In this document: positions 1 through 64,000 of the stretch, one piece after another | Position numbering within the stretch: position 1 is the stretch's first letter | How the letters are laid out: every line of letters begins with the position of its first letter | Assembly (NCBI GenBank): GCA_964502525.1 | Contig: CAZCXH010000004.1 | Coordinates: 45-64,044, forward strand | DNA: 64,000 bases | Source: an uncultured Chitinophagaceae bacterium | GTDB taxonomy: Bacteria; Bacteroidota; Bacteroidia; Chitinophagales; CAIOSU01 | Direction of reading: 5' to 3' | The notes under the pieces: generated by a model | The model's input: the letters and a program-made list of their open reading frames with translations, nothing else | Database searches by the model: none | What the model was told of the DNA's origin: nothing | Program-made: the position numbers and the translations under genes

Positions 1-7572: not shown

Positions 7573-8526
7573 TCACTTATCACACCGCACAGCATAATTC
7601 ACGTCAATATGCTTTAGCAGGCAGCTTACCCGTTCGGTGCTGAACGGATGCGTTCTCAGAAATTTAGTGAATTCATCCTGTGTTTCGTTCTTGCCCATGC
7701 GTTTCCAGAACGTAACGGCTTGGCAGCCGTCATAACCGGAAGCAACGGCAAGGTCTAATCCGTGCAGGTCGCAATAGACTTCGTTTTCCTGGTTGAAAGG
7801 CATCGTGAGGATGTAATTTGCAAGGATGCCGTAATCCGCCATTTCGCCAAGCCAGTTGCGGGCGATGAGTTGCCTGCGCAGTTGCTTATTGATGTGCCCC
7901 AGTTCATTGTGCTGGATTTCATGACTGAGAACCATCGCCAGTTCATCATCGCTTTCGGCAAAATCAATCATTGCCGTAGTGATGAAGATTTGCGCGCCCG
8001 CGGTGAAGGAATTTGCATCTTCCGACTGAATGACGCGCCACTGGTATGAATAAGGCGTTTGCGGGTCAAGAGTTTTCAGTAATGTTTTCATAATCCCATC
8101 CACCCTGCCTTTATATTTTTCCGCATCGCTGAAACCGTATTCTTCCTCCATCATCGCTTTTACTTTCTCACCCAGTTTCACTTCTTCTTCGATTCCCACC
8201 GCATCGCTGCCCGCTTTTATCCATTCATTTTCCAGGTCAGCACCCACGCCTATCATTTCATCAAAAAGCGATTGTTGCCGAAGGCAGCTCATGTCATAAG
8301 AAATCTTCGTGTTTTTGGGCTTCCATGATATAGCCGGTGGACGTGCTGTTTCTATAACAACAGATTCCTGAATGGTGTCCGGCTCAGCATTTGTCATAGT
8401 GTCCCGCTCAGATGATTGGACAGGTTTTTCATCGTTTCCGCCATTCTGATAAAGAACGAATATCCCTGCAAAAAAGATAGCGACCAAAACAAAGGGCGCG
8501 ATAGAGCCTGATGTGTTGAATTGCAT
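7573..8526 (-). CDS. M48-family zinc metallopeptidase, membrane anchored
   Basis: HEIQHNELGH (HExxH) and a C-terminal ..LRTHPFSTERV.. motif. N-terminal TM helix after the Met at 8526. The longer ORF to 8613 would overlap the upstream gene, so the internal start is preferred. Confidence 0.75.
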   Translation of the reverse strand: MQFNTSGSIAPFVLVAIFFAGIFVLYQNGGNDEKPVQSSERDTMTNAEPDTIQESVVIETARPPAISWKPKNTKISYDMSCLRQQSLFDEMIGVGADLENEWIKAGSDAVGIEEEVKLGEKVKAMMEEEYGFSDAEKYKGRVDGIMKTLLKTLDPQTPYSYQWRVIQSEDANSFTAGAQIFITTAMIDFAESDDELAMVLSHEIQHNELGHINKQLRRQLIARNWLGEMADYGILANYILTMPFNQENEVYCDLHGLDLAVASGYDGCQAVTFWKRMGKNETQDEFTKFLRTHPFSTERVSCLLKHIDVNYAVRCDK

Positions 8527-8533
8527 GGCGCGG

Positions 8534-10810
8534 CTACTTTCTCGATAGAGTGTAATAAATGATGGCAAGCATAGCCGTTGCCAAGAGAAACAATATGAAT
8601 ACATTATTGGCAAGCCCGTCAGACGCTATAAAACTGTCATGCGCGTAAAGATGCTGTGCAACCACGTCCATAAACACTTCAGGGCTTCTGCCGGAATCCT
8701 GAATCCGCGCAAGTCCCTCCGTCCCCCACCTGCCGATCGTGAAATAGCTTAACAACAGCGTGATATTATTTTGAACGGGTTGTATAATTCCGGCAAGAAT
8801 GATTTGCGGCATCAGCGCAATCGGTAAAATACTCATGACCTGCGTAGCGGTGTTTGTGACGGATGACAGCATCAATCCGAAAACGAGGGAAACCATGTTG
8901 ACGCACAGCAGGAACAAACCTGTTTCCATGAACAGTGTCAAATCATCATAATACGCAAACAGCATCAGCAGAAAAATCAATATCTGCGCGGCTGACAATA
9001 CGGTTAAAACCGCCATTTTGCTGAAGATGTAAGGCGTGATCCGGAGGTTAAACATCCGCTCCCGCCTGAAGATGGTTGTTTCACCCACGATTTCTTTGGC
9101 AGCGTTGCTTACCCCAAACCATATCGCGGCAATCGCCATGATAAACAATGCGCCTATGTTTCCGGCAAGCGCTTCCGCTTCTATGAGGCGGTCGAACGCA
9201 GCGATGATGAGCAAGGCGATGAGAACAGGCTGCAATACCAGCAGGGCTAAGTTTCGGAGGTCGCTGAATTTTATATCGAAATATCGCAAAATCAGCCATT
9301 TTGATTGATGAAAAAGATTCGCCCTGATTTGAGCGGGTTTGATTTCTTTATTCCTGCTGCTTTCGCTCTGACCTCCCGCACCGCGCCTGTCATACCATTC
9401 CTTGCTTTCGGCAGATCCGCTTAACAGCGCATAAACCTCCGTGATTTTCTCTTTTTGAAAATAACCGAGGAACCCCTCTTTTGAGCCGTCATAAACCAAA
9501 TGACCTTTTGCTCCCATGAATATTATTCTATCTGCATGTTCCAAATCTTCCGGCTTATGCGTCACCATGATTACCGTAGTGCCTTGCTCGCATAGTTTCC
9601 GCAGGCATCTGAGAAACTCCCCGATGCTCTCAGGGTCTAAAGGACTGGTTGGTTCATCGAGAAAAAGAATTTTAGGTTGTGTCAGCAGTTCAACGGCAAT
9701 AGAAACCCGCTTTTTCTGTCCGCCTGACAAATTCCCGACACGGGTAGCGCGTATCTGCGCATCATTGATATTGAGGCTTGCCAACACTTCGTTCACCCTC
9801 TCCATAATCCGCTCTTTGCTGACATCTTCCGACAGTCTCATGCGCGCGGCATAGTAAAGCGATTTCTCAACCGTAAGTTCATCGTGCACGACATTTTCCT
9901 GCGGCACATACCCGATGACCGTTTTCAGCAACTCAAAATTTTCATATAAGTCCAATCCGAAAAGCCGCACACTGCCGGAACTTGGCGGACTGTCTCCGTT
10001 GAGAGCTTTCAGCAAAGTGGACTTGCCGCAACCGCTGGGTCCCATCAGCGCAACCATTTCCTGATAAGGTATCTCAAAGGAAGTTCGTTGCAGGCCTTGA
10101 TAGCCATTAGGAAAAATTTTGGTGATGTTGTGGACAGCAATGGCAGCCTTCTTCAGTAAATCCTCTGCTTTGCGGACCAAACTGAATTCGTGCAAACCGA
10201 TATGCAGCCGGTCAGTTTCACCCAACAACATAACATCAGCGATTCTTTGCCCGTTGACAAACGTGCCGTTGGTGCTTTTCAAATCTTCCACATAAACTTT
10301 CCCGTTCTCTTTAAAGACACGCGCATGTCGCCTCGACACCGACATATCCGGCAGCGCAATATCATTTTCAGGAGTTCTGCCTATGAATATTTCAGACTTC
10401 TGTTTTAAGAAATCATTCAGGCTTGCATTAAATGCAATGTTTATCTCACTTTTCTGCTTGGGCTGATTGGAGAGATTGGGCGGCTGTTCATTGCTTATCC
10501 TGACAGTCACAACTTCCGCCAGCGAGATTTCATCACCCGGTTTAATCGGATACTTTTGATTAGGGTTGAGTTGTTCGCCATTCAAAAAAGTGCCATTGGT
10601 AGTAGCCAAATCTTCGATCCAAACTGCATTATCATCAAATCCAATTTTGGCATGTTCCCGCGACACCCTGAAATGATTGAACTCTGCACCGTAAGCCATT
10701 ACCGTATCACGCCCAAGGATCACCTGTTCCCCGCTCTGAAGGACGATATTCTGGCTTCTGCCATTCGCGATGACCTGTATGTAAATAGGGAGAGGCATGC
10801 GGTCACTCAA
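8534..10810 (-). CDS. double-FHA / ABC ATPase / ABC-2 permease fusion transporter
   Basis: Two FHA domains (..ILGRD..VSREHAKI..DLATTNGTFLNG.. and ..FIGR..VSRRHARV..DLKSTNGTFVNG..). Walker A GPSGCGKST, signature LSGGQKKR and Walker B ILFLDEPTSPLD. About 6 C-terminal TM helices. Confidence 0.88.
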   Translation of the reverse strand: MSDRMPLPIYIQVIANGRSQNIVLQSGEQVILGRDTVMAYGAEFNHFRVSREHAKIGFDDNAVWIEDLATTNGTFLNGEQLNPNQKYPIKPGDEISLAEVVTVRISNEQPPNLSNQPKQKSEINIAFNASLNDFLKQKSEIFIGRTPENDIALPDMSVSRRHARVFKENGKVYVEDLKSTNGTFVNGQRIADVMLLGETDRLHIGLHEFSLVRKAEDLLKKAAIAVHNITKIFPNGYQGLQRTSFEIPYQEMVALMGPSGCGKSTLLKALNGDSPPSSGSVRLFGLDLYENFELLKTVIGYVPQENVVHDELTVEKSLYYAARMRLSEDVSKERIMERVNEVLASLNINDAQIRATRVGNLSGGQKKRVSIAVELLTQPKILFLDEPTSPLDPESIGEFLRCLRKLCEQGTTVIMVTHKPEDLEHADRIIFMGAKGHLVYDGSKEGFLGYFQKEKITEVYALLSGSAESKEWYDRRGAGGQSESSRNKEIKPAQIRANLFHQSKWLILRYFDIKFSDLRNLALLVLQPVLIALLIIAAFDRLIEAEALAGNIGALFIMAIAAIWFGVSNAAKEIVGETTIFRRERMFNLRITPYIFSKMAVLTVLSAAQILIFLLMLFAYYDDLTLFMETGLFLLCVNMVSLVFGLMLSSVTNTATQVMSILPIALMPQIILAGIIQPVQNNITLLLSYFTIGRWGTEGLARIQDSGRSPEVFMDVVAQHLYAHDSFIASDGLANNVFILFLLATAMLAIIYYTLSRK

Positions 10811-10861
10811 ATTTACTTTTTTAGCGAAACCGGCAGCTGATGCTTCCCAAAAAGATTATTT

Positions 10862-10869
10862 TACCTTTG
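10862..10869 (+). promoter_or_regulatory. Bacteroidetes-type -7 box (TACCTTTG = TAnnTTTG)
   Basis: Matches TAnnTTTG 54 nt upstream of the ATG at 10923. Followed by the direct repeats TCGTCATTCGT at 10881-10891 and 10895-10905. Confidence 0.35.
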
Positions 10870-10922
10870 CCTCCTTCAATTCGTCATTCGTAAATCGTCA
10901 TTCGTCATTTAAATACTCTACT

Positions 10923-11795
10923 ATGCTTTACAACGAACCCATGCTCAGGCAAGATGCGCTTAAAGGGAAAACTATTCTGATAACAGGCGGAGGAACCGGA
11001 CTCGGCAAGGCGATGGGAAAATATTTTCTGCAGCTTGGAGCCAACCTCATCATCACCAGTCGCAAATTGGAGAGGCTCGAAGAAACGGCTAAGGAAATGG
11101 AAAAAGAAACAGGCGGAAAAGTGCTCGCGCTGCAATCGGATGTAAGGAAATATGAGGAAGTGGAAAATGTGCTTAAGAAGTCGGTTGAAAAATTCGGGAG
11201 GGTGGATGCGCTGGTGAATAATGCGGCAGGAAATTTCATCAGCCCCACCGAAAGGCTTTCTCCCAAAGCGTTTGAAGCGGTCATTGGAATCGTTTTGCAA
11301 GGCTCCATCAACTACACGCTCGCTTTCGGCAAGCATTGGATTAAGGAAAAACAACCCGCAACGGTATTAAGCATCGTGACGACTTATGCCTGGACCGGCT
11401 CCGGTTATGTGCTCCCAAGCGCGTGTGCAAAGGCAGGAGTACTGGCGATGACGCGTTCGCTTGCAGTCGAATGGGCGAAATATAAAATCCGTTTCAACGC
11501 TGTTGCTCCCGGTCCGTTTCCGACAAAGGGCGCATGGGAACGCCTCGTGCCGGGCGATCTTGCAGATAAATTCGACCCCGCTAAGAAAGTGCCTGTTGGA
11601 CGTGTTGGCAAACACCAGGAGCTTGCCAACCTCTGCGCTTTCCTCGTTTCCGACTTTTCATCCTACATCAATGGCGACTGCATCACGATTGACGGTGGCG
11701 AATGGCTGAAGGGAGCAGGGCAGTTCAGCGGGATGGAAGCCGTGCCGAATGAGATGTGGAATATGATCGAGCAGATGACGAGGGCAGTGAAGTAA
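10923..11795 (+). CDS. SDR-family oxidoreductase (2,4-dienoyl-CoA reductase-like)
   Basis: TGGGTGLGKA Rossmann motif, NNAAG, and a Y..K catalytic region. The start is set at MLYNEPML because the upstream extension overlaps the divergent ABC gene. Confidence 0.85.
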   Translation: MLYNEPMLRQDALKGKTILITGGGTGLGKAMGKYFLQLGANLIITSRKLERLEETAKEMEKETGGKVLALQSDVRKYEEVENVLKKSVEKFGRVDALVNNAAGNFISPTERLSPKAFEAVIGIVLQGSINYTLAFGKHWIKEKQPATVLSIVTTYAWTGSGYVLPSACAKAGVLAMTRSLAVEWAKYKIRFNAVAPGPFPTKGAWERLVPGDLADKFDPAKKVPVGRVGKHQELANLCAFLVSDFSSYINGDCITIDGGEWLKGAGQFSGMEAVPNEMWNMIEQMTRAVK

Positions 11796-11805
11796 CTATA
11801 TAAAA

Positions 11806-11822
11806 ATAGAACGCGGATGACG
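11806..11822. repeat. short dispersed motif ATAGAACRSGGATG (copy 2)
   Basis: ATAGAACGCGGATGACG 11 nt after the SDR stop codon. Confidence 0.45.
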
Positions 11823-12277
11823 TGAAGGGCATTCAATTTTCTATAGGAATCCTTTTTTGTATGACGTTATGAAAACTGAAAACTGGATATATAAATGGGC
11901 GGGCGATAAAAGAGCAATTTTTAGAACTGCCCTTAACCAAGACACGAGATAAAACCCCCTGCAAACACAAGTTTTCCGGTGTGGATTAAAGTTTATCTGA
12001 AATCAGAGTAGGACTGGAATAATGAGGTTGCAGCACCAACTGATGTGGTAGAACTTTTCAATGAGCAAAAATCTGTTGGCATATTTGTTCCGTTCAGAGG
12101 CGACCAGGTTGTACAGTCTGACCAACGTGAACCGTATTCGATAACAATTAATTAACGGATCAAAACGAATCATAACATGAAAGGCGGGAGCGATATGCGT
12201 TGGCAGACGATCATCTTACCATAGGGAAACACAGGGAAACACACAAGGTAGAACGTATTAAAATGTTTGGATAGCTT

Positions 12278-12420
12278 CATTGCCGTTGGCTTCAGCCAAC
12301 GGCAATGAAAAGAGAGAAAATGATGGGCTTTAGCCCAACCTTGCCAAAACAAAAAAAATTTGGCTGAAGCCTGTTCATTTCTCAATTCTTAAACCATTGG
12401 CTGAAGCCAACGGCAATGAA
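12278..12420. repeat. cluster of palindromic repeats (GGCTGAAGCC / AACGGCAATGAAA family)
   Basis: Perfect 30-nt palindrome CATTGCCGTTGGCTTCAGCCAACGGCAATG at 12278-12307. Partial copies at 12362-12372 and 12394-12420. Confidence 0.7.
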
Positions 12421-12425
12421 AGAGT

Positions 12426-12499
12426 TTGATAATCAAACTGATTTAAATGCGTGTTGCCCCGGGAAACACATAAAGGGGAACGCCAAAATCGTAAATTTG
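12426..12499 (+). promoter_or_regulatory. ~75-nt promoter-proximal repeat element, copy A (ends in the -7 box TAAATTTG)
   Basis: TTGATAATCAaactGATTTAAAtGCGTGTTGCCCC, then ~32 nt, then AATCGTAAATTTG. Homologous to 24290-24364 with the same spacing. Confidence 0.45.
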
Positions 12500-12506
12500 A
12501 GCTATC

Positions 12507-13454
12507 TTGAAATCCCTTCTTAAAAAATCTGTTCTCAGAAAGGTCAATCCTGAAATCCTTTCTCATCTCACCGTGAATGGCAGGCAGGCGAATGGTCACA
12601 GATTGAAGGTGCAAAAAACATATAAGATTTATATTGACGGGAAATTTCCGCGAACCGAATCCGGCAGGTATTACAAGCTGAAAAACAAAAAAGGCAATGT
12701 CATCGCCAGCATCAGCCGGTCGTCAAGGAAAGATTTCCGTGATGCGGTGGTGGCGGCAAGGAATGCTTTTGAAAAGTGGTCGTCACTCACCGCCTTCAAC
12801 CGGGGACAAATCATTTATCGCATTGCGGAAATGCTGGAAGGGCGCAGCGCCCAATTCGTTTCGGAACTGATTCAGCAGGGGCGGAGCATTGACGAAGCCA
12901 CCAGCGAAGTGACGCTTGCCATTGACAGAATGGCGTATTACGCGGGCTGGGCAGACAAATACCAGCAGGTTTTCAGCAGCGTGAACCCGACAAATGCTCC
13001 TTACTTTAATTTCTCGATATATGAGCCGACCGGAGTGGTGGGTGTCATCGCTCCGCAGGAAAATTCATTGATCGGATTGGTTTCAACCATAATCCCGGCT
13101 ATCACCGGAGGAAATACCTGCGTTGTTCTTGCCTCCGAGCTATTGCCGTTGTGCGCTGTGACATTCGCAGAGGTTTTACATTCATCGGATGTTCCCGGTG
13201 GTGTGGCAAATATCCTGACCGGCTTTCGCAGGGAACTCATCGGGCAGTTTTCTTCGCACATGGACGTGAATGCGATCATCTTCAGCGGTGACGACAAGAA
13301 AGAAATAAGAACCATCCAGGAAAATGCCACTTTGAACGTGAAGCGTGTTGTCATTCATAAGGAAACGGACTGGATGAAGGAAACTTCGCAAAATCCTTAT
13401 TTCATCCTCGACACCCAGGAAATCAAAACCACCTGGCATCCGGTGGGGATTTGA
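12507..13454 (+). CDS. aldehyde dehydrogenase-family protein lacking the catalytic-Cys domain (start uncertain)
   Basis: ALDH N-terminal/NAD-binding motifs are present: KIYIDGKF, GVVGVIAPQENSL, GGNTCVVLASE, IIFSGDDKKEI, LNVKRVVI. The ORF stops ~30 aa after the position where ELGGK and the Cys loop normally follow. There is no in-frame ATG near the 5' end (TTG 12507 or GTG ~12573). Confidence 0.6.
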   Translation: MKSLLKKSVLRKVNPEILSHLTVNGRQANGHRLKVQKTYKIYIDGKFPRTESGRYYKLKNKKGNVIASISRSSRKDFRDAVVAARNAFEKWSSLTAFNRGQIIYRIAEMLEGRSAQFVSELIQQGRSIDEATSEVTLAIDRMAYYAGWADKYQQVFSSVNPTNAPYFNFSIYEPTGVVGVIAPQENSLIGLVSTIIPAITGGNTCVVLASELLPLCAVTFAEVLHSSDVPGGVANILTGFRRELIGQFSSHMDVNAIIFSGDDKKEIRTIQENATLNVKRVVIHKETDWMKETSQNPYFILDTQEIKTTWHPVGI

Positions 13455-13479
13455 TGTGCTGATTTGCTGATTCGATGAT
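13453..13479. repeat. short dispersed motif GATGTGCTGAT(T)..TTCGATGAT (copy 1)
   Basis: Related copies at 31849-31867 and 40835-40869 in reverse-complement orientation. All sit next to gene 3' ends. Confidence 0.4.
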
Positions 13480-13738
13480 CACTGTTGTCCGGTAAAAATT
13501 TCTATTACTCCCCTAAATTCAAGCTCTGTGTATATTTCAGATAATGCCGCCCGATGGGGCTTGGTTTTTCCTTCTTAACAAACTGCTACCATAATGTCGT
13601 CCCGCTGGGACTTTCAAAAGCTCCGTCAGGAGCGACCTTTTGGTAGAAACGAAACGAATCTGAACGAACAAAGCCCTGTAAGGGCGACCTTATTTCTCTT
13701 GATAAATATTTTTACCGGACAACAATGATTCGATGATT
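13468..13738. repeat. MITE-like element with terminal inverted repeats and internal hairpin array
   Basis: TIRs TCACTGTTGTCCGGTAAAAAT (13479-13499) and ATTTTTACCGGACAACAATGA (13708-13728), 1 mismatch. Flanking direct repeat TGATTCGATGAT (13468-13479 / 13726-13737). The interior holds short hairpins (GTCCCGCTGGGAC, GCTCCGTCAGGAGC, GCCCTGTAAGGGC). Confidence 0.45.
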
Positions 13739-13871
13739 GGTTGACGAACTTGGTCATGAAGTAATGTTATACCAAGCGTAGTCGAATTTCCGAAGGGAAG
13801 AGACGTACTCCTGGTTAATACCGAATATTCTACAGTTCAATGGTTCGAAAACCTGAGTTGTTTCGGTCTAC

Positions 13872-15197
13872 TCAGAACTTTTGCGTTCCTTTCTTGCTCA
13901 CCTTGCCGATAATAAAGTTATGAGGCTTGGGTTTTTTCTGTGAAAACCTATAGGCAGAAAGCAACATGTCAGTGGCATCTTTCAACTGAGTCATGTTATT
14001 GGTATGTAAAATCGCAAGCCCCTCGCTCTTTCTCACTTTGTCGCCAGCTTTTTTATGAAGGACTATTCCTGCAGTCGCATCAATGCCTTCTTCCTTTTTG
14101 CTTCTGCCTGCTCCGAGCATCATCGCTGCGTTCCCGACTTTTTCCGCAAGAACTGATGTAATATATCCGTCTTTTGGTGAAGTGATGATCTCAACGATAG
14201 CCGCTTTCGGCAATAACTCCAAATCCTTTATTTGCCTGACATCTCCGCCCTGCGCCTCAATAAGCCGAGTTAGTTTTTCCAATCCCCTACCCGAGTGCAG
14301 CGCATGCAGCATCCGCAGCCTCGCGTCCTTTTCTTTTCTCACAATGCCGGCCAGCAAAAGCATCTGCGTCCCCAGATAGACGCATAAGTCCTGCAAATCT
14401 TTCGGACCTCGCCCCTTCAGGGTTTCAACCGCTTCAACCGCTTCCAGCCCGTTGCCTACAGCCCTTCCCAAAGGCTGCTCCATGGTTGAAACAACCGCAA
14501 TCGTTCTTTTGCACAGACTTTCGCCTATATCCACAAGCTGACGAGCCAAATCGAATGCGTCCTTTTTGTTTTTCATGAAAGCGCCATCCCCGCATTTCAC
14601 GTCAATCAGAATCGCGTTAGAGCCGGATGCGATCTTCTTGCTCATGATGCTCGCTGCGATAAGCGATTTGTTTTCCACCGTTGCCGTTACATCGCGCAAC
14701 GCATATAGCTTCTTGTCGGCAGGAACAAGCTCAGCGGTTTGTCCTGCGATAGCTATCCCGATGGATTGCACCTGGCGCACCAATTCCTCCTTCGTCAGTT
14801 CAGCGCGAAATCCCTGAAAGGATTCAAGCTTGTCTATTGTACCGCCCGTAAACCCGAGACCTCTGCCGGAAAGTTTGGCTACAGGAACTCCCGCTGCAGC
14901 TACAAGAGGCGCCAATACGAGTGTGGTTTTGTCTCCAACGCCACCCGTACTGTGTTTATCAACTTTAACTCCGGGGATGGAAGCAAGATCAATCGTTTCT
15001 CCGGAGGCAATCATTGCCTTTGTAAAAGCGAGCGTTTCATGCCGATTCAATCCCTGAAAATAGATTGTCATCAGTAAGGCTGAAGCCTGGTAATCGGGAA
15101 TCTGACCGGTGGTATAACCGCGAACGAAGAAATCTATCTCCTCATCAGACAGGCGATGCCCGCTTCGTTTCTTATGAAGTATATCGAGAATTGACAT
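13872..15197 (-). CDS. pdp: thymidine / pyrimidine-nucleoside phosphorylase
   Basis: Full-length 441 aa. Motifs KHSTGGVGDKTTL and SGRGLGFTGGTIDKLE, with the conserved family layout. Confidence 0.9.
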   Translation of the reverse strand: MSILDILHKKRSGHRLSDEEIDFFVRGYTTGQIPDYQASALLMTIYFQGLNRHETLAFTKAMIASGETIDLASIPGVKVDKHSTGGVGDKTTLVLAPLVAAAGVPVAKLSGRGLGFTGGTIDKLESFQGFRAELTKEELVRQVQSIGIAIAGQTAELVPADKKLYALRDVTATVENKSLIAASIMSKKIASGSNAILIDVKCGDGAFMKNKKDAFDLARQLVDIGESLCKRTIAVVSTMEQPLGRAVGNGLEAVEAVETLKGRGPKDLQDLCVYLGTQMLLLAGIVRKEKDARLRMLHALHSGRGLEKLTRLIEAQGGDVRQIKDLELLPKAAIVEIITSPKDGYITSVLAEKVGNAAMMLGAGRSKKEEGIDATAGIVLHKKAGDKVRKSEGLAILHTNNMTQLKDATDMLLSAYRFSQKKPKPHNFIIGKVSKKGTQKF

Positions 15198-15291
15198 GAA
15201 TTGAAAAACAAATTACATCATTATCAAGAAATCTAAAAACCGGATTGAAGAAAAGCTGCAATCAGCAAGGCATTCAGGAAGGATAATTTTT

Positions 15292-15299
15292 TACTTTTG
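15292..15299 (+). promoter_or_regulatory. Bacteroidetes-type -7 box (TACTTTTG)
   Basis: TAnnTTTG match 12 nt upstream of the ATG at 15311. Confidence 0.35.
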
Positions 15300-15310
15300 C
15301 CTGCTGAAAA

Positions 15311-16321
15311 ATGAATATCGCAATCATCGGTTATGGCTATTGGGGTCCGAATTTGCTTCGCAACTTTTCAGAGAGGGATGACTGCGAAGTCAAATTAGTA
15401 TGCGACCTGCGGCAGGAAAGATTGAATGCTGTTAAAAAAAGCTATCCCTCCGTTTGCACGGTAAACTCTCCGGATGACGTATTGAACGACAATCTGATTG
15501 ATGCCGTTTGTATCGCCACGCCAGCTTACACTCATTACGAACTTGCCCGGAAGGCTTTAAAGAATGGAAAGCATGTAATGATCGAGAAGCCTATGACTTC
15601 AAAGACATCTGACGCTGAGAAGCTGATCAATCTCGCAGTGCAGAAGAAAAAGCTGCTGATGGTTGATCACACCTTTCTCTACACAGGCGCTGTAATAGCC
15701 ATCAAGCAAATCGTTGAAAGCGGCAGCATCGGTAGAATAAAATACTTCGACTCCACGCGCATCAACCTCGGACTTTTTCAGTCGGATATTAATGTCATTT
15801 GGGATTTGGCCCCCCACGATATTTCCATTCTCAATCATTTGGTGAAAGAGCAACCGGTCAGCGTCAATGCAACCGGAATTTCGCACACGCACACCGGACT
15901 GGAAAACATGGCGTTCCTGACGCTTAACTACCAAAGCGATCTGATCGGACATTTCAACTGCTCGTGGACTGCACCCGTCAAAATCAGAAAGATATTGATC
16001 GGGGGTTCAAAAAAAATGATTCTTTTCGATGATGTGGAGCCAACGGAGAAGGTGAAAGTTTATGATACAACTTACAACATACAGCCCCGTACCGATGAAT
16101 CAAAAAGAGAGTTGCTCGTGGATTATCGGGTAGGCGACATCTACATCCCGAAGTTGGGCAAGCGCGAAGCATTGGCAGGTGTCGTTGAAGATTTTGTTAA
16201 CGCCATTTTTAAAAAGACAAAACCATTAAGCGATATGCATGACGGTGCGAAAGTAGTGCGCATTTTGGAAGCCGCAGACAAGTCAGTCAAAAATAACGGC
16301 AAGGAAATAAAGATAGCGTGA
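15311..16321 (+). CDS. Gfo/Idh/MocA-family NAD(P)-dependent oxidoreductase
   Basis: N-terminal MNIAIIGYGYWGPN Rossmann motif, EKPM motif, and a C-terminal alpha/beta domain typical of sugar dehydrogenases. Confidence 0.85.
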   Translation: MNIAIIGYGYWGPNLLRNFSERDDCEVKLVCDLRQERLNAVKKSYPSVCTVNSPDDVLNDNLIDAVCIATPAYTHYELARKALKNGKHVMIEKPMTSKTSDAEKLINLAVQKKKLLMVDHTFLYTGAVIAIKQIVESGSIGRIKYFDSTRINLGLFQSDINVIWDLAPHDISILNHLVKEQPVSVNATGISHTHTGLENMAFLTLNYQSDLIGHFNCSWTAPVKIRKILIGGSKKMILFDDVEPTEKVKVYDTTYNIQPRTDESKRELLVDYRVGDIYIPKLGKREALAGVVEDFVNAIFKKTKPLSDMHDGAKVVRILEAADKSVKNNGKEIKIA

Positions 16322-16349
16322 CGGCCAGGGACGGATTCAGGTGTCTTTT

Positions 16350-16450
16350 TTAAGGGCAGTTCTGAAAATTCTGCCACTTACCCCTCTCCTTCCGGAGACC
16401 TTCTGGGGAGGGAGGTGTTGAGGCGATAGAAAGAGCAATTTTTAGAATCG
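16350..16450. repeat. MITE-like/REP-like element with a CCCCTCTCC...GGGGAGGG palindrome
   Basis: Arms TTAAGGGCAGTTCTGAAAATTCTGCC (16350-16375) and GAGCAATTTTTAGAATCG (16433-16450) are imperfect inverted repeats. The core is CCCCTCTCCTTCCGGAGACCTTCTGGGGAGGGAGGTGTTGAGGCG. A half copy (GGCGATAAAAGAGCAATTTTTAGAACTGCCCTTA) lies at 11902-11935. Confidence 0.45.
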
Positions 16451-16502
16451 TAATTAAATAAATAATTAATTTATATGTTAATTAATGCAATACAACAACC
16501 TC

Positions 16503-19500
16503 CTACCGCAGCAGCGTAACGCTTCCCTTGAACTGCTTTCTCTCCCCATTCAGAAAAACGCCTTCCACCCAATAAACATACACGCCCGGATTCTGCATCT
16601 CTCCCCCGTCCGTTCCATCCCAAAATTCTCCAATGGTACGGGTTTCAAACAGTTTCTCTCCCCAGCGGTTGAAAATGATGCAGGTGATCTCCGAAAGCGA
16701 TGAGGTGAAGAAAATTTCAAATTCATCATTTATGCCGTCTCCATCAGGGGAGAATGCGTTTGGCGCGTGGATGCTGTTGTTGTAATCCAGGTCAATGAAA
16801 GCCCTTGCCGTTGCCGCGCAATTTCCACCCTGCACGGTGATGCTCACCGTAATCCAAACCGGCTCAGTGGGAACTATGGTCGGTTCAGCGCAGGGAGCAA
16901 TGCACCATAACGGCAGGCTGGATGGTTCCCATGCATAAGAAGGCGAGACGTATGCAGGTGAATGAACCGCGCGAAGCGTGACGCTGTCGCCATAAGTGAC
17001 AGTGGTATCCGCAGGGATAATCACAACGGTCAGAGGCGGAGGCTCGTTCAGCATGACCGTGGCGGATGCGGTGCAGCCATTGCCATCGGTTGCGGTAACG
17101 GTATAAATGCCTGCGCTTGCCCCGGTCATTTCAGCGTCATTGGACGGAGGGCTGTTATTCCATAAATAAGATACCGCACCGGTTCCTCCGTTTGCGCTTG
17201 CCAACGCAAACCCGGAGCTTTCCCCATGGCAAAGCGGATTGGCGTAAGTGTCAATAACCGCGACCAGCAATACCGGTTCCGTCACAACTGGGCTGACGGT
17301 TGCCGTGCAACTGTTTGCGTCCGTCACCGTCACATCATAGCTGCCTGCCGGAAGGTTCACTGCGCTTGAGGTGATTTGGTTGTCCGCACCGCCATCCCAT
17401 TGATATGAGTATGAAGGGGTGCCGCCATACGCTGTAACCGATGCTATGCCATTGCTGTCGCCATTGCAAACCACAGGAGTTGCGATTGCTGAAAGATTCA
17501 TCTGAGACGGCTCGATAACGGAGTATGAACCGCTGACGGAACAGTTATTATTATCGGTAACAACAACGGTGTAACTTCCGGCACTGAGCGAATCAATATA
17601 TGGCGTCATCCGGTTATTCGTCCATGAGTAACTGTAATCCGGAGTTCCGCCTGTTACACTCAGATCAGCGTACCCGGTGTTTTCTCCATTGCAACCGACA
17701 TTGCCGATAACAGCGGTTAATTCTAACTGCGGAGGCTCGCTTATCAGCGCGGTGTCGAAAGCAAGGCATCTGTTGGAATCGGTAACGGTTACGTAGTAAG
17801 TTCCTTCGGAAAGATTTCGCGCTGTGTCATTTGTAATGGAATTGCTCCACTGATAGGTGAACGGACCATTCATCCCTGTTGCCATGGCAATAGCTATGCC
17901 GTCATTTCCGCCAAAGCAGTTGACGCTTCCGGTTGTTATTGAAGTGGCGATGGGAGGAGGCGTATTGATGACGAGCCTGATGGTGTCTGTGCAGCCGTTC
18001 GCATCGCGCACCACCGGCTGATAATTCCCTCCCGGAACATTCGTGAATGAAGATATTGATTGAAACTGATTGCCAATTGAAAACTGATAAGACTGCGTTC
18101 CTCCCGATGCCGAAAGATGAATTTCCCCGTCAGCGCTCGTAAAGCATTTCGCGTCTTCTGAATAGCCGGTCAATACCAGCGAGTCGGGTTCATTAACAAC
18201 GTATCCGGATGTTGCGGTGCAGTTATTCGCATCAATAACGGTCACGATGTATGCGCCTGCAACCACGGCATTCAAATCTTCAGTAATCGCGGAATTTGAC
18301 CATTGGTAGCGATAGGGCGTCACGCCACCGCTGACATCAATGTTCACGGTTCCTGTATTTCCGCCATTGCACAGCACATGCGTTGACGCACCGGTTATGG
18401 CAAGCGCGGTTGGTTCGGTGATGGCATAGGAAGCCGTTGCATTGCAAGCGTTCATATCAACAGCAATGACATCATAGTTTCCGGCTGTTAATCCGGTTAT
18501 ATCTTCCGTGCTTGCGTTGTTTGACCAGATGAATTGAAATGGCGCTGTTCCTCCGTTCACAGTGAGATAGATGGCACCGTCATTCCCCTGCGCGCAGCTC
18601 ACATGTGTCAATGCTCCGGTGAGTTCGACTGAATCCGGTTGCGTCAATGTGAACGAGGCTGTGGCTATGCAGTTGTTGAAATCGGTTGTCGTCACCGAGA
18701 ATGTGCCGGCTGCAACGCCTGAAATATCTTCGGTTGATGCGTTATTCGACCACGAGTAAGCGAATGGATTGACTCCTCCCGAAGCAGTGAGATCAATTGC
18801 GCCAGAATAATCTTTGAAGCAGAGCAGATTGGTAGTGATTCCACTGAGCACGATAGCCGGAGGTTCGGCAACTGCAAAGGCTGAAGTATCTGAACACTGA
18901 TTTGCATCAAAAACAGTTACCATATAACTGGCGGCTGAGATTCCAATCAGATCTTCGGATACTTCAGCATTTGTCCAGCGATAGGCATACGGCACTGTTC
19001 CTCCGCTGACGGAAAGATTAATCTCTCCTGAGCTATCTCCATTGCATATAACATCAATCACGTTTCCATTGACAACAAGCGGTGATGGCTCGTTGATTGT
19101 TGCTGAAGATGAGGCAGTGCAGAAATTGGAATCAATTACCACCACGCTGTAAGCGCCTGCGGCTAAACCTGAGATATCTTCCGTTGCCGCATTGTTCGAC
19201 CAGGTGAACCGGAATGGCTGTGTGCCGCTGATAATGGTGAGGTCAATGGCTCCGTCATTTCCACCCGCGCAGTTCACATCGGTTTTTACCAGAGTCAAAA
19301 CAATGGAATCGGGCTGTGTTAATGTGAAGGAAGCAGTGGCGGAACAGGAATTGAAATCTGTGGCTGTAACCGAGTAGATACCCGCAGCAACACCTGAAAT
19401 ATCTTCGGTGACCGCATTGTTTGACCACAGAAGTGAAAACGGCTGAACTCCTCCTGAGACAGTGAGGTCAACAGCGCCCGTATTGGCTGTGTTGCAGGCG

Positions 19501-22500
19501 ACATGCGTGATGATGCCGCTTAGCATGATTGCCGGAGGTTCTGCAACCGGGAAGGTCGAAGAAACCGTGCATTGGTTGGAATCTGTGATGATAACGGAGT
19601 AGCTTCCCGCAGTTACCAATGATAAATCTTCTGATACCGCTGAGTTGGACCATTGAAAATTATAAGGAGTGGCGCCTCCTGCAACCGTAATGTCAACATC
19701 GCCCGTGTTTTCTCCGTTGCATAAAACATCAGTGATAATCCCGTTAACAGCAAGCGCAGCGGGTTCGGTGATAGTGACCGATAAAGCCGTTGTACATAAA
19801 TTCGAGTCAATAACAACCACGTCATAAACATTCGCGCTCAATCCCGTGATGTCTTCTGTTGTTTCATTGTTCGACCAATTAAATTGATAGGGATTAACTC
19901 CTCCGCTGACCGAAAGATCAATAGCTCCGTCATTTCCACCGTTGCAGGCAATATCAGTTGTTGCCGTTGACAACGCGATTGCGTCCGGTTCGTCAAGCAT
20001 AAACGATTTTATCCCGGAACACAAATTCGAATCGGTGGCAATAACCGAGTAAGTTCCTGATGCAACGCCTGAAATATCCTCGGTAATTGCATTATTTGAC
20101 CACAGAAATGAAAATGGTTGAACTCCCCCTGAAGCGGTTAAATCAATGGTTCCGGAATTATCACCATTGCAAAGAAGATTGGCGACAATCCCGTCAAGTG
20201 CGATGGCGGATGGCTGGCCAACAACAAACGCAAGCGTATCCGGACAAAGATTTGCATCCAAAACAGTCACCATATAATTTCCGGCAGCAATGCCATTAAG
20301 ATCTTCGACAATGGCTGTGTTTGACCATTGGTAACTATAGGGTCCGACTCCTCCAACTGCCGCAAGGTCAATAGCTCCGGTACTCTCACCGTTGCACGAC
20401 ACATCCGTAACAATTCCGCTCACCGCGAGAACCGAAGGCTCGGAAATGGTTGCTGAGGCTGATGCAATGCACAAATTGGAATCCATAACAATCACGTCAT
20501 AGGTATTGGCGGTCAATCCGGCAAGGTCTTCCGTGTAGGTATTGTTCGACCAGTTGAACCGGTAGGGGATGATTCCTCCGCTGACCGAAAGATCAATGGC
20601 TCCGTCATTTCCACCGTTGCAACTCACGTCTGTTTTCACAGAAGTTAAGACAATTGAATCAGGTTGAGAGAGAGAGAATGATGCTGTCGCGCTGCATAAA
20701 TTTGAATCTGCAGCCGCAACCGTATAGATTCCCGCGGCAACGCCTGAAATATCCTCGGTAATTGCATTATTTGACCACAGAAATGAAAATGGTTGAACTC
20801 CCCCTGAAGCGGTTAAATCAATGGTTCCGGAATTATCACCATTGCAAAGAAGATTGGCGACAATCCCGTCAAGTGCGATGGCGGATGGCTGGCCAACAAC
20901 AAACGCAAGCGTATCCGGACAAAGATTTGCATCCAAAACAGTCACCATATAATTCCCGGCAGAAATGCCAGCCAGGTCCTCAACATCGGATGTATTCGAC
21001 CATTGATAGCCGTAAGGCGCGACTCCACCGTTAACCGTCAAATTAATCGCACCGGTGCTTTCACCGTTGCACGAAACATCGGTCACAATGCCATTCGCTA
21101 TCAGCGCGCCCGGTTCAGCGATTGCTATCGAAGAGGACGCGGAGCATAAATTCGAATCAGTTACAATCACATCATAAACATTGGCAGATAACCCTGTAAT
21201 ATCTTCCGTTGCCGCATTGTTCGACCAGTTGAATTGATAAGGAAAAACTCCACCGCTTGCCGCGAGATCAATAGCTCCGTCATTTCCTGCGTTGCAACTC
21301 ACATCCGTTTTGACAGAGGTTAAAACAATTGAATCCGGTTCTGTGAGCGCAAAAGTCATTGATGCGGTGCATGAATGTGAGTCGGTGGCAATCACCGAAT
21401 AGGTTCCCGCAGCCGCTCCCGAAATATCTTCGGTAACAGCATTGTTCGACCATAAAAACGAATAAGGCAAAACTCCACCGGCAAGCGTTATGTCAATCAT
21501 ACCGGAGCTGCCGCCATTGCATAAAAGGTCAGTGGCGTTTCCGTTCAGAACGAGCGCTGAAGGTTCCAAAACAATGACGGTTAACGAATCGGGACATTGG
21601 TTCATATCAAGAACATTTACAGCATATGTTCCTGCAGGTACACCGGTCAGGTCTTCGGCAACTGCGCCATTTGACCATGAGTAGCTGAACGGGCCGGTGC
21701 CGCCATTAACCGTCAAATTCACCGAGCCGTCAGACGCGCCATTGCATTTTGCGTTAATGACCATTGCGCTTAACGTAATGCCCGGGCTCGACATCACAAA
21801 AAATGAATCCGTTGCAACACAACCGTTCAAATCCGTAACCGTCAGCAAATAATTTCCTCCGGCAAGATTGGCAATATCTTCCGTGACGGACGCGTCCGAC
21901 CAAATGAATGTGTAGGGCGCGGTTCCGCCTGTGATGGAAACATACACAGCGCCATCATCGCTGAAAGAGCAGGACGAGTTGACTATTGAATCAAGCTCAA
22001 TCATGAGCGGTGCGGGTTCAATAATGCTTGCGCTTTGCGTAGTGACGCAGTTGCTGTCATCCCGCAAGGAAACTGAATAAGAACCGGGACTGAGACCGGA
22101 AAAAATATTGGAAGATTGAAAATTTATTCCATCAATGGAATACTCGTACGGAGCAACTCCGCCAGTCGCGGCAATGTCCATTCCTCCATCCTGCGCTCCG
22201 CTGCAGCTAACATGCGTGACGGAAATATTTTCCGTTAGTGCGGAAGGCTCACCGATAACAAAGCTGACTGTATTCACGCACTGCCCGGCATCGGACTGCT
22301 CAATGGTGTAATCGCCACCCGGCAGTAAACTCAGCGTGTCGAAATCATTTACCGCGGTGCTGGTTTTTAAAATATTCCCCAGGCTGTCGCGCCAAACGAA
22401 ATCAAATGGTGCGGTTCCCTGTCCTTCCGCAATAACCCAGCCGTCAGCAGCGCCATTGCAGGATGCCCCTTTCATTTGCAGCAGCGGTTCAGGACAATCA

Positions 22501-23927
22501 GTGTATGTTGCAAAAAATTCAAAAACCGGGTCGGCAGCGCAGGCAAAGCTGGTCCACGAGCCTGTTTCACCGTCACCGAAAGTATTGACTGAAACATTCA
22601 AATTATTTCCATTGGTGCACCGGGCTACCGTAATATCCCAGCAGAAGACGAAATTCACCACGCCCGTGCAGTTGTCCCCGTAATTATCTCCCGGATCATT
22701 GGGGTCGCAAATACCGGCACACCCTAATATTGACTCATAGAAAAATCCGGGACCTGCAGTAGTTCCCGTGACGCTGCTTGTCACGGAGTTATACCATTTC
22801 CACGACCCGTTGAAGTCGCAGGTGGGCGGGGGATAGGTGACCAGCGTGGACATGTCCCAGCACTGACCAAAATCAGGTACGATGCCATGCAGCCAGTTGG
22901 ATGATGTCGGGTTCCACCGGGTTACCGTGAGGCAAAAGTGAACGGTGGTTCCCGCCTGGTAAACACCGCCAGAAGGCAGCGGTGACGCGGTTAACAAAGC
23001 GTTGATCACGCAGGGGTCGCAGTCATTTCTTCCCGTGATGGTCAACGTGAAGTCGCCTTTCTCCGTTGTGTCGCCTCCTGAAATCTGGAGGTAATATGTT
23101 TGACCGCGCGTGATAGGCTGAAAAGAAGCCTGTAAATTTCCAAACGCTCCCACGGCACAACCTCTGCCGATGAAAGTATTGCAGTCTGTTCCTTCGTAAA
23201 GCCCGATGTTGGGATTATATAATCCTGAGATGCTGATGTCAATGATGTTCGATGAGGCAACGAAGGTGTACCACACGTCAGCGGCAGGCGCTGCCATGTT
23301 GCTGCCTGCGGGCTGGCAGCCGGTAAGGTAGCGGTAAGGTGTTGATGCTGTTGCTCCCGTGTTGCTGAGGCAAAAGACATTGGTTGCCGTACCGGTGAAG
23401 GGACAGTTGGGGGGAGCCGAAAGGGTTCCGAGGTGGCAGGCATTCGGGCAGATATCGGGAGGAGTTGATGCGCAGAAAGGCGTTGTGCCTGTGCAGGGCG
23501 GAGGAGGCGGACAAGATACGCAGGCAATATTTGCCGACCATCCGGGATTGGATATGGAAAAATCGGAATCGAAAATGAAAGTCAGGCAACCGTTAGTGGC
23601 GGTCACCGTGCCGGGCGAATTGGTGCCGGAATAGGTGCCAATGATGGGATAAGCCGAAGACGCTCCATCATAGATCGTCAGATCATCGAAGGTGCTTTCA
23701 AGATCGAAAGATGTGAATGTGATGGAGAGGCACTTGCCTGCTGCGGTCGGGCAGAACGTGGTGGCAATATTTTCACCATCCGCATAGTTTCTCGAAGGTC
23801 CTCCGGAATCGTAGAAATATCCTGAGCATGCGGCAATGACGCCTCCGGGATTATTGTAGTTCTGCGCGTGAAGGATGCAGGTGGCAGCGCTTATAATCAA
23901 AAAAATTCCTGCAAGCCGTTTCATCAT
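16503..23927 (-). CDS. giant T9SS-secreted surface protein: CUB-like N-domain, >20 SprB-type repeats, type B (CHU_C) sorting domain
   Basis: Signal peptide MMKRLAGIFLIISAATCILHAQ. The N-terminus (CSGYFYDSGG..TFTSFDLES.FDDLTIYDG..) is CUB-like. ~75-aa repeats (C.G..DG.I.L...GG..P+.+.WSN.A.TEDI.GL.AG.Y.V.V.D.N.C) match the SprB repeat. The C-terminus (PNAFSPDGDGINDEF..IFNRWGEKLFE..WDGT..GVYVYWVEG..KGSVTLLR) matches the TIGR04131 pattern. Confidence 0.9.
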   Translation of the reverse strand: MMKRLAGIFLIISAATCILHAQNYNNPGGVIAACSGYFYDSGGPSRNYADGENIATTFCPTAAGKCLSITFTSFDLESTFDDLTIYDGASSAYPIIGTYSGTNSPGTVTATNGCLTFIFDSDFSISNPGWSANIACVSCPPPPPCTGTTPFCASTPPDICPNACHLGTLSAPPNCPFTGTATNVFCLSNTGATASTPYRYLTGCQPAGSNMAAPAADVWYTFVASSNIIDISISGLYNPNIGLYEGTDCNTFIGRGCAVGAFGNLQASFQPITRGQTYYLQISGGDTTEKGDFTLTITGRNDCDPCVINALLTASPLPSGGVYQAGTTVHFCLTVTRWNPTSSNWLHGIVPDFGQCWDMSTLVTYPPPTCDFNGSWKWYNSVTSSVTGTTAGPGFFYESILGCAGICDPNDPGDNYGDNCTGVVNFVFCWDITVARCTNGNNLNVSVNTFGDGETGSWTSFACAADPVFEFFATYTDCPEPLLQMKGASCNGAADGWVIAEGQGTAPFDFVWRDSLGNILKTSTAVNDFDTLSLLPGGDYTIEQSDAGQCVNTVSFVIGEPSALTENISVTHVSCSGAQDGGMDIAATGGVAPYEYSIDGINFQSSNIFSGLSPGSYSVSLRDDSNCVTTQSASIIEPAPLMIELDSIVNSSCSFSDDGAVYVSITGGTAPYTFIWSDASVTEDIANLAGGNYLLTVTDLNGCVATDSFFVMSSPGITLSAMVINAKCNGASDGSVNLTVNGGTGPFSYSWSNGAVAEDLTGVPAGTYAVNVLDMNQCPDSLTVIVLEPSALVLNGNATDLLCNGGSSGMIDITLAGGVLPYSFLWSNNAVTEDISGAAAGTYSVIATDSHSCTASMTFALTEPDSIVLTSVKTDVSCNAGNDGAIDLAASGGVFPYQFNWSNNAATEDITGLSANVYDVIVTDSNLCSASSSIAIAEPGALIANGIVTDVSCNGESTGAINLTVNGGVAPYGYQWSNTSDVEDLAGISAGNYMVTVLDANLCPDTLAFVVGQPSAIALDGIVANLLCNGDNSGTIDLTASGGVQPFSFLWSNNAITEDISGVAAGIYTVAAADSNLCSATASFSLSQPDSIVLTSVKTDVSCNGGNDGAIDLSVSGGIIPYRFNWSNNTYTEDLAGLTANTYDVIVMDSNLCIASASATISEPSVLAVSGIVTDVSCNGESTGAIDLAAVGGVGPYSYQWSNTAIVEDLNGIAAGNYMVTVLDANLCPDTLAFVVGQPSAIALDGIVANLLCNGDNSGTIDLTASGGVQPFSFLWSNNAITEDISGVASGTYSVIATDSNLCSGIKSFMLDEPDAIALSTATTDIACNGGNDGAIDLSVSGGVNPYQFNWSNNETTEDITGLSANVYDVVVIDSNLCTTALSVTITEPAALAVNGIITDVLCNGENTGDVDITVAGGATPYNFQWSNSAVSEDLSLVTAGSYSVIITDSNQCTVSSTFPVAEPPAIMLSGIITHVACNTANTGAVDLTVSGGVQPFSLLWSNNAVTEDISGVAAGIYSVTATDFNSCSATASFTLTQPDSIVLTLVKTDVNCAGGNDGAIDLTIISGTQPFRFTWSNNAATEDISGLAAGAYSVVVIDSNFCTASSSATINEPSPLVVNGNVIDVICNGDSSGEINLSVSGGTVPYAYRWTNAEVSEDLIGISAASYMVTVFDANQCSDTSAFAVAEPPAIVLSGITTNLLCFKDYSGAIDLTASGGVNPFAYSWSNNASTEDISGVAAGTFSVTTTDFNNCIATASFTLTQPDSVELTGALTHVSCAQGNDGAIYLTVNGGTAPFQFIWSNNASTEDITGLTAGNYDVIAVDMNACNATASYAITEPTALAITGASTHVLCNGGNTGTVNIDVSGGVTPYRYQWSNSAITEDLNAVVAGAYIVTVIDANNCTATSGYVVNEPDSLVLTGYSEDAKCFTSADGEIHLSASGGTQSYQFSIGNQFQSISSFTNVPGGNYQPVVRDANGCTDTIRLVINTPPPIATSITTGSVNCFGGNDGIAIAMATGMNGPFTYQWSNSITNDTARNLSEGTYYVTVTDSNRCLAFDTALISEPPQLELTAVIGNVGCNGENTGYADLSVTGGTPDYSYSWTNNRMTPYIDSLSAGSYTVVVTDNNNCSVSGSYSVIEPSQMNLSAIATPVVCNGDSNGIASVTAYGGTPSYSYQWDGGADNQITSSAVNLPAGSYDVTVTDANSCTATVSPVVTEPVLLVAVIDTYANPLCHGESSGFALASANGGTGAVSYLWNNSPPSNDAEMTGASAGIYTVTATDGNGCTASATVMLNEPPPLTVVIIPADTTVTYGDSVTLRAVHSPAYVSPSYAWEPSSLPLWCIAPCAEPTIVPTEPVWITVSITVQGGNCAATARAFIDLDYNNSIHAPNAFSPDGDGINDEFEIFFTSSLSEITCIIFNRWGEKLFETRTIGEFWDGTDGGEMQNPGVYVYWVEGVFLNGERKQFKGSVTLLR
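20062..20279. repeat. 218-bp exact internal repeat, copy 1 (inside the SprB-repeat gene)
   Basis: Identical to 20737-20954 (offset 675 bp = 3 SprB repeats). Flanking repeats are only ~70-80% similar. The antisense ORFs 20087.. and 20762.. share an identical 64-aa prefix. Confidence 0.85.
20737..20954. repeat. 218-bp exact internal repeat, copy 2
   Basis: See 20062-20279. Confidence 0.85.
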
Positions 23928-24289
23928 TTTTAACGCAAGCCAATGGTTTCGGGAGTTTGCGGCCCTGAATATCGGGAATCTTAAGGAAATTTAGAAAATA
24001 TTTCCAAACCGCTGTTCTCTTTCTTCAGACCGGGCGCACGACAAATTTTTTCGCTTCGCTCTGGAAGCCAGAATCGCAAGCGCAAAATGGAAAGCATTTA
24101 CTTAGCTATCGAGCAAATAAAAGCGGAGCAAAAGACGCATCCGAAATTATTTGCACATTGGCGGGCAGGCGATACGATTTAAGACTAACAAGAGCCCCGA
24201 TATGATCGGAGGAGACTGTACGCACCGTTCTGTGAGAAGGCGGGGGTGAAACTCCCCCGATCTACTCGACCTCTCTATTCCGAAACAGA

Positions 24290-24364
24290 TTGATAATCAC
24301 TGAGATTTAAAGGCGTGTTGCCCTGGACAGGGGTGAGGCTGGTCAGGACAATCGCCTAATTTCG
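24290..24364 (+). promoter_or_regulatory. ~75-nt promoter-proximal repeat element, copy B (ends in the -7-like box TAATTTCG)
   Basis: TTGATAATCActgaGATTTAAAgGCGTGTTGCCCT, then ~33 nt, then AATCGCCTAATTTCG, 22 nt before the ATG at 24386. Homologous to 12426-12499. Confidence 0.45.
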
Positions 24365-24385
24365 CCACATTATTAAATCATAAAA

Positions 24386-25381
24386 ATGACTCAACCGAAA
24401 ATCGAAACTGCGCTGACGCGGATGCTGGGCATCCGCTACCCGATCATCATGGCGCCCATGTTCCTGGTGTCGAATGCGAAGATGGTGATAGAGGCAAACA
24501 ATGCGGGCATCACAGGAGCCATTCCTGCGCTGAATTACAGGACTGACGCTGATTTCCGCAAGGCGCTGGATGAAATACGCCAGGGGACGAATGGCCCCGC
24601 GGGCATCAATCTCATCGTCAATAAATCGAATATCAAATTAAAGGAGCAACTGCAAACCTGCCTTGATTACAAAGTGGAGTATATCATCACCTCGCTGGGA
24701 AGCCCGCAGATGGTGATTGACGTGTGCAAGCCGAAAGGCATTAAAGTGTTCAGCGATGTGACGGACGAGCGGTTTGCGCTGAAGGTGGAGGCGATGGGCG
24801 CTGACGCCATCATTGCCGTGAATGCCGATGCGGGCGGCCATGCCGGCCCGCTGCCGGCCTCTGTGCTGATTCCGCAACTGGTGAAAGCATGCAAAGTTCC
24901 CATCATATCTGCGGGGGGCGTGGGCAAGGGAGAGCACCTCATCGAAAAGCTGCAGTGGGGATCGTGTGGCGCGAGCATCGGCAGCCCGTTCATCGCATCC
25001 AACGAGGCGGACGTTTCGATGGAATACAAGCAAGCCATCGTTGACTATGGCGCCAAGGACATCGTGATGACCACCAAGATTTCAGGTACGCCCTGCACCG
25101 TCATCAATACGCCCTACGTTCAGCAGATCGGCACGAAGCAAAACTGGTTTGAAGCGCTGCTGAATAACAACCGCACGATAAAGAAATACACCAAGATGCT
25201 CACCTACTACAAGGGCATGAAAGCGCTGGAGAAAGCCGCCTTCAGCGCCACCTACAAGACCGTGTGGTGCGCGGGTCCTTCAATCGAATATGTCCACTCC
25301 ATCCGCCCGGTGAGGGAGATTGTGGAAACGCTCATCCGGGAATATTTTGTGGCGAAGGCGAAGGAGACGGTGGCAGGTTGA
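24386..25381 (+). CDS. nitronate monooxygenase / FabK-like NAD(P)H-dependent flavin oxidoreductase
   Basis: IRYPIIMAPMFLVSNAKMVIEANNAGITGAIPALNY and ..ISAGGVG.. are typical of the NMO (2-nitropropane dioxygenase-like) TIM-barrel family. The gene is GC-rich. Confidence 0.85.
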   Translation: MTQPKIETALTRMLGIRYPIIMAPMFLVSNAKMVIEANNAGITGAIPALNYRTDADFRKALDEIRQGTNGPAGINLIVNKSNIKLKEQLQTCLDYKVEYIITSLGSPQMVIDVCKPKGIKVFSDVTDERFALKVEAMGADAIIAVNADAGGHAGPLPASVLIPQLVKACKVPIISAGGVGKGEHLIEKLQWGSCGASIGSPFIASNEADVSMEYKQAIVDYGAKDIVMTTKISGTPCTVINTPYVQQIGTKQNWFEALLNNNRTIKKYTKMLTYYKGMKALEKAAFSATYKTVWCAGPSIEYVHSIRPVREIVETLIREYFVAKAKETVAG

Positions 25382-26115
25382 GGCTGGATTAAGATTGTAC
25401 CTCAACCCCGCAAATAAATAACTGTCATCGTGTTGAAAGACAAGAGCTGCGCTGATCGCACGACTCCGTAATTTTCACTTATTCAAGTGAAAAATTAATA
25501 AAATAAAAGATTTAAACATAGATAATGGAGAAACACAAACCTTGTCAATCGGGAAAATTCTATTTGCACTCAATTATTTGAGAAAACTTTTTAAAGAGAA
25601 TAAAAAGTTACAGGCTGTACAAATTTCAGACTATATAAAAACACTTACCAGCTGCTCATGTCTCTACTCATATTACTATGGATAAAGCTGTTGCTGTTCA
25701 AATCTTTGAATTTTGAATTGCAAAATTCACGAGGCATTAAACTAAATCTAATAGAAAAGATTAAGGCGAAATTGATGAAGGCGGTTTATATAGAAGCTGT
25801 TAATGCTGAAGAAAATATAATTAGGATATAGAATAATTTTGCTGAAATATATCGCTTTGAAGAATCTATAAACGCCAATGCATTTAGAGGCGAAGGGACT
25901 CTCGAAGATATTTTGCTGCATCATTTGAGAGTTGTGGATAACAGAACAAAATTATCCGCCAACGATAAAAATGACTTTAATAGTCCGGCAAAATCAGGTA
26001 ATAAGGAGGAGGCTATCATGAACTATCTTACCAAGCAGATTGGTGAAAAACAAGATGTTGTAGAATACATTGTAAGCCTTTCGGAAAGTTTTAAAAATTC
26101 GGTTGAGCTAATTAG

Positions 26116-26331
26116 CATTTAAAGTATATCAAGACACTTCCGCTTCACGACACACAGCAAATTTTGGTTGACACCGAAGATGAATTGCAGATAAAGTTAA
26201 AGTTGTGTGTAACCCACGACCTGATTATGGAATTGCTTTCCTTTGGAGACAGCATGAAAGTTTTACAACCGAAATCTTTAGCAGAAAAAATAAAGGCAGC
26301 ACATCAAAAAGCAGCGAGACAATACAAATGA
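26116..26331 (+). pseudogene. C-terminal remnant of a WYL-domain transcriptional regulator
   Basis: 71 codons with no start codon: ..PLHDTQQILVDTEDELQIKLKLCVTHDLIMELLSFGDSMKVLQPKSLAEKIKAAHQKAARQYK*. This matches the usual WYL-regulator C-terminal extension (hpsQ...l.l.v..n.eL...iLsfG..v.VleP..L). The upstream 700 bp is AT-rich and full of stops. Confidence 0.5.
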
Positions 26332-26382
26332 AATAGAAAGCCTCGAAGGATTCAGGGCAGAGCAGAAAAAGGCTTCATCCCC

Positions 26383-26602
26383 AGCCACTCCAGCGCTGCG
26401 CCACTTAATAATTTTTCTTTCACCTGTGAATTGAAGGGCATAGATTCAATCAGTTTTCCCGGTTCGTGCTCGCCCAGCGGAAAAGGATAGTCGCTGCCGA
26501 GGCACACGCGGTCAGCGCCAACCAGATTCACCAAGTAATCGAGCATCTGCGCGTCATGCACCAGGCTGTCGAGCCAGAATTTGCCAAGATAATTTTTAGG
26601 CT
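26383..26602 (-). pseudogene. orphan duplicate of the ACMSD-type amidohydrolase 3' end
   Basis: Encodes PKNYLGKFWLDSLVHDAQMLDYLVNLVGADRVCLGSDYPFPLGEHEPGKLIESMPFNSQVKEKLLSGAALEWLG. This is identical to the C-terminus of 27390-28424 except for one E/K change, at only ~89% nt identity. The stop codon is lost and there is no upstream coding part. Confidence 0.8.
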
Positions 26603-26614
26603 TAATGTCACCGG

Positions 26615-27196
26615 TTAATTTGGAAAATGCAACTTATATACACGCTCGCTTAAATCTCTATCTTGCCTTGCGAGTGGCGGTGATGTAACAGTTTTTAGCT
26701 TCTCTTGCAGGGCGGAGCCTGCTATTGCAAAGAGGCCGAATAGTAGCGAGAGCAGTATGAACCCGGCATCTCCATAGCGAACTCCTTCATAAAAAAGGAA
26801 GCCGGTATAAAAATAAAGAAAACAATTAATTACGTAAACAATTGTATGCGCGCCTCCGAAGCAGGTTAATTTAGTCATTGCTTTAACTGTTTTCTGTTCA
26901 ACTGAAGCGGGCTGAAATTTTTTCGCTATTATGAAGTATTCAAAGTCCCGTTTAAGCTCCCTCCTCAGCAACCTGTTGTAATGATGGTCATATTCCTTAT
27001 CGTAAGCTTTTTTGGTCGCCTTATTGGAAAGAAACTGATAGGCTCTGTTGATTTTAGCAAATTTTTCAAGCGCATCAGGGCTGTTATTTATGTCAGGATG
27101 CCATTGCAGGGAGAGCTTTTTGAAGGCAGCCTGTATCTCCTTTTTTGTTGCGTACCTGCTGATGCCTAAAGTATTATAGTGGTTTGGAAAAGACAT
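26615..27196 (-). CDS. J-domain (DnaJ-like) membrane protein
   Basis: NHYNTLGISRYATKKEIQAAFKKLSLQWHPDIN with the HPD motif, then 2-3 C-terminal TM helices. The start is taken at MSFPNHY (27196). Confidence 0.75.
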   Translation of the reverse strand: MSFPNHYNTLGISRYATKKEIQAAFKKLSLQWHPDINNSPDALEKFAKINRAYQFLSNKATKKAYDKEYDHHYNRLLRRELKRDFEYFIIAKKFQPASVEQKTVKAMTKLTCFGGAHTIVYVINCFLYFYTGFLFYEGVRYGDAGFILLSLLFGLFAIAGSALQEKLKTVTSPPLARQDRDLSERVYKLHFPN

Positions 27197-27389
27197 AGGG
27201 TTAATAGGGCTACTAAAGTTAGCACAAAACCTCACGAAATGACACAAGCCGGAGCGCATGCACTGAGCGGATTTTCGCTTATGCCTAAACAAGGATGCAG
27301 CACAAGGCTCAGGCAGCGCAGCCTTGCAGAAACAAGGGTATTTCTGAAGCAGGAGGAGTGTTAAACTCTAACAGTAAACATTTCCCGTT

Positions 27390-28424
27390 TCATCCTAGCC
27401 ATTCAAGCGCAGCACCACTTAGCAATTTTTCTTTCACCTGCGAATTGAACGGCATGGATTCAATCAGCTTGCCCGGCTTGTGCTCGCCTAGCGGAAACGG
27501 ATAATCGCTGCCGAGGCACACACGGTCAGCGCCAACCAGATTCACCAAGTAATCGAGCATTTGTGCGTCATGCACTAAACTGTCGAGCCAGAATTTGCCG
27601 AGATAATTTTTCGGGTTTACAGCATTATGCTTTGCAATCAAATCAGGTCGCACCTTGAAGCCGTGCTCAATTCTGCCAATCGTTGCGGGAAATGAGCCGC
27701 CCCCATGCGCAAAAGCAACGCGCAGCTTCGGCAGCTTTTCAAACACGCCTCCGAATATCATCGAACAGATTGCCAATGAAGTTTCTGCAGGCATACCCAC
27801 CAGCCACGGCAGCCAGTAATCCGGCATTTTTTCTTTGCCCATCATATCCCACGGATGTACGAAAATTGCGGCATTTAATTTTTCTGCGGCTTGAAAGAAG
27901 TGAAAAAGCTCAGGCGCGTTCAGATTCCAGTCGTTCACATGCGAACCGATTTCAACTCCCGCCAATCCGAGTTCTTTTATGCAGCGTTCCAATTCTTTTA
28001 TTGCCAAATCAGGTGCTTGCAGCGGCACTGTTCCTAAACCGATAAACCGTTTTGGGTTTTCTGTAACAACGCTTGCGATATGGTCATTTAAAAATCTTGA
28101 AACTTCCAGCGCATCATCCGGTTTCGCCCAATAGCTGAACAACACCGGAATCGTTGAAAGCACCTGCACATCAACATGATGCGCGTCACATTCTTTCATG
28201 CGCACTTTTGCATCCCAGCAGTTGGATTCTATCTCACGAAAAAATTTATCGCCAATCATCATTCTTGCGCAACATGGTTGATGATGTTCAAGATGCACAA
28301 AACCATCGTAGCCGAATTTCTGCGACCAGCGAGGAAGTTCCTTCGGGAGGATGTGGGTGTGGATGTCAATCTTCAGCTCTGAGTGTTGGGTGTTGAGTGT
28401 TGGGTAAGGAGTAATGAGTGTCAT
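27390..28424 (-). CDS. 2-amino-3-carboxymuconate-6-semialdehyde decarboxylase (ACMSD)-type amidohydrolase
   Basis: Collinear with eukaryotic/bacterial ACMSD as I recall it: KIDIHTHILPKE..FGYDGFVHLEHH, NCWD..VR..ECD, LSTIPVLFSYWAKP, YWLPWLVGMPAETSLAICSMIFGGVFEK.PKLRVAFAHGGGSFP.TIGRIEHGF.VRPDL, GSDYPFPLGE..PGKLIESM. Confidence 0.88.
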   Translation of the reverse strand: MTLITPYPTLNTQHSELKIDIHTHILPKELPRWSQKFGYDGFVHLEHHQPCCARMMIGDKFFREIESNCWDAKVRMKECDAHHVDVQVLSTIPVLFSYWAKPDDALEVSRFLNDHIASVVTENPKRFIGLGTVPLQAPDLAIKELERCIKELGLAGVEIGSHVNDWNLNAPELFHFFQAAEKLNAAIFVHPWDMMGKEKMPDYWLPWLVGMPAETSLAICSMIFGGVFEKLPKLRVAFAHGGGSFPATIGRIEHGFKVRPDLIAKHNAVNPKNYLGKFWLDSLVHDAQMLDYLVNLVGADRVCLGSDYPFPLGEHKPGKLIESMPFNSQVKEKLLSGAALEWLG

Positions 28425-28428
28425 GTAT

Positions 28429-28671
28429 TCAGTTGGGGCTTATTTCTCTTTCGAGAAATTTGATGTATCCAATTAAAAGTTTTCTTACCTCCGCAAGTTG
28501 AGCGTGAATTGCTTCAGTCTGAGATGATTGTGCGAAATCCAAATCTTCTGATAAGTAAAGCCGTGATGCCAGCTTGTAAATAGACCTTGCTCTGTTTCTC
28601 TTTTTGAATTTCTGCCGATACTCCTCCAGATTCCACCTCGAATATTCTGCTACAGTATAAGTTCGCGACAT
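28429..28671 (-). CDS. hypothetical protein (possibly a degenerate four-helix-bundle protein fragment)
   Basis: 80 aa from the internal Met. The tail (..LYLSEDLDFAQSS...QLAEVRKLLIGYIKFLE) loosely resembles the C-terminal half of TIGR02436-type proteins. The longer ORF overlaps the ferritin start. Confidence 0.3.
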   Translation of the reverse strand: MSRTYTVAEYSRWNLEEYRQKFKKRNRARSIYKLASRLYLSEDLDFAQSSQTEAIHAQLAEVRKLLIGYIKFLEREISPN

Positions 28672-28786
28672 ATCCTGCTCCTCGGCAACCAGCGATTTAT
28701 CTTTTCGGTCATTCTTTGAAATTATCAATATTTCATCAAAATGAAAATGTAATTTCACCGCAATAAATTTCAAAAAACAACCTGCA

Positions 28787-29305
28787 ATGATTTCAAAAAA
28801 ACTTGAAAAGGCTCTGAATGCCCAAATCAAATTGGAAGCGGAAGCATCCTTCAATTATCTCGCCATGGCTTCATGGTGCGAGCAGAAAAGTCTGAATGGG
28901 GCGGCTAAATTTTTCTATGCCCAGGCGGAAGACGAGCGCCAGCATATGCTGAAAATTTTCCTGTATATCAATGATCTGGAAGGACATGCTCTTGCACCTT
29001 CGGTTGACCAGCCGGCAACAGAGTTCAAATCCATTCTGGATGTTTGCTCAAAGGCTTTGGCGGGCGAGCAAAAGGTGACCAAATCAGTTCACAAATTGTC
29101 AGAGTTTGCGACTGAGGAAAAGGATTATGCCACCTACAACTTTCTGCAATTCTTTGTTGACGAGCAGCGGCAAGGCGAAACGGTTTTTAACCACATTCTC
29201 GACAAAATCAAACTCATCGGGCTGGAGGGGATGGGGCTGTATTATATTGACAAAGAGCTGGAATCATTGGCTGGTGGCGGAGGTAAGACAGATGCAAACG
29301 AATAG
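28787..29305 (+). CDS. ftnA: non-haem ferritin
   Basis: LNAQIKLEAEASFNYLAMASWCE..FFYAQAEDERQHMLKIF.Y carries the ferroxidase-centre residues. The size (172 aa) is typical. Confidence 0.9.
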   Translation: MISKKLEKALNAQIKLEAEASFNYLAMASWCEQKSLNGAAKFFYAQAEDERQHMLKIFLYINDLEGHALAPSVDQPATEFKSILDVCSKALAGEQKVTKSVHKLSEFATEEKDYATYNFLQFFVDEQRQGETVFNHILDKIKLIGLEGMGLYYIDKELESLAGGGGKTDANE

Positions 29306-29307
29306 TT

Positions 29308-30039
29308 TCACTTCCGCAAAAAACTATTTCGCTTTACAAAGCACAGATCGCACTCAATGAGCGAGCCGTCATGATGCTGGCGTAAAAATCCGGCAAAATC
29401 ATATATCACATAATCCCGCTCATTCATGAATGTTACTACATCTGCAATCAGCGGATAACTTTTGTGCTTATTGTGCAGCGCAGCTTCGATGATGAACAAT
29501 TCGGTTTTTCCGAAAACAGATTCAGCGCCCTTCAGCACTTCCAATTCATAGCCCTGCACATCTAATTTCACCAACTCAGGAATTTCCATCTGTCCTGTTT
29601 TAATCAATTCGTCAATCGTCCACATCTCCACCATGCGGGGAGTCCTCTTGTCCTTTTGAGGAATGTCCTCCTCCATGAAGCCCGACCAGGCAAGGTCTTT
29701 GAAAACCCTGAGGGGTTGCATACCGAGGTTGGGGCCCACTGAGAAGTCGAAAAATTTACACCTGGCATTGCGCCTGCAAAATTCTTCGAGCATTTGTTTC
29801 ATCTCTTTCAGCGGCTCTACCAGATAAATTGCCGCTTCAGGATATATTGCAATTGCCATACCGGCAAATTTGCCCCTGTAAGCTCCCACATCGAGAATGT
29901 AGTTGCATTGCAGTCCGCGTTTTTTTACATCACTCAAAAAACTTTCCATTTCACCCACAGGCGAATTCCATTTGCGGGTGATTTCAAGGCCAAAAGCATT
30001 GAACAGCTTCTTAACAACCTTTTCCAAGCCTCCATTCAT
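29308..30039 (-). CDS. FkbM-family methyltransferase
   Basis: ILDVGAYRGKFAGMA SAM-binding motif and an overall FkbM (TIGR01444-like) layout. Convergent with ferritin, 2 nt apart. Confidence 0.8.
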   Translation of the reverse strand: MNGGLEKVVKKLFNAFGLEITRKWNSPVGEMESFLSDVKKRGLQCNYILDVGAYRGKFAGMAIAIYPEAAIYLVEPLKEMKQMLEEFCRRNARCKFFDFSVGPNLGMQPLRVFKDLAWSGFMEEDIPQKDKRTPRMVEMWTIDELIKTGQMEIPELVKLDVQGYELEVLKGAESVFGKTELFIIEAALHNKHKSYPLIADVVTFMNERDYVIYDFAGFLRQHHDGSLIECDLCFVKRNSFLRK

Positions 30040-30069
30040 GGGATGAAAATAAGGAGAGTTTTATAAAAT

Positions 30070-30140
30070 AAATAGAACACTGATGCACGGACATATAGTA
30101 GGTGATAATCCGTCAAATTCACATCATCCATGTTCTATTT
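30070..30140. repeat. palindromic double copy of the ATAGAAC...GGATG motif
   Basis: AAATAGAACA (30070-30079) pairs with TGTTCTATTT (30131-30140). The arms extend imperfectly (CTGATG / CATCATCCA). Inner hairpin ACGGA...TCCGT. Confidence 0.55.
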
Positions 30141-30186
30141 CGTTTATCCTAAGCCTACTAAAGTAACTTGCGCCAAATTAAGATTT

Positions 30187-30315
30187 ATGATACCTGCAAA
30201 AGGATATGCAGCCCGAACCGCGAAATCGCCATTAGCTCCGTTCAGTTTCAATCGCAGAGACCCTGGACCACATGATGTGCAGTTCGATAAGGAAGCGATA
30301 AGGAGACCTTCCTAA
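30187..30315 (+). pseudogene. N-terminal fragment of a zinc-dependent alcohol dehydrogenase (YahK/AdhA-like)
   Basis: MIPAKGYAARTAKSPLAPFSFNRRDPGPHDVQF matches the first ~33 aa of NADP-dependent Zn-ADHs. It then diverges and stops before the GVCHSD zinc motif. Confidence 0.6.
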
Positions 30316-30387
30316 AAACCTATATTATATTAGCCATCGGATGAATTGATAATAGGACGGATAGAAACATTATGCATCGCATGCCTT

Positions 30388-31779
30388 TTATAAAGCATCC
30401 ATCCGATGACTTTTTTCAAGCAGGCTGCCCGCCACCATCCCGGCAACTGATGCGGCAAAAGCCGGTATCATGGAGGGTATCTTTATTTCAACCACGAACT
30501 CAAATACCACCCACGAAGCCATGCCGAGAATCATCGAGAGCATGGCGCCAGAAGAAGATGATTTTTTCCAATAGATAGCGGCAGCCATCGGCACCAGCAG
30601 CGACACCAAGCCAAGAATGTATGATTCACCGACAAGTTCGTACACGCTTTGTTTTCCCATCGCCATGGAAGTGCTTATTGCTGCGATGGCAAAAACCGAT
30701 ATTCTCAGCAGTTGGAGAAAGTGGCGGTCGTCCAGCCGGTGAAGAGTCAATGGTTTGATGATATTTTCAGTGAGAATGCTGGCTGGTGCAAGAATTGCTC
30801 CGCTGGCGGTGCTGAGAATGGCCGACAGCAGCGCTCCAAAAAATAATATCTGAACGAAAATAGATGTGTGTGAAAGCACCATCATGGGCAGAATGTGCTG
30901 CGGGTCCATGCGTAGCATTTCAGGATAAAGCACCCTTGCCGCCAGGGCAATGAACAGGGGAATCAGCGAAATGAGCAGGTAAATAGCCGCGGCAAGATAA
31001 GTGGATGCCACCACCACCTTTTCGGAAGAAGCGGAGTTGGCGCGCTGGAATATATCCTGCGAGGCAAGCGCGCCCAATCCCAGCGCTGCCCAGGCGCAGG
31101 CATATTCAATTACGGAATATGTTTCGGCTTCGGGCAAAAACTGAAAAAAACCATCGGGAGCCTCATTCAGCAGGGAAAAAATCCCTCCGGCTTTCGCAGC
31201 AATAACGCCTGCAGTCACAATCAGCCCAACCACAATCACAACGCTTTGAACGAAGTCGGTGATGGACACCGCCCACATGCCCCCGGCAAGCGTATAGGCT
31301 GTCACCACTGCTGAACTGATGAGGATGCAGTATTGAAGCGGAATATGGATGATGATGCTCAAAATGATTCCCATGGCAACCAACTGCGCGGCTATGTATC
31401 CGAAAAAAGTGAGTACCATGCAAATGCCCGCGACCAGTTCAACATTCCTTCCATAACGGTTGCGATAGAGGTCGCCTAATGTCAGCAGGTTCATCCGGTA
31501 AAGAGGGCGGGCGAAAAACAGCGCATAAAGCAGCAGGCAAAGCACACCGCCAAAGGGATCTTCAATCACCCCTAACAGTCCGTGCTCTATAAATTCAGAT
31601 GATGCGCCAAAGACCGTTTCAGAGCCAAACCACAGCGCAAATAAAGCCGCAGAGCTGATGAACAGCGGCAGTTTCCGCCCGGCAATCATGAAGTCTTTTG
31701 AACTTTTGATATACCGGGTGGCTAAAAAGCCGATGAGCACGGTTACTGCAAGATAGATGATAATAAATATCAGAAGCAC
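30388..31779 (-). CDS. sodium:solute symporter family transporter
   Basis: 463 aa, ~13 TM helices. The N-terminus (..DFMIAGRKLPLFISSAALFALWFGSETVFG) is typical of SSF (PF00474). Confidence 0.85.
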   Translation of the reverse strand: MLLIFIIIYLAVTVLIGFLATRYIKSSKDFMIAGRKLPLFISSAALFALWFGSETVFGASSEFIEHGLLGVIEDPFGGVLCLLLYALFFARPLYRMNLLTLGDLYRNRYGRNVELVAGICMVLTFFGYIAAQLVAMGIILSIIIHIPLQYCILISSAVVTAYTLAGGMWAVSITDFVQSVVIVVGLIVTAGVIAAKAGGIFSLLNEAPDGFFQFLPEAETYSVIEYACAWAALGLGALASQDIFQRANSASSEKVVVASTYLAAAIYLLISLIPLFIALAARVLYPEMLRMDPQHILPMMVLSHTSIFVQILFFGALLSAILSTASGAILAPASILTENIIKPLTLHRLDDRHFLQLLRISVFAIAAISTSMAMGKQSVYELVGESYILGLVSLLVPMAAAIYWKKSSSSGAMLSMILGMASWVVFEFVVEIKIPSMIPAFAASVAGMVAGSLLEKSHRMDAL

Positions 31780-31848
31780 GTCTGGCGCTGGAAATTTGCG
31801 TGAAAATAAAAATCAGAAACCAAATCCGGATTGCGGCTTGATTATTCA

Positions 31849-31867
31849 ATCATCGAATCAGCACATC
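31849..31867. repeat. short dispersed motif ATCATCGAATCAGCACATC (copy 2)
   Basis: Located 15 nt beyond the stop of the OmpA-family gene. Reverse complement of the motif at 13453-13479. Confidence 0.4.
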
Positions 31868-31881
31868 GGCAAACTATCCAA

Positions 31882-33891
31882 TCAATTGTTTCTTCCCCAT
31901 GTCGGGTCGGTGGTTTTTTCCTGGCGGATGATTTCAAACTCCACCCTGCGATTGAGTTTCCGATCGTCTTCTGTTATTTCTTCTTTTACTATCGGCCGTG
32001 AACTGCCATAACCGAAAGATTCAATTCTTGCTTTGCCGATTCCCCCTTTGGTGGTCAGATAATCTTTGATGGAGTCAGCCCGTTTTTGAGAAAGCACGTT
32101 GTTTGCCTGAGCGTCTCCTTGTGAATCAGTGTGTCCTGAAATTTTCAGATTGAACGTTGGATTATCGAGCATGAAGTTCATTATCCGGTCGAGGTCGGAT
32201 TGCATTTCCGTCAGAATCCTCCAGTCGCTGGTGGCAAATTCAATGCTTTTGAATTGCACCCTGACGAAATTGATTGAAGGCACCCTGAAGTTCATGACGG
32301 TGTCTTTATCCAGATGGAAGATTTTTTCTATACGGAAAAAATTCTCGCCCTGAATAACCAGCAGGTAGCGGCTGTTGTTGATCAGGTCAAAAGAAAACGA
32401 GCCGTCAGGACGAATGTACTTGGGCGCCACTTCGATTCCGTTTGTAAGATCAATGACGGAAACTATCCCTTCAAACGGCTCATTGCTGATTGAATCTTTA
32501 AGCGAACCGGTGAATGCGGTGTTTGCGTGAGGCTGCGCTTCCATCGGCAGCGGGAATGAGAAAAGGTCAAGGTTTTCAAAACCCTTCTGTTCCGAACGGG
32601 CATAAAACAAATCTTTGGATTCGGAATCAATTGTGAAATAAAATTCTTCTCCTTTTCCGTTTACAAGTGGCCCTATATTTTTTGGCTCGATCCATTGGTT
32701 GTTTACAAGGCGTGTTTTAAAGATGTCAAACTCTCCGAAATTCAGCAGATGACCGTTGGAGCTGAAGTAAAACACGTTGTATTTCGGATGATAAAACGGG
32801 CTTGCCTCCGCGTCTTTCGTATTAACCATCGGTCCCATGTTCTTCGCATGCGACCACTTTCCGTCTTTTTGAACCACAGAATAATAAATGTCAGTGCTGC
32901 CGAAGCCGCCATCACGGTCGGAAACAAAATACAATGTGTCTTCAGAATGAGAAAGCGAGGGATGCGAGTCCCACGAATAGCCGTTCACTCCGGGACCAAG
33001 ATTGCGGACATTACCCCATATTCCATCGCCCACGAGGTCGGCAACATAAATGTCGCAGTTTCCATATCCATCTGGCGCTTCGCATCTGATAAAATACAAC
33101 CGCTTCCCGTCACGCGTCAGGCAGGGCGAGCCTTCGTTCAATCCGGTATTGATGCCTTCAAAAGGTTCCGCCTGCTGCCAGCCTCCCATGTCAGAGCGTG
33201 TTGCCCAGAACACATCTTCATTGTAAAGATTCTGACCGGCAACTTTTTTCCTGTTGCGCTTTGAAGTAAACAGCAGCACATTATTGGTGATATTCAACAC
33301 TGGTCCGTAGTCTTCATAACCGGAATTAACCGTCTCTCCCATATTCAGGAAAACACCTCTTGGCGGACGGAGCGTATCAATCTGCTTTCTGTAATCCACC
33401 AATTCATAGTAGTATTCAACAGGAACATATTCGTCCTTTTCATTGAAAACAATCCTGTCATAAAACTGCATGATGTATTCCCTGTCCTTCTCAGTGTTCT
33501 TGAGCACCAGACGGTACATGTTTTTCGCCTCTTCCATCATGCCCTTTTTTTCATAGAGTTGCCCGAGCATCCAAAGCAATTCATAATCCCGGCTGAAATT
33601 TTCGCATCCGAAATTTCTGATATAATCCTCCAGTAACGGAAGCAGTTTATCATGGTCATTGGAGCGTTCAGCTTTCAATATTTGCTTGCGTTTGGCATCA
33701 TCATAGTAATAAGGAACATCAATATTTCTGAATGAGAATGAGGCGGCAGATAAGGCAGCCGACTCCTTTTTAACCAGTTTCTTATCGCTGATTAAGTATT
33801 TGTTGTTCTGTGCATGGAGCCGGGCTGAAATGAACAGCAGCCATAACGTGACGGCAACGAATGTCTTCGATATGATTGAACGGTAGCGCAT
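31882..33891 (-). CDS. OmpA-family protein with TPR, PD40/TolB-like beta-propeller repeats and a CarboxypepD_reg-like domain
   Basis: Signal peptide. TPR-like N-terminus. Repeated ..G.N...E..P.ls.DG..LYF.S.R.GG.G..DIY.. units. The C-terminus (ISGHTDSQGDAQANNVLSQKRADSIKDYL...NRRVEFEI) is an OmpA peptidoglycan-binding domain. Confidence 0.85.
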   Translation of the reverse strand: MRYRSIISKTFVAVTLWLLFISARLHAQNNKYLISDKKLVKKESAALSAASFSFRNIDVPYYYDDAKRKQILKAERSNDHDKLLPLLEDYIRNFGCENFSRDYELLWMLGQLYEKKGMMEEAKNMYRLVLKNTEKDREYIMQFYDRIVFNEKDEYVPVEYYYELVDYRKQIDTLRPPRGVFLNMGETVNSGYEDYGPVLNITNNVLLFTSKRNRKKVAGQNLYNEDVFWATRSDMGGWQQAEPFEGINTGLNEGSPCLTRDGKRLYFIRCEAPDGYGNCDIYVADLVGDGIWGNVRNLGPGVNGYSWDSHPSLSHSEDTLYFVSDRDGGFGSTDIYYSVVQKDGKWSHAKNMGPMVNTKDAEASPFYHPKYNVFYFSSNGHLLNFGEFDIFKTRLVNNQWIEPKNIGPLVNGKGEEFYFTIDSESKDLFYARSEQKGFENLDLFSFPLPMEAQPHANTAFTGSLKDSISNEPFEGIVSVIDLTNGIEVAPKYIRPDGSFSFDLINNSRYLLVIQGENFFRIEKIFHLDKDTVMNFRVPSINFVRVQFKSIEFATSDWRILTEMQSDLDRIMNFMLDNPTFNLKISGHTDSQGDAQANNVLSQKRADSIKDYLTTKGGIGKARIESFGYGSSRPIVKEEITEDDRKLNRRVEFEIIRQEKTTDPTWGRNN

Positions 33892-34058
33892 CTTGCATCA
33901 AGTTGAAAAAACGTTTCCTGAGAATTGGCGAGGTCAGAGCGGAGAACCGGGTGACCTTTTATTACGAAAAAGTACAAATAAGGTTAACTATCCCGCTTGA
34001 TTCTTGTCAGTTCTGGCGGTTTTTACTGCCGTTAACTTTGCTTCCAGCCGGAGCAAAT

Positions 34059-35138
34059 ATGAAAGGGAAAAAAATCCTTTTTACAATCGGTTCGCCTAAC
34101 CAAACCTCCCAGATGCATCAAATCGCAATGCATCTGCCTGAGACCGACAATTATTTCAGCCAGCATTTTGGAAAACACCCCTGGGTAAGTTTCGGGCAAA
34201 AGACCGGCATTCTCAATAATGCCATTATCGGTGAAAAGAGCCATTGGAAACGAAAAGCTGATGAATACCTTGCTGACCACGGTTTGAGGAACGACTACAA
34301 GGGGGAAGTATTCCGCAACAGATATGACATGGCGGTGATGTGCATTGACTACCTGGTTCCAAAATTCATGCGTAAAATTAAAACGGTACTTATCCAGGAA
34401 GGCATGATTGACCCGTTGCGTGCCATCGGCAGGCTGGTGAAATTTTTCAGGCTGCCCGGCTATTATGCATTTGATACTTCATTAATGGGTTATTCCAACA
34501 TTCCGGATTTGTATTGCGCGGCTTCGGAAGGATATAAAGAACACTACATCAGGATGGGCGTGGCGCCTGGCAAAATCATCGTCACCGGCATTCCCAATTT
34601 TGATAACGCAGCTTCTTTCATTGATAATGATTTTCCGCACAGGGGCTATGTCATGGTTGCCACTTCTGATATCCGCGAAACATTCAGAAAAGAAGACCGC
34701 GCATCGTTCATCAAAAAGTGCGTGCGGATGGCTGATGGTCGGCCGCTGCTGTTCAAGCTCCATCCCAATGAATACAAGGACAGGGCTGAAAAAGAAATCA
34801 GGGAGCATGCACCTTCCGATTCGCTCATTTTCCATGAAGGCAATACCAACCACATGATTGCTAACTGCGAGGAGTTGGTCTGCCAATACTCAACGGTGGC
34901 TTACATAGGCATGGCTCTCGGAAAAAAGGTGCATTCATTTTTTGATATTAAATATCTTGAAAAAACGATGCCTCTTCAGAACGGAGGCAAGTCGGCTGAA
35001 CGAATTGCGGATGTGGCAAGAGGTTATATGAACTTCAGCGGAAACGGAACAGAGTTTCTGAAACAATACAAACCCGACTGGCTGATTGAAAATTCTCACC
35101 GTCATACAGGCGCGCAGAGGCTCATCACGGCTTCCTGA
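34059..35138 (+). CDS. GT-B-like glycosyl/glycerophospho-transferase-family protein (function uncertain)
   Basis: 359 aa from MKGKKILFTIGSPNQ. The C-terminal half (..LLFKLHPNE....EGNTNHMIANCEELVCQYSTVAYIGMALGKKV) resembles the donor-binding half of GT-B / capsule-biosynthesis enzymes. Overlaps the next gene by 53 nt. Confidence 0.5.
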   Translation: MKGKKILFTIGSPNQTSQMHQIAMHLPETDNYFSQHFGKHPWVSFGQKTGILNNAIIGEKSHWKRKADEYLADHGLRNDYKGEVFRNRYDMAVMCIDYLVPKFMRKIKTVLIQEGMIDPLRAIGRLVKFFRLPGYYAFDTSLMGYSNIPDLYCAASEGYKEHYIRMGVAPGKIIVTGIPNFDNAASFIDNDFPHRGYVMVATSDIRETFRKEDRASFIKKCVRMADGRPLLFKLHPNEYKDRAEKEIREHAPSDSLIFHEGNTNHMIANCEELVCQYSTVAYIGMALGKKVHSFFDIKYLEKTMPLQNGGKSAERIADVARGYMNFSGNGTEFLKQYKPDWLIENSHRHTGAQRLITAS

Positions 35139-35886
35139 TAAAATACTGCTCCCGCTTGCCGGAAAGCCTTTGCTGGTGCGGATGGCGGAGAGGGTAACGG
35201 CGTCCACGCAGACGGGCACCGTAGTAATAGCCACAACTGCGGATAAGCAGGATGATGTGATAGAGGAAATGTGCAGGCAGGAAAACTTTCTTTGTTTCCG
35301 CGGCCATCCTACCGATTTGCTCGACCGGCATTACAAAGCAGCACTGCAATACCAACCCGATGCGGTGGTTAAAATTCCGTCCGATTGCCCCCTGATTGAT
35401 CCGAAAGTCATTGATAAAGTGCTTGGATTTTATATTGCCAATTCCCGCAAATATGATTTCGTGAGCAATCTTCATCCCGCTACTTATCCCGATGGCAATG
35501 ATGTGGAAATAATGAGTTTTAAAACTTTGGAGGAAGCGTGGAGAAATGCGCAGCGCCCGCTGGAGCGGGAGCACACCACGCCATACATCTGGGAGAACCC
35601 TGAGAAATTCCGGATTGGCAACGTGGCGTGGGGAACCGGAAAGGATTTTTCCATGAGCCACCGCTTCACGGTTGATTACAAGGAGGATTATGAATTCATC
35701 AAAGCGGTGTACGATGAGCTGTTTCCGGAAAATCCTTCATTCGGCTTGGACGAAATCCTTGCCCTGCTTGAAAAACGACCGGACATCTTTGCCATTAACA
35801 GTAAGTTTGCTGGGGTGAATTGGTACCGGAATCATTTGGATGAATTGAGAACGATTTCGCCACGGCAAACCAAACTCATTCCATGA
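35086..35886 (+). CDS. SpsF-like cytidylyltransferase-domain protein
   Basis: MKILTVIQARRGSSRLPDKILLPLAGKPLL is the canonical COG1861/SpsF N-terminus. Size 266 aa. Confidence 0.8.
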   Translation: MKILTVIQARRGSSRLPDKILLPLAGKPLLVRMAERVTASTQTGTVVIATTADKQDDVIEEMCRQENFLCFRGHPTDLLDRHYKAALQYQPDAVVKIPSDCPLIDPKVIDKVLGFYIANSRKYDFVSNLHPATYPDGNDVEIMSFKTLEEAWRNAQRPLEREHTTPYIWENPEKFRIGNVAWGTGKDFSMSHRFTVDYKEDYEFIKAVYDELFPENPSFGLDEILALLEKRPDIFAINSKFAGVNWYRNHLDELRTISPRQTKLIP

Positions 35887-36103
35887 AATCAAAGGTTTCA
35901 GCGAAACGAGGAAAACTTTTCGTTCATAAAAAGCCTTATTCCCGCCAGAAAACGGAACATGCAAGGCTCATGCAAAACCTCGCGCTGACTCCTTTGCACC
36001 GATGGAAAAAGGCGTTTTCACTCATGTCGCTTTCGCTGGCTTTCAGGCGAGGCGCGCTCAAAGTGCCGCAAGGAAAAGGAATTTTGCTTGGCAAAAGCGC
36101 AGC

Positions 36104-36586
36104 ATGAGCGCTTTTGAAGAATCGGCTGACATTGTATTCACGCTGTTTCAAAAGCACGGTGTCAGATATTTGCTGGTTGGCGGACTTGCGGTTAACTATT
36201 ATGGAGTGGCGCGCGCGACAGGTGTTATTGACTTGTGGATTGAAGATACAGAAGAAAACAGGAAGAAACTGATCAGCGCGCTGAAGGAATTCGGCATTGA
36301 AGGGATAGATGCGCTTATGCATATTCCACTCATTGCCGGCTACTCTGAAATTCTGCTCAATGACGGTTTGTATCTTGACCTGATGCGGGAACTTCAATTC
36401 ATCAAGGCAAATGAATTTGGAGCAAGTTATGCCAATGCCACAGATTTTAGAATAAAAAAGAATACTATTGTGAAAATCATCAGCATGGAACAACTGATCA
36501 ATGAGAAATCCAAATCAACCCGAGCGAAAGATAAAGAGGATGCCCGTTTGCTTAAAATTTTGAACGAACAGAATAACGGCAGGTAA
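36104..36586 (+). CDS. nucleotidyltransferase-fold-like hypothetical protein
   Basis: ..HGVRYLLVGGLAVNYYGVARATGVIDLWIE.. resembles uncharacterised NTase-fold families (tentative). The stop overlaps the transketolase start (TAATG). The antisense 185-aa ORF (35936-36493) looks non-protein-like. Confidence 0.45.
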   Translation: MSAFEESADIVFTLFQKHGVRYLLVGGLAVNYYGVARATGVIDLWIEDTEENRKKLISALKEFGIEGIDALMHIPLIAGYSEILLNDGLYLDLMRELQFIKANEFGASYANATDFRIKKNTIVKIISMEQLINEKSKSTRAKDKEDARLLKILNEQNNGR

Positions 36587-37443
36587 TGAATCAAGAAACT
36601 CTTCAACGCCTCCAATCCCTCGCCTTGCATGTCCGCGAACACATCCTGCGCATGTCCACCGATGGCGGTTGTTTTACAGGCGCATCGTTATCTTGTACAG
36701 ATATGATCGTCTATCTCTATGCTGATTTTCTGAACCTTAATAAGAACAATCTGAAAGATCCAAACCGCGATTACCTGTTTCTGTCGAAAGGACATGATGT
36801 GCCCGCACTTTATGGAACGCTGGTGGAATTGGGCTTCATTGAAAAAGAAAGATTGAAAAATCATCTCAAATCAAACGACCACATCTACTGGCATCCCAAC
36901 GTCAATATTCCCGGAATTGAATTTCATTCCGGCTCGCTCGGACATTTGCCCGCTGTAGCACTGGGTGTTGCGCTTGATTGCAAGATGAGAAAAACAAACA
37001 ACCGCGTCATCGTCATCACCGGTGATGGCGAATTGAATGAAGGCTCCGTGTGGGAGGCAGTGCTCGTTGCCGCATCGAAAAATTTAAACAACCTGACTTT
37101 TGTTGTTGACAGAAATGAATTCCAGGCGAATATCCGTACGGAAGAATTACTCCCGCTCGAACCGATTGACGAAAAATTCAAAGCGTTCCACTGGGAAGTG
37201 AAGCGGATCAACGGACATGACTTTAATGAATTGGAAAGAGCGTTTTCGGCTTTGCCGTTGAGTTCTGAAAAACCAAGCGTGATTATTGCAGACACCGTTC
37301 GCGGCAAGGGAGTTCCGAGCATTGAGAAGCGCGCTGACAGGTGGTTCTGCAATTTCAAACATGAGGAAGTGGAGGAATTGATTAAAGAATTGCACGGTGT
37401 GGCAAAAGCTGAATTGAAATCGGAAACTTTGGTTGTGAGATGA
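36586..37443 (+). CDS. transketolase, N-terminal (TPP pyrophosphate-binding) subunit
   Basis: ..LSKGHDVPALYGTL.., GSLGHLPAVALGVAL, VIVITGDGELNEGSVWEA. 285 aa, as in split transketolases. Confidence 0.9.
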   Translation: MNQETLQRLQSLALHVREHILRMSTDGGCFTGASLSCTDMIVYLYADFLNLNKNNLKDPNRDYLFLSKGHDVPALYGTLVELGFIEKERLKNHLKSNDHIYWHPNVNIPGIEFHSGSLGHLPAVALGVALDCKMRKTNNRVIVITGDGELNEGSVWEAVLVAASKNLNNLTFVVDRNEFQANIRTEELLPLEPIDEKFKAFHWEVKRINGHDFNELERAFSALPLSSEKPSVIIADTVRGKGVPSIEKRADRWFCNFKHEEVEELIKELHGVAKAELKSETLVVR

Positions 37444-37484
37444 CCCGGCATCGAAATAGCTATATTTGATTGTATTTCAATAAC

Positions 37485-37724
37485 ATGTCAGCAACTGAAA
37501 AACTCCGCAATAATCTGATTGACAAGATTCTTTCCATCAACGACAAGGAGATTCTTTCTGCGGTTGATAAATTGCTCGAATCAACAATAAAATCAGAGGA
37601 TAAAATAAAGCTTTCAAAGGAGCAAAGATTGATTATTGAGGCAGGGATGAGAGACATAAAAAAAGGTAAATTGATTGATGATGCGCAGTTGAATAAAGAC
37701 GAAGATGAATGGCTCGCAAAGTAG
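37485..37724 (+). CDS. putative antitoxin of a ParE/RelE-type TA pair
   Basis: Small helical protein (..KLSKEQRLIIEAGMRDIKKGKLIDD..) overlapping the toxin start by 16 nt. Its layout is similar to 61483-61731. Confidence 0.5.
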   Translation: MSATEKLRNNLIDKILSINDKEILSAVDKLLESTIKSEDKIKLSKEQRLIIEAGMRDIKKGKLIDDAQLNKDEDEWLAK

Positions 37725-38014
37725 TTTGGACGTTCACCGCCAGAAACCAGAGAAAGGAAATTCTTGAATACTGGATTAAACGAACCGGAGGTAAACGATA
37801 TAGCCGAAAGCTGTCAATGGCTTTTCGCAAAAAGGCGCAGCTCGTTCTGAACTTTAAGCATATTGGACGGCTCACCGAATTTGAGGCAATAAGGGTTACT
37901 TCTTCCGGACATTATAATTTTTACTACACCATACACGGAGAGTCAATAATTATTGTTTGCTTGTGGGATAGCCGCAGAAATCCCAATGATCTCCTGAAAA
38001 TTTTGAAGAGGTAG
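37709..38014 (+). CDS. RelE/ParE-family toxin
   Basis: 101 aa. VVWTFTARNQRKEILEYW.., ..HIGRL..., YNFYYTIHGESIIIVCLWDSRRNP follow the ParE/RelE (PF05016) pattern. Confidence 0.75.
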   Translation: MARKVVWTFTARNQRKEILEYWIKRTGGKRYSRKLSMAFRKKAQLVLNFKHIGRLTEFEAIRVTSSGHYNFYYTIHGESIIIVCLWDSRRNPNDLLKILKR

Positions 38015-38015
38015 C

Positions 38016-38915
38016 ATGAATTACGAAACCCTCATTAAAGAAACTGCTCTCGCTGACGAACGCTTTGTGGTGATGACGGCTGAGAACCGCGCACTCATCC
38101 GCAACCTTCCGCAGGTCTTAAATGGAAGATTCATTGACACGGGTATTACCGAACAGTGCATGGTGGGCATGGCAGCAGGACTTGCATTGCGAGGCAGAAT
38201 TCCCATCGTTCATGCGCTCGCCACATTTCTTACGTTAAGAGCTTTTGAGTTTATCCGCACAGATGTCGGAATCGCAAAACTTCCAGTAAAGCTTACCTCA
38301 TTTGTGCCGGGATTTCTTTCCGATGGAAACGGTCCTACACACCAGGCGATTGAAGATGTTTCCCTCATGCGCGGCATTCCGGGGATGCAGGTTTTTTGTC
38401 CGGCTGACGAACAAGACATGTTGCTGATGTTGCCGAAAATATGGGCTTCACCGCATCCGTCCTATGTCCGGGCAACGACAAGACCTGCAACTTATCAGCA
38501 CTCAAAAGATTTTGAAATCGGAAAGGCTGAAGTGATTTCCGAAGGGAAAGACCTGACGATTCTCGTTTACGGAATGTTGCTTGAACAAGCGATCACGGCA
38601 AAAGACCTTCTGGAGAAAAAAGGATTGTCTGTCGGTTTGGTGAGTATGCGCTCTTTAAAACCTGTTGATGAAAATGTTTTGCTGAAAGCTGCGAAGCAAA
38701 GCAAATGGCTTATTACGATTGAAGATCATTTTCAAACCGGAGGGCTTTACTCGATTCTCGCGGAAGTGCTGCTTCAGAATAAACTCACCGCCAATGTTTT
38801 CCCCATCGCACTGAAAGAAAAATGGTACAAGCCGGGATTGTTGTCTGAAGTGTTGGAATATGAAGGATTTACCGGAAAGCACCTCACCCGAAGGATTTTG
38901 GAACATTGCAAATAA
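38016..38915 (+). CDS. transketolase, C-terminal (pyrimidine-binding) subunit
   Basis: ..FIDTGITEQCMVGMAAGLAL.G.IP.., GPTHQAIEDVSLMRGIPGM.VF.PAD. 299 aa. Confidence 0.9.
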   Translation: MNYETLIKETALADERFVVMTAENRALIRNLPQVLNGRFIDTGITEQCMVGMAAGLALRGRIPIVHALATFLTLRAFEFIRTDVGIAKLPVKLTSFVPGFLSDGNGPTHQAIEDVSLMRGIPGMQVFCPADEQDMLLMLPKIWASPHPSYVRATTRPATYQHSKDFEIGKAEVISEGKDLTILVYGMLLEQAITAKDLLEKKGLSVGLVSMRSLKPVDENVLLKAAKQSKWLITIEDHFQTGGLYSILAEVLLQNKLTANVFPIALKEKWYKPGLLSEVLEYEGFTGKHLTRRILEHCK

Positions 38916-39287
38916 TCAAGCTGCCTGGGAATAAATTTTCAAACCAATCACTCCCGCAAGTATCAGCAGGATGAAAAACAGCTGTTGCAATGAATAAGGT
39001 TGTTTGAATACCATGATGTCAATCACTTTGGTGGCTGCCATCGCCACCCCCACCCAGACGGCAAATGCCGTTGATGCAGGAATTTTTCGCATCGCAAGCG
39101 AAAAGAAAATGATGTTCAGCACTCCGAAGACAATATAACACAGTACCGGCAACAGCTTCATGTATTCCTGCCCGGAAAAAAAAACACCCCACTCGATGGA
39201 TTTGATCTTCCTGAAGTCAATGTATTTGAGCGAATACAGCCAGCAGACTTCGAGACATGAAGCAATAAGCAGATACAGCCAGTGCAT
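38916..39287 (-). CDS. SMR/DMT-superfamily small multidrug-resistance-like transporter
   Basis: MHWLYLLIASCLEVCW (conserved TM1 Glu), ..IPASTAFAVWVGVAMAATKVIDIMVF.., ..ILLILAGVIGLKI. The start is taken at MHWLY. Confidence 0.72.
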   Translation of the reverse strand: MHWLYLLIASCLEVCWLYSLKYIDFRKIKSIEWGVFFSGQEYMKLLPVLCYIVFGVLNIIFFSLAMRKIPASTAFAVWVGVAMAATKVIDIMVFKQPYSLQQLFFILLILAGVIGLKIYSQAA

Positions 39288-39391
39288 GCGGTAAAAATAC
39301 AAAATCACCCTGCGGAAAAAATGTGCAGTTCCATCCAATGACATTTCAACCGAAAAGCTTAAGTTTAATAAAACACCTAATACCTTAAAAA

Positions 39392-40825
39392 ATGAAAGTA
39401 AGAATATTTCTGCTTTTTGCTCTGATAGGACAGTTCCTATTGGTCAGTGCCACCCATAATATAGGAGGCTTCATTACTTATCGTTACATTTCTTACCTCA
39501 CTTATGAGGCAACAGTAACCACATTCACGAAGGCATCATCAACTGCATCGGATCGGGATACAATTACTTTAGATTGGGGTGATGGAACGACTGAGAATAT
39601 TTCAAGAGGCAATGGACCAATAGGTGGCACAGGAGTCCCGTTAGGTGAAGTCATCCCCGGAGGTGATGTTAAAATAAATATCTACAAATCAGCTACACAT
39701 ACTTATGCTTCACCCTGCGATTATTTCATCTCGGTTTCAGATCCTAATCGAATATCGAATATAATTAACTTCAATGGCGGAAACTCCGTCAATATTCCCT
39801 TCTATATTGAGGCATTGATAAGAGGTGAAACGGGGAATAGCTGTAGTAATTCGGGCGCAGTCCTTTTATCCAACCCCATAACATACGCAAACATCAACGA
39901 TACTTTCAGATTCAATCCAACCATCATGGATCCGGATGGAGACAGCTTGTATTTTGAATTAATACCTCCAATGCAGTCGCATCAATATCAAGTTCCCAAT
40001 TACCAATATCCTGATGAGGTTCCAGGCAACAATGACCTTTTTTCCATCAATCACACCTCGGGCGAAATAACATGGCTCACTCCTCAAAGGACTGGAATAT
40101 ACAGCATCGCGGTCAGGGCAATTGAATTCAAGAACGGACTTTCTTATGGCTCAACGGTATTCGACCTGCAAATTTTTGTTGAAGATGCGAATGTGAATCC
40201 ACCTTCATTTAACGTCAATTGGCTGCCGGATGTTAATGGGAATTATTCATTTACGGTCAACCCGGGAGATACGGTGCAACTTGGTTTTTCAGCCATATCC
40301 AATACGATTGAAGCTTTGGGAGAATTATTCCATTTGTCTCAACTGCCCCTGTTTTCTGTAAGCGGCACAACTCCATCATTAAGCGCATCATTGGTTTGGA
40401 TTCCCGATTCATCCCACTCCCGGTTATATCCTTACATTGCGACTTTCAGGGCGACCAATCAACTGGTCAACCCATGGCAAAAAGACCTTACAGCCTTGAT
40501 TTATGTTACTGGCGGCACACGTTCCAACTGCGCTGCTCCCGCATGCAGTACATCAGGAATATCGCATTCATCTTTACAGTCATCCGTTTCGGTTTCTCCC
40601 AATCCTTTTTCATCATCTTGCACTATTCGCCTGAACCAACCCGTCAATCAGGATTTGATTTTGAAGCTTTATGATTACACCGGAAAGTATCTGTATTCTC
40701 TTTATTCGTCTAACAGTGAATTTGTCATCAATAAAGGAACGCTCACTAATGGATTACACTTGTTCCAAATCCGTAACGATGACTCCAAAATAATTTCAGC
40801 AGGAAGGGTAATTCTTGGCGAGTAG
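39392..40825 (+). CDS. T9SS type A cargo protein (Ig/cadherin-like domains)
   Basis: Signal peptide. ..MDPDGDSLYFELIPP..INHTSGEITW.P...G.YSIAVRA.E is cadherin-like. The C-terminus (VSPNPFSSSCTIRL......LKLYDYTGK......G.L.NGLHLFQI) follows the Por_Secre_tail (TIGR04183) pattern. Confidence 0.75.
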   Translation: MKVRIFLLFALIGQFLLVSATHNIGGFITYRYISYLTYEATVTTFTKASSTASDRDTITLDWGDGTTENISRGNGPIGGTGVPLGEVIPGGDVKINIYKSATHTYASPCDYFISVSDPNRISNIINFNGGNSVNIPFYIEALIRGETGNSCSNSGAVLLSNPITYANINDTFRFNPTIMDPDGDSLYFELIPPMQSHQYQVPNYQYPDEVPGNNDLFSINHTSGEITWLTPQRTGIYSIAVRAIEFKNGLSYGSTVFDLQIFVEDANVNPPSFNVNWLPDVNGNYSFTVNPGDTVQLGFSAISNTIEALGELFHLSQLPLFSVSGTTPSLSASLVWIPDSSHSRLYPYIATFRATNQLVNPWQKDLTALIYVTGGTRSNCAAPACSTSGISHSSLQSSVSVSPNPFSSSCTIRLNQPVNQDLILKLYDYTGKYLYSLYSSNSEFVINKGTLTNGLHLFQIRNDDSKIISAGRVILGE

Positions 40826-40834
40826 CATTTCAAA

Positions 40835-40869
40835 ATCATCGAATCACCGAATTACCGAATCAGCACATC
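40835..40869. repeat. short dispersed motif ATCATCGAATCA..CGAATCAGCACATC (copy 3)
   Basis: Starts 10 nt after the stop of 39392-40825. Confidence 0.4.
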
Positions 40870-40988
40870 ATTCAGCTTCCTCCCCTTCCGGCACACGCTG
40901 ATATTTTGCATTGGCTTCAGATGCGGACATTTAGACCTGCAACCATTTAAGCGTTTTTGCGTATTGTTCCGCTAAGAGTTCTATCTCT

Positions 40989-43900
40989 ATGCCTACCCAG
41001 CCAAAGATGAGCGCCTTTTCACGGGCATTTTTATACTTCATTGCGCTGCTGCCTGCCGTGCTGCACGCTCAAACCCCTCCCACGCTGGTTTTTCCCAAGA
41101 ACAATATCGTTACATCCTCCACCAACATCGCCTTCCAGTGGGATACAGTTGCCGGGGCAACCAGCTTTGACATTCAGTATGACACCACTGCCGCGCTCAA
41201 TGTCTCATCGCAAAACGCGCTTGTCTCATCGTTTTCAGCCACCCTTGCTTCCAATAAGAAATATTATTGGCGGGTGAGAGCGAATACGGCAGGCGGCAGC
41301 ACCGGGTGGTCGCCTGTTTGGTCATTCACCATTTTTTCTCCTTCGGATATTCCAAGAGTGGTTCCCGCGGTTCCCAATCTTGTCACGTGGTATAAGCCGG
41401 ATTACGGCATCCACACGGACGGAACGAACACCTACGTAACCCAGTGGGATGACGCCAGCGGTCAAAACAACCATGCGGTTCAGGCCATGAGCGGTTTTCA
41501 GCCGCTTTATATCAATTCATCATCTGTTATAAACGGTTATCCGCTGGTGCGTTTTCCGGGGCTGAAGCAATATCTCGACTTTACCATCAGGTTGAACTCG
41601 GTGGAAACTGTCTTCTGGGTGATCATGGAGGATCCTGCGGCAACCCAGCTTTACCGCGTTCTTCTGGGCGACTGGGACAATGAGCCTCACTTCGGCAGAG
41701 GATGCTGCACGGGAGGTTATCCGGGCCCCGACAAATATATATATGATGATTTATATCCGATGGCGAATGATTACGCCATGAACGGGACAACAAGGGTGAA
41801 TGGAACCATCGTGGATGCCATCGCAACGAATGTTCCCACCACCATGTCAATCATCAGCACCAAGACAACAGGCAATTGCCAGGCTGAAAATTTTTCCAAT
41901 GACAGAAACTTCATTGAAAGTGGCGGCAGATACAGGGTTTGGTGGGGCGACCTCGCTGAACTGATTATCTTCAATGACCCGCTCACCACGGCTCAGATTT
42001 CGCTGGTGGAGGAATATCTGCGGAACAAGTATGCTCCCGCAGTGAATCTCGGCAAGAATATAATCAGCAAGTACAAGCTTTGCGATACCGTCACCTTATC
42101 CGTTGGTCATTATAAAACGGTAACGTGGTGGAACGGAGCAACCACCGCTTCGGTGCAGGTGTCAGCGCCAGGCACCTACTGGGTGACGGTGAAAGACCAA
42201 TTCGACCGGTTCACTTCAGATACCATAAAAGTGGAATTTGTAAGGCCGCAGGTGATTCAGTCCGGCTCGGTTTGCCATGGCGATTCCATCGTTTGGAATA
42301 CCGGCTTGGGCAACGACTATGCATTCGAATGGCAGGACGACAGCACGGACTCAAGCTACGTCATTAAAGAAACAGGCGATTATTGGGTGAAAGTGACCGA
42401 CAGCACGGGATGCGTCTATCAAACCTCTGCAGTGCATATTACCGTTGACACATTCCCGATGATTGCCGATCTCGGAGCGGATACGCTCATCTGTCAGGGG
42501 CAGAGCATCGGGCTGGCGAGCGGTGCGAACCTTGCTTCGGATTACCACTGGAGCACCGGAGAAACCGACCCGGAAATCAGCATCAGCACATCGGGAACAT
42601 ATTCGCTTACAGTTTCCAATGGCCATGGCTGTTCGGCAGTTGACTCAATATATGTTGACGTTGGCGCCAATGCTCCCGTTTCCAATTTCAGCGCTGTCAC
42701 TGTCTGCTACGGAGAGTTAACTTCATTCACTGACCAATCAACCATTGCGCCTCCCAACAGCATTGTTTCATGGCTTTGGAGTTTTGGAGATGGCAGCACC
42801 GATACTGTTCCCAATGCAACGCATGCTTATGGTGCTCCAGGAACATATGCAGTGACGCTGAAGACTACTGCCGACAACTTGTGCATTAATGTGAAGACGA
42901 AAACGGTAAAAGTTCATGCCTTGCCTCAACCTTTGTTTTACGATTCCGTGGCCTGTGTCAACATGAACGTCACATTTGAAGATGCGACTACCGTTGAGCA
43001 AGGAGCCGCAATTGCCAATTGGTTCTGGAATTTCGGAGATAACTCGGCTGCGATACAACAAAACCCCGTTCACCAGTTTTATTCGATTGATACATTCAAT
43101 GTGTCGCTCACGGTCACCGATTCACGCGGTTGCTCGAGTTCTTATTCCCGCCAGGTGGAGTCAGTTCCCTCTCCTGCTCTGCCTCCCTCTCCCAACCTGC
43201 TTCTGCCTTTGCATGAGGTTACGCTTTCCGAGCCTTCCGTATTGCTTGATTGGCAACCCGCAACCGGAGCGCTTTACTACTCAGTGCAGATTGCAACCAA
43301 TGCTTCATTCACAAATATCATCCGCCATTTTCAGGATTTAGAAAGCGATTCGCTGGTAGTCACCGGACTTGCTTCTGGTCAAAAGTATTACTGGAGGGTG
43401 CGCGCCCATAACATGTGCGGTGACTACGCTCCTTCAGGCATCAGAAATTTCAGTCTGTTCACACCGGATATTATGCCGGGTTTGTGCGCATGGTTCAGCG
43501 CTGACAGGAATGTTTCGAATGATCTTAATGGCAACGTGGATACGCTTTTCGATGGCGGTTCTGCAGGAAACAACGCCATTCAGTCCAATGCGCTCAGGCG
43601 TCCGGAACTTGTTCTTAATGTTCCGGAACTTAGCGGGAAGCCGGTGATGCGGTTTGACGGGCACGATGATTTTCTTAAATTCAACATGATCAGCACTATC
43701 AGAACAATATTCTGGGTGGTGAAGGAAGACTCGAATGCAACGCCATTTTACCGGTCGCTGCTGGGAACATCACCCAACGGCTCGCAGCCGGATTTCACAA
43801 GGGGATGCTGCGATGACGGATACCCGGGCACCCAGAAATACATTTACGATAATGATTATGCCTCAACCAATGTGATAACGGGTGTTACCCGCCTTAACGG

Positions 43901-46592
43901 TACCGTTATCAATCCGCTTCAGACGGATGTTCCCACAAGATATTCCATCATCTCCACTAAAACCAATGGTGATACCAGGGGAGATTGCTTTTCATGCGAC
44001 CGTCCGTTTGAATATGTAAATGACCAGCGTTATTGGCATGGCGATCTTGCGGAGTTGATAATATTCTGCGAACCGTTGTCTGATTCCCTGATTAATGTTG
44101 TTGAAAAATATTTGAAGGATAAATATGCCCCGCCTGTTTATCTCGGTCCAGATGTGATTCTCGAATACGGATTGTGCGCACCGACCGTGCTTAATGCGGG
44201 CGACAGATTTGTTTCTTACCAGTGGTCAACGGGAGAAACAACTTCCAGCATCGAGGTGAACGGTCCGGGAACTTACTGGGTGGTGGCGAGGGACCTTTTC
44301 GGCAACGCTTCCTATGACGAGGTGTCCATAACAGGGGGATTGAATATGATAACCTTTGCCGATACGCTGAACATTTGCCTGGGAGACACGGTTATCTGGG
44401 ATACGGAACTCGGAAATGATTATTCATTTCAGTGGCAGGACGGCTATAGCGGAAGCCTTTATGCGCTGCACGACACAGGATACTATTGGGTTACGGTTAC
44501 GGACTCTTTCAACTGTTCGGTAACGACAGACACCGTTTACGTCAGGATTGACTCATTCAGCGTGCAGGCAAAGCTTGGTGCTGACACCAATTTGTGTTCC
44601 GGAAACAGCATCAGCCTCCTCGAAGGTCAGGGCGATGCAATTCAATACCATTGGAATAATGGCTCGGCAGAACCGTCAATTATTGTAAATCAATCAGGCA
44701 ATTATTCAGTGACTGTTGCAAACGCCAACTCTTGCATTGCCCATGATACTGTCAGCGTGACAATTGTTGGTGTCGCTCCCAATGCTGATTTTGTTTTCAC
44801 CGATGTATGCTTGAACGATACTACTCTTTTCAGAGACCAATCAAATTCACCGATGCTAACCTCGTGGACCTGGAATTTTGGAGATGGCGCAGCCGCCACC
44901 TCGCAAAATGCCGCGCACGTTTATCAAAGCCCGGGAACGTATAATGTAAAAATTACAGTCATTGATTCCATCGGGTGCGCTCAGTCCGCTGCAAAGCCGG
45001 TAACCATATATCCGCTGCCGGCTGCCAGCTTCTATCATGACCTTGTGAATTGTGCAAAAGATGAAGTGCATTTCTTCGATACGTCAACCGTTGCGCCAGG
45101 TCAAACTATTGTGAGTTGGTCATGGACGCTCGGTGACGGAGACTATGTTGCAGAAAGGCATCCTGTTCATGTTTATCAGGAAAAGGGGGTGTACCCGGTG
45201 AGCATTAAAGTGACAACTGACAAAGGATGCAGCAGCCTTGCATACAAGCCGGTGGAGGTCTATCCCGAACTGGCAGCAGGCATCAGGGCTGAAAATCTCT
45301 GCATGGACAAGACTGCCAATTTCTTTGACAATTCTCCCGGTTTTTCAAACGTGTCATGGTATTGGAATTTCGGTGATAACATCGGTTATTCCTATAAAGA
45401 AAATCCCGCCTACAACTATCCTCATGCCGGCATGTTCATCGTATCGCTCAGGGTTGCTAACGCCATCGGATGCGAGCGCACCGTGACCGACACCATCATC
45501 ATTTCTTCGAGTCCTGCCGTGCGGTTTGATACTCCTGACCTTTGCGAGAACGGTTTGTTTCAGTTTATTGACAGTTCGGTTCTTAACCACGGGGATGACG
45601 TCATAGCATGGCAATGGAGCTTCGGTGACGGATCACAGGAAATGACCATCCGCAACCCTGTTCACGCTTATGACAGCGCAGGCTTGTATCCTGTTTCGCT
45701 TGCGGTACGAACGGAGAAGGGATGCGAAAGCTCCGCAACAAAAACCATTGCAGTGTTGGAGCCACCTCTCGCAGATTTCAGCTTTTCGCCAACCTACGGA
45801 GCCGCGCCTATCACGGTGCATTTCACCAACCAATCCGAAAGGGCTTCTGCGTACGAATGGAACTTTGGTGATAATTCCACATCAAGCGAAGCCAATCCGG
45901 CTCATACCTATGAGCAAAATGCCACCGTGGACATTTCACTTATTGCTTCCAATCTTCCGGGATGCAGCGACACGGCCACCAAAACATTCAAAATCGCGGC
46001 CGCAACGGTTGATATCGCCATTGAAAAAGTGATAATAGAAAAATCATACAATGACGATTGCAGCTATGTTTTAACAATGGGAGCCTACGTGCAGAATGTC
46101 GGCACCCGTGACGTCACCGGCTTTGACATTTTCGCTTCCAACTCTGAGGGGGGGACTATCATCGAGCATTGGGAAGGTGAATTCAACCAGCGGCAAGTCA
46201 CTTACCAGTTCAACGCAGACTTCCAGATCTCCGATTGCGAACAAGACGCAGTGATATGCATGGAGGTGATGAACCCCAATGGAGAGAACGACATTAACCT
46301 GCAGAACAACCGCTCATGCGTTACCCTCAGCAGCGAGCCTGTGATTATCGGACCGTATCCGAACCCCGCCAAGGAATATGTGAACCTCGACATCATTTTG
46401 CCTTCATCCGGACACCTGAGAATTTATAACTACAATGCCTCAGGCAACAAACTCAAAATGATGACTGACGGTGACCGCAGCAAAGGCTATCACCGCATCT
46501 CCATGGAAACCGGCAACCTTGCACCGGGAGTCTATATGCTCAGGGTTGAGTTCAAGGACTATGATCGCATTGTGAAATACCTGATACGGTAA
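40989..46592 (+). CDS. giant T9SS type A cargo protein, paralog 1: 2x[FN3-like + LamG-like + Ig-like] + ~7 PKD + CARDB-like + CTD
   Basis: Signal peptide. Twice: P.L..PKNN..W....GA..Y.IQ......KKYYWRVRA, then W.GDLAELIIF..PL....I..VE.YL..KYAP (LamG_3-like). Multiple W.W.FGDG......P.H.Y...G.Y.V.L PKD units. The C-terminus is IGPYPNPAKEYVNLDI...GVYMLRVEF. Confidence 0.85.
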   Translation: MPTQPKMSAFSRAFLYFIALLPAVLHAQTPPTLVFPKNNIVTSSTNIAFQWDTVAGATSFDIQYDTTAALNVSSQNALVSSFSATLASNKKYYWRVRANTAGGSTGWSPVWSFTIFSPSDIPRVVPAVPNLVTWYKPDYGIHTDGTNTYVTQWDDASGQNNHAVQAMSGFQPLYINSSSVINGYPLVRFPGLKQYLDFTIRLNSVETVFWVIMEDPAATQLYRVLLGDWDNEPHFGRGCCTGGYPGPDKYIYDDLYPMANDYAMNGTTRVNGTIVDAIATNVPTTMSIISTKTTGNCQAENFSNDRNFIESGGRYRVWWGDLAELIIFNDPLTTAQISLVEEYLRNKYAPAVNLGKNIISKYKLCDTVTLSVGHYKTVTWWNGATTASVQVSAPGTYWVTVKDQFDRFTSDTIKVEFVRPQVIQSGSVCHGDSIVWNTGLGNDYAFEWQDDSTDSSYVIKETGDYWVKVTDSTGCVYQTSAVHITVDTFPMIADLGADTLICQGQSIGLASGANLASDYHWSTGETDPEISISTSGTYSLTVSNGHGCSAVDSIYVDVGANAPVSNFSAVTVCYGELTSFTDQSTIAPPNSIVSWLWSFGDGSTDTVPNATHAYGAPGTYAVTLKTTADNLCINVKTKTVKVHALPQPLFYDSVACVNMNVTFEDATTVEQGAAIANWFWNFGDNSAAIQQNPVHQFYSIDTFNVSLTVTDSRGCSSSYSRQVESVPSPALPPSPNLLLPLHEVTLSEPSVLLDWQPATGALYYSVQIATNASFTNIIRHFQDLESDSLVVTGLASGQKYYWRVRAHNMCGDYAPSGIRNFSLFTPDIMPGLCAWFSADRNVSNDLNGNVDTLFDGGSAGNNAIQSNALRRPELVLNVPELSGKPVMRFDGHDDFLKFNMISTIRTIFWVVKEDSNATPFYRSLLGTSPNGSQPDFTRGCCDDGYPGTQKYIYDNDYASTNVITGVTRLNGTVINPLQTDVPTRYSIISTKTNGDTRGDCFSCDRPFEYVNDQRYWHGDLAELIIFCEPLSDSLINVVEKYLKDKYAPPVYLGPDVILEYGLCAPTVLNAGDRFVSYQWSTGETTSSIEVNGPGTYWVVARDLFGNASYDEVSITGGLNMITFADTLNICLGDTVIWDTELGNDYSFQWQDGYSGSLYALHDTGYYWVTVTDSFNCSVTTDTVYVRIDSFSVQAKLGADTNLCSGNSISLLEGQGDAIQYHWNNGSAEPSIIVNQSGNYSVTVANANSCIAHDTVSVTIVGVAPNADFVFTDVCLNDTTLFRDQSNSPMLTSWTWNFGDGAAATSQNAAHVYQSPGTYNVKITVIDSIGCAQSAAKPVTIYPLPAASFYHDLVNCAKDEVHFFDTSTVAPGQTIVSWSWTLGDGDYVAERHPVHVYQEKGVYPVSIKVTTDKGCSSLAYKPVEVYPELAAGIRAENLCMDKTANFFDNSPGFSNVSWYWNFGDNIGYSYKENPAYNYPHAGMFIVSLRVANAIGCERTVTDTIIISSSPAVRFDTPDLCENGLFQFIDSSVLNHGDDVIAWQWSFGDGSQEMTIRNPVHAYDSAGLYPVSLAVRTEKGCESSATKTIAVLEPPLADFSFSPTYGAAPITVHFTNQSERASAYEWNFGDNSTSSEANPAHTYEQNATVDISLIASNLPGCSDTATKTFKIAAATVDIAIEKVIIEKSYNDDCSYVLTMGAYVQNVGTRDVTGFDIFASNSEGGTIIEHWEGEFNQRQVTYQFNADFQISDCEQDAVICMEVMNPNGENDINLQNNRSCVTLSSEPVIIGPYPNPAKEYVNLDIILPSSGHLRIYNYNASGNKLKMMTDGDRSKGYHRISMETGNLAPGVYMLRVEFKDYDRIVKYLIR

Positions 46593-46747
46593 ATCTCCCG
46601 TCATTTTATCCGCTAAGAGGCTGATTTGGAACCTCTTTATCCTGCTTTCAGTTGTAGCAAACATACAGTACCTTTACTCAAAGCCTTTAGCGCGATCTTT
46701 ATTGCCGGATGGTTCGGTGCCATCCGGAGTTTGAGGCATTGAGTAAC

Positions 46748-49700
46748 ATGAAATTCCCGAAAACACCCTCTTTCGGTTTTCTGCAATTTACCGCGACTCT
46801 GTTTGCTGTTTCGTTAGCAACAGTTTCACAGTCGCAGCCAACGCTTATCATTCCGAAAAATAATATTGTCACCGCCAAAACAACAATCATCTTTGAATGG
46901 AACGCTTATGCCGGTGCAACCGCATATCACCTCCAGGTGGACGAGGACGCTTCATTCACATCTCCTCAAACCGTAAATGATTCCACCATTTCCGTTACCA
47001 CCTTCAGCGACACTCTCGCCACCGGGAAAAAATATTACTGGCGCGTGAGAGCCAACCCTGGCGGAACATTTACCAATTGGTCATCCGCGTGGTCGTTTGA
47101 TGTTTTTTCACCAACTGATATTCCGGTTGTCAATCCGCCTACCAATCTCGTCACGTGGTATAAAACTGATTTTGGGCTGAACACGAGGACTGACAGCACC
47201 GGCACTTATATAACGCAGTGGAATGACGCGAGCGGAAACGGTAACCATGCGGTGCAAAGCGCAGATACGATGCAACCACATTATGTGGATTCCATTTCCG
47301 CAATAAACAATTATCCGGTGATGCGTTTTGACGGTGTGGACGATTGGTTTGATTTTACTAACGACCTTTTTTCCATAGGGAGCGTGTTTTGGGTGATTAA
47401 GGAAGATGGTAATGCGTCAACAGCGGTAAGGGGACTGCTTGGTGTTAACAGCAATCCTGAATCTGATTTCACGCGCGGTTGCTGCACCGGATCTATTCCC
47501 GGACCGGATAAAACAATTTATGATGATCAATACCCCGTGTCAGGACCGAGTCTCGCGCGCAACGGAGTAACCAGGATCAACGGAACGCAACTGCCCTTCA
47601 ACGGCAAGCGGGAGGATATGCCCACCACCATGTCAATCATCACGACTAAAACCGCGGGCGGCAGCAGGGCGGAGAACTTCTCTAATGACAGGAACATCAC
47701 TGAAACCAGCCGCAACACTCTGCGCGTGTGGGATGGCGACCTTGCGGAACTGATCATCTGCAACGAACCGCTGACTGACACTCAAATTGTACTTGTTGAG
47801 GGTTACCTCCGTGACAAATACACTCCGGCAGTGAACCTTGGGGCGGATATGATTTTTACCGACCGGGTCTGTGACACCCTATCGTTTTCAATTGGTGGAT
47901 ATATTAAATCTGTTACCTGGTGGAGGGACAGCGCCCTGGTGGAGGATTCCTTGATGTCAATTACCGTCACCGAACCAGGCATTTACAGCGTACAGGCAAA
48001 AGATCAGTTTGACCGCACCACCTATGATACTGCGATAGTGCAGTTCGCCAGACCGGATGTGATTCAGGACACTGCCATCTGCTTTGGAACATCAATAGTC
48101 TGGAATACCGGGTTAGGCAGCCCTTTCACATTTGTATGGCAAGACGGCAGCACCGGCTCCAGTTACACGATTGATAAGTCAGGCGACTACTTCGTTACCA
48201 TCAGCGACAATTCAGGTTGCAGCTACAAAACAGACACGGTGCATGTTGTGGTGGATTCATTCAGTTTAATAGCTAACCTCGGTTCTCCGGATACTACAAT
48301 ATGCCAGTATCAGTCCATCGGCTTGATAAGCGGAGCGGCAATGGCGGAAGAGTATTTGTGGAACACTGGCGACACCACGCCTCAACTGATAGTCGTTGCC
48401 GATAACCCTTACACCCTCACGGTTACTGATGCCAATGGATGCAGCGGCTATGACTCCATTTATGCTGATGTTGGTCCGGAAGCACCCATCGTTGACTTCA
48501 CTTTCACAAACGTGTGCCTCGGATCGGCAACAAGCTTCAGAGATACTTCCGGGATTACCAACGGCTTCCTTGCAGGATGGTATTGGGAATTTGGAGATGG
48601 CAATACAGCTACTTCAAAGCATCCTTCGCATACCTATCTGGCTGCAGGAAGTTATTCCGTGAGGCTGACTGTAACTTCTGACAGTTCATGCACTAATTCA
48701 AAAGTGAAAACAGTGCAGGTGTTCAGCCTGCCGCAGGCTTTTTTCAGCGATTCGGTTTTTTGCGCGGGAATATCCCGCCAGTTTTTTGATGAGAGCGCCC
48801 CCGGCTCTGCCAATATCAATCAATGGCATTGGGATTTTGGCGATGGCGATACTTCCGCGCTGCAGAATCCATTTCACGAATACGACACCATCCGGTTGTA
48901 TAATGTAACGCTTGCCATTAGCGATCTCAACCATTGTGCCGATTCGTTCAGCAGGATGGTAAATAGCGTATTAGGAGTACCTCCTGCTGACACGCCTATT
49001 TTGGTTTTGCCCAAAAATGACGTGGCGATTGCTGACTCCGTCATGCTTTTCGACTGGCAGCCAACCAATGGAATGGAGTACTACACCTTGCAGATTGCAA
49101 CGTCCCCTTCTTTCTCAAACGCAATGACATTCGATGTTTTCGTTGACTCTGCCGTTGTAAGCAATTTGCCCTTCAATGCGGATTATTATTACTGGCAAGT
49201 GCTTGCCATCAATCAATGCGGGGTTGCTACCGCATCAGAAATACAGCGATTCCATCATTTCAAGCCGGATGCGATTTCGGGAAATTGTTTATGGCTGAGG
49301 AGTGGTCGGGGATTGTCATATAATATCAACGGGCAGGTTGATACCATTTTTGATGGCAGCCCTTCCGGCAACAATGCGTATCAAACTGATGTTGCCCGGG
49401 CGATTGATTATGTTCCCAGCATACCTGAACTCAATGGGGCCCCAGTCCTGAGGTTTGATGGGGAGAAACAATTTTTTCAATTCCAATTGATTGATTCTAT
49501 CAGAACTGTCTTTTGGGTGATAAAAGAAGATTCACTCGCAACTCCGTTCTACAGATCGCTATTGGGAAGGCTTGATGATGAATCCGACTTTACCCGCGGC
49601 TGCTGCAATGATGTAAATGGCGATGGATTTAAGGATTATCCGGGAACTGATAAGTTTATTTACGATAGCGATTTTGCCGAAAGTTTTGTTTATCACGGCA

Positions 49701-52432
49701 CCACCCGCGTTAACTTTCGCTCTGTTGACCCTCTTATCACTAATGTGCCCACGCAATATTCAATTATCACCACCAGAACCTTGAGCCCTGCGACCGCGGA
49801 CTGCTTTTGCGATCGCCCTTTCATATTTGCGAATGACGACCGCTACTGGTGGGGCGACCTTGCGGAGTTGATCATCTATTGCAAGCCGCTTTCAGATGCA
49901 GAAATCGAGGCAGTGGAATCATACCTAAGAAACAAATACGCTCCTAAGGTTAACCTTGGTCCCGACATCGTGAGGGACTATGGCTTGTGCGACCCGGTGA
50001 AGCTCACTGCCGGTGATCATTTTATCGAATACTCATGGGAAGCTCCGGGAATGACCAATATTCCTGATACCAACACGATTGATTTCTATGGCTCCGGAAC
50101 TGTCAGGGTTACGGTGAGGGATATTTTCGGATATGTATCAGATGATGAGGTTGAAGTTACTGGTGGCTTGAAAAATCCGTTCCCGGATGATACGGTTCAT
50201 GTCTGCCTCGGTGATTCCGTGATCTGGAACACAGGGATGACCCATGATTACGATTTTAAATGGAAATTGGATGGAATTGATTCCGGCACCGACAGTTTCT
50301 ATGTTATCAAGAAAGAGGGATTGGTCACTATTGAAGTAAAGGACATCAACAACTGCGCGGTCAATGACACTGTGTATGCGAATATTGATTCATTCAGCGT
50401 TCAGGCAACGCTTGGCGGTGATACCGCGCTGTGCACTTTCAACCGGATAGGGCTGCTCACCAAGACGGAAGAAACACTTACCTATTCATGGTCAACAGGT
50501 GAAACTGATCCCGTCATCGCTGTTGTTGATTCCGGCTATTACGCTCTGACGGCAACCAACATTCATGAGTGCATCATGACTGATTCCATTCATGTTGATA
50601 CTTTTGGTATTGCACCGAATACAAGCTTTACGTTCAGCAATGTTTGCTTCAACGACATTACAGCGTTCACAGATGCTACCAGTCCTGCGGACATCGGTTC
50701 GTGGCAGTGGATTTTCGGTGACGGTGATTCATCAACAGATCAGCATCCTTCGCATTTTTATACCGATACCGGAACTTACCATGTAAAGCTGATTGTGAAG
50801 GATTCCGAGAATTGCCGGCAGGATACAACAAAAAATGTGGTAATCTATTCGCTGCCGGTTGCCGCCTTTGCTCATGACCTTGTTATTTGCGCAAATGCAG
50901 ATGCCCTGTTTCGCGATGCCTCCACCGCTCCAGGTCAGGCAATAACTTCATGGTCATGGACATTTGGCGATGGCGGCACGGCAGCAATAAAAAATCCAAT
51001 CCATGTTTATCCTTCAAGCAGCGTACCTGCGGATTATCCGATCAGCCTCGAAGTGACAACTGACCAGCATTGCAAAGGAACAGCTTATGACACATTGGAA
51101 ATTTTCCCTGAACTGATCGTCAGCTTCAACGTGGAACATTTGTGTATTGATAATGGTCTTACAAAATTCACCGATACGTCTCCCAATCATTCCAACGTAT
51201 GGTGGTACTGGGACTTCGGTGACGCCACCTCGCCTTCTTTCGCGCAAAATCCCACTCACAGCTATTTTGAAAACGGAATCTATATTGTAACGCTTGAAGC
51301 GAGAAATGCCATAGGCTGCGCTACCACCGCGGGAGACACTATTACGCTGACCGATCCCCCGGTTGTGAATTTCGACAACCCGGATCTGTGCGAGGATGAA
51401 CCGTTCCAATTTTCCGACAACAGCGTCACCAACGGCAACGACAGCATCATCTCCTGGAACTGGAATTTCGGTGACGGAACATCATCAATCTTGCAAAATC
51501 CCGTTCATGTTTATTCTCAGGACAGCACCTATCATGTAATCCTGAGCGTAGCCACCCGCAACGGGTGCGCGAGCTTTGCGCAGAAGACGGTTGAGGTGCT
51601 GCCGCCCCCTGTGGCAAACTTCGACTTCACCCCAAAATATGGTGCTGCCCCGCTAACGGTTTCCTTCTCTGATTTATCAACGAACGCAACGCGCTACAAC
51701 TGGGATTTTGGCGATGGCTCTCCTTCTTCAGATTTGAGAAATCCGGTTCATACTTACTTGCAAAACGGAGCAGTGGTGATAAAGCTGATTGCAGCGAACC
51801 TTGCAGGATGCAGCGATACCGTTACCAAGCCGCTGAACGTGACGGTATCAATATTTGACATCTCGTTAGACAGGATTATCCTTTCGAGGCAGAATGGCGA
51901 CTGCTCGATCAACATGCAGGCTGTGATCACCAACCGCGGAACGGTGGAGATCAACAGCTTCGACATTCAGGCGCACAGCTCCAGGGGCGGCACGATTGAA
52001 GATAATTTCACGGGCGGCAGCCTCTTCACCGGGCGCGAGATGACCTATCCCGTCAGCGTTCGTTACATTGTGAATGACTGCAAGGATGTTGTGATTTGCA
52101 TGGATGCCCTGAACCCCAACGGGCAGCCCGATGAGAATCCGGCAGACAACCATTTATGCGCCTCGCTGAATAATAACTTTGTGATCATCGGTCCTTACCC
52201 TAATCCGACAGGCGATTTTGTGAGGCTTGATATCATGCTTCCCTCTGACGGCAGCATCAGGATTTCCAACTTCAATGTTATCGGACAGCGGTTAGCCGTT
52301 ATGGAAGATGCGCAGGCGCAGAAAGGATATTACCCCGTCATGCTCGATGCCGGTCATCTGCCGGCTGGCGTTTACATTTTGAAAGTGGAGTACCATGATG
52401 AGGAGCGGATAATGAAGTATGTTGTAAGATAA
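46748..52432 (+). CDS. giant T9SS type A cargo protein, paralog 2 (same architecture as 40989-46592)
   Basis: Collinear with paralog 1 along its whole length (same module order, ~50-60% aa identity by eye). Start taken at MKFPKTPSFGFLQF. The C-terminus is IGPYPNPTGDFVRLDI...GVYILKVEY. Confidence 0.85.
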   Translation: MKFPKTPSFGFLQFTATLFAVSLATVSQSQPTLIIPKNNIVTAKTTIIFEWNAYAGATAYHLQVDEDASFTSPQTVNDSTISVTTFSDTLATGKKYYWRVRANPGGTFTNWSSAWSFDVFSPTDIPVVNPPTNLVTWYKTDFGLNTRTDSTGTYITQWNDASGNGNHAVQSADTMQPHYVDSISAINNYPVMRFDGVDDWFDFTNDLFSIGSVFWVIKEDGNASTAVRGLLGVNSNPESDFTRGCCTGSIPGPDKTIYDDQYPVSGPSLARNGVTRINGTQLPFNGKREDMPTTMSIITTKTAGGSRAENFSNDRNITETSRNTLRVWDGDLAELIICNEPLTDTQIVLVEGYLRDKYTPAVNLGADMIFTDRVCDTLSFSIGGYIKSVTWWRDSALVEDSLMSITVTEPGIYSVQAKDQFDRTTYDTAIVQFARPDVIQDTAICFGTSIVWNTGLGSPFTFVWQDGSTGSSYTIDKSGDYFVTISDNSGCSYKTDTVHVVVDSFSLIANLGSPDTTICQYQSIGLISGAAMAEEYLWNTGDTTPQLIVVADNPYTLTVTDANGCSGYDSIYADVGPEAPIVDFTFTNVCLGSATSFRDTSGITNGFLAGWYWEFGDGNTATSKHPSHTYLAAGSYSVRLTVTSDSSCTNSKVKTVQVFSLPQAFFSDSVFCAGISRQFFDESAPGSANINQWHWDFGDGDTSALQNPFHEYDTIRLYNVTLAISDLNHCADSFSRMVNSVLGVPPADTPILVLPKNDVAIADSVMLFDWQPTNGMEYYTLQIATSPSFSNAMTFDVFVDSAVVSNLPFNADYYYWQVLAINQCGVATASEIQRFHHFKPDAISGNCLWLRSGRGLSYNINGQVDTIFDGSPSGNNAYQTDVARAIDYVPSIPELNGAPVLRFDGEKQFFQFQLIDSIRTVFWVIKEDSLATPFYRSLLGRLDDESDFTRGCCNDVNGDGFKDYPGTDKFIYDSDFAESFVYHGTTRVNFRSVDPLITNVPTQYSIITTRTLSPATADCFCDRPFIFANDDRYWWGDLAELIIYCKPLSDAEIEAVESYLRNKYAPKVNLGPDIVRDYGLCDPVKLTAGDHFIEYSWEAPGMTNIPDTNTIDFYGSGTVRVTVRDIFGYVSDDEVEVTGGLKNPFPDDTVHVCLGDSVIWNTGMTHDYDFKWKLDGIDSGTDSFYVIKKEGLVTIEVKDINNCAVNDTVYANIDSFSVQATLGGDTALCTFNRIGLLTKTEETLTYSWSTGETDPVIAVVDSGYYALTATNIHECIMTDSIHVDTFGIAPNTSFTFSNVCFNDITAFTDATSPADIGSWQWIFGDGDSSTDQHPSHFYTDTGTYHVKLIVKDSENCRQDTTKNVVIYSLPVAAFAHDLVICANADALFRDASTAPGQAITSWSWTFGDGGTAAIKNPIHVYPSSSVPADYPISLEVTTDQHCKGTAYDTLEIFPELIVSFNVEHLCIDNGLTKFTDTSPNHSNVWWYWDFGDATSPSFAQNPTHSYFENGIYIVTLEARNAIGCATTAGDTITLTDPPVVNFDNPDLCEDEPFQFSDNSVTNGNDSIISWNWNFGDGTSSILQNPVHVYSQDSTYHVILSVATRNGCASFAQKTVEVLPPPVANFDFTPKYGAAPLTVSFSDLSTNATRYNWDFGDGSPSSDLRNPVHTYLQNGAVVIKLIAANLAGCSDTVTKPLNVTVSIFDISLDRIILSRQNGDCSINMQAVITNRGTVEINSFDIQAHSSRGGTIEDNFTGGSLFTGREMTYPVSVRYIVNDCKDVVICMDALNPNGQPDENPADNHLCASLNNNFVIIGPYPNPTGDFVRLDIMLPSDGSIRISNFNVIGQRLAVMEDAQAQKGYYPVMLDAGHLPAGVYILKVEYHDEERIMKYVVR

Positions 52433-52618
52433 TGTTCCTCCTTAACGAATGTTTATGCTGCATTGCGCTGCTTGTGATTTAGGGCAATCCTTTGGAAATG
52501 ATTCCTGAGAATTTGTTACTTTGGGCTTTGAAAGGTGCATGAAGAAATCCGTGCCGCCATTGCCGCTCAGCGCCCCCTCCACCCAAATCTATGGTTCCGT
52601 CAAAAAACCGGTGACATA

Positions 52619-53725
52619 TTACAAATGGTAAATGGTATTAGGTTTCATCGAAAAAGTTATCATCAGCAAATCCGTGAGCAGCAGAATCGCCACCGCCTGG
52701 TGCAGCACTCCAAGTAAAACCGGCACTTCGCCTTTGAAGTGGAGCACGGTGAGAATTCCGAGAAAGACTTGAAGCAGCGTTACGATCGGCAACGCATTCA
52801 CCGAGATTTTCAATGGTGGCGGTAAAGCATTCTTCCTTGCTTTAAAAAAAAATGCAACCGCCAGCATGGTGAAAAAATATGCCGTAAGCCTGTGAACGAA
52901 CTGCACCAGCGCAGGAGCAAAGGTGGTTGTGTCATAATGGAAGAAGGAATCGAAACTCCAGTTGGAAAGAGAAAGCAGAACATCGGGAATAAATTTCCCG
53001 TGCATGTCCGGAAATGTGGGATAAAGCAACCCCGCTTTCATTCCCGACATCAGCCCGCCAAGAACAAGCTGAAATGAAAGAACAATCATCAGTACAATTG
53101 AAAATTTTCTTAATGATGTATTGGCAATAAAATGCAAGTTGCTTTGGACTCCCCTCTCTATTGGAGAGGGGGCGGGGGTGAGGCTGTAAAAGACCGACAA
53201 GCATAGCCACCAGCAATAGCCATAAGTGATCAGCGCCAGCGACAGATGCAGCGTCAGCTTGTAGGCATCCACCCACGGACGGTTTACCAGTCCGCTTTTC
53301 ACCATGATCCATCCGAATGCGGCAACCAAAGCCGCAAGCAAGACAAGAACAATGAGCTTCTTAATTAATGACGCAGAAAAATTTTTTCGATAAAGAAAAA
53401 TGGCGAATGGAATCGCAAACACAAAGCCCATTGCGCGCGCCCACAGACGGTGAAGGTACTCCCAGAAGTATATGAATTTAAACTCGCTCAACGTCATGCC
53501 GTGATTGAGTTTATGATATTGCGGTGTGGCTTTGTATTTATCAAATTCAGCATTCCAATCATTGGAATTGAGAGGAGGAATAGTGCCGGTGATGATCTCC
53601 CATTTGGTGATGGACAGACCGGAACCCGTTAATCGCGTAATGCCGCCTAAAATAATCTGGAAATAAATCATCACCACTCCGCAAAAAAGCCAGAGGGCGA
53701 TTTGCTTTCTGCCGCTATTGGTCAT
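52619..53725 (-). CDS. ctaA: haem A synthase (COX15/CtaA family)
   Basis: ILGGITRLTGSGLSITKW..., FKFIYFWEYLHRLWAR, and ..HQAVAILLL are the CtaA histidine-bearing helices. Confidence 0.85.
   Translation of the reverse strand: MTNSGRKQIALWLFCGVVMIYFQIILGGITRLTGSGLSITKWEIITGTIPPLNSNDWNAEFDKYKATPQYHKLNHGMTLSEFKFIYFWEYLHRLWARAMGFVFAIPFAIFLYRKNFSASLIKKLIVLVLLAALVAAFGWIMVKSGLVNRPWVDAYKLTLHLSLALITYGYCWWLCLSVFYSLTPAPSPIERGVQSNLHFIANTSLRKFSIVLMIVLSFQLVLGGLMSGMKAGLLYPTFPDMHGKFIPDVLLSLSNWSFDSFFHYDTTTFAPALVQFVHRLTAYFFTMLAVAFFFKARKNALPPPLKISVNALPIVTLLQVFLGILTVLHFKGEVPVLLGVLHQAVAILLLTDLLMITFSMKPNTIYHL
53150..53185. repeat. REP-like palindromic element (CCCCTCTC-TATTG-GAGAGGGG + GGGGTGAGGC) inside the ctaA coding sequence
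   Basis: Same family as the intergenic core at 16381-16425. Translated in frame as ..SLTPAPSPIERGVQS.. in a loop of CtaA. Confidence 0.5.
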
Positions 53726-56677
53726 TTACCTTAAAAGCGTCACGCTTCCCTTGAGCCGCTTGCTGGTGTTGTCGTTAAATCCTACTTCAAGCCAATAAAC
53801 ATAAACATCAGGCGCCAGCAGCTTTCCATGATATGTTCCGTCCCAGCCATCGTTTAAATTTTTTGACTCGAAAACTACTTCTCCCCAACGGTTATAAACT
53901 TTGAACAAGATAGCGCTGACCTCTTTTCCAAAAACATGCAGCACATCGTTAATCGCGTCATCGTTCGGAGAGAATGCGTTAGGAACAAACACCGCGACCT
54001 CGCCTATCACATCAACATAATTCACAATCGTATCGGTGCACCCGGTTGCGTTTGTCGCAACGAGCGTAACTGCATATCTTCCGGTATCGGCATAAATGTG
54101 CGAGGGGTTCTGATCATTAGCTGTTGCATCATCTCCAAAATCCCACAAATATGCAGCGGCCCCCGTGCTGGTATTGGTAAACGCTACGGCTTCATTCTTC
54201 GTTACCAGCAAAGGCGCTGCGTTGAAGCCCGCAACCGGCTTATCAGATACCTGAAGCGTTTGCGCGGTTGTATCGGCACAACCGCCATCCATTGCAACAA
54301 GCGTGATGGTGTAGCTGCCGCCTTGCGAGAAGGTTTCACTGGGGTTGGCATCGGTTGAAGTATTTCCGTTCCCGAAATCCCAGGCATAATTCAAACCCGC
54401 AGGAGTGGAATTATTGGTAAAAACAATAGGTTGTCCGGCACAATCAGGGTTCACCGAAAAATCAGCAACCGGCTTGGATAATTCGGTGACGGTGGCATCA
54501 TCCGTATTTGCACAACCGTTGTTATCGGTCACTGTCACAAAGTAAGTTCCCTCTGTAACAGTCACGCTTGCACTGCTGCCGATGCTGTTTCCTCCGGCAT
54601 CCGCCCACGCATAGCTTGCTCCAGCGCTTGCTGTCAAAGTTGTGTTCCCTCCCGTGCAATAAGTCAATGGCCCGTTGATAACCACAACCGGCAAGGCATT
54701 TTCGGTCACGCTGGCGCTGGCTGTTGCGGAGCAGCCGTTTCCATCAGTGCCCGTTACTGTGTAGTTTCCCTGCGTGACAGTAATACTTGGCGTGGTGCTG
54801 TTGGCGGCATCATTCCAGAGATAGGTTGCCCCTCCCGTTGCGGTCAGCGTTGTGTTTCCACCTGCACAGTAGCTTAATGTTCCGGTGATGGCTATTGCGG
54901 GCGAAGAAAATTCAGTGACTGTTTCGGAAGCTGTTCCAGAGCAGCCGTTGGCATCGTAACCGGTTACGGAATAGGTGCCTCCGGTGACGGTAATGCTTGC
55001 GGTGGTGCTGCCTGCCGGATCATCCCAGAGGTAGGTTGCGCCTCCGGTTGCGGTCAGAGTCGTGTTGGCGCCCTGACAATAAGTTAAAGTTCCGGTAATA
55101 CTTACGGATAAGCTCGATAATTCTGTTACTATGGCGGAAAAAGTTCCGGTGCAGCCATTTGCATCGGTTGCTGTAACGGTGTATGTTCCTTGCGTGACGG
55201 TAATGGTAGCCGTTGTCTCTCCGGTAGTCCATGAATATGCTGCACCGCCAGTTGCTGTTAAATCGGTGCTGCCGCCTGTGCAATAGGACAATGTTCCTGT
55301 GATATTTACGGTGGGTGATGGATTCTCGGTAACGGTGGCATTTGCTGTTGCCGAACAACCGTTTGCATCAGTTCCGGTAACTGTGTGGGTTCCCTGAGTT
55401 ACGGTAATGCTTGCGGTGGTGCTGTTGGATGGATCATCCCATAAATAGGTTGTGCCTCCGCTTGCCGTAAGCGTTGTGTTTGCGCCAGCGCAGTAGCTCA
55501 ATGTACCGCTGATGCTGATTGCTGGCAGAGGAGATTCAGTGACCGTGGCGCTGGCTGTTCCGGTACATCCGTTTGCATCGGTAGCGGTTACGGAATAGGT
55601 GCCTGCCGTTACTGTAATGCTTGCGGTGGTGCTGTTGGATGTGTCGTCCCAGATATAAGTTGTTCCCCCGGTTGCTGTCAGCGTGGTGTTTGATCCCTGG
55701 CAATAATTCAAAATTCCTGTAATATTTACGGGTAAAGTTGATATTTCCGTCACCGTAGCGGAAGCGGAAGCCGTACACCCACCGGCATCAGTTACCACTA
55801 CGGTGTAGGTGCCTTGAGTAACGGTGACGCTTGCGGTATTGCCGATGTTGTTTCCGCCAGCATCAGTCCAGGCATAGCTTGTTCCTGGGCTTGCGGTGAG
55901 CGTGGTATTGCCGCCTGTACAATAACTTAATGAGCCGGTGATAGAGGCAGTGGGTGGAGGAGTTGTCACGGTGTAGGTAATAAGAATGCCCCCGCCTGCG
56001 CCATTTCCGCCATCTGAATCCTCACCTCCGCCACCTCCTCCGCCATAGGCGCTGCCGTTTCCGTTATCCGGAGGTCCACCGGTTCCACCGGAAGGTCCTG
56101 CGCCCGCTCCGCCAGCACCTCCATTCCCGCCACTACCGTTATTACCATTTCCTCCCGGAGTATTTGTCGAGCCCCCGCTGGCAGTGCCACCTGCGCCTCC
56201 TGATCCCGCACTACCTTCCGTACCATCTCCTCCCGTACCTCTTGTTCCTCCATTTGCCGTAAGGCTTACTGGCGTACCACCGGCATCTGTTCCTGTAAAG
56301 GCGCTGCTTCCTCCGCCATTGCCGTTATCACCATCCTGTCCGTCATCGTTGCCATCTCCGCCACAGCCGCCCGCGCCTGCGGTATAGGAAAACGATGAGC
56401 CGGGCGTCACATTAATAGTGATTGTGGTGTAGCCGCCTCCACCACCACCGCCTCCGCCACGAGTGTTAAAAAAACCTCCATTACTGCCGCCACCGCCTCC
56501 GCCAGCACCACCGCCCCCACCATAGACATCAATGGTGATAGCGCTAACATTACACGGAACCGTCCACGTTCCGGAAGCGGAACCGCCACATGAGGACCCT
56601 GAAAAGGTTACATCCTGCGCATCGGAGAAAAAATACAGGGACATCAATATCCATGCAGCAGCGGTAATTTTTTTCAT
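53726..56677 (-). CDS. T9SS type B cargo protein: glycine-rich N-domain, 7 Ig-like repeats, 2 PKD domains, CHU_C domain
   Basis: Signal peptide MKKITAAAWILMSLYFFSDAQ. ..GTWTVPCNVSAITIDVYGGGGGAGGGGGG.. glycine-rich domain. ~75-aa repeats (ITG.LSYC.G.NTTLTA.GG..Y.W......ST.SITVT.GTY.VT.TDANGC). The C-terminus is PNAFSPNDDAINDVL..VYNRWGEVVFES..WDGTY..VYVYWLEV..KGSVTLLR. Confidence 0.87.
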   Translation of the reverse strand: MKKITAAAWILMSLYFFSDAQDVTFSGSSCGGSASGTWTVPCNVSAITIDVYGGGGGAGGGGGGSNGGFFNTRGGGGGGGGGYTTITINVTPGSSFSYTAGAGGCGGDGNDDGQDGDNGNGGGSSAFTGTDAGGTPVSLTANGGTRGTGGDGTEGSAGSGGAGGTASGGSTNTPGGNGNNGSGGNGGAGGAGAGPSGGTGGPPDNGNGSAYGGGGGGGEDSDGGNGAGGGILITYTVTTPPPTASITGSLSYCTGGNTTLTASPGTSYAWTDAGGNNIGNTASVTVTQGTYTVVVTDAGGCTASASATVTEISTLPVNITGILNYCQGSNTTLTATGGTTYIWDDTSNSTTASITVTAGTYSVTATDANGCTGTASATVTESPLPAISISGTLSYCAGANTTLTASGGTTYLWDDPSNSTTASITVTQGTHTVTGTDANGCSATANATVTENPSPTVNITGTLSYCTGGSTDLTATGGAAYSWTTGETTATITVTQGTYTVTATDANGCTGTFSAIVTELSSLSVSITGTLTYCQGANTTLTATGGATYLWDDPAGSTTASITVTGGTYSVTGYDANGCSGTASETVTEFSSPAIAITGTLSYCAGGNTTLTATGGATYLWNDAANSTTPSITVTQGNYTVTGTDGNGCSATASASVTENALPVVVINGPLTYCTGGNTTLTASAGASYAWADAGGNSIGSSASVTVTEGTYFVTVTDNNGCANTDDATVTELSKPVADFSVNPDCAGQPIVFTNNSTPAGLNYAWDFGNGNTSTDANPSETFSQGGSYTITLVAMDGGCADTTAQTLQVSDKPVAGFNAAPLLVTKNEAVAFTNTSTGAAAYLWDFGDDATANDQNPSHIYADTGRYAVTLVATNATGCTDTIVNYVDVIGEVAVFVPNAFSPNDDAINDVLHVFGKEVSAILFKVYNRWGEVVFESKNLNDGWDGTYHGKLLAPDVYVYWLEVGFNDNTSKRLKGSVTLLR

Positions 56678-56790
56678 TGTGTTATCAATTTTCAAAATAA
56701 TCACGAAGCCTGACACCGATCGAGATCCCAAAAATTAAATAAACACATTCCCGTCAGATTTTCGATATTCGGCTTCAAAATATAAAGTTA

Positions 56791-64000: not shown

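What the first reader, a model, noticed from the sequence alone, without database searches (positions are those of the whole stretch)
26383..27612. J-domain gene bracketed by two diverged copies of the ACMSD 3' end that differ almost only synonymously
26383-26602 and 27392-27612 are direct repeats about 1010 bp apart, flanking a J-domain membrane-protein gene. By my alignment they differ at ~25 of ~218 nt (~11%). The 74 shared codons show a single amino-acid change (E/K).

The orphan copy therefore evolved under purifying selection as part of a functional ACMSD gene in another lineage. It did not decay in place. The simplest reading is that the J-domain cassette arrived by homologous recombination from a related donor, carrying the donor's ACMSD 3' end as one arm. 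This gives a natural record of cassette acquisition.
Basis: partly seen in the sequence, partly recalled or inferred. Interest (0 to 1): 0.55.

Follow-up and report, generated by a model that had tools for sequence, protein, structure and literature searches.

The report
Foreign insert displaced a gene's end
A 1-kb piece of foreign DNA, carrying a substitute end for a tryptophan-breakdown gene (ACMSD) plus an orphan chaperone-like gene, was spliced into that gene and left the gene's own end stranded just downstream; this is a clean but ordinary kind of gene-transfer scar, built like the classic e14 prophage at the E. coli icd gene.

Summary
Repeat A (27393-27617) is the in-frame last 75 codons of the ACMSD gene. 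Repeat B (26379-26603) is an orphan copy. They align without gaps at an offset of 1014 bp and bracket a J-domain gene (26615-27199).

They differ at 27 of 225 nt, split 3/0/24 by codon position: 25 synonymous and 2 non-synonymous changes, dN/dS 0.014. Decay of a local duplicate is excluded, so the copies diverged inside working ACMSD genes of two lineages. An independent Logan contig spans both junctions, so this is not an assembly artefact.

A and the J gene look foreign: the rare Leu codon CTA fills 3/13 and 3/21 Leu codons, against 1.6% in native genes. B and the ACMSD 5' part (0/13 and 0/25) look resident.

Best reading: about 1 kb of donor DNA (substitute 3' end plus J gene) joined the resident ACMSD near codon 268 and displaced the resident end. 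No integrase, tRNA or second instance was found. The likeliest mechanism is homology-anchored with one illegitimate joint. E. coli icd/icdC around e14, computed here, shows the same pattern (12/165 differences, 1/0/11). This is a known kind of scar and of modest interest.

The parts
27390..28424 (-). Full-length ACMSD (2-amino-3-carboxymuconate-6-semialdehyde decarboxylase) gene, 344 aa. Codons 1-269 look resident. The last 75 codons are copy A.
   Evidence: Pfam Amidohydro_2, 4.9e-43. E = 1e-139 to human ACMSD, residues 17-344 against 1-329. Closest relatives are 92% identical at the amino-acid level, in Chitinophagales MAGs. The 5' part has native-like codon usage, with 0 CTA among 25 Leu codons.
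27393..27617 (-). Repeat copy A: the in-frame last 75 codons of ACMSD, inferred to be donor-derived substitute 3' end.
   Evidence: 88% identical to B with no gaps. Three CTA Leu codons among 13, against 1.6% in native genes; 0 of 527 native 75-codon windows have 3 or more. Codon score P = 0.011.
27360..27392 (-). Out-of-frame remnant of A's C-terminal tail (MKREMFTVRV*), created by a 1-nt deletion that makes the TGA at 27390-27392.
   Evidence: Alignment with the relatives' tails, such as MKKERFVS. BLAST homology to L003 and L004 runs to 27376-27377.
27200..27359 (-). Spacer upstream of the J gene. It has no homolog in relatives and is part of the inferred insert.
   Evidence: BLAST against all fetched loci hits only L002. 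No Rfam match.
26615..27199 (-). J-domain gene (193 aa plus stop). N-terminal J domain with HPD motif, hydrophobic C-terminal half. An ORFan.
   Evidence: Pfam DnaJ, 5.2e-21. Only an identical copy and one homolog at 36% identity among 5.8e9 proteins. The C-terminal 125 aa have no homolog among 1.84e9 representatives. GC is 41% against 48% in native genes. Three CTA among 21 Leu codons.
26604..26614 (-). Non-homologous joint between the end of the J gene (stop codon at 26615-26617) and the orphan ACMSD fragment.
   Evidence: Sequence ...TAA CCGG|T GAC ATT AAG...; ACMSD-like codons begin at about 26609-26610. L002 crosses this joint.
26379..26603 (-). Repeat copy B: orphan last 75 codons of an ACMSD gene with an intact reading frame and no start context. 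Inferred to be the resident gene's displaced original end.
   Evidence: Pfam Amidohydro_2, 3.9e-09, profile positions 217-288 of 289. Native-like codons (0 CTA among 13 Leu; score P = 0.89). Carries E in GEHEPG, as L009 and L010 do.
26340..26378 (-). B's own 8-codon tail (MKPFSALP) and TGA at the canonical position, then about 12 nt resembling the ACMSD-stop/GATase-start overlap of relatives. Homology then breaks.
25400..26339 (.). AT-rich patch (34% GC) with no intact gene. It contains a C-terminal WCX-domain fragment of a WYL-type regulator at 26164-26331 (+). It replaces the GATase and kynureninase genes that follow ACMSD in relatives. This is a separate rearrangement next to B.
   Evidence: Composition. 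Pfam WCX, 3.2e-08. Six-frame translation is full of stops. No GATase in the window.
28444..28646 (-). Truncated, frameshifted remnant of the four-helix-bundle (23S rRNA IVP / bAvd-like) gene that precedes ACMSD in relatives. It marks another breakpoint, on the upstream side.
   Evidence: tblastn with the L003 and L004 IVP proteins matches residues 48-121 only, in two frames. The 3-HAO gene is absent from the window.

Best explanation
This is a recombination scar of the 'C-terminal displacement' type.

What is there: about 1.0 kb of DNA from a related but distinct lineage is joined in frame to the resident ACMSD gene at about codon 268. It consists of the last 75 codons plus tail of that lineage's ACMSD gene, a 160-nt spacer and an orphan J-domain membrane-protein gene. 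ACMSD stays whole because the incoming DNA brought its own substitute 3' end, including the essential DYPFP metal-ligand region. The resident gene's original last ~85 codons were pushed 1 kb downstream. They sit there untranslated, directly after the J gene's stop codon.

Shown:
- the two 3' ends diverged under purifying selection in separate lineages;
- both junctions exist in an independent assembly;
- the J/B joint is non-homologous;
- A and J share an atypical codon signature, while B and the 5' part look native.

Inferred mechanism: the ACMSD homology served as the anchor for one homologous exchange. The longest identical run between the copies is 38 nt. The far end of the incoming DNA was joined illegitimately to resident codon ~267/268. 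This corresponds to homology-facilitated illegitimate recombination, or equivalently to a single crossover of a circularised fragment. No dedicated recombinase is involved.

Timing: the event is recent relative to the A-B divergence. B has at most 1-2 non-synonymous changes and no stop or frameshift, so it has been drifting neutrally for no more than about 3-4% of that divergence.

Prediction: recombination between A and B would delete the J gene and rebuild a hybrid ACMSD.
For: - Repeat and selection: 27 of 225 differences, 3/0/24 by codon position, dN/dS 0.014, P = 8e-15.
- Divergence level: A-B dS of 0.84 is similar to the window's dS against the closest species in the rest of the gene (0.88-1.15). 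A and B are each other's closest relatives and are equidistant from outgroups.
- Junctions are real: L002, a Logan contig from run SRR14932511, is 100% identical over 26517-27453. It ends 30 nt into the 38-nt run shared by A and B, which I infer is what a de Bruijn graph with k = 31 would give.
- Polarity: CTA makes up 18 of 1137 Leu codons in 21 native genes. It is 3/13 in A, 3/21 in J, 0/25 in the ACMSD 5' part and 0/13 in B. None of 527 native 75-codon windows has 3 or more CTA. Codon score P is 0.011 for A and 0.89 for B. The log-likelihood ratio at 23 synonymously differing codons is -13.5 bits in favour of B being native.
- B keeps the canonical tail length, the stop position and a trace of the downstream GATase start found in relatives. 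A does not.
- The insert is compositionally foreign: the J gene is 41% GC against 48% in native genes.
- No recombinase or att-type landmark: no integrase in ORFs within about 10 kb either side, no tRNA in the window, no Rfam hit in 24000-30000.
- No second ACMSD fragment in any of 80 related genomes, so this is not a recurrent site-specific target.
- ACMSD alleles of this clade are mosaic, so inter-lineage recombination in this gene does occur (max chi-square, permutation P 0.0002-0.002).
- Several other illegitimate breakpoints lie within 2.5 kb: the truncated IVP gene, the truncated WCX fragment and the missing GATase.
Against: - No donor arrangement (ACMSD followed by J) and no empty site (5' part continuous with B) was found anywhere. 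Polarity and mechanism therefore rest on composition alone.
- The codon-usage argument depends largely on three CTA codons that I noticed after looking at the data. The a priori sign-flip test is only P = 0.035 one-sided and 0.07 two-sided.
- A divergence of 12% is unfavourable for RecA-dependent exchange.
- In textbook homology-facilitated illegitimate recombination, pairing would be expected to run to the end of the homology rather than stop near codon 268.
- The joint lies only 4-8 nt after the J stop codon. That is tidy for a random illegitimate event.
- Logan contig L002 may derive from the same reads as the source assembly.
Confidence: 0.6

Rival explanations
1. This is the remnant of a site-specific integrative element of the e14/phage-21 type. 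Such an element targets the ACMSD 3' end and carries a substitute 3' end in its attP. Internal deletion then removed the integrase and everything except the J gene, leaving a CIME-like remnant (an att-flanked element that has lost its own recombination genes).
For: The anatomy matches E. coli icd / e14 / icdC, computed here: 12 of 165 differences, 1/0/11 by codon position, 2 amino-acid changes, with the orphan 3' fragment at the far end of the element (PMC13626634). The in-frame copy looks foreign and the orphan looks resident, as that model requires. J-domain proteins occur in phage families, though the PHROG hits cover the J domain only.
Against: There is no integrase, excisionase or transposase between the repeats or within about 10 kb. 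The insert is only 1014 bp, and the J stop codon lies about 5 nt from the joint, which leaves no room for a non-coding att arm. No other ACMSD in 80 related genomes carries a second 3' fragment. The J gene has no relatives in the viral contigs.
Confidence: 0.15
2. The in-frame copy A is the resident end. The orphan B, with or without the J gene and the AT-rich patch, is the foreign arm brought in from a donor and inserted downstream of an untouched ACMSD.
For: A and B are equally distant from all outgroups, so phylogeny cannot decide between them. B is flanked on both sides by low-GC, apparently foreign DNA. A's out-of-frame tail resembles the relatives' tail (F at position 6) more than B's does.
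Against: A, not B, has the atypical codon usage, and it shares this with J. B keeps the canonical stop position and a trace of the GATase start typical of the clade's operon. B's fragment begins abruptly at codon ~267. That is what a displaced resident end looks like, and it would be an odd arm for recombination that left A untouched.
Confidence: 0.15
3. The duplication is an assembly artefact: a chimera of two co-occurring Chitinophagales populations in a metagenome.
For: The source is a metagenome-assembled contig. Conserved genes are typical chimera points. No long reads are available.
Against: The J/B joint is non-homologous, so a shared k-mer cannot have created it. An independent Logan contig from a single run carries A-specific variants, the whole J gene and 87 nt of B-specific variants at 100% identity. 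The only A/B stretch long enough to confuse an assembler is 38 nt.
Confidence: 0.04
4. This is a local tandem duplication whose copies then diverged in place.
For: Direct repeats close together on one strand are the usual signature of local duplication.
Against: A non-coding orphan would accumulate about 76% non-synonymous changes. About 40 would be expected for the observed synonymous divergence, but 2 are seen. The codon signatures of the two copies differ. A-B dS equals the between-species dS.
Confidence: 0.01

Closest known systems
Cryptic prophage e14 (and phage 21) integrated in the 3' end of E. coli icd, with the icdC pseudogene (Hill, Gray and Brody 1989; PMC13626634)
   Same: The inserted DNA supplies an in-frame substitute 3' end for a housekeeping or metabolic gene. 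The host's original 3' end survives as an orphan at the far side of the insert. The two copies differ almost only synonymously: icd/icdC has 12 of 165 differences, 1/0/11 by codon position, 2 amino-acid changes; here there are 27 of 225, 3/0/24, 2 amino-acid changes. Recombination between the copies would excise the insert and make a hybrid gene.
   Different: e14 is 15.2 kb and encodes IntE and XisE. Here the insert is 1,014 bp with one J-domain gene and no recombinase. No other genome shows ACMSD used as an attachment site.
C-terminal displacement with orphan arrays in Rhs, CdiA and T6SS effector-immunity loci (Jackson et al. 2009; Kirchberger et al. 2017, PMC5361080)
   Same: Incoming DNA that shares the conserved upstream part of a gene inserts a new 3' end plus a cargo gene and shifts the old 3' part downstream as an orphan. 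The proposed mechanism is homology-facilitated illegitimate recombination, with no integrase known.
   Different: There the new 3' ends encode different toxins and the cargo is an immunity gene, so displacement is the point of the process. Here the old and new ends encode the same protein sequence of a metabolic enzyme. The cargo is unrelated, and there is only one displaced copy.
Homology-facilitated illegitimate recombination during natural transformation or conjugation (de Vries and Wackernagel 2002; Prudhomme et al. 2002, cited from memory; PMC3240628)
   Same: One-sided homology anchors foreign DNA, and the other end joins without homology. No recombinase is needed. Events are rare and leave foreign DNA next to the anchor.
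   Different: Experimental events usually delete or replace recipient DNA beyond the anchor. Here the illegitimate joint lies inside the anchor gene, so a stretch homologous to the donor is retained as a repeat.
ICEs, IMEs and CIMEs integrated in the 3' ends of protein genes, for example ICESt1/ICESt3 in fda (from memory)
   Same: Direct repeats made of a gene's 3' end flank the element. CIMEs lack their own recombination module.
   Different: Their repeats are short, near-identical att cores. No related ICE or integrase is seen here.

Membership tests
Site-specific integrative element with 3'-end replacement (e14/phage 21 type) | In-frame substitute 3' end at one border and orphan host 3' end at the other border | tested here: met
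   A is in frame and B is an orphan, at offset 1014. The same pattern was computed for icd/icdC.
Site-specific integrative element with 3'-end replacement (e14/phage 21 type) | Integrase (with or without excisionase) encoded within the element | tested here: not met
   The only gene between the repeats is the J-domain gene. Pfam scans of neighbouring ORFs within about 10 kb found no integrase or recombinase.
Site-specific integrative element with 3'-end replacement (e14/phage 21 type) | The same target used repeatedly, or related elements present in other genomes | tested here: not met
   None of 80 related genomes has a second ACMSD fragment near ACMSD. The J gene is absent from the viral and JGI contigs and from 5.8e9 proteins, apart from an identical copy.
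Site-specific integrative element with 3'-end replacement (e14/phage 21 type) | Short identical core at the crossover, at the 5' edge of the repeat | tested here: inconclusive
   The first identical run at the edge is 11 nt (AAAAATTATCT), preceded by two mismatches. This is compatible with a core but not diagnostic.
Homology-facilitated illegitimate recombination / C-terminal displacement | Foreign DNA contiguous with a stretch homologous to the recipient (the anchor) | tested here: met
   A is 88% identical to B and is contiguous with the foreign-looking J segment. Both share the CTA-rich codon signature.
Homology-facilitated illegitimate recombination / C-terminal displacement | Second junction non-homologous (microhomology at most) | tested here: met
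   At the J/B joint...TAACCGG|TGACATT..., there is no similarity between the J end and ACMSD codon 267. Microhomology cannot be assessed without the donor sequence.
Homology-facilitated illegitimate recombination / C-terminal displacement | Old 3' part retained downstream as a non-expressed orphan | tested here: met
   B's frame is intact. It lies in a different frame from J, and no start codon precedes the GVG at 26561. Expression was not tested.
Homology-facilitated illegitimate recombination / C-terminal displacement | Donor and recipient states identifiable (donor arrangement and empty site) | tested here: not met
   Neither state was found in any collection searched.
Diversity-generating retroelement (TR/VR pair at a gene's 3' end, near an Avd-like gene) | Differences confined to adenines of one copy, with a reverse transcriptase nearby | tested here: not met
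   The differing bases are a mix of all four bases in both copies and lie at third codon positions. No reverse transcriptase was found among the ORFs scanned. The bAvd-like gene is a truncated remnant.
ACMSD (amidohydrolase-2 decarboxylase of the kynurenine / 2-nitrobenzoate pathways) | Full-length similarity to solved ACMSD structures, and pathway neighbours in relatives | tested here: met
   E = 1e-139 to human ACMSD over the whole fold. Relatives have 3-HAO upstream, and L003 also has kynureninase downstream. In this window those neighbours are missing.

The most novel reading that the evidence does not exclude
The 1-kb unit could be a recombinase-free, homology-guided gene cassette. In this reading a small piece of DNA spreads among related genomes because it carries a synonymously diverged copy of a conserved gene's 3' end as a built-in homology arm. 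It would insert by a single crossover without inactivating the target. It would then be bracketed by direct repeats that let it loop out again as a 1,014-bp circle and re-insert elsewhere.
Probability: 0.08. Interest if true: 0.6.

Novelty: new member of a known kind. Interest (0 to 1): 0.3.

Why it matters
This is a well-preserved natural record of how foreign DNA can enter a conserved metabolic gene without destroying it. Both the incoming and the displaced 3' ends are still readable. The time since the event can be bounded, to no more than about 3-4% of the divergence between donor and recipient.

It extends the e14/icd and Rhs-style displacement pattern in three ways: to an uncultured Chitinophagales bacterium, to a non-toxin gene, and to a very small insert with no recombinase.

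For annotation, it warns that the orphan fragment is a scar and not a gene. It also shows that the ACMSD here is a hybrid with a truncated tail, sitting in a locus that has lost its pathway neighbours.

It does not reveal a new mechanism or system.

Tried and rejected
- Exact look-ups of the window's ACMSD and J proteins found no contig. This was tried with two J start sites. P0123, which is probably the source NCBI contig, could not be fetched.
- Search for a donor arrangement (ACMSD followed by J). tblastn of J against 80 GTDB loci with 10-kb flanks found nothing. The only J homolog, P0002 at 36% identity, sits in an unrelated three-gene context. The viral and JGI scans were empty or distant. 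The C-terminal half of J has no relatives among 1.84e9 representatives.
- Search for an empty site through flanking genes. The NMO homolog with 93% amino-acid identity (L089) shares only the NMO gene with the window. L009, L010 and L004 share only ACMSD, or ACMSD and three genes that lie 30 kb away in the window.
- A third, degenerate ACMSD copy that would indicate tandem elements: none found.
- GATase remnants after A or B by tblastn: nothing significant. Only about 12 nt of nucleotide resemblance follows B.
- Phylogenetic polarity: A and B are equidistant from all outgroups. Sliding-window and maximum chi-square tests found mosaicism near codons 35-67 of the aligned block, not near codon 268.
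- Diversity-generating retroelement (TR/VR) reading, prompted by the bAvd-like neighbour: rejected. The differences are not adenine-specific and there is no reverse transcriptase.
- Integron cassette or attC: rejected, because there is no room after the J stop codon and no inverted repeats at the ends.
- tRNA or Rfam landmarks and terminator or promoter scans: uninformative.
Full report
**1. The observation**

The window carries a 344-codon gene on the minus strand at 27390-28424. It is a genuine ACMSD: Pfam Amidohydro_2 at 4.9e-43, and E = 1e-139 to human ACMSD across the whole fold. The repeat finder reports a 224-nt direct repeat, 26380-26603 and 27394-27617, at 88% identity and spacing 1014.

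Read on the coding strand, the in-register block is 75 codons. A is 27393-27617, the last 75 codons of the gene. B is 26379-26603, an orphan. There are 27 differences in 225 nt, distributed 3/0/24 over codon positions, giving 25 synonymous and 2 non-synonymous changes. NG86 gives dS 0.84, dN 0.011 and dN/dS 0.014. Getting at least 25 of 27 synonymous changes under neutrality has probability 8e-15.

Between the copies lies a 193-aa J-domain gene at 26615-27199 (minus strand). It hits Pfam DnaJ at 5e-21, has an HPD motif, and has a hydrophobic C-terminal half.

**2. Finer anatomy**

B's resemblance to ACMSD extends beyond the A/B repeat.
- Upstream it has two more codons, GAC ATT (D I). Relatives read D/N-V/I at that position, while A reads A V.
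- Downstream it keeps an 8-codon tail (MKPFSALP) and a TGA exactly where relatives stop.
- About 12 further nt resemble the stop/start overlap with the glutamine-amidotransferase gene that follows ACMSD in L003, L009 and L010.

B is thus a fragment of about 270 nt (about 26340-26610) of an ACMSD-GATase operon, cut on both sides.

A also has a homologous tail, but a 1-nt deletion (GGG to GG) creates a TGA straight after ...EWLG. The tail MKREMFTVRV* is left out of frame. The structural alignment to human ACMSD also ends at this LG, so the loss may be tolerated.

The J stop codon is only 4-8 nt from the first ACMSD-like base of B, and there is no similarity across that joint.

**3. Is it real?**

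Logan contig L002 is 937 bp and comes from a single run, SRR14932511. It is 100% identical to 26517-27453. It carries 61 nt of A with A-specific variants, the spacer, the whole J gene and 87 nt of B with B-specific variants.

L002 stops 30 nt into the only long identical run shared by A and B, which is 38 nt long. I infer that this is what a k = 31 graph would do. The J/B joint is non-homologous, so a shared k-mer cannot have created it. An assembly chimera is unlikely. The one caveat is that L002 may come from the same reads as the source MAG.

**4. What the divergence means**

A local duplicate left to decay would collect mostly non-synonymous changes. Roughly 40 would be expected at this synonymous distance, and two are seen. 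Both copies therefore diverged inside functional ACMSD genes.

The A-B dS of 0.84 matches the dS between the window's ACMSD core and the closest available species (0.88-1.15). Those species are the Chitinophagales MAGs L009 and L010, 92% identical at the amino-acid level. A and B are each other's nearest relatives and are equidistant from every outgroup.

Since the two came together, B has acquired at most one or two non-synonymous changes and no stop or frameshift. With about 175 non-synonymous sites, this bounds its neutral drift to about 0.03-0.04 substitutions per site, no more than about 4% of the A-B divergence. This bound is my inference from the numbers.

**5. Which copy is foreign?**

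Phylogeny cannot decide this, but codon usage can, at least suggestively.
- In 21 long native genes of the window, CTA makes up 18 of 1137 Leu codons (1.6%).
- A has 3 CTA among 13 Leu codons, and J has 3 among 21.
- The ACMSD 5' part has 0 among 25, and B has 0 among 13.
- None of 527 native 75-codon windows has 3 or more CTA.

I also simulated the same protein with native codon frequencies. A's codon score falls in the lowest 1.1% of simulations, while B is typical (P = 0.89). The summed log-ratio at the 23 synonymously differing codons is -13.5 bits in favour of B being native (sign-flip P = 0.035 one-sided).

The J gene is 41% GC, against 48% for native genes. Together with B's canonical operon trace, this indicates that A, the spacer and J form the incoming DNA. 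The 5' part and B would then be the resident gene. I hold this polarity at about 70%, because the CTA signal was noticed post hoc and rests on few codons.

**6. Mechanism**

Nothing points to a dedicated recombinase.
- The only gene between the repeats is J.
- Pfam scans of ORFs within about 10 kb either side found no integrase or transposase.
- The window has no tRNA genes, and 24000-30000 has no Rfam hit.
- None of 80 related species-level genomes has a second ACMSD fragment near ACMSD. ACMSD is therefore not a recurrent attachment site.
- The J gene is effectively unique. There is one identical copy, and one homolog at 36% identity sitting in another context. The C-terminal half has no relative among 1.84 billion representatives.

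The locus also shows several other illegitimate breakpoints within 2.5 kb.
- The four-helix-bundle gene upstream of ACMSD is truncated (28444-28646).
- The GATase and kynureninase genes downstream are replaced by a 34%-GC patch. That patch contains only a WCX-domain fragment.
- The 3-HAO gene is absent from the window.

ACMSD alleles of this clade are detectably mosaic, so inter-lineage exchange within the gene does happen.

The most economical account is a homology-anchored event. One exchange occurred within ACMSD homology, and one illegitimate joint linked the DNA just after the J stop codon to resident codon ~267/268. This corresponds to homology-facilitated illegitimate recombination, or to a single crossover of a circularised fragment. 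The steps shown are the two lineages, the real junctions, the non-homologous joint and the compositional link between A and J. The nature of the exchange and the polarity are inferred.

**7. Rivals**

- An e14-type site-specific element that later lost its integrase fits the anatomy. It fails the integrase and recurrence tests, and the J stop codon leaves no room for an att arm (0.15).
- Assembly artefact (0.04) and in-place duplication (0.01) are essentially excluded.
- A diversity-generating retroelement (TR/VR) reading was prompted by the bAvd-like neighbour. It is rejected because the differences are not adenine-specific, they lie at third codon positions, and there is no reverse transcriptase.

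**8. Comparison with what is known**

The closest textbook case is E. coli icd with prophage e14 and the icdC pseudogene. I computed it here from MG1655. The last 165 nt of icd and icdC differ at 12 sites, 1/0/11 by codon position, with 2 amino-acid changes. The orphan lies at the far end of a 15.2-kb element that encodes IntE and XisE (PMC13626634).

The present case has the same anatomy and the same signature. However, the insert is 15 times smaller and has no recombinase. That places it mechanistically closer to the 'C-terminal displacement' proposed for Rhs and T6SS effector loci through homology-facilitated illegitimate recombination (PMC5361080; PMC3240628). It differs from those in that the old and new ends encode the same enzyme sequence and the cargo is an unrelated J-domain ORFan.

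**9. Verdict**

The finding is real and clearly interpretable, but it is a new example of a known kind of horizontal-transfer scar, not a new system. The proposed mechanism needs an illegitimate or single-crossover step, and the donor/recipient assignment is probably reversed.

Interest is 0.3. The most novel reading not excluded is a recombinase-free, homology-guided mini-cassette able to loop out and re-insert. I give it about 8%.

Noticed in passing
window 25400-26339, including 26164-26331 (+): An AT-rich patch (34% GC, against 47% for the window) with stops in all six frames. It sits between the nitronate-monooxygenase-like gene and the orphan B. Its only recognisable piece is the C-terminal WCX domain of a WYL-type regulator (Pfam 3.2e-08). 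It occupies the place where relatives have the GATase and kynureninase genes.
   Followed up: partly
window 28444-28646 (-): Truncated, frameshifted remnant of the four-helix-bundle (23S rRNA IVP / bAvd-like) gene that precedes ACMSD in relatives. The 3-HAO gene that normally precedes it is absent from the whole window, as are kynureninase and the GATase. ACMSD therefore sits here without its pathway partners.
   Followed up: partly
window 27390-27395: A 1-nt deletion (GGG to GG) relative to copy B and to relatives ends the ACMSD ORF 8-10 codons early. The independent Logan contig confirms it.
   Followed up: yes
window 27618-28424 compared with L009, L010 and L004: ACMSD alleles of this Chitinophagales clade are mosaic. 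The first ~35-67 codons of the aligned block in the window's gene resemble L009. The rest is as close or closer to L010 and L004 (max chi-square, permutation P 0.0002-0.002).
   Followed up: partly
L001 10505-11254 (ENA scaffold_7864, protein P0003): An unrelated ACMSD gene of 493 aa contains an internal tandem duplication with a 450-nt period and 99% identity. It is either a very recent duplication or an assembly artefact.
   Followed up: partly
window 12507-13454 (+): An aldehyde-dehydrogenase ORF covers only profile positions 9-234 of 461, so it is apparently a truncated gene. Homologs lie near ACMSD in 32 of the related loci.
   Followed up: no
window 2735-3463 (-): An ISL3-family transposase fragment that covers only the first 74 of 240 profile positions.
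   Followed up: no
window 56791-61444: Three genes (Exo_endo_phos, His_Phos_1, Metallophos) lie 3-4 kb from ACMSD in L004 and L010, in the same relative orientation. Here they lie about 30 kb away, with two giant genes (40989-52432) in between. This implies a large insertion or rearrangement in this lineage.
   Followed up: no
window 16503-23927 (-): A 2,474-aa ORF whose sequence shows many tandem repeat units of about 80-90 aa. I ran no family search on it. By memory it resembles the large repeat-rich surface adhesins of gliding Bacteroidota.
   Followed up: no
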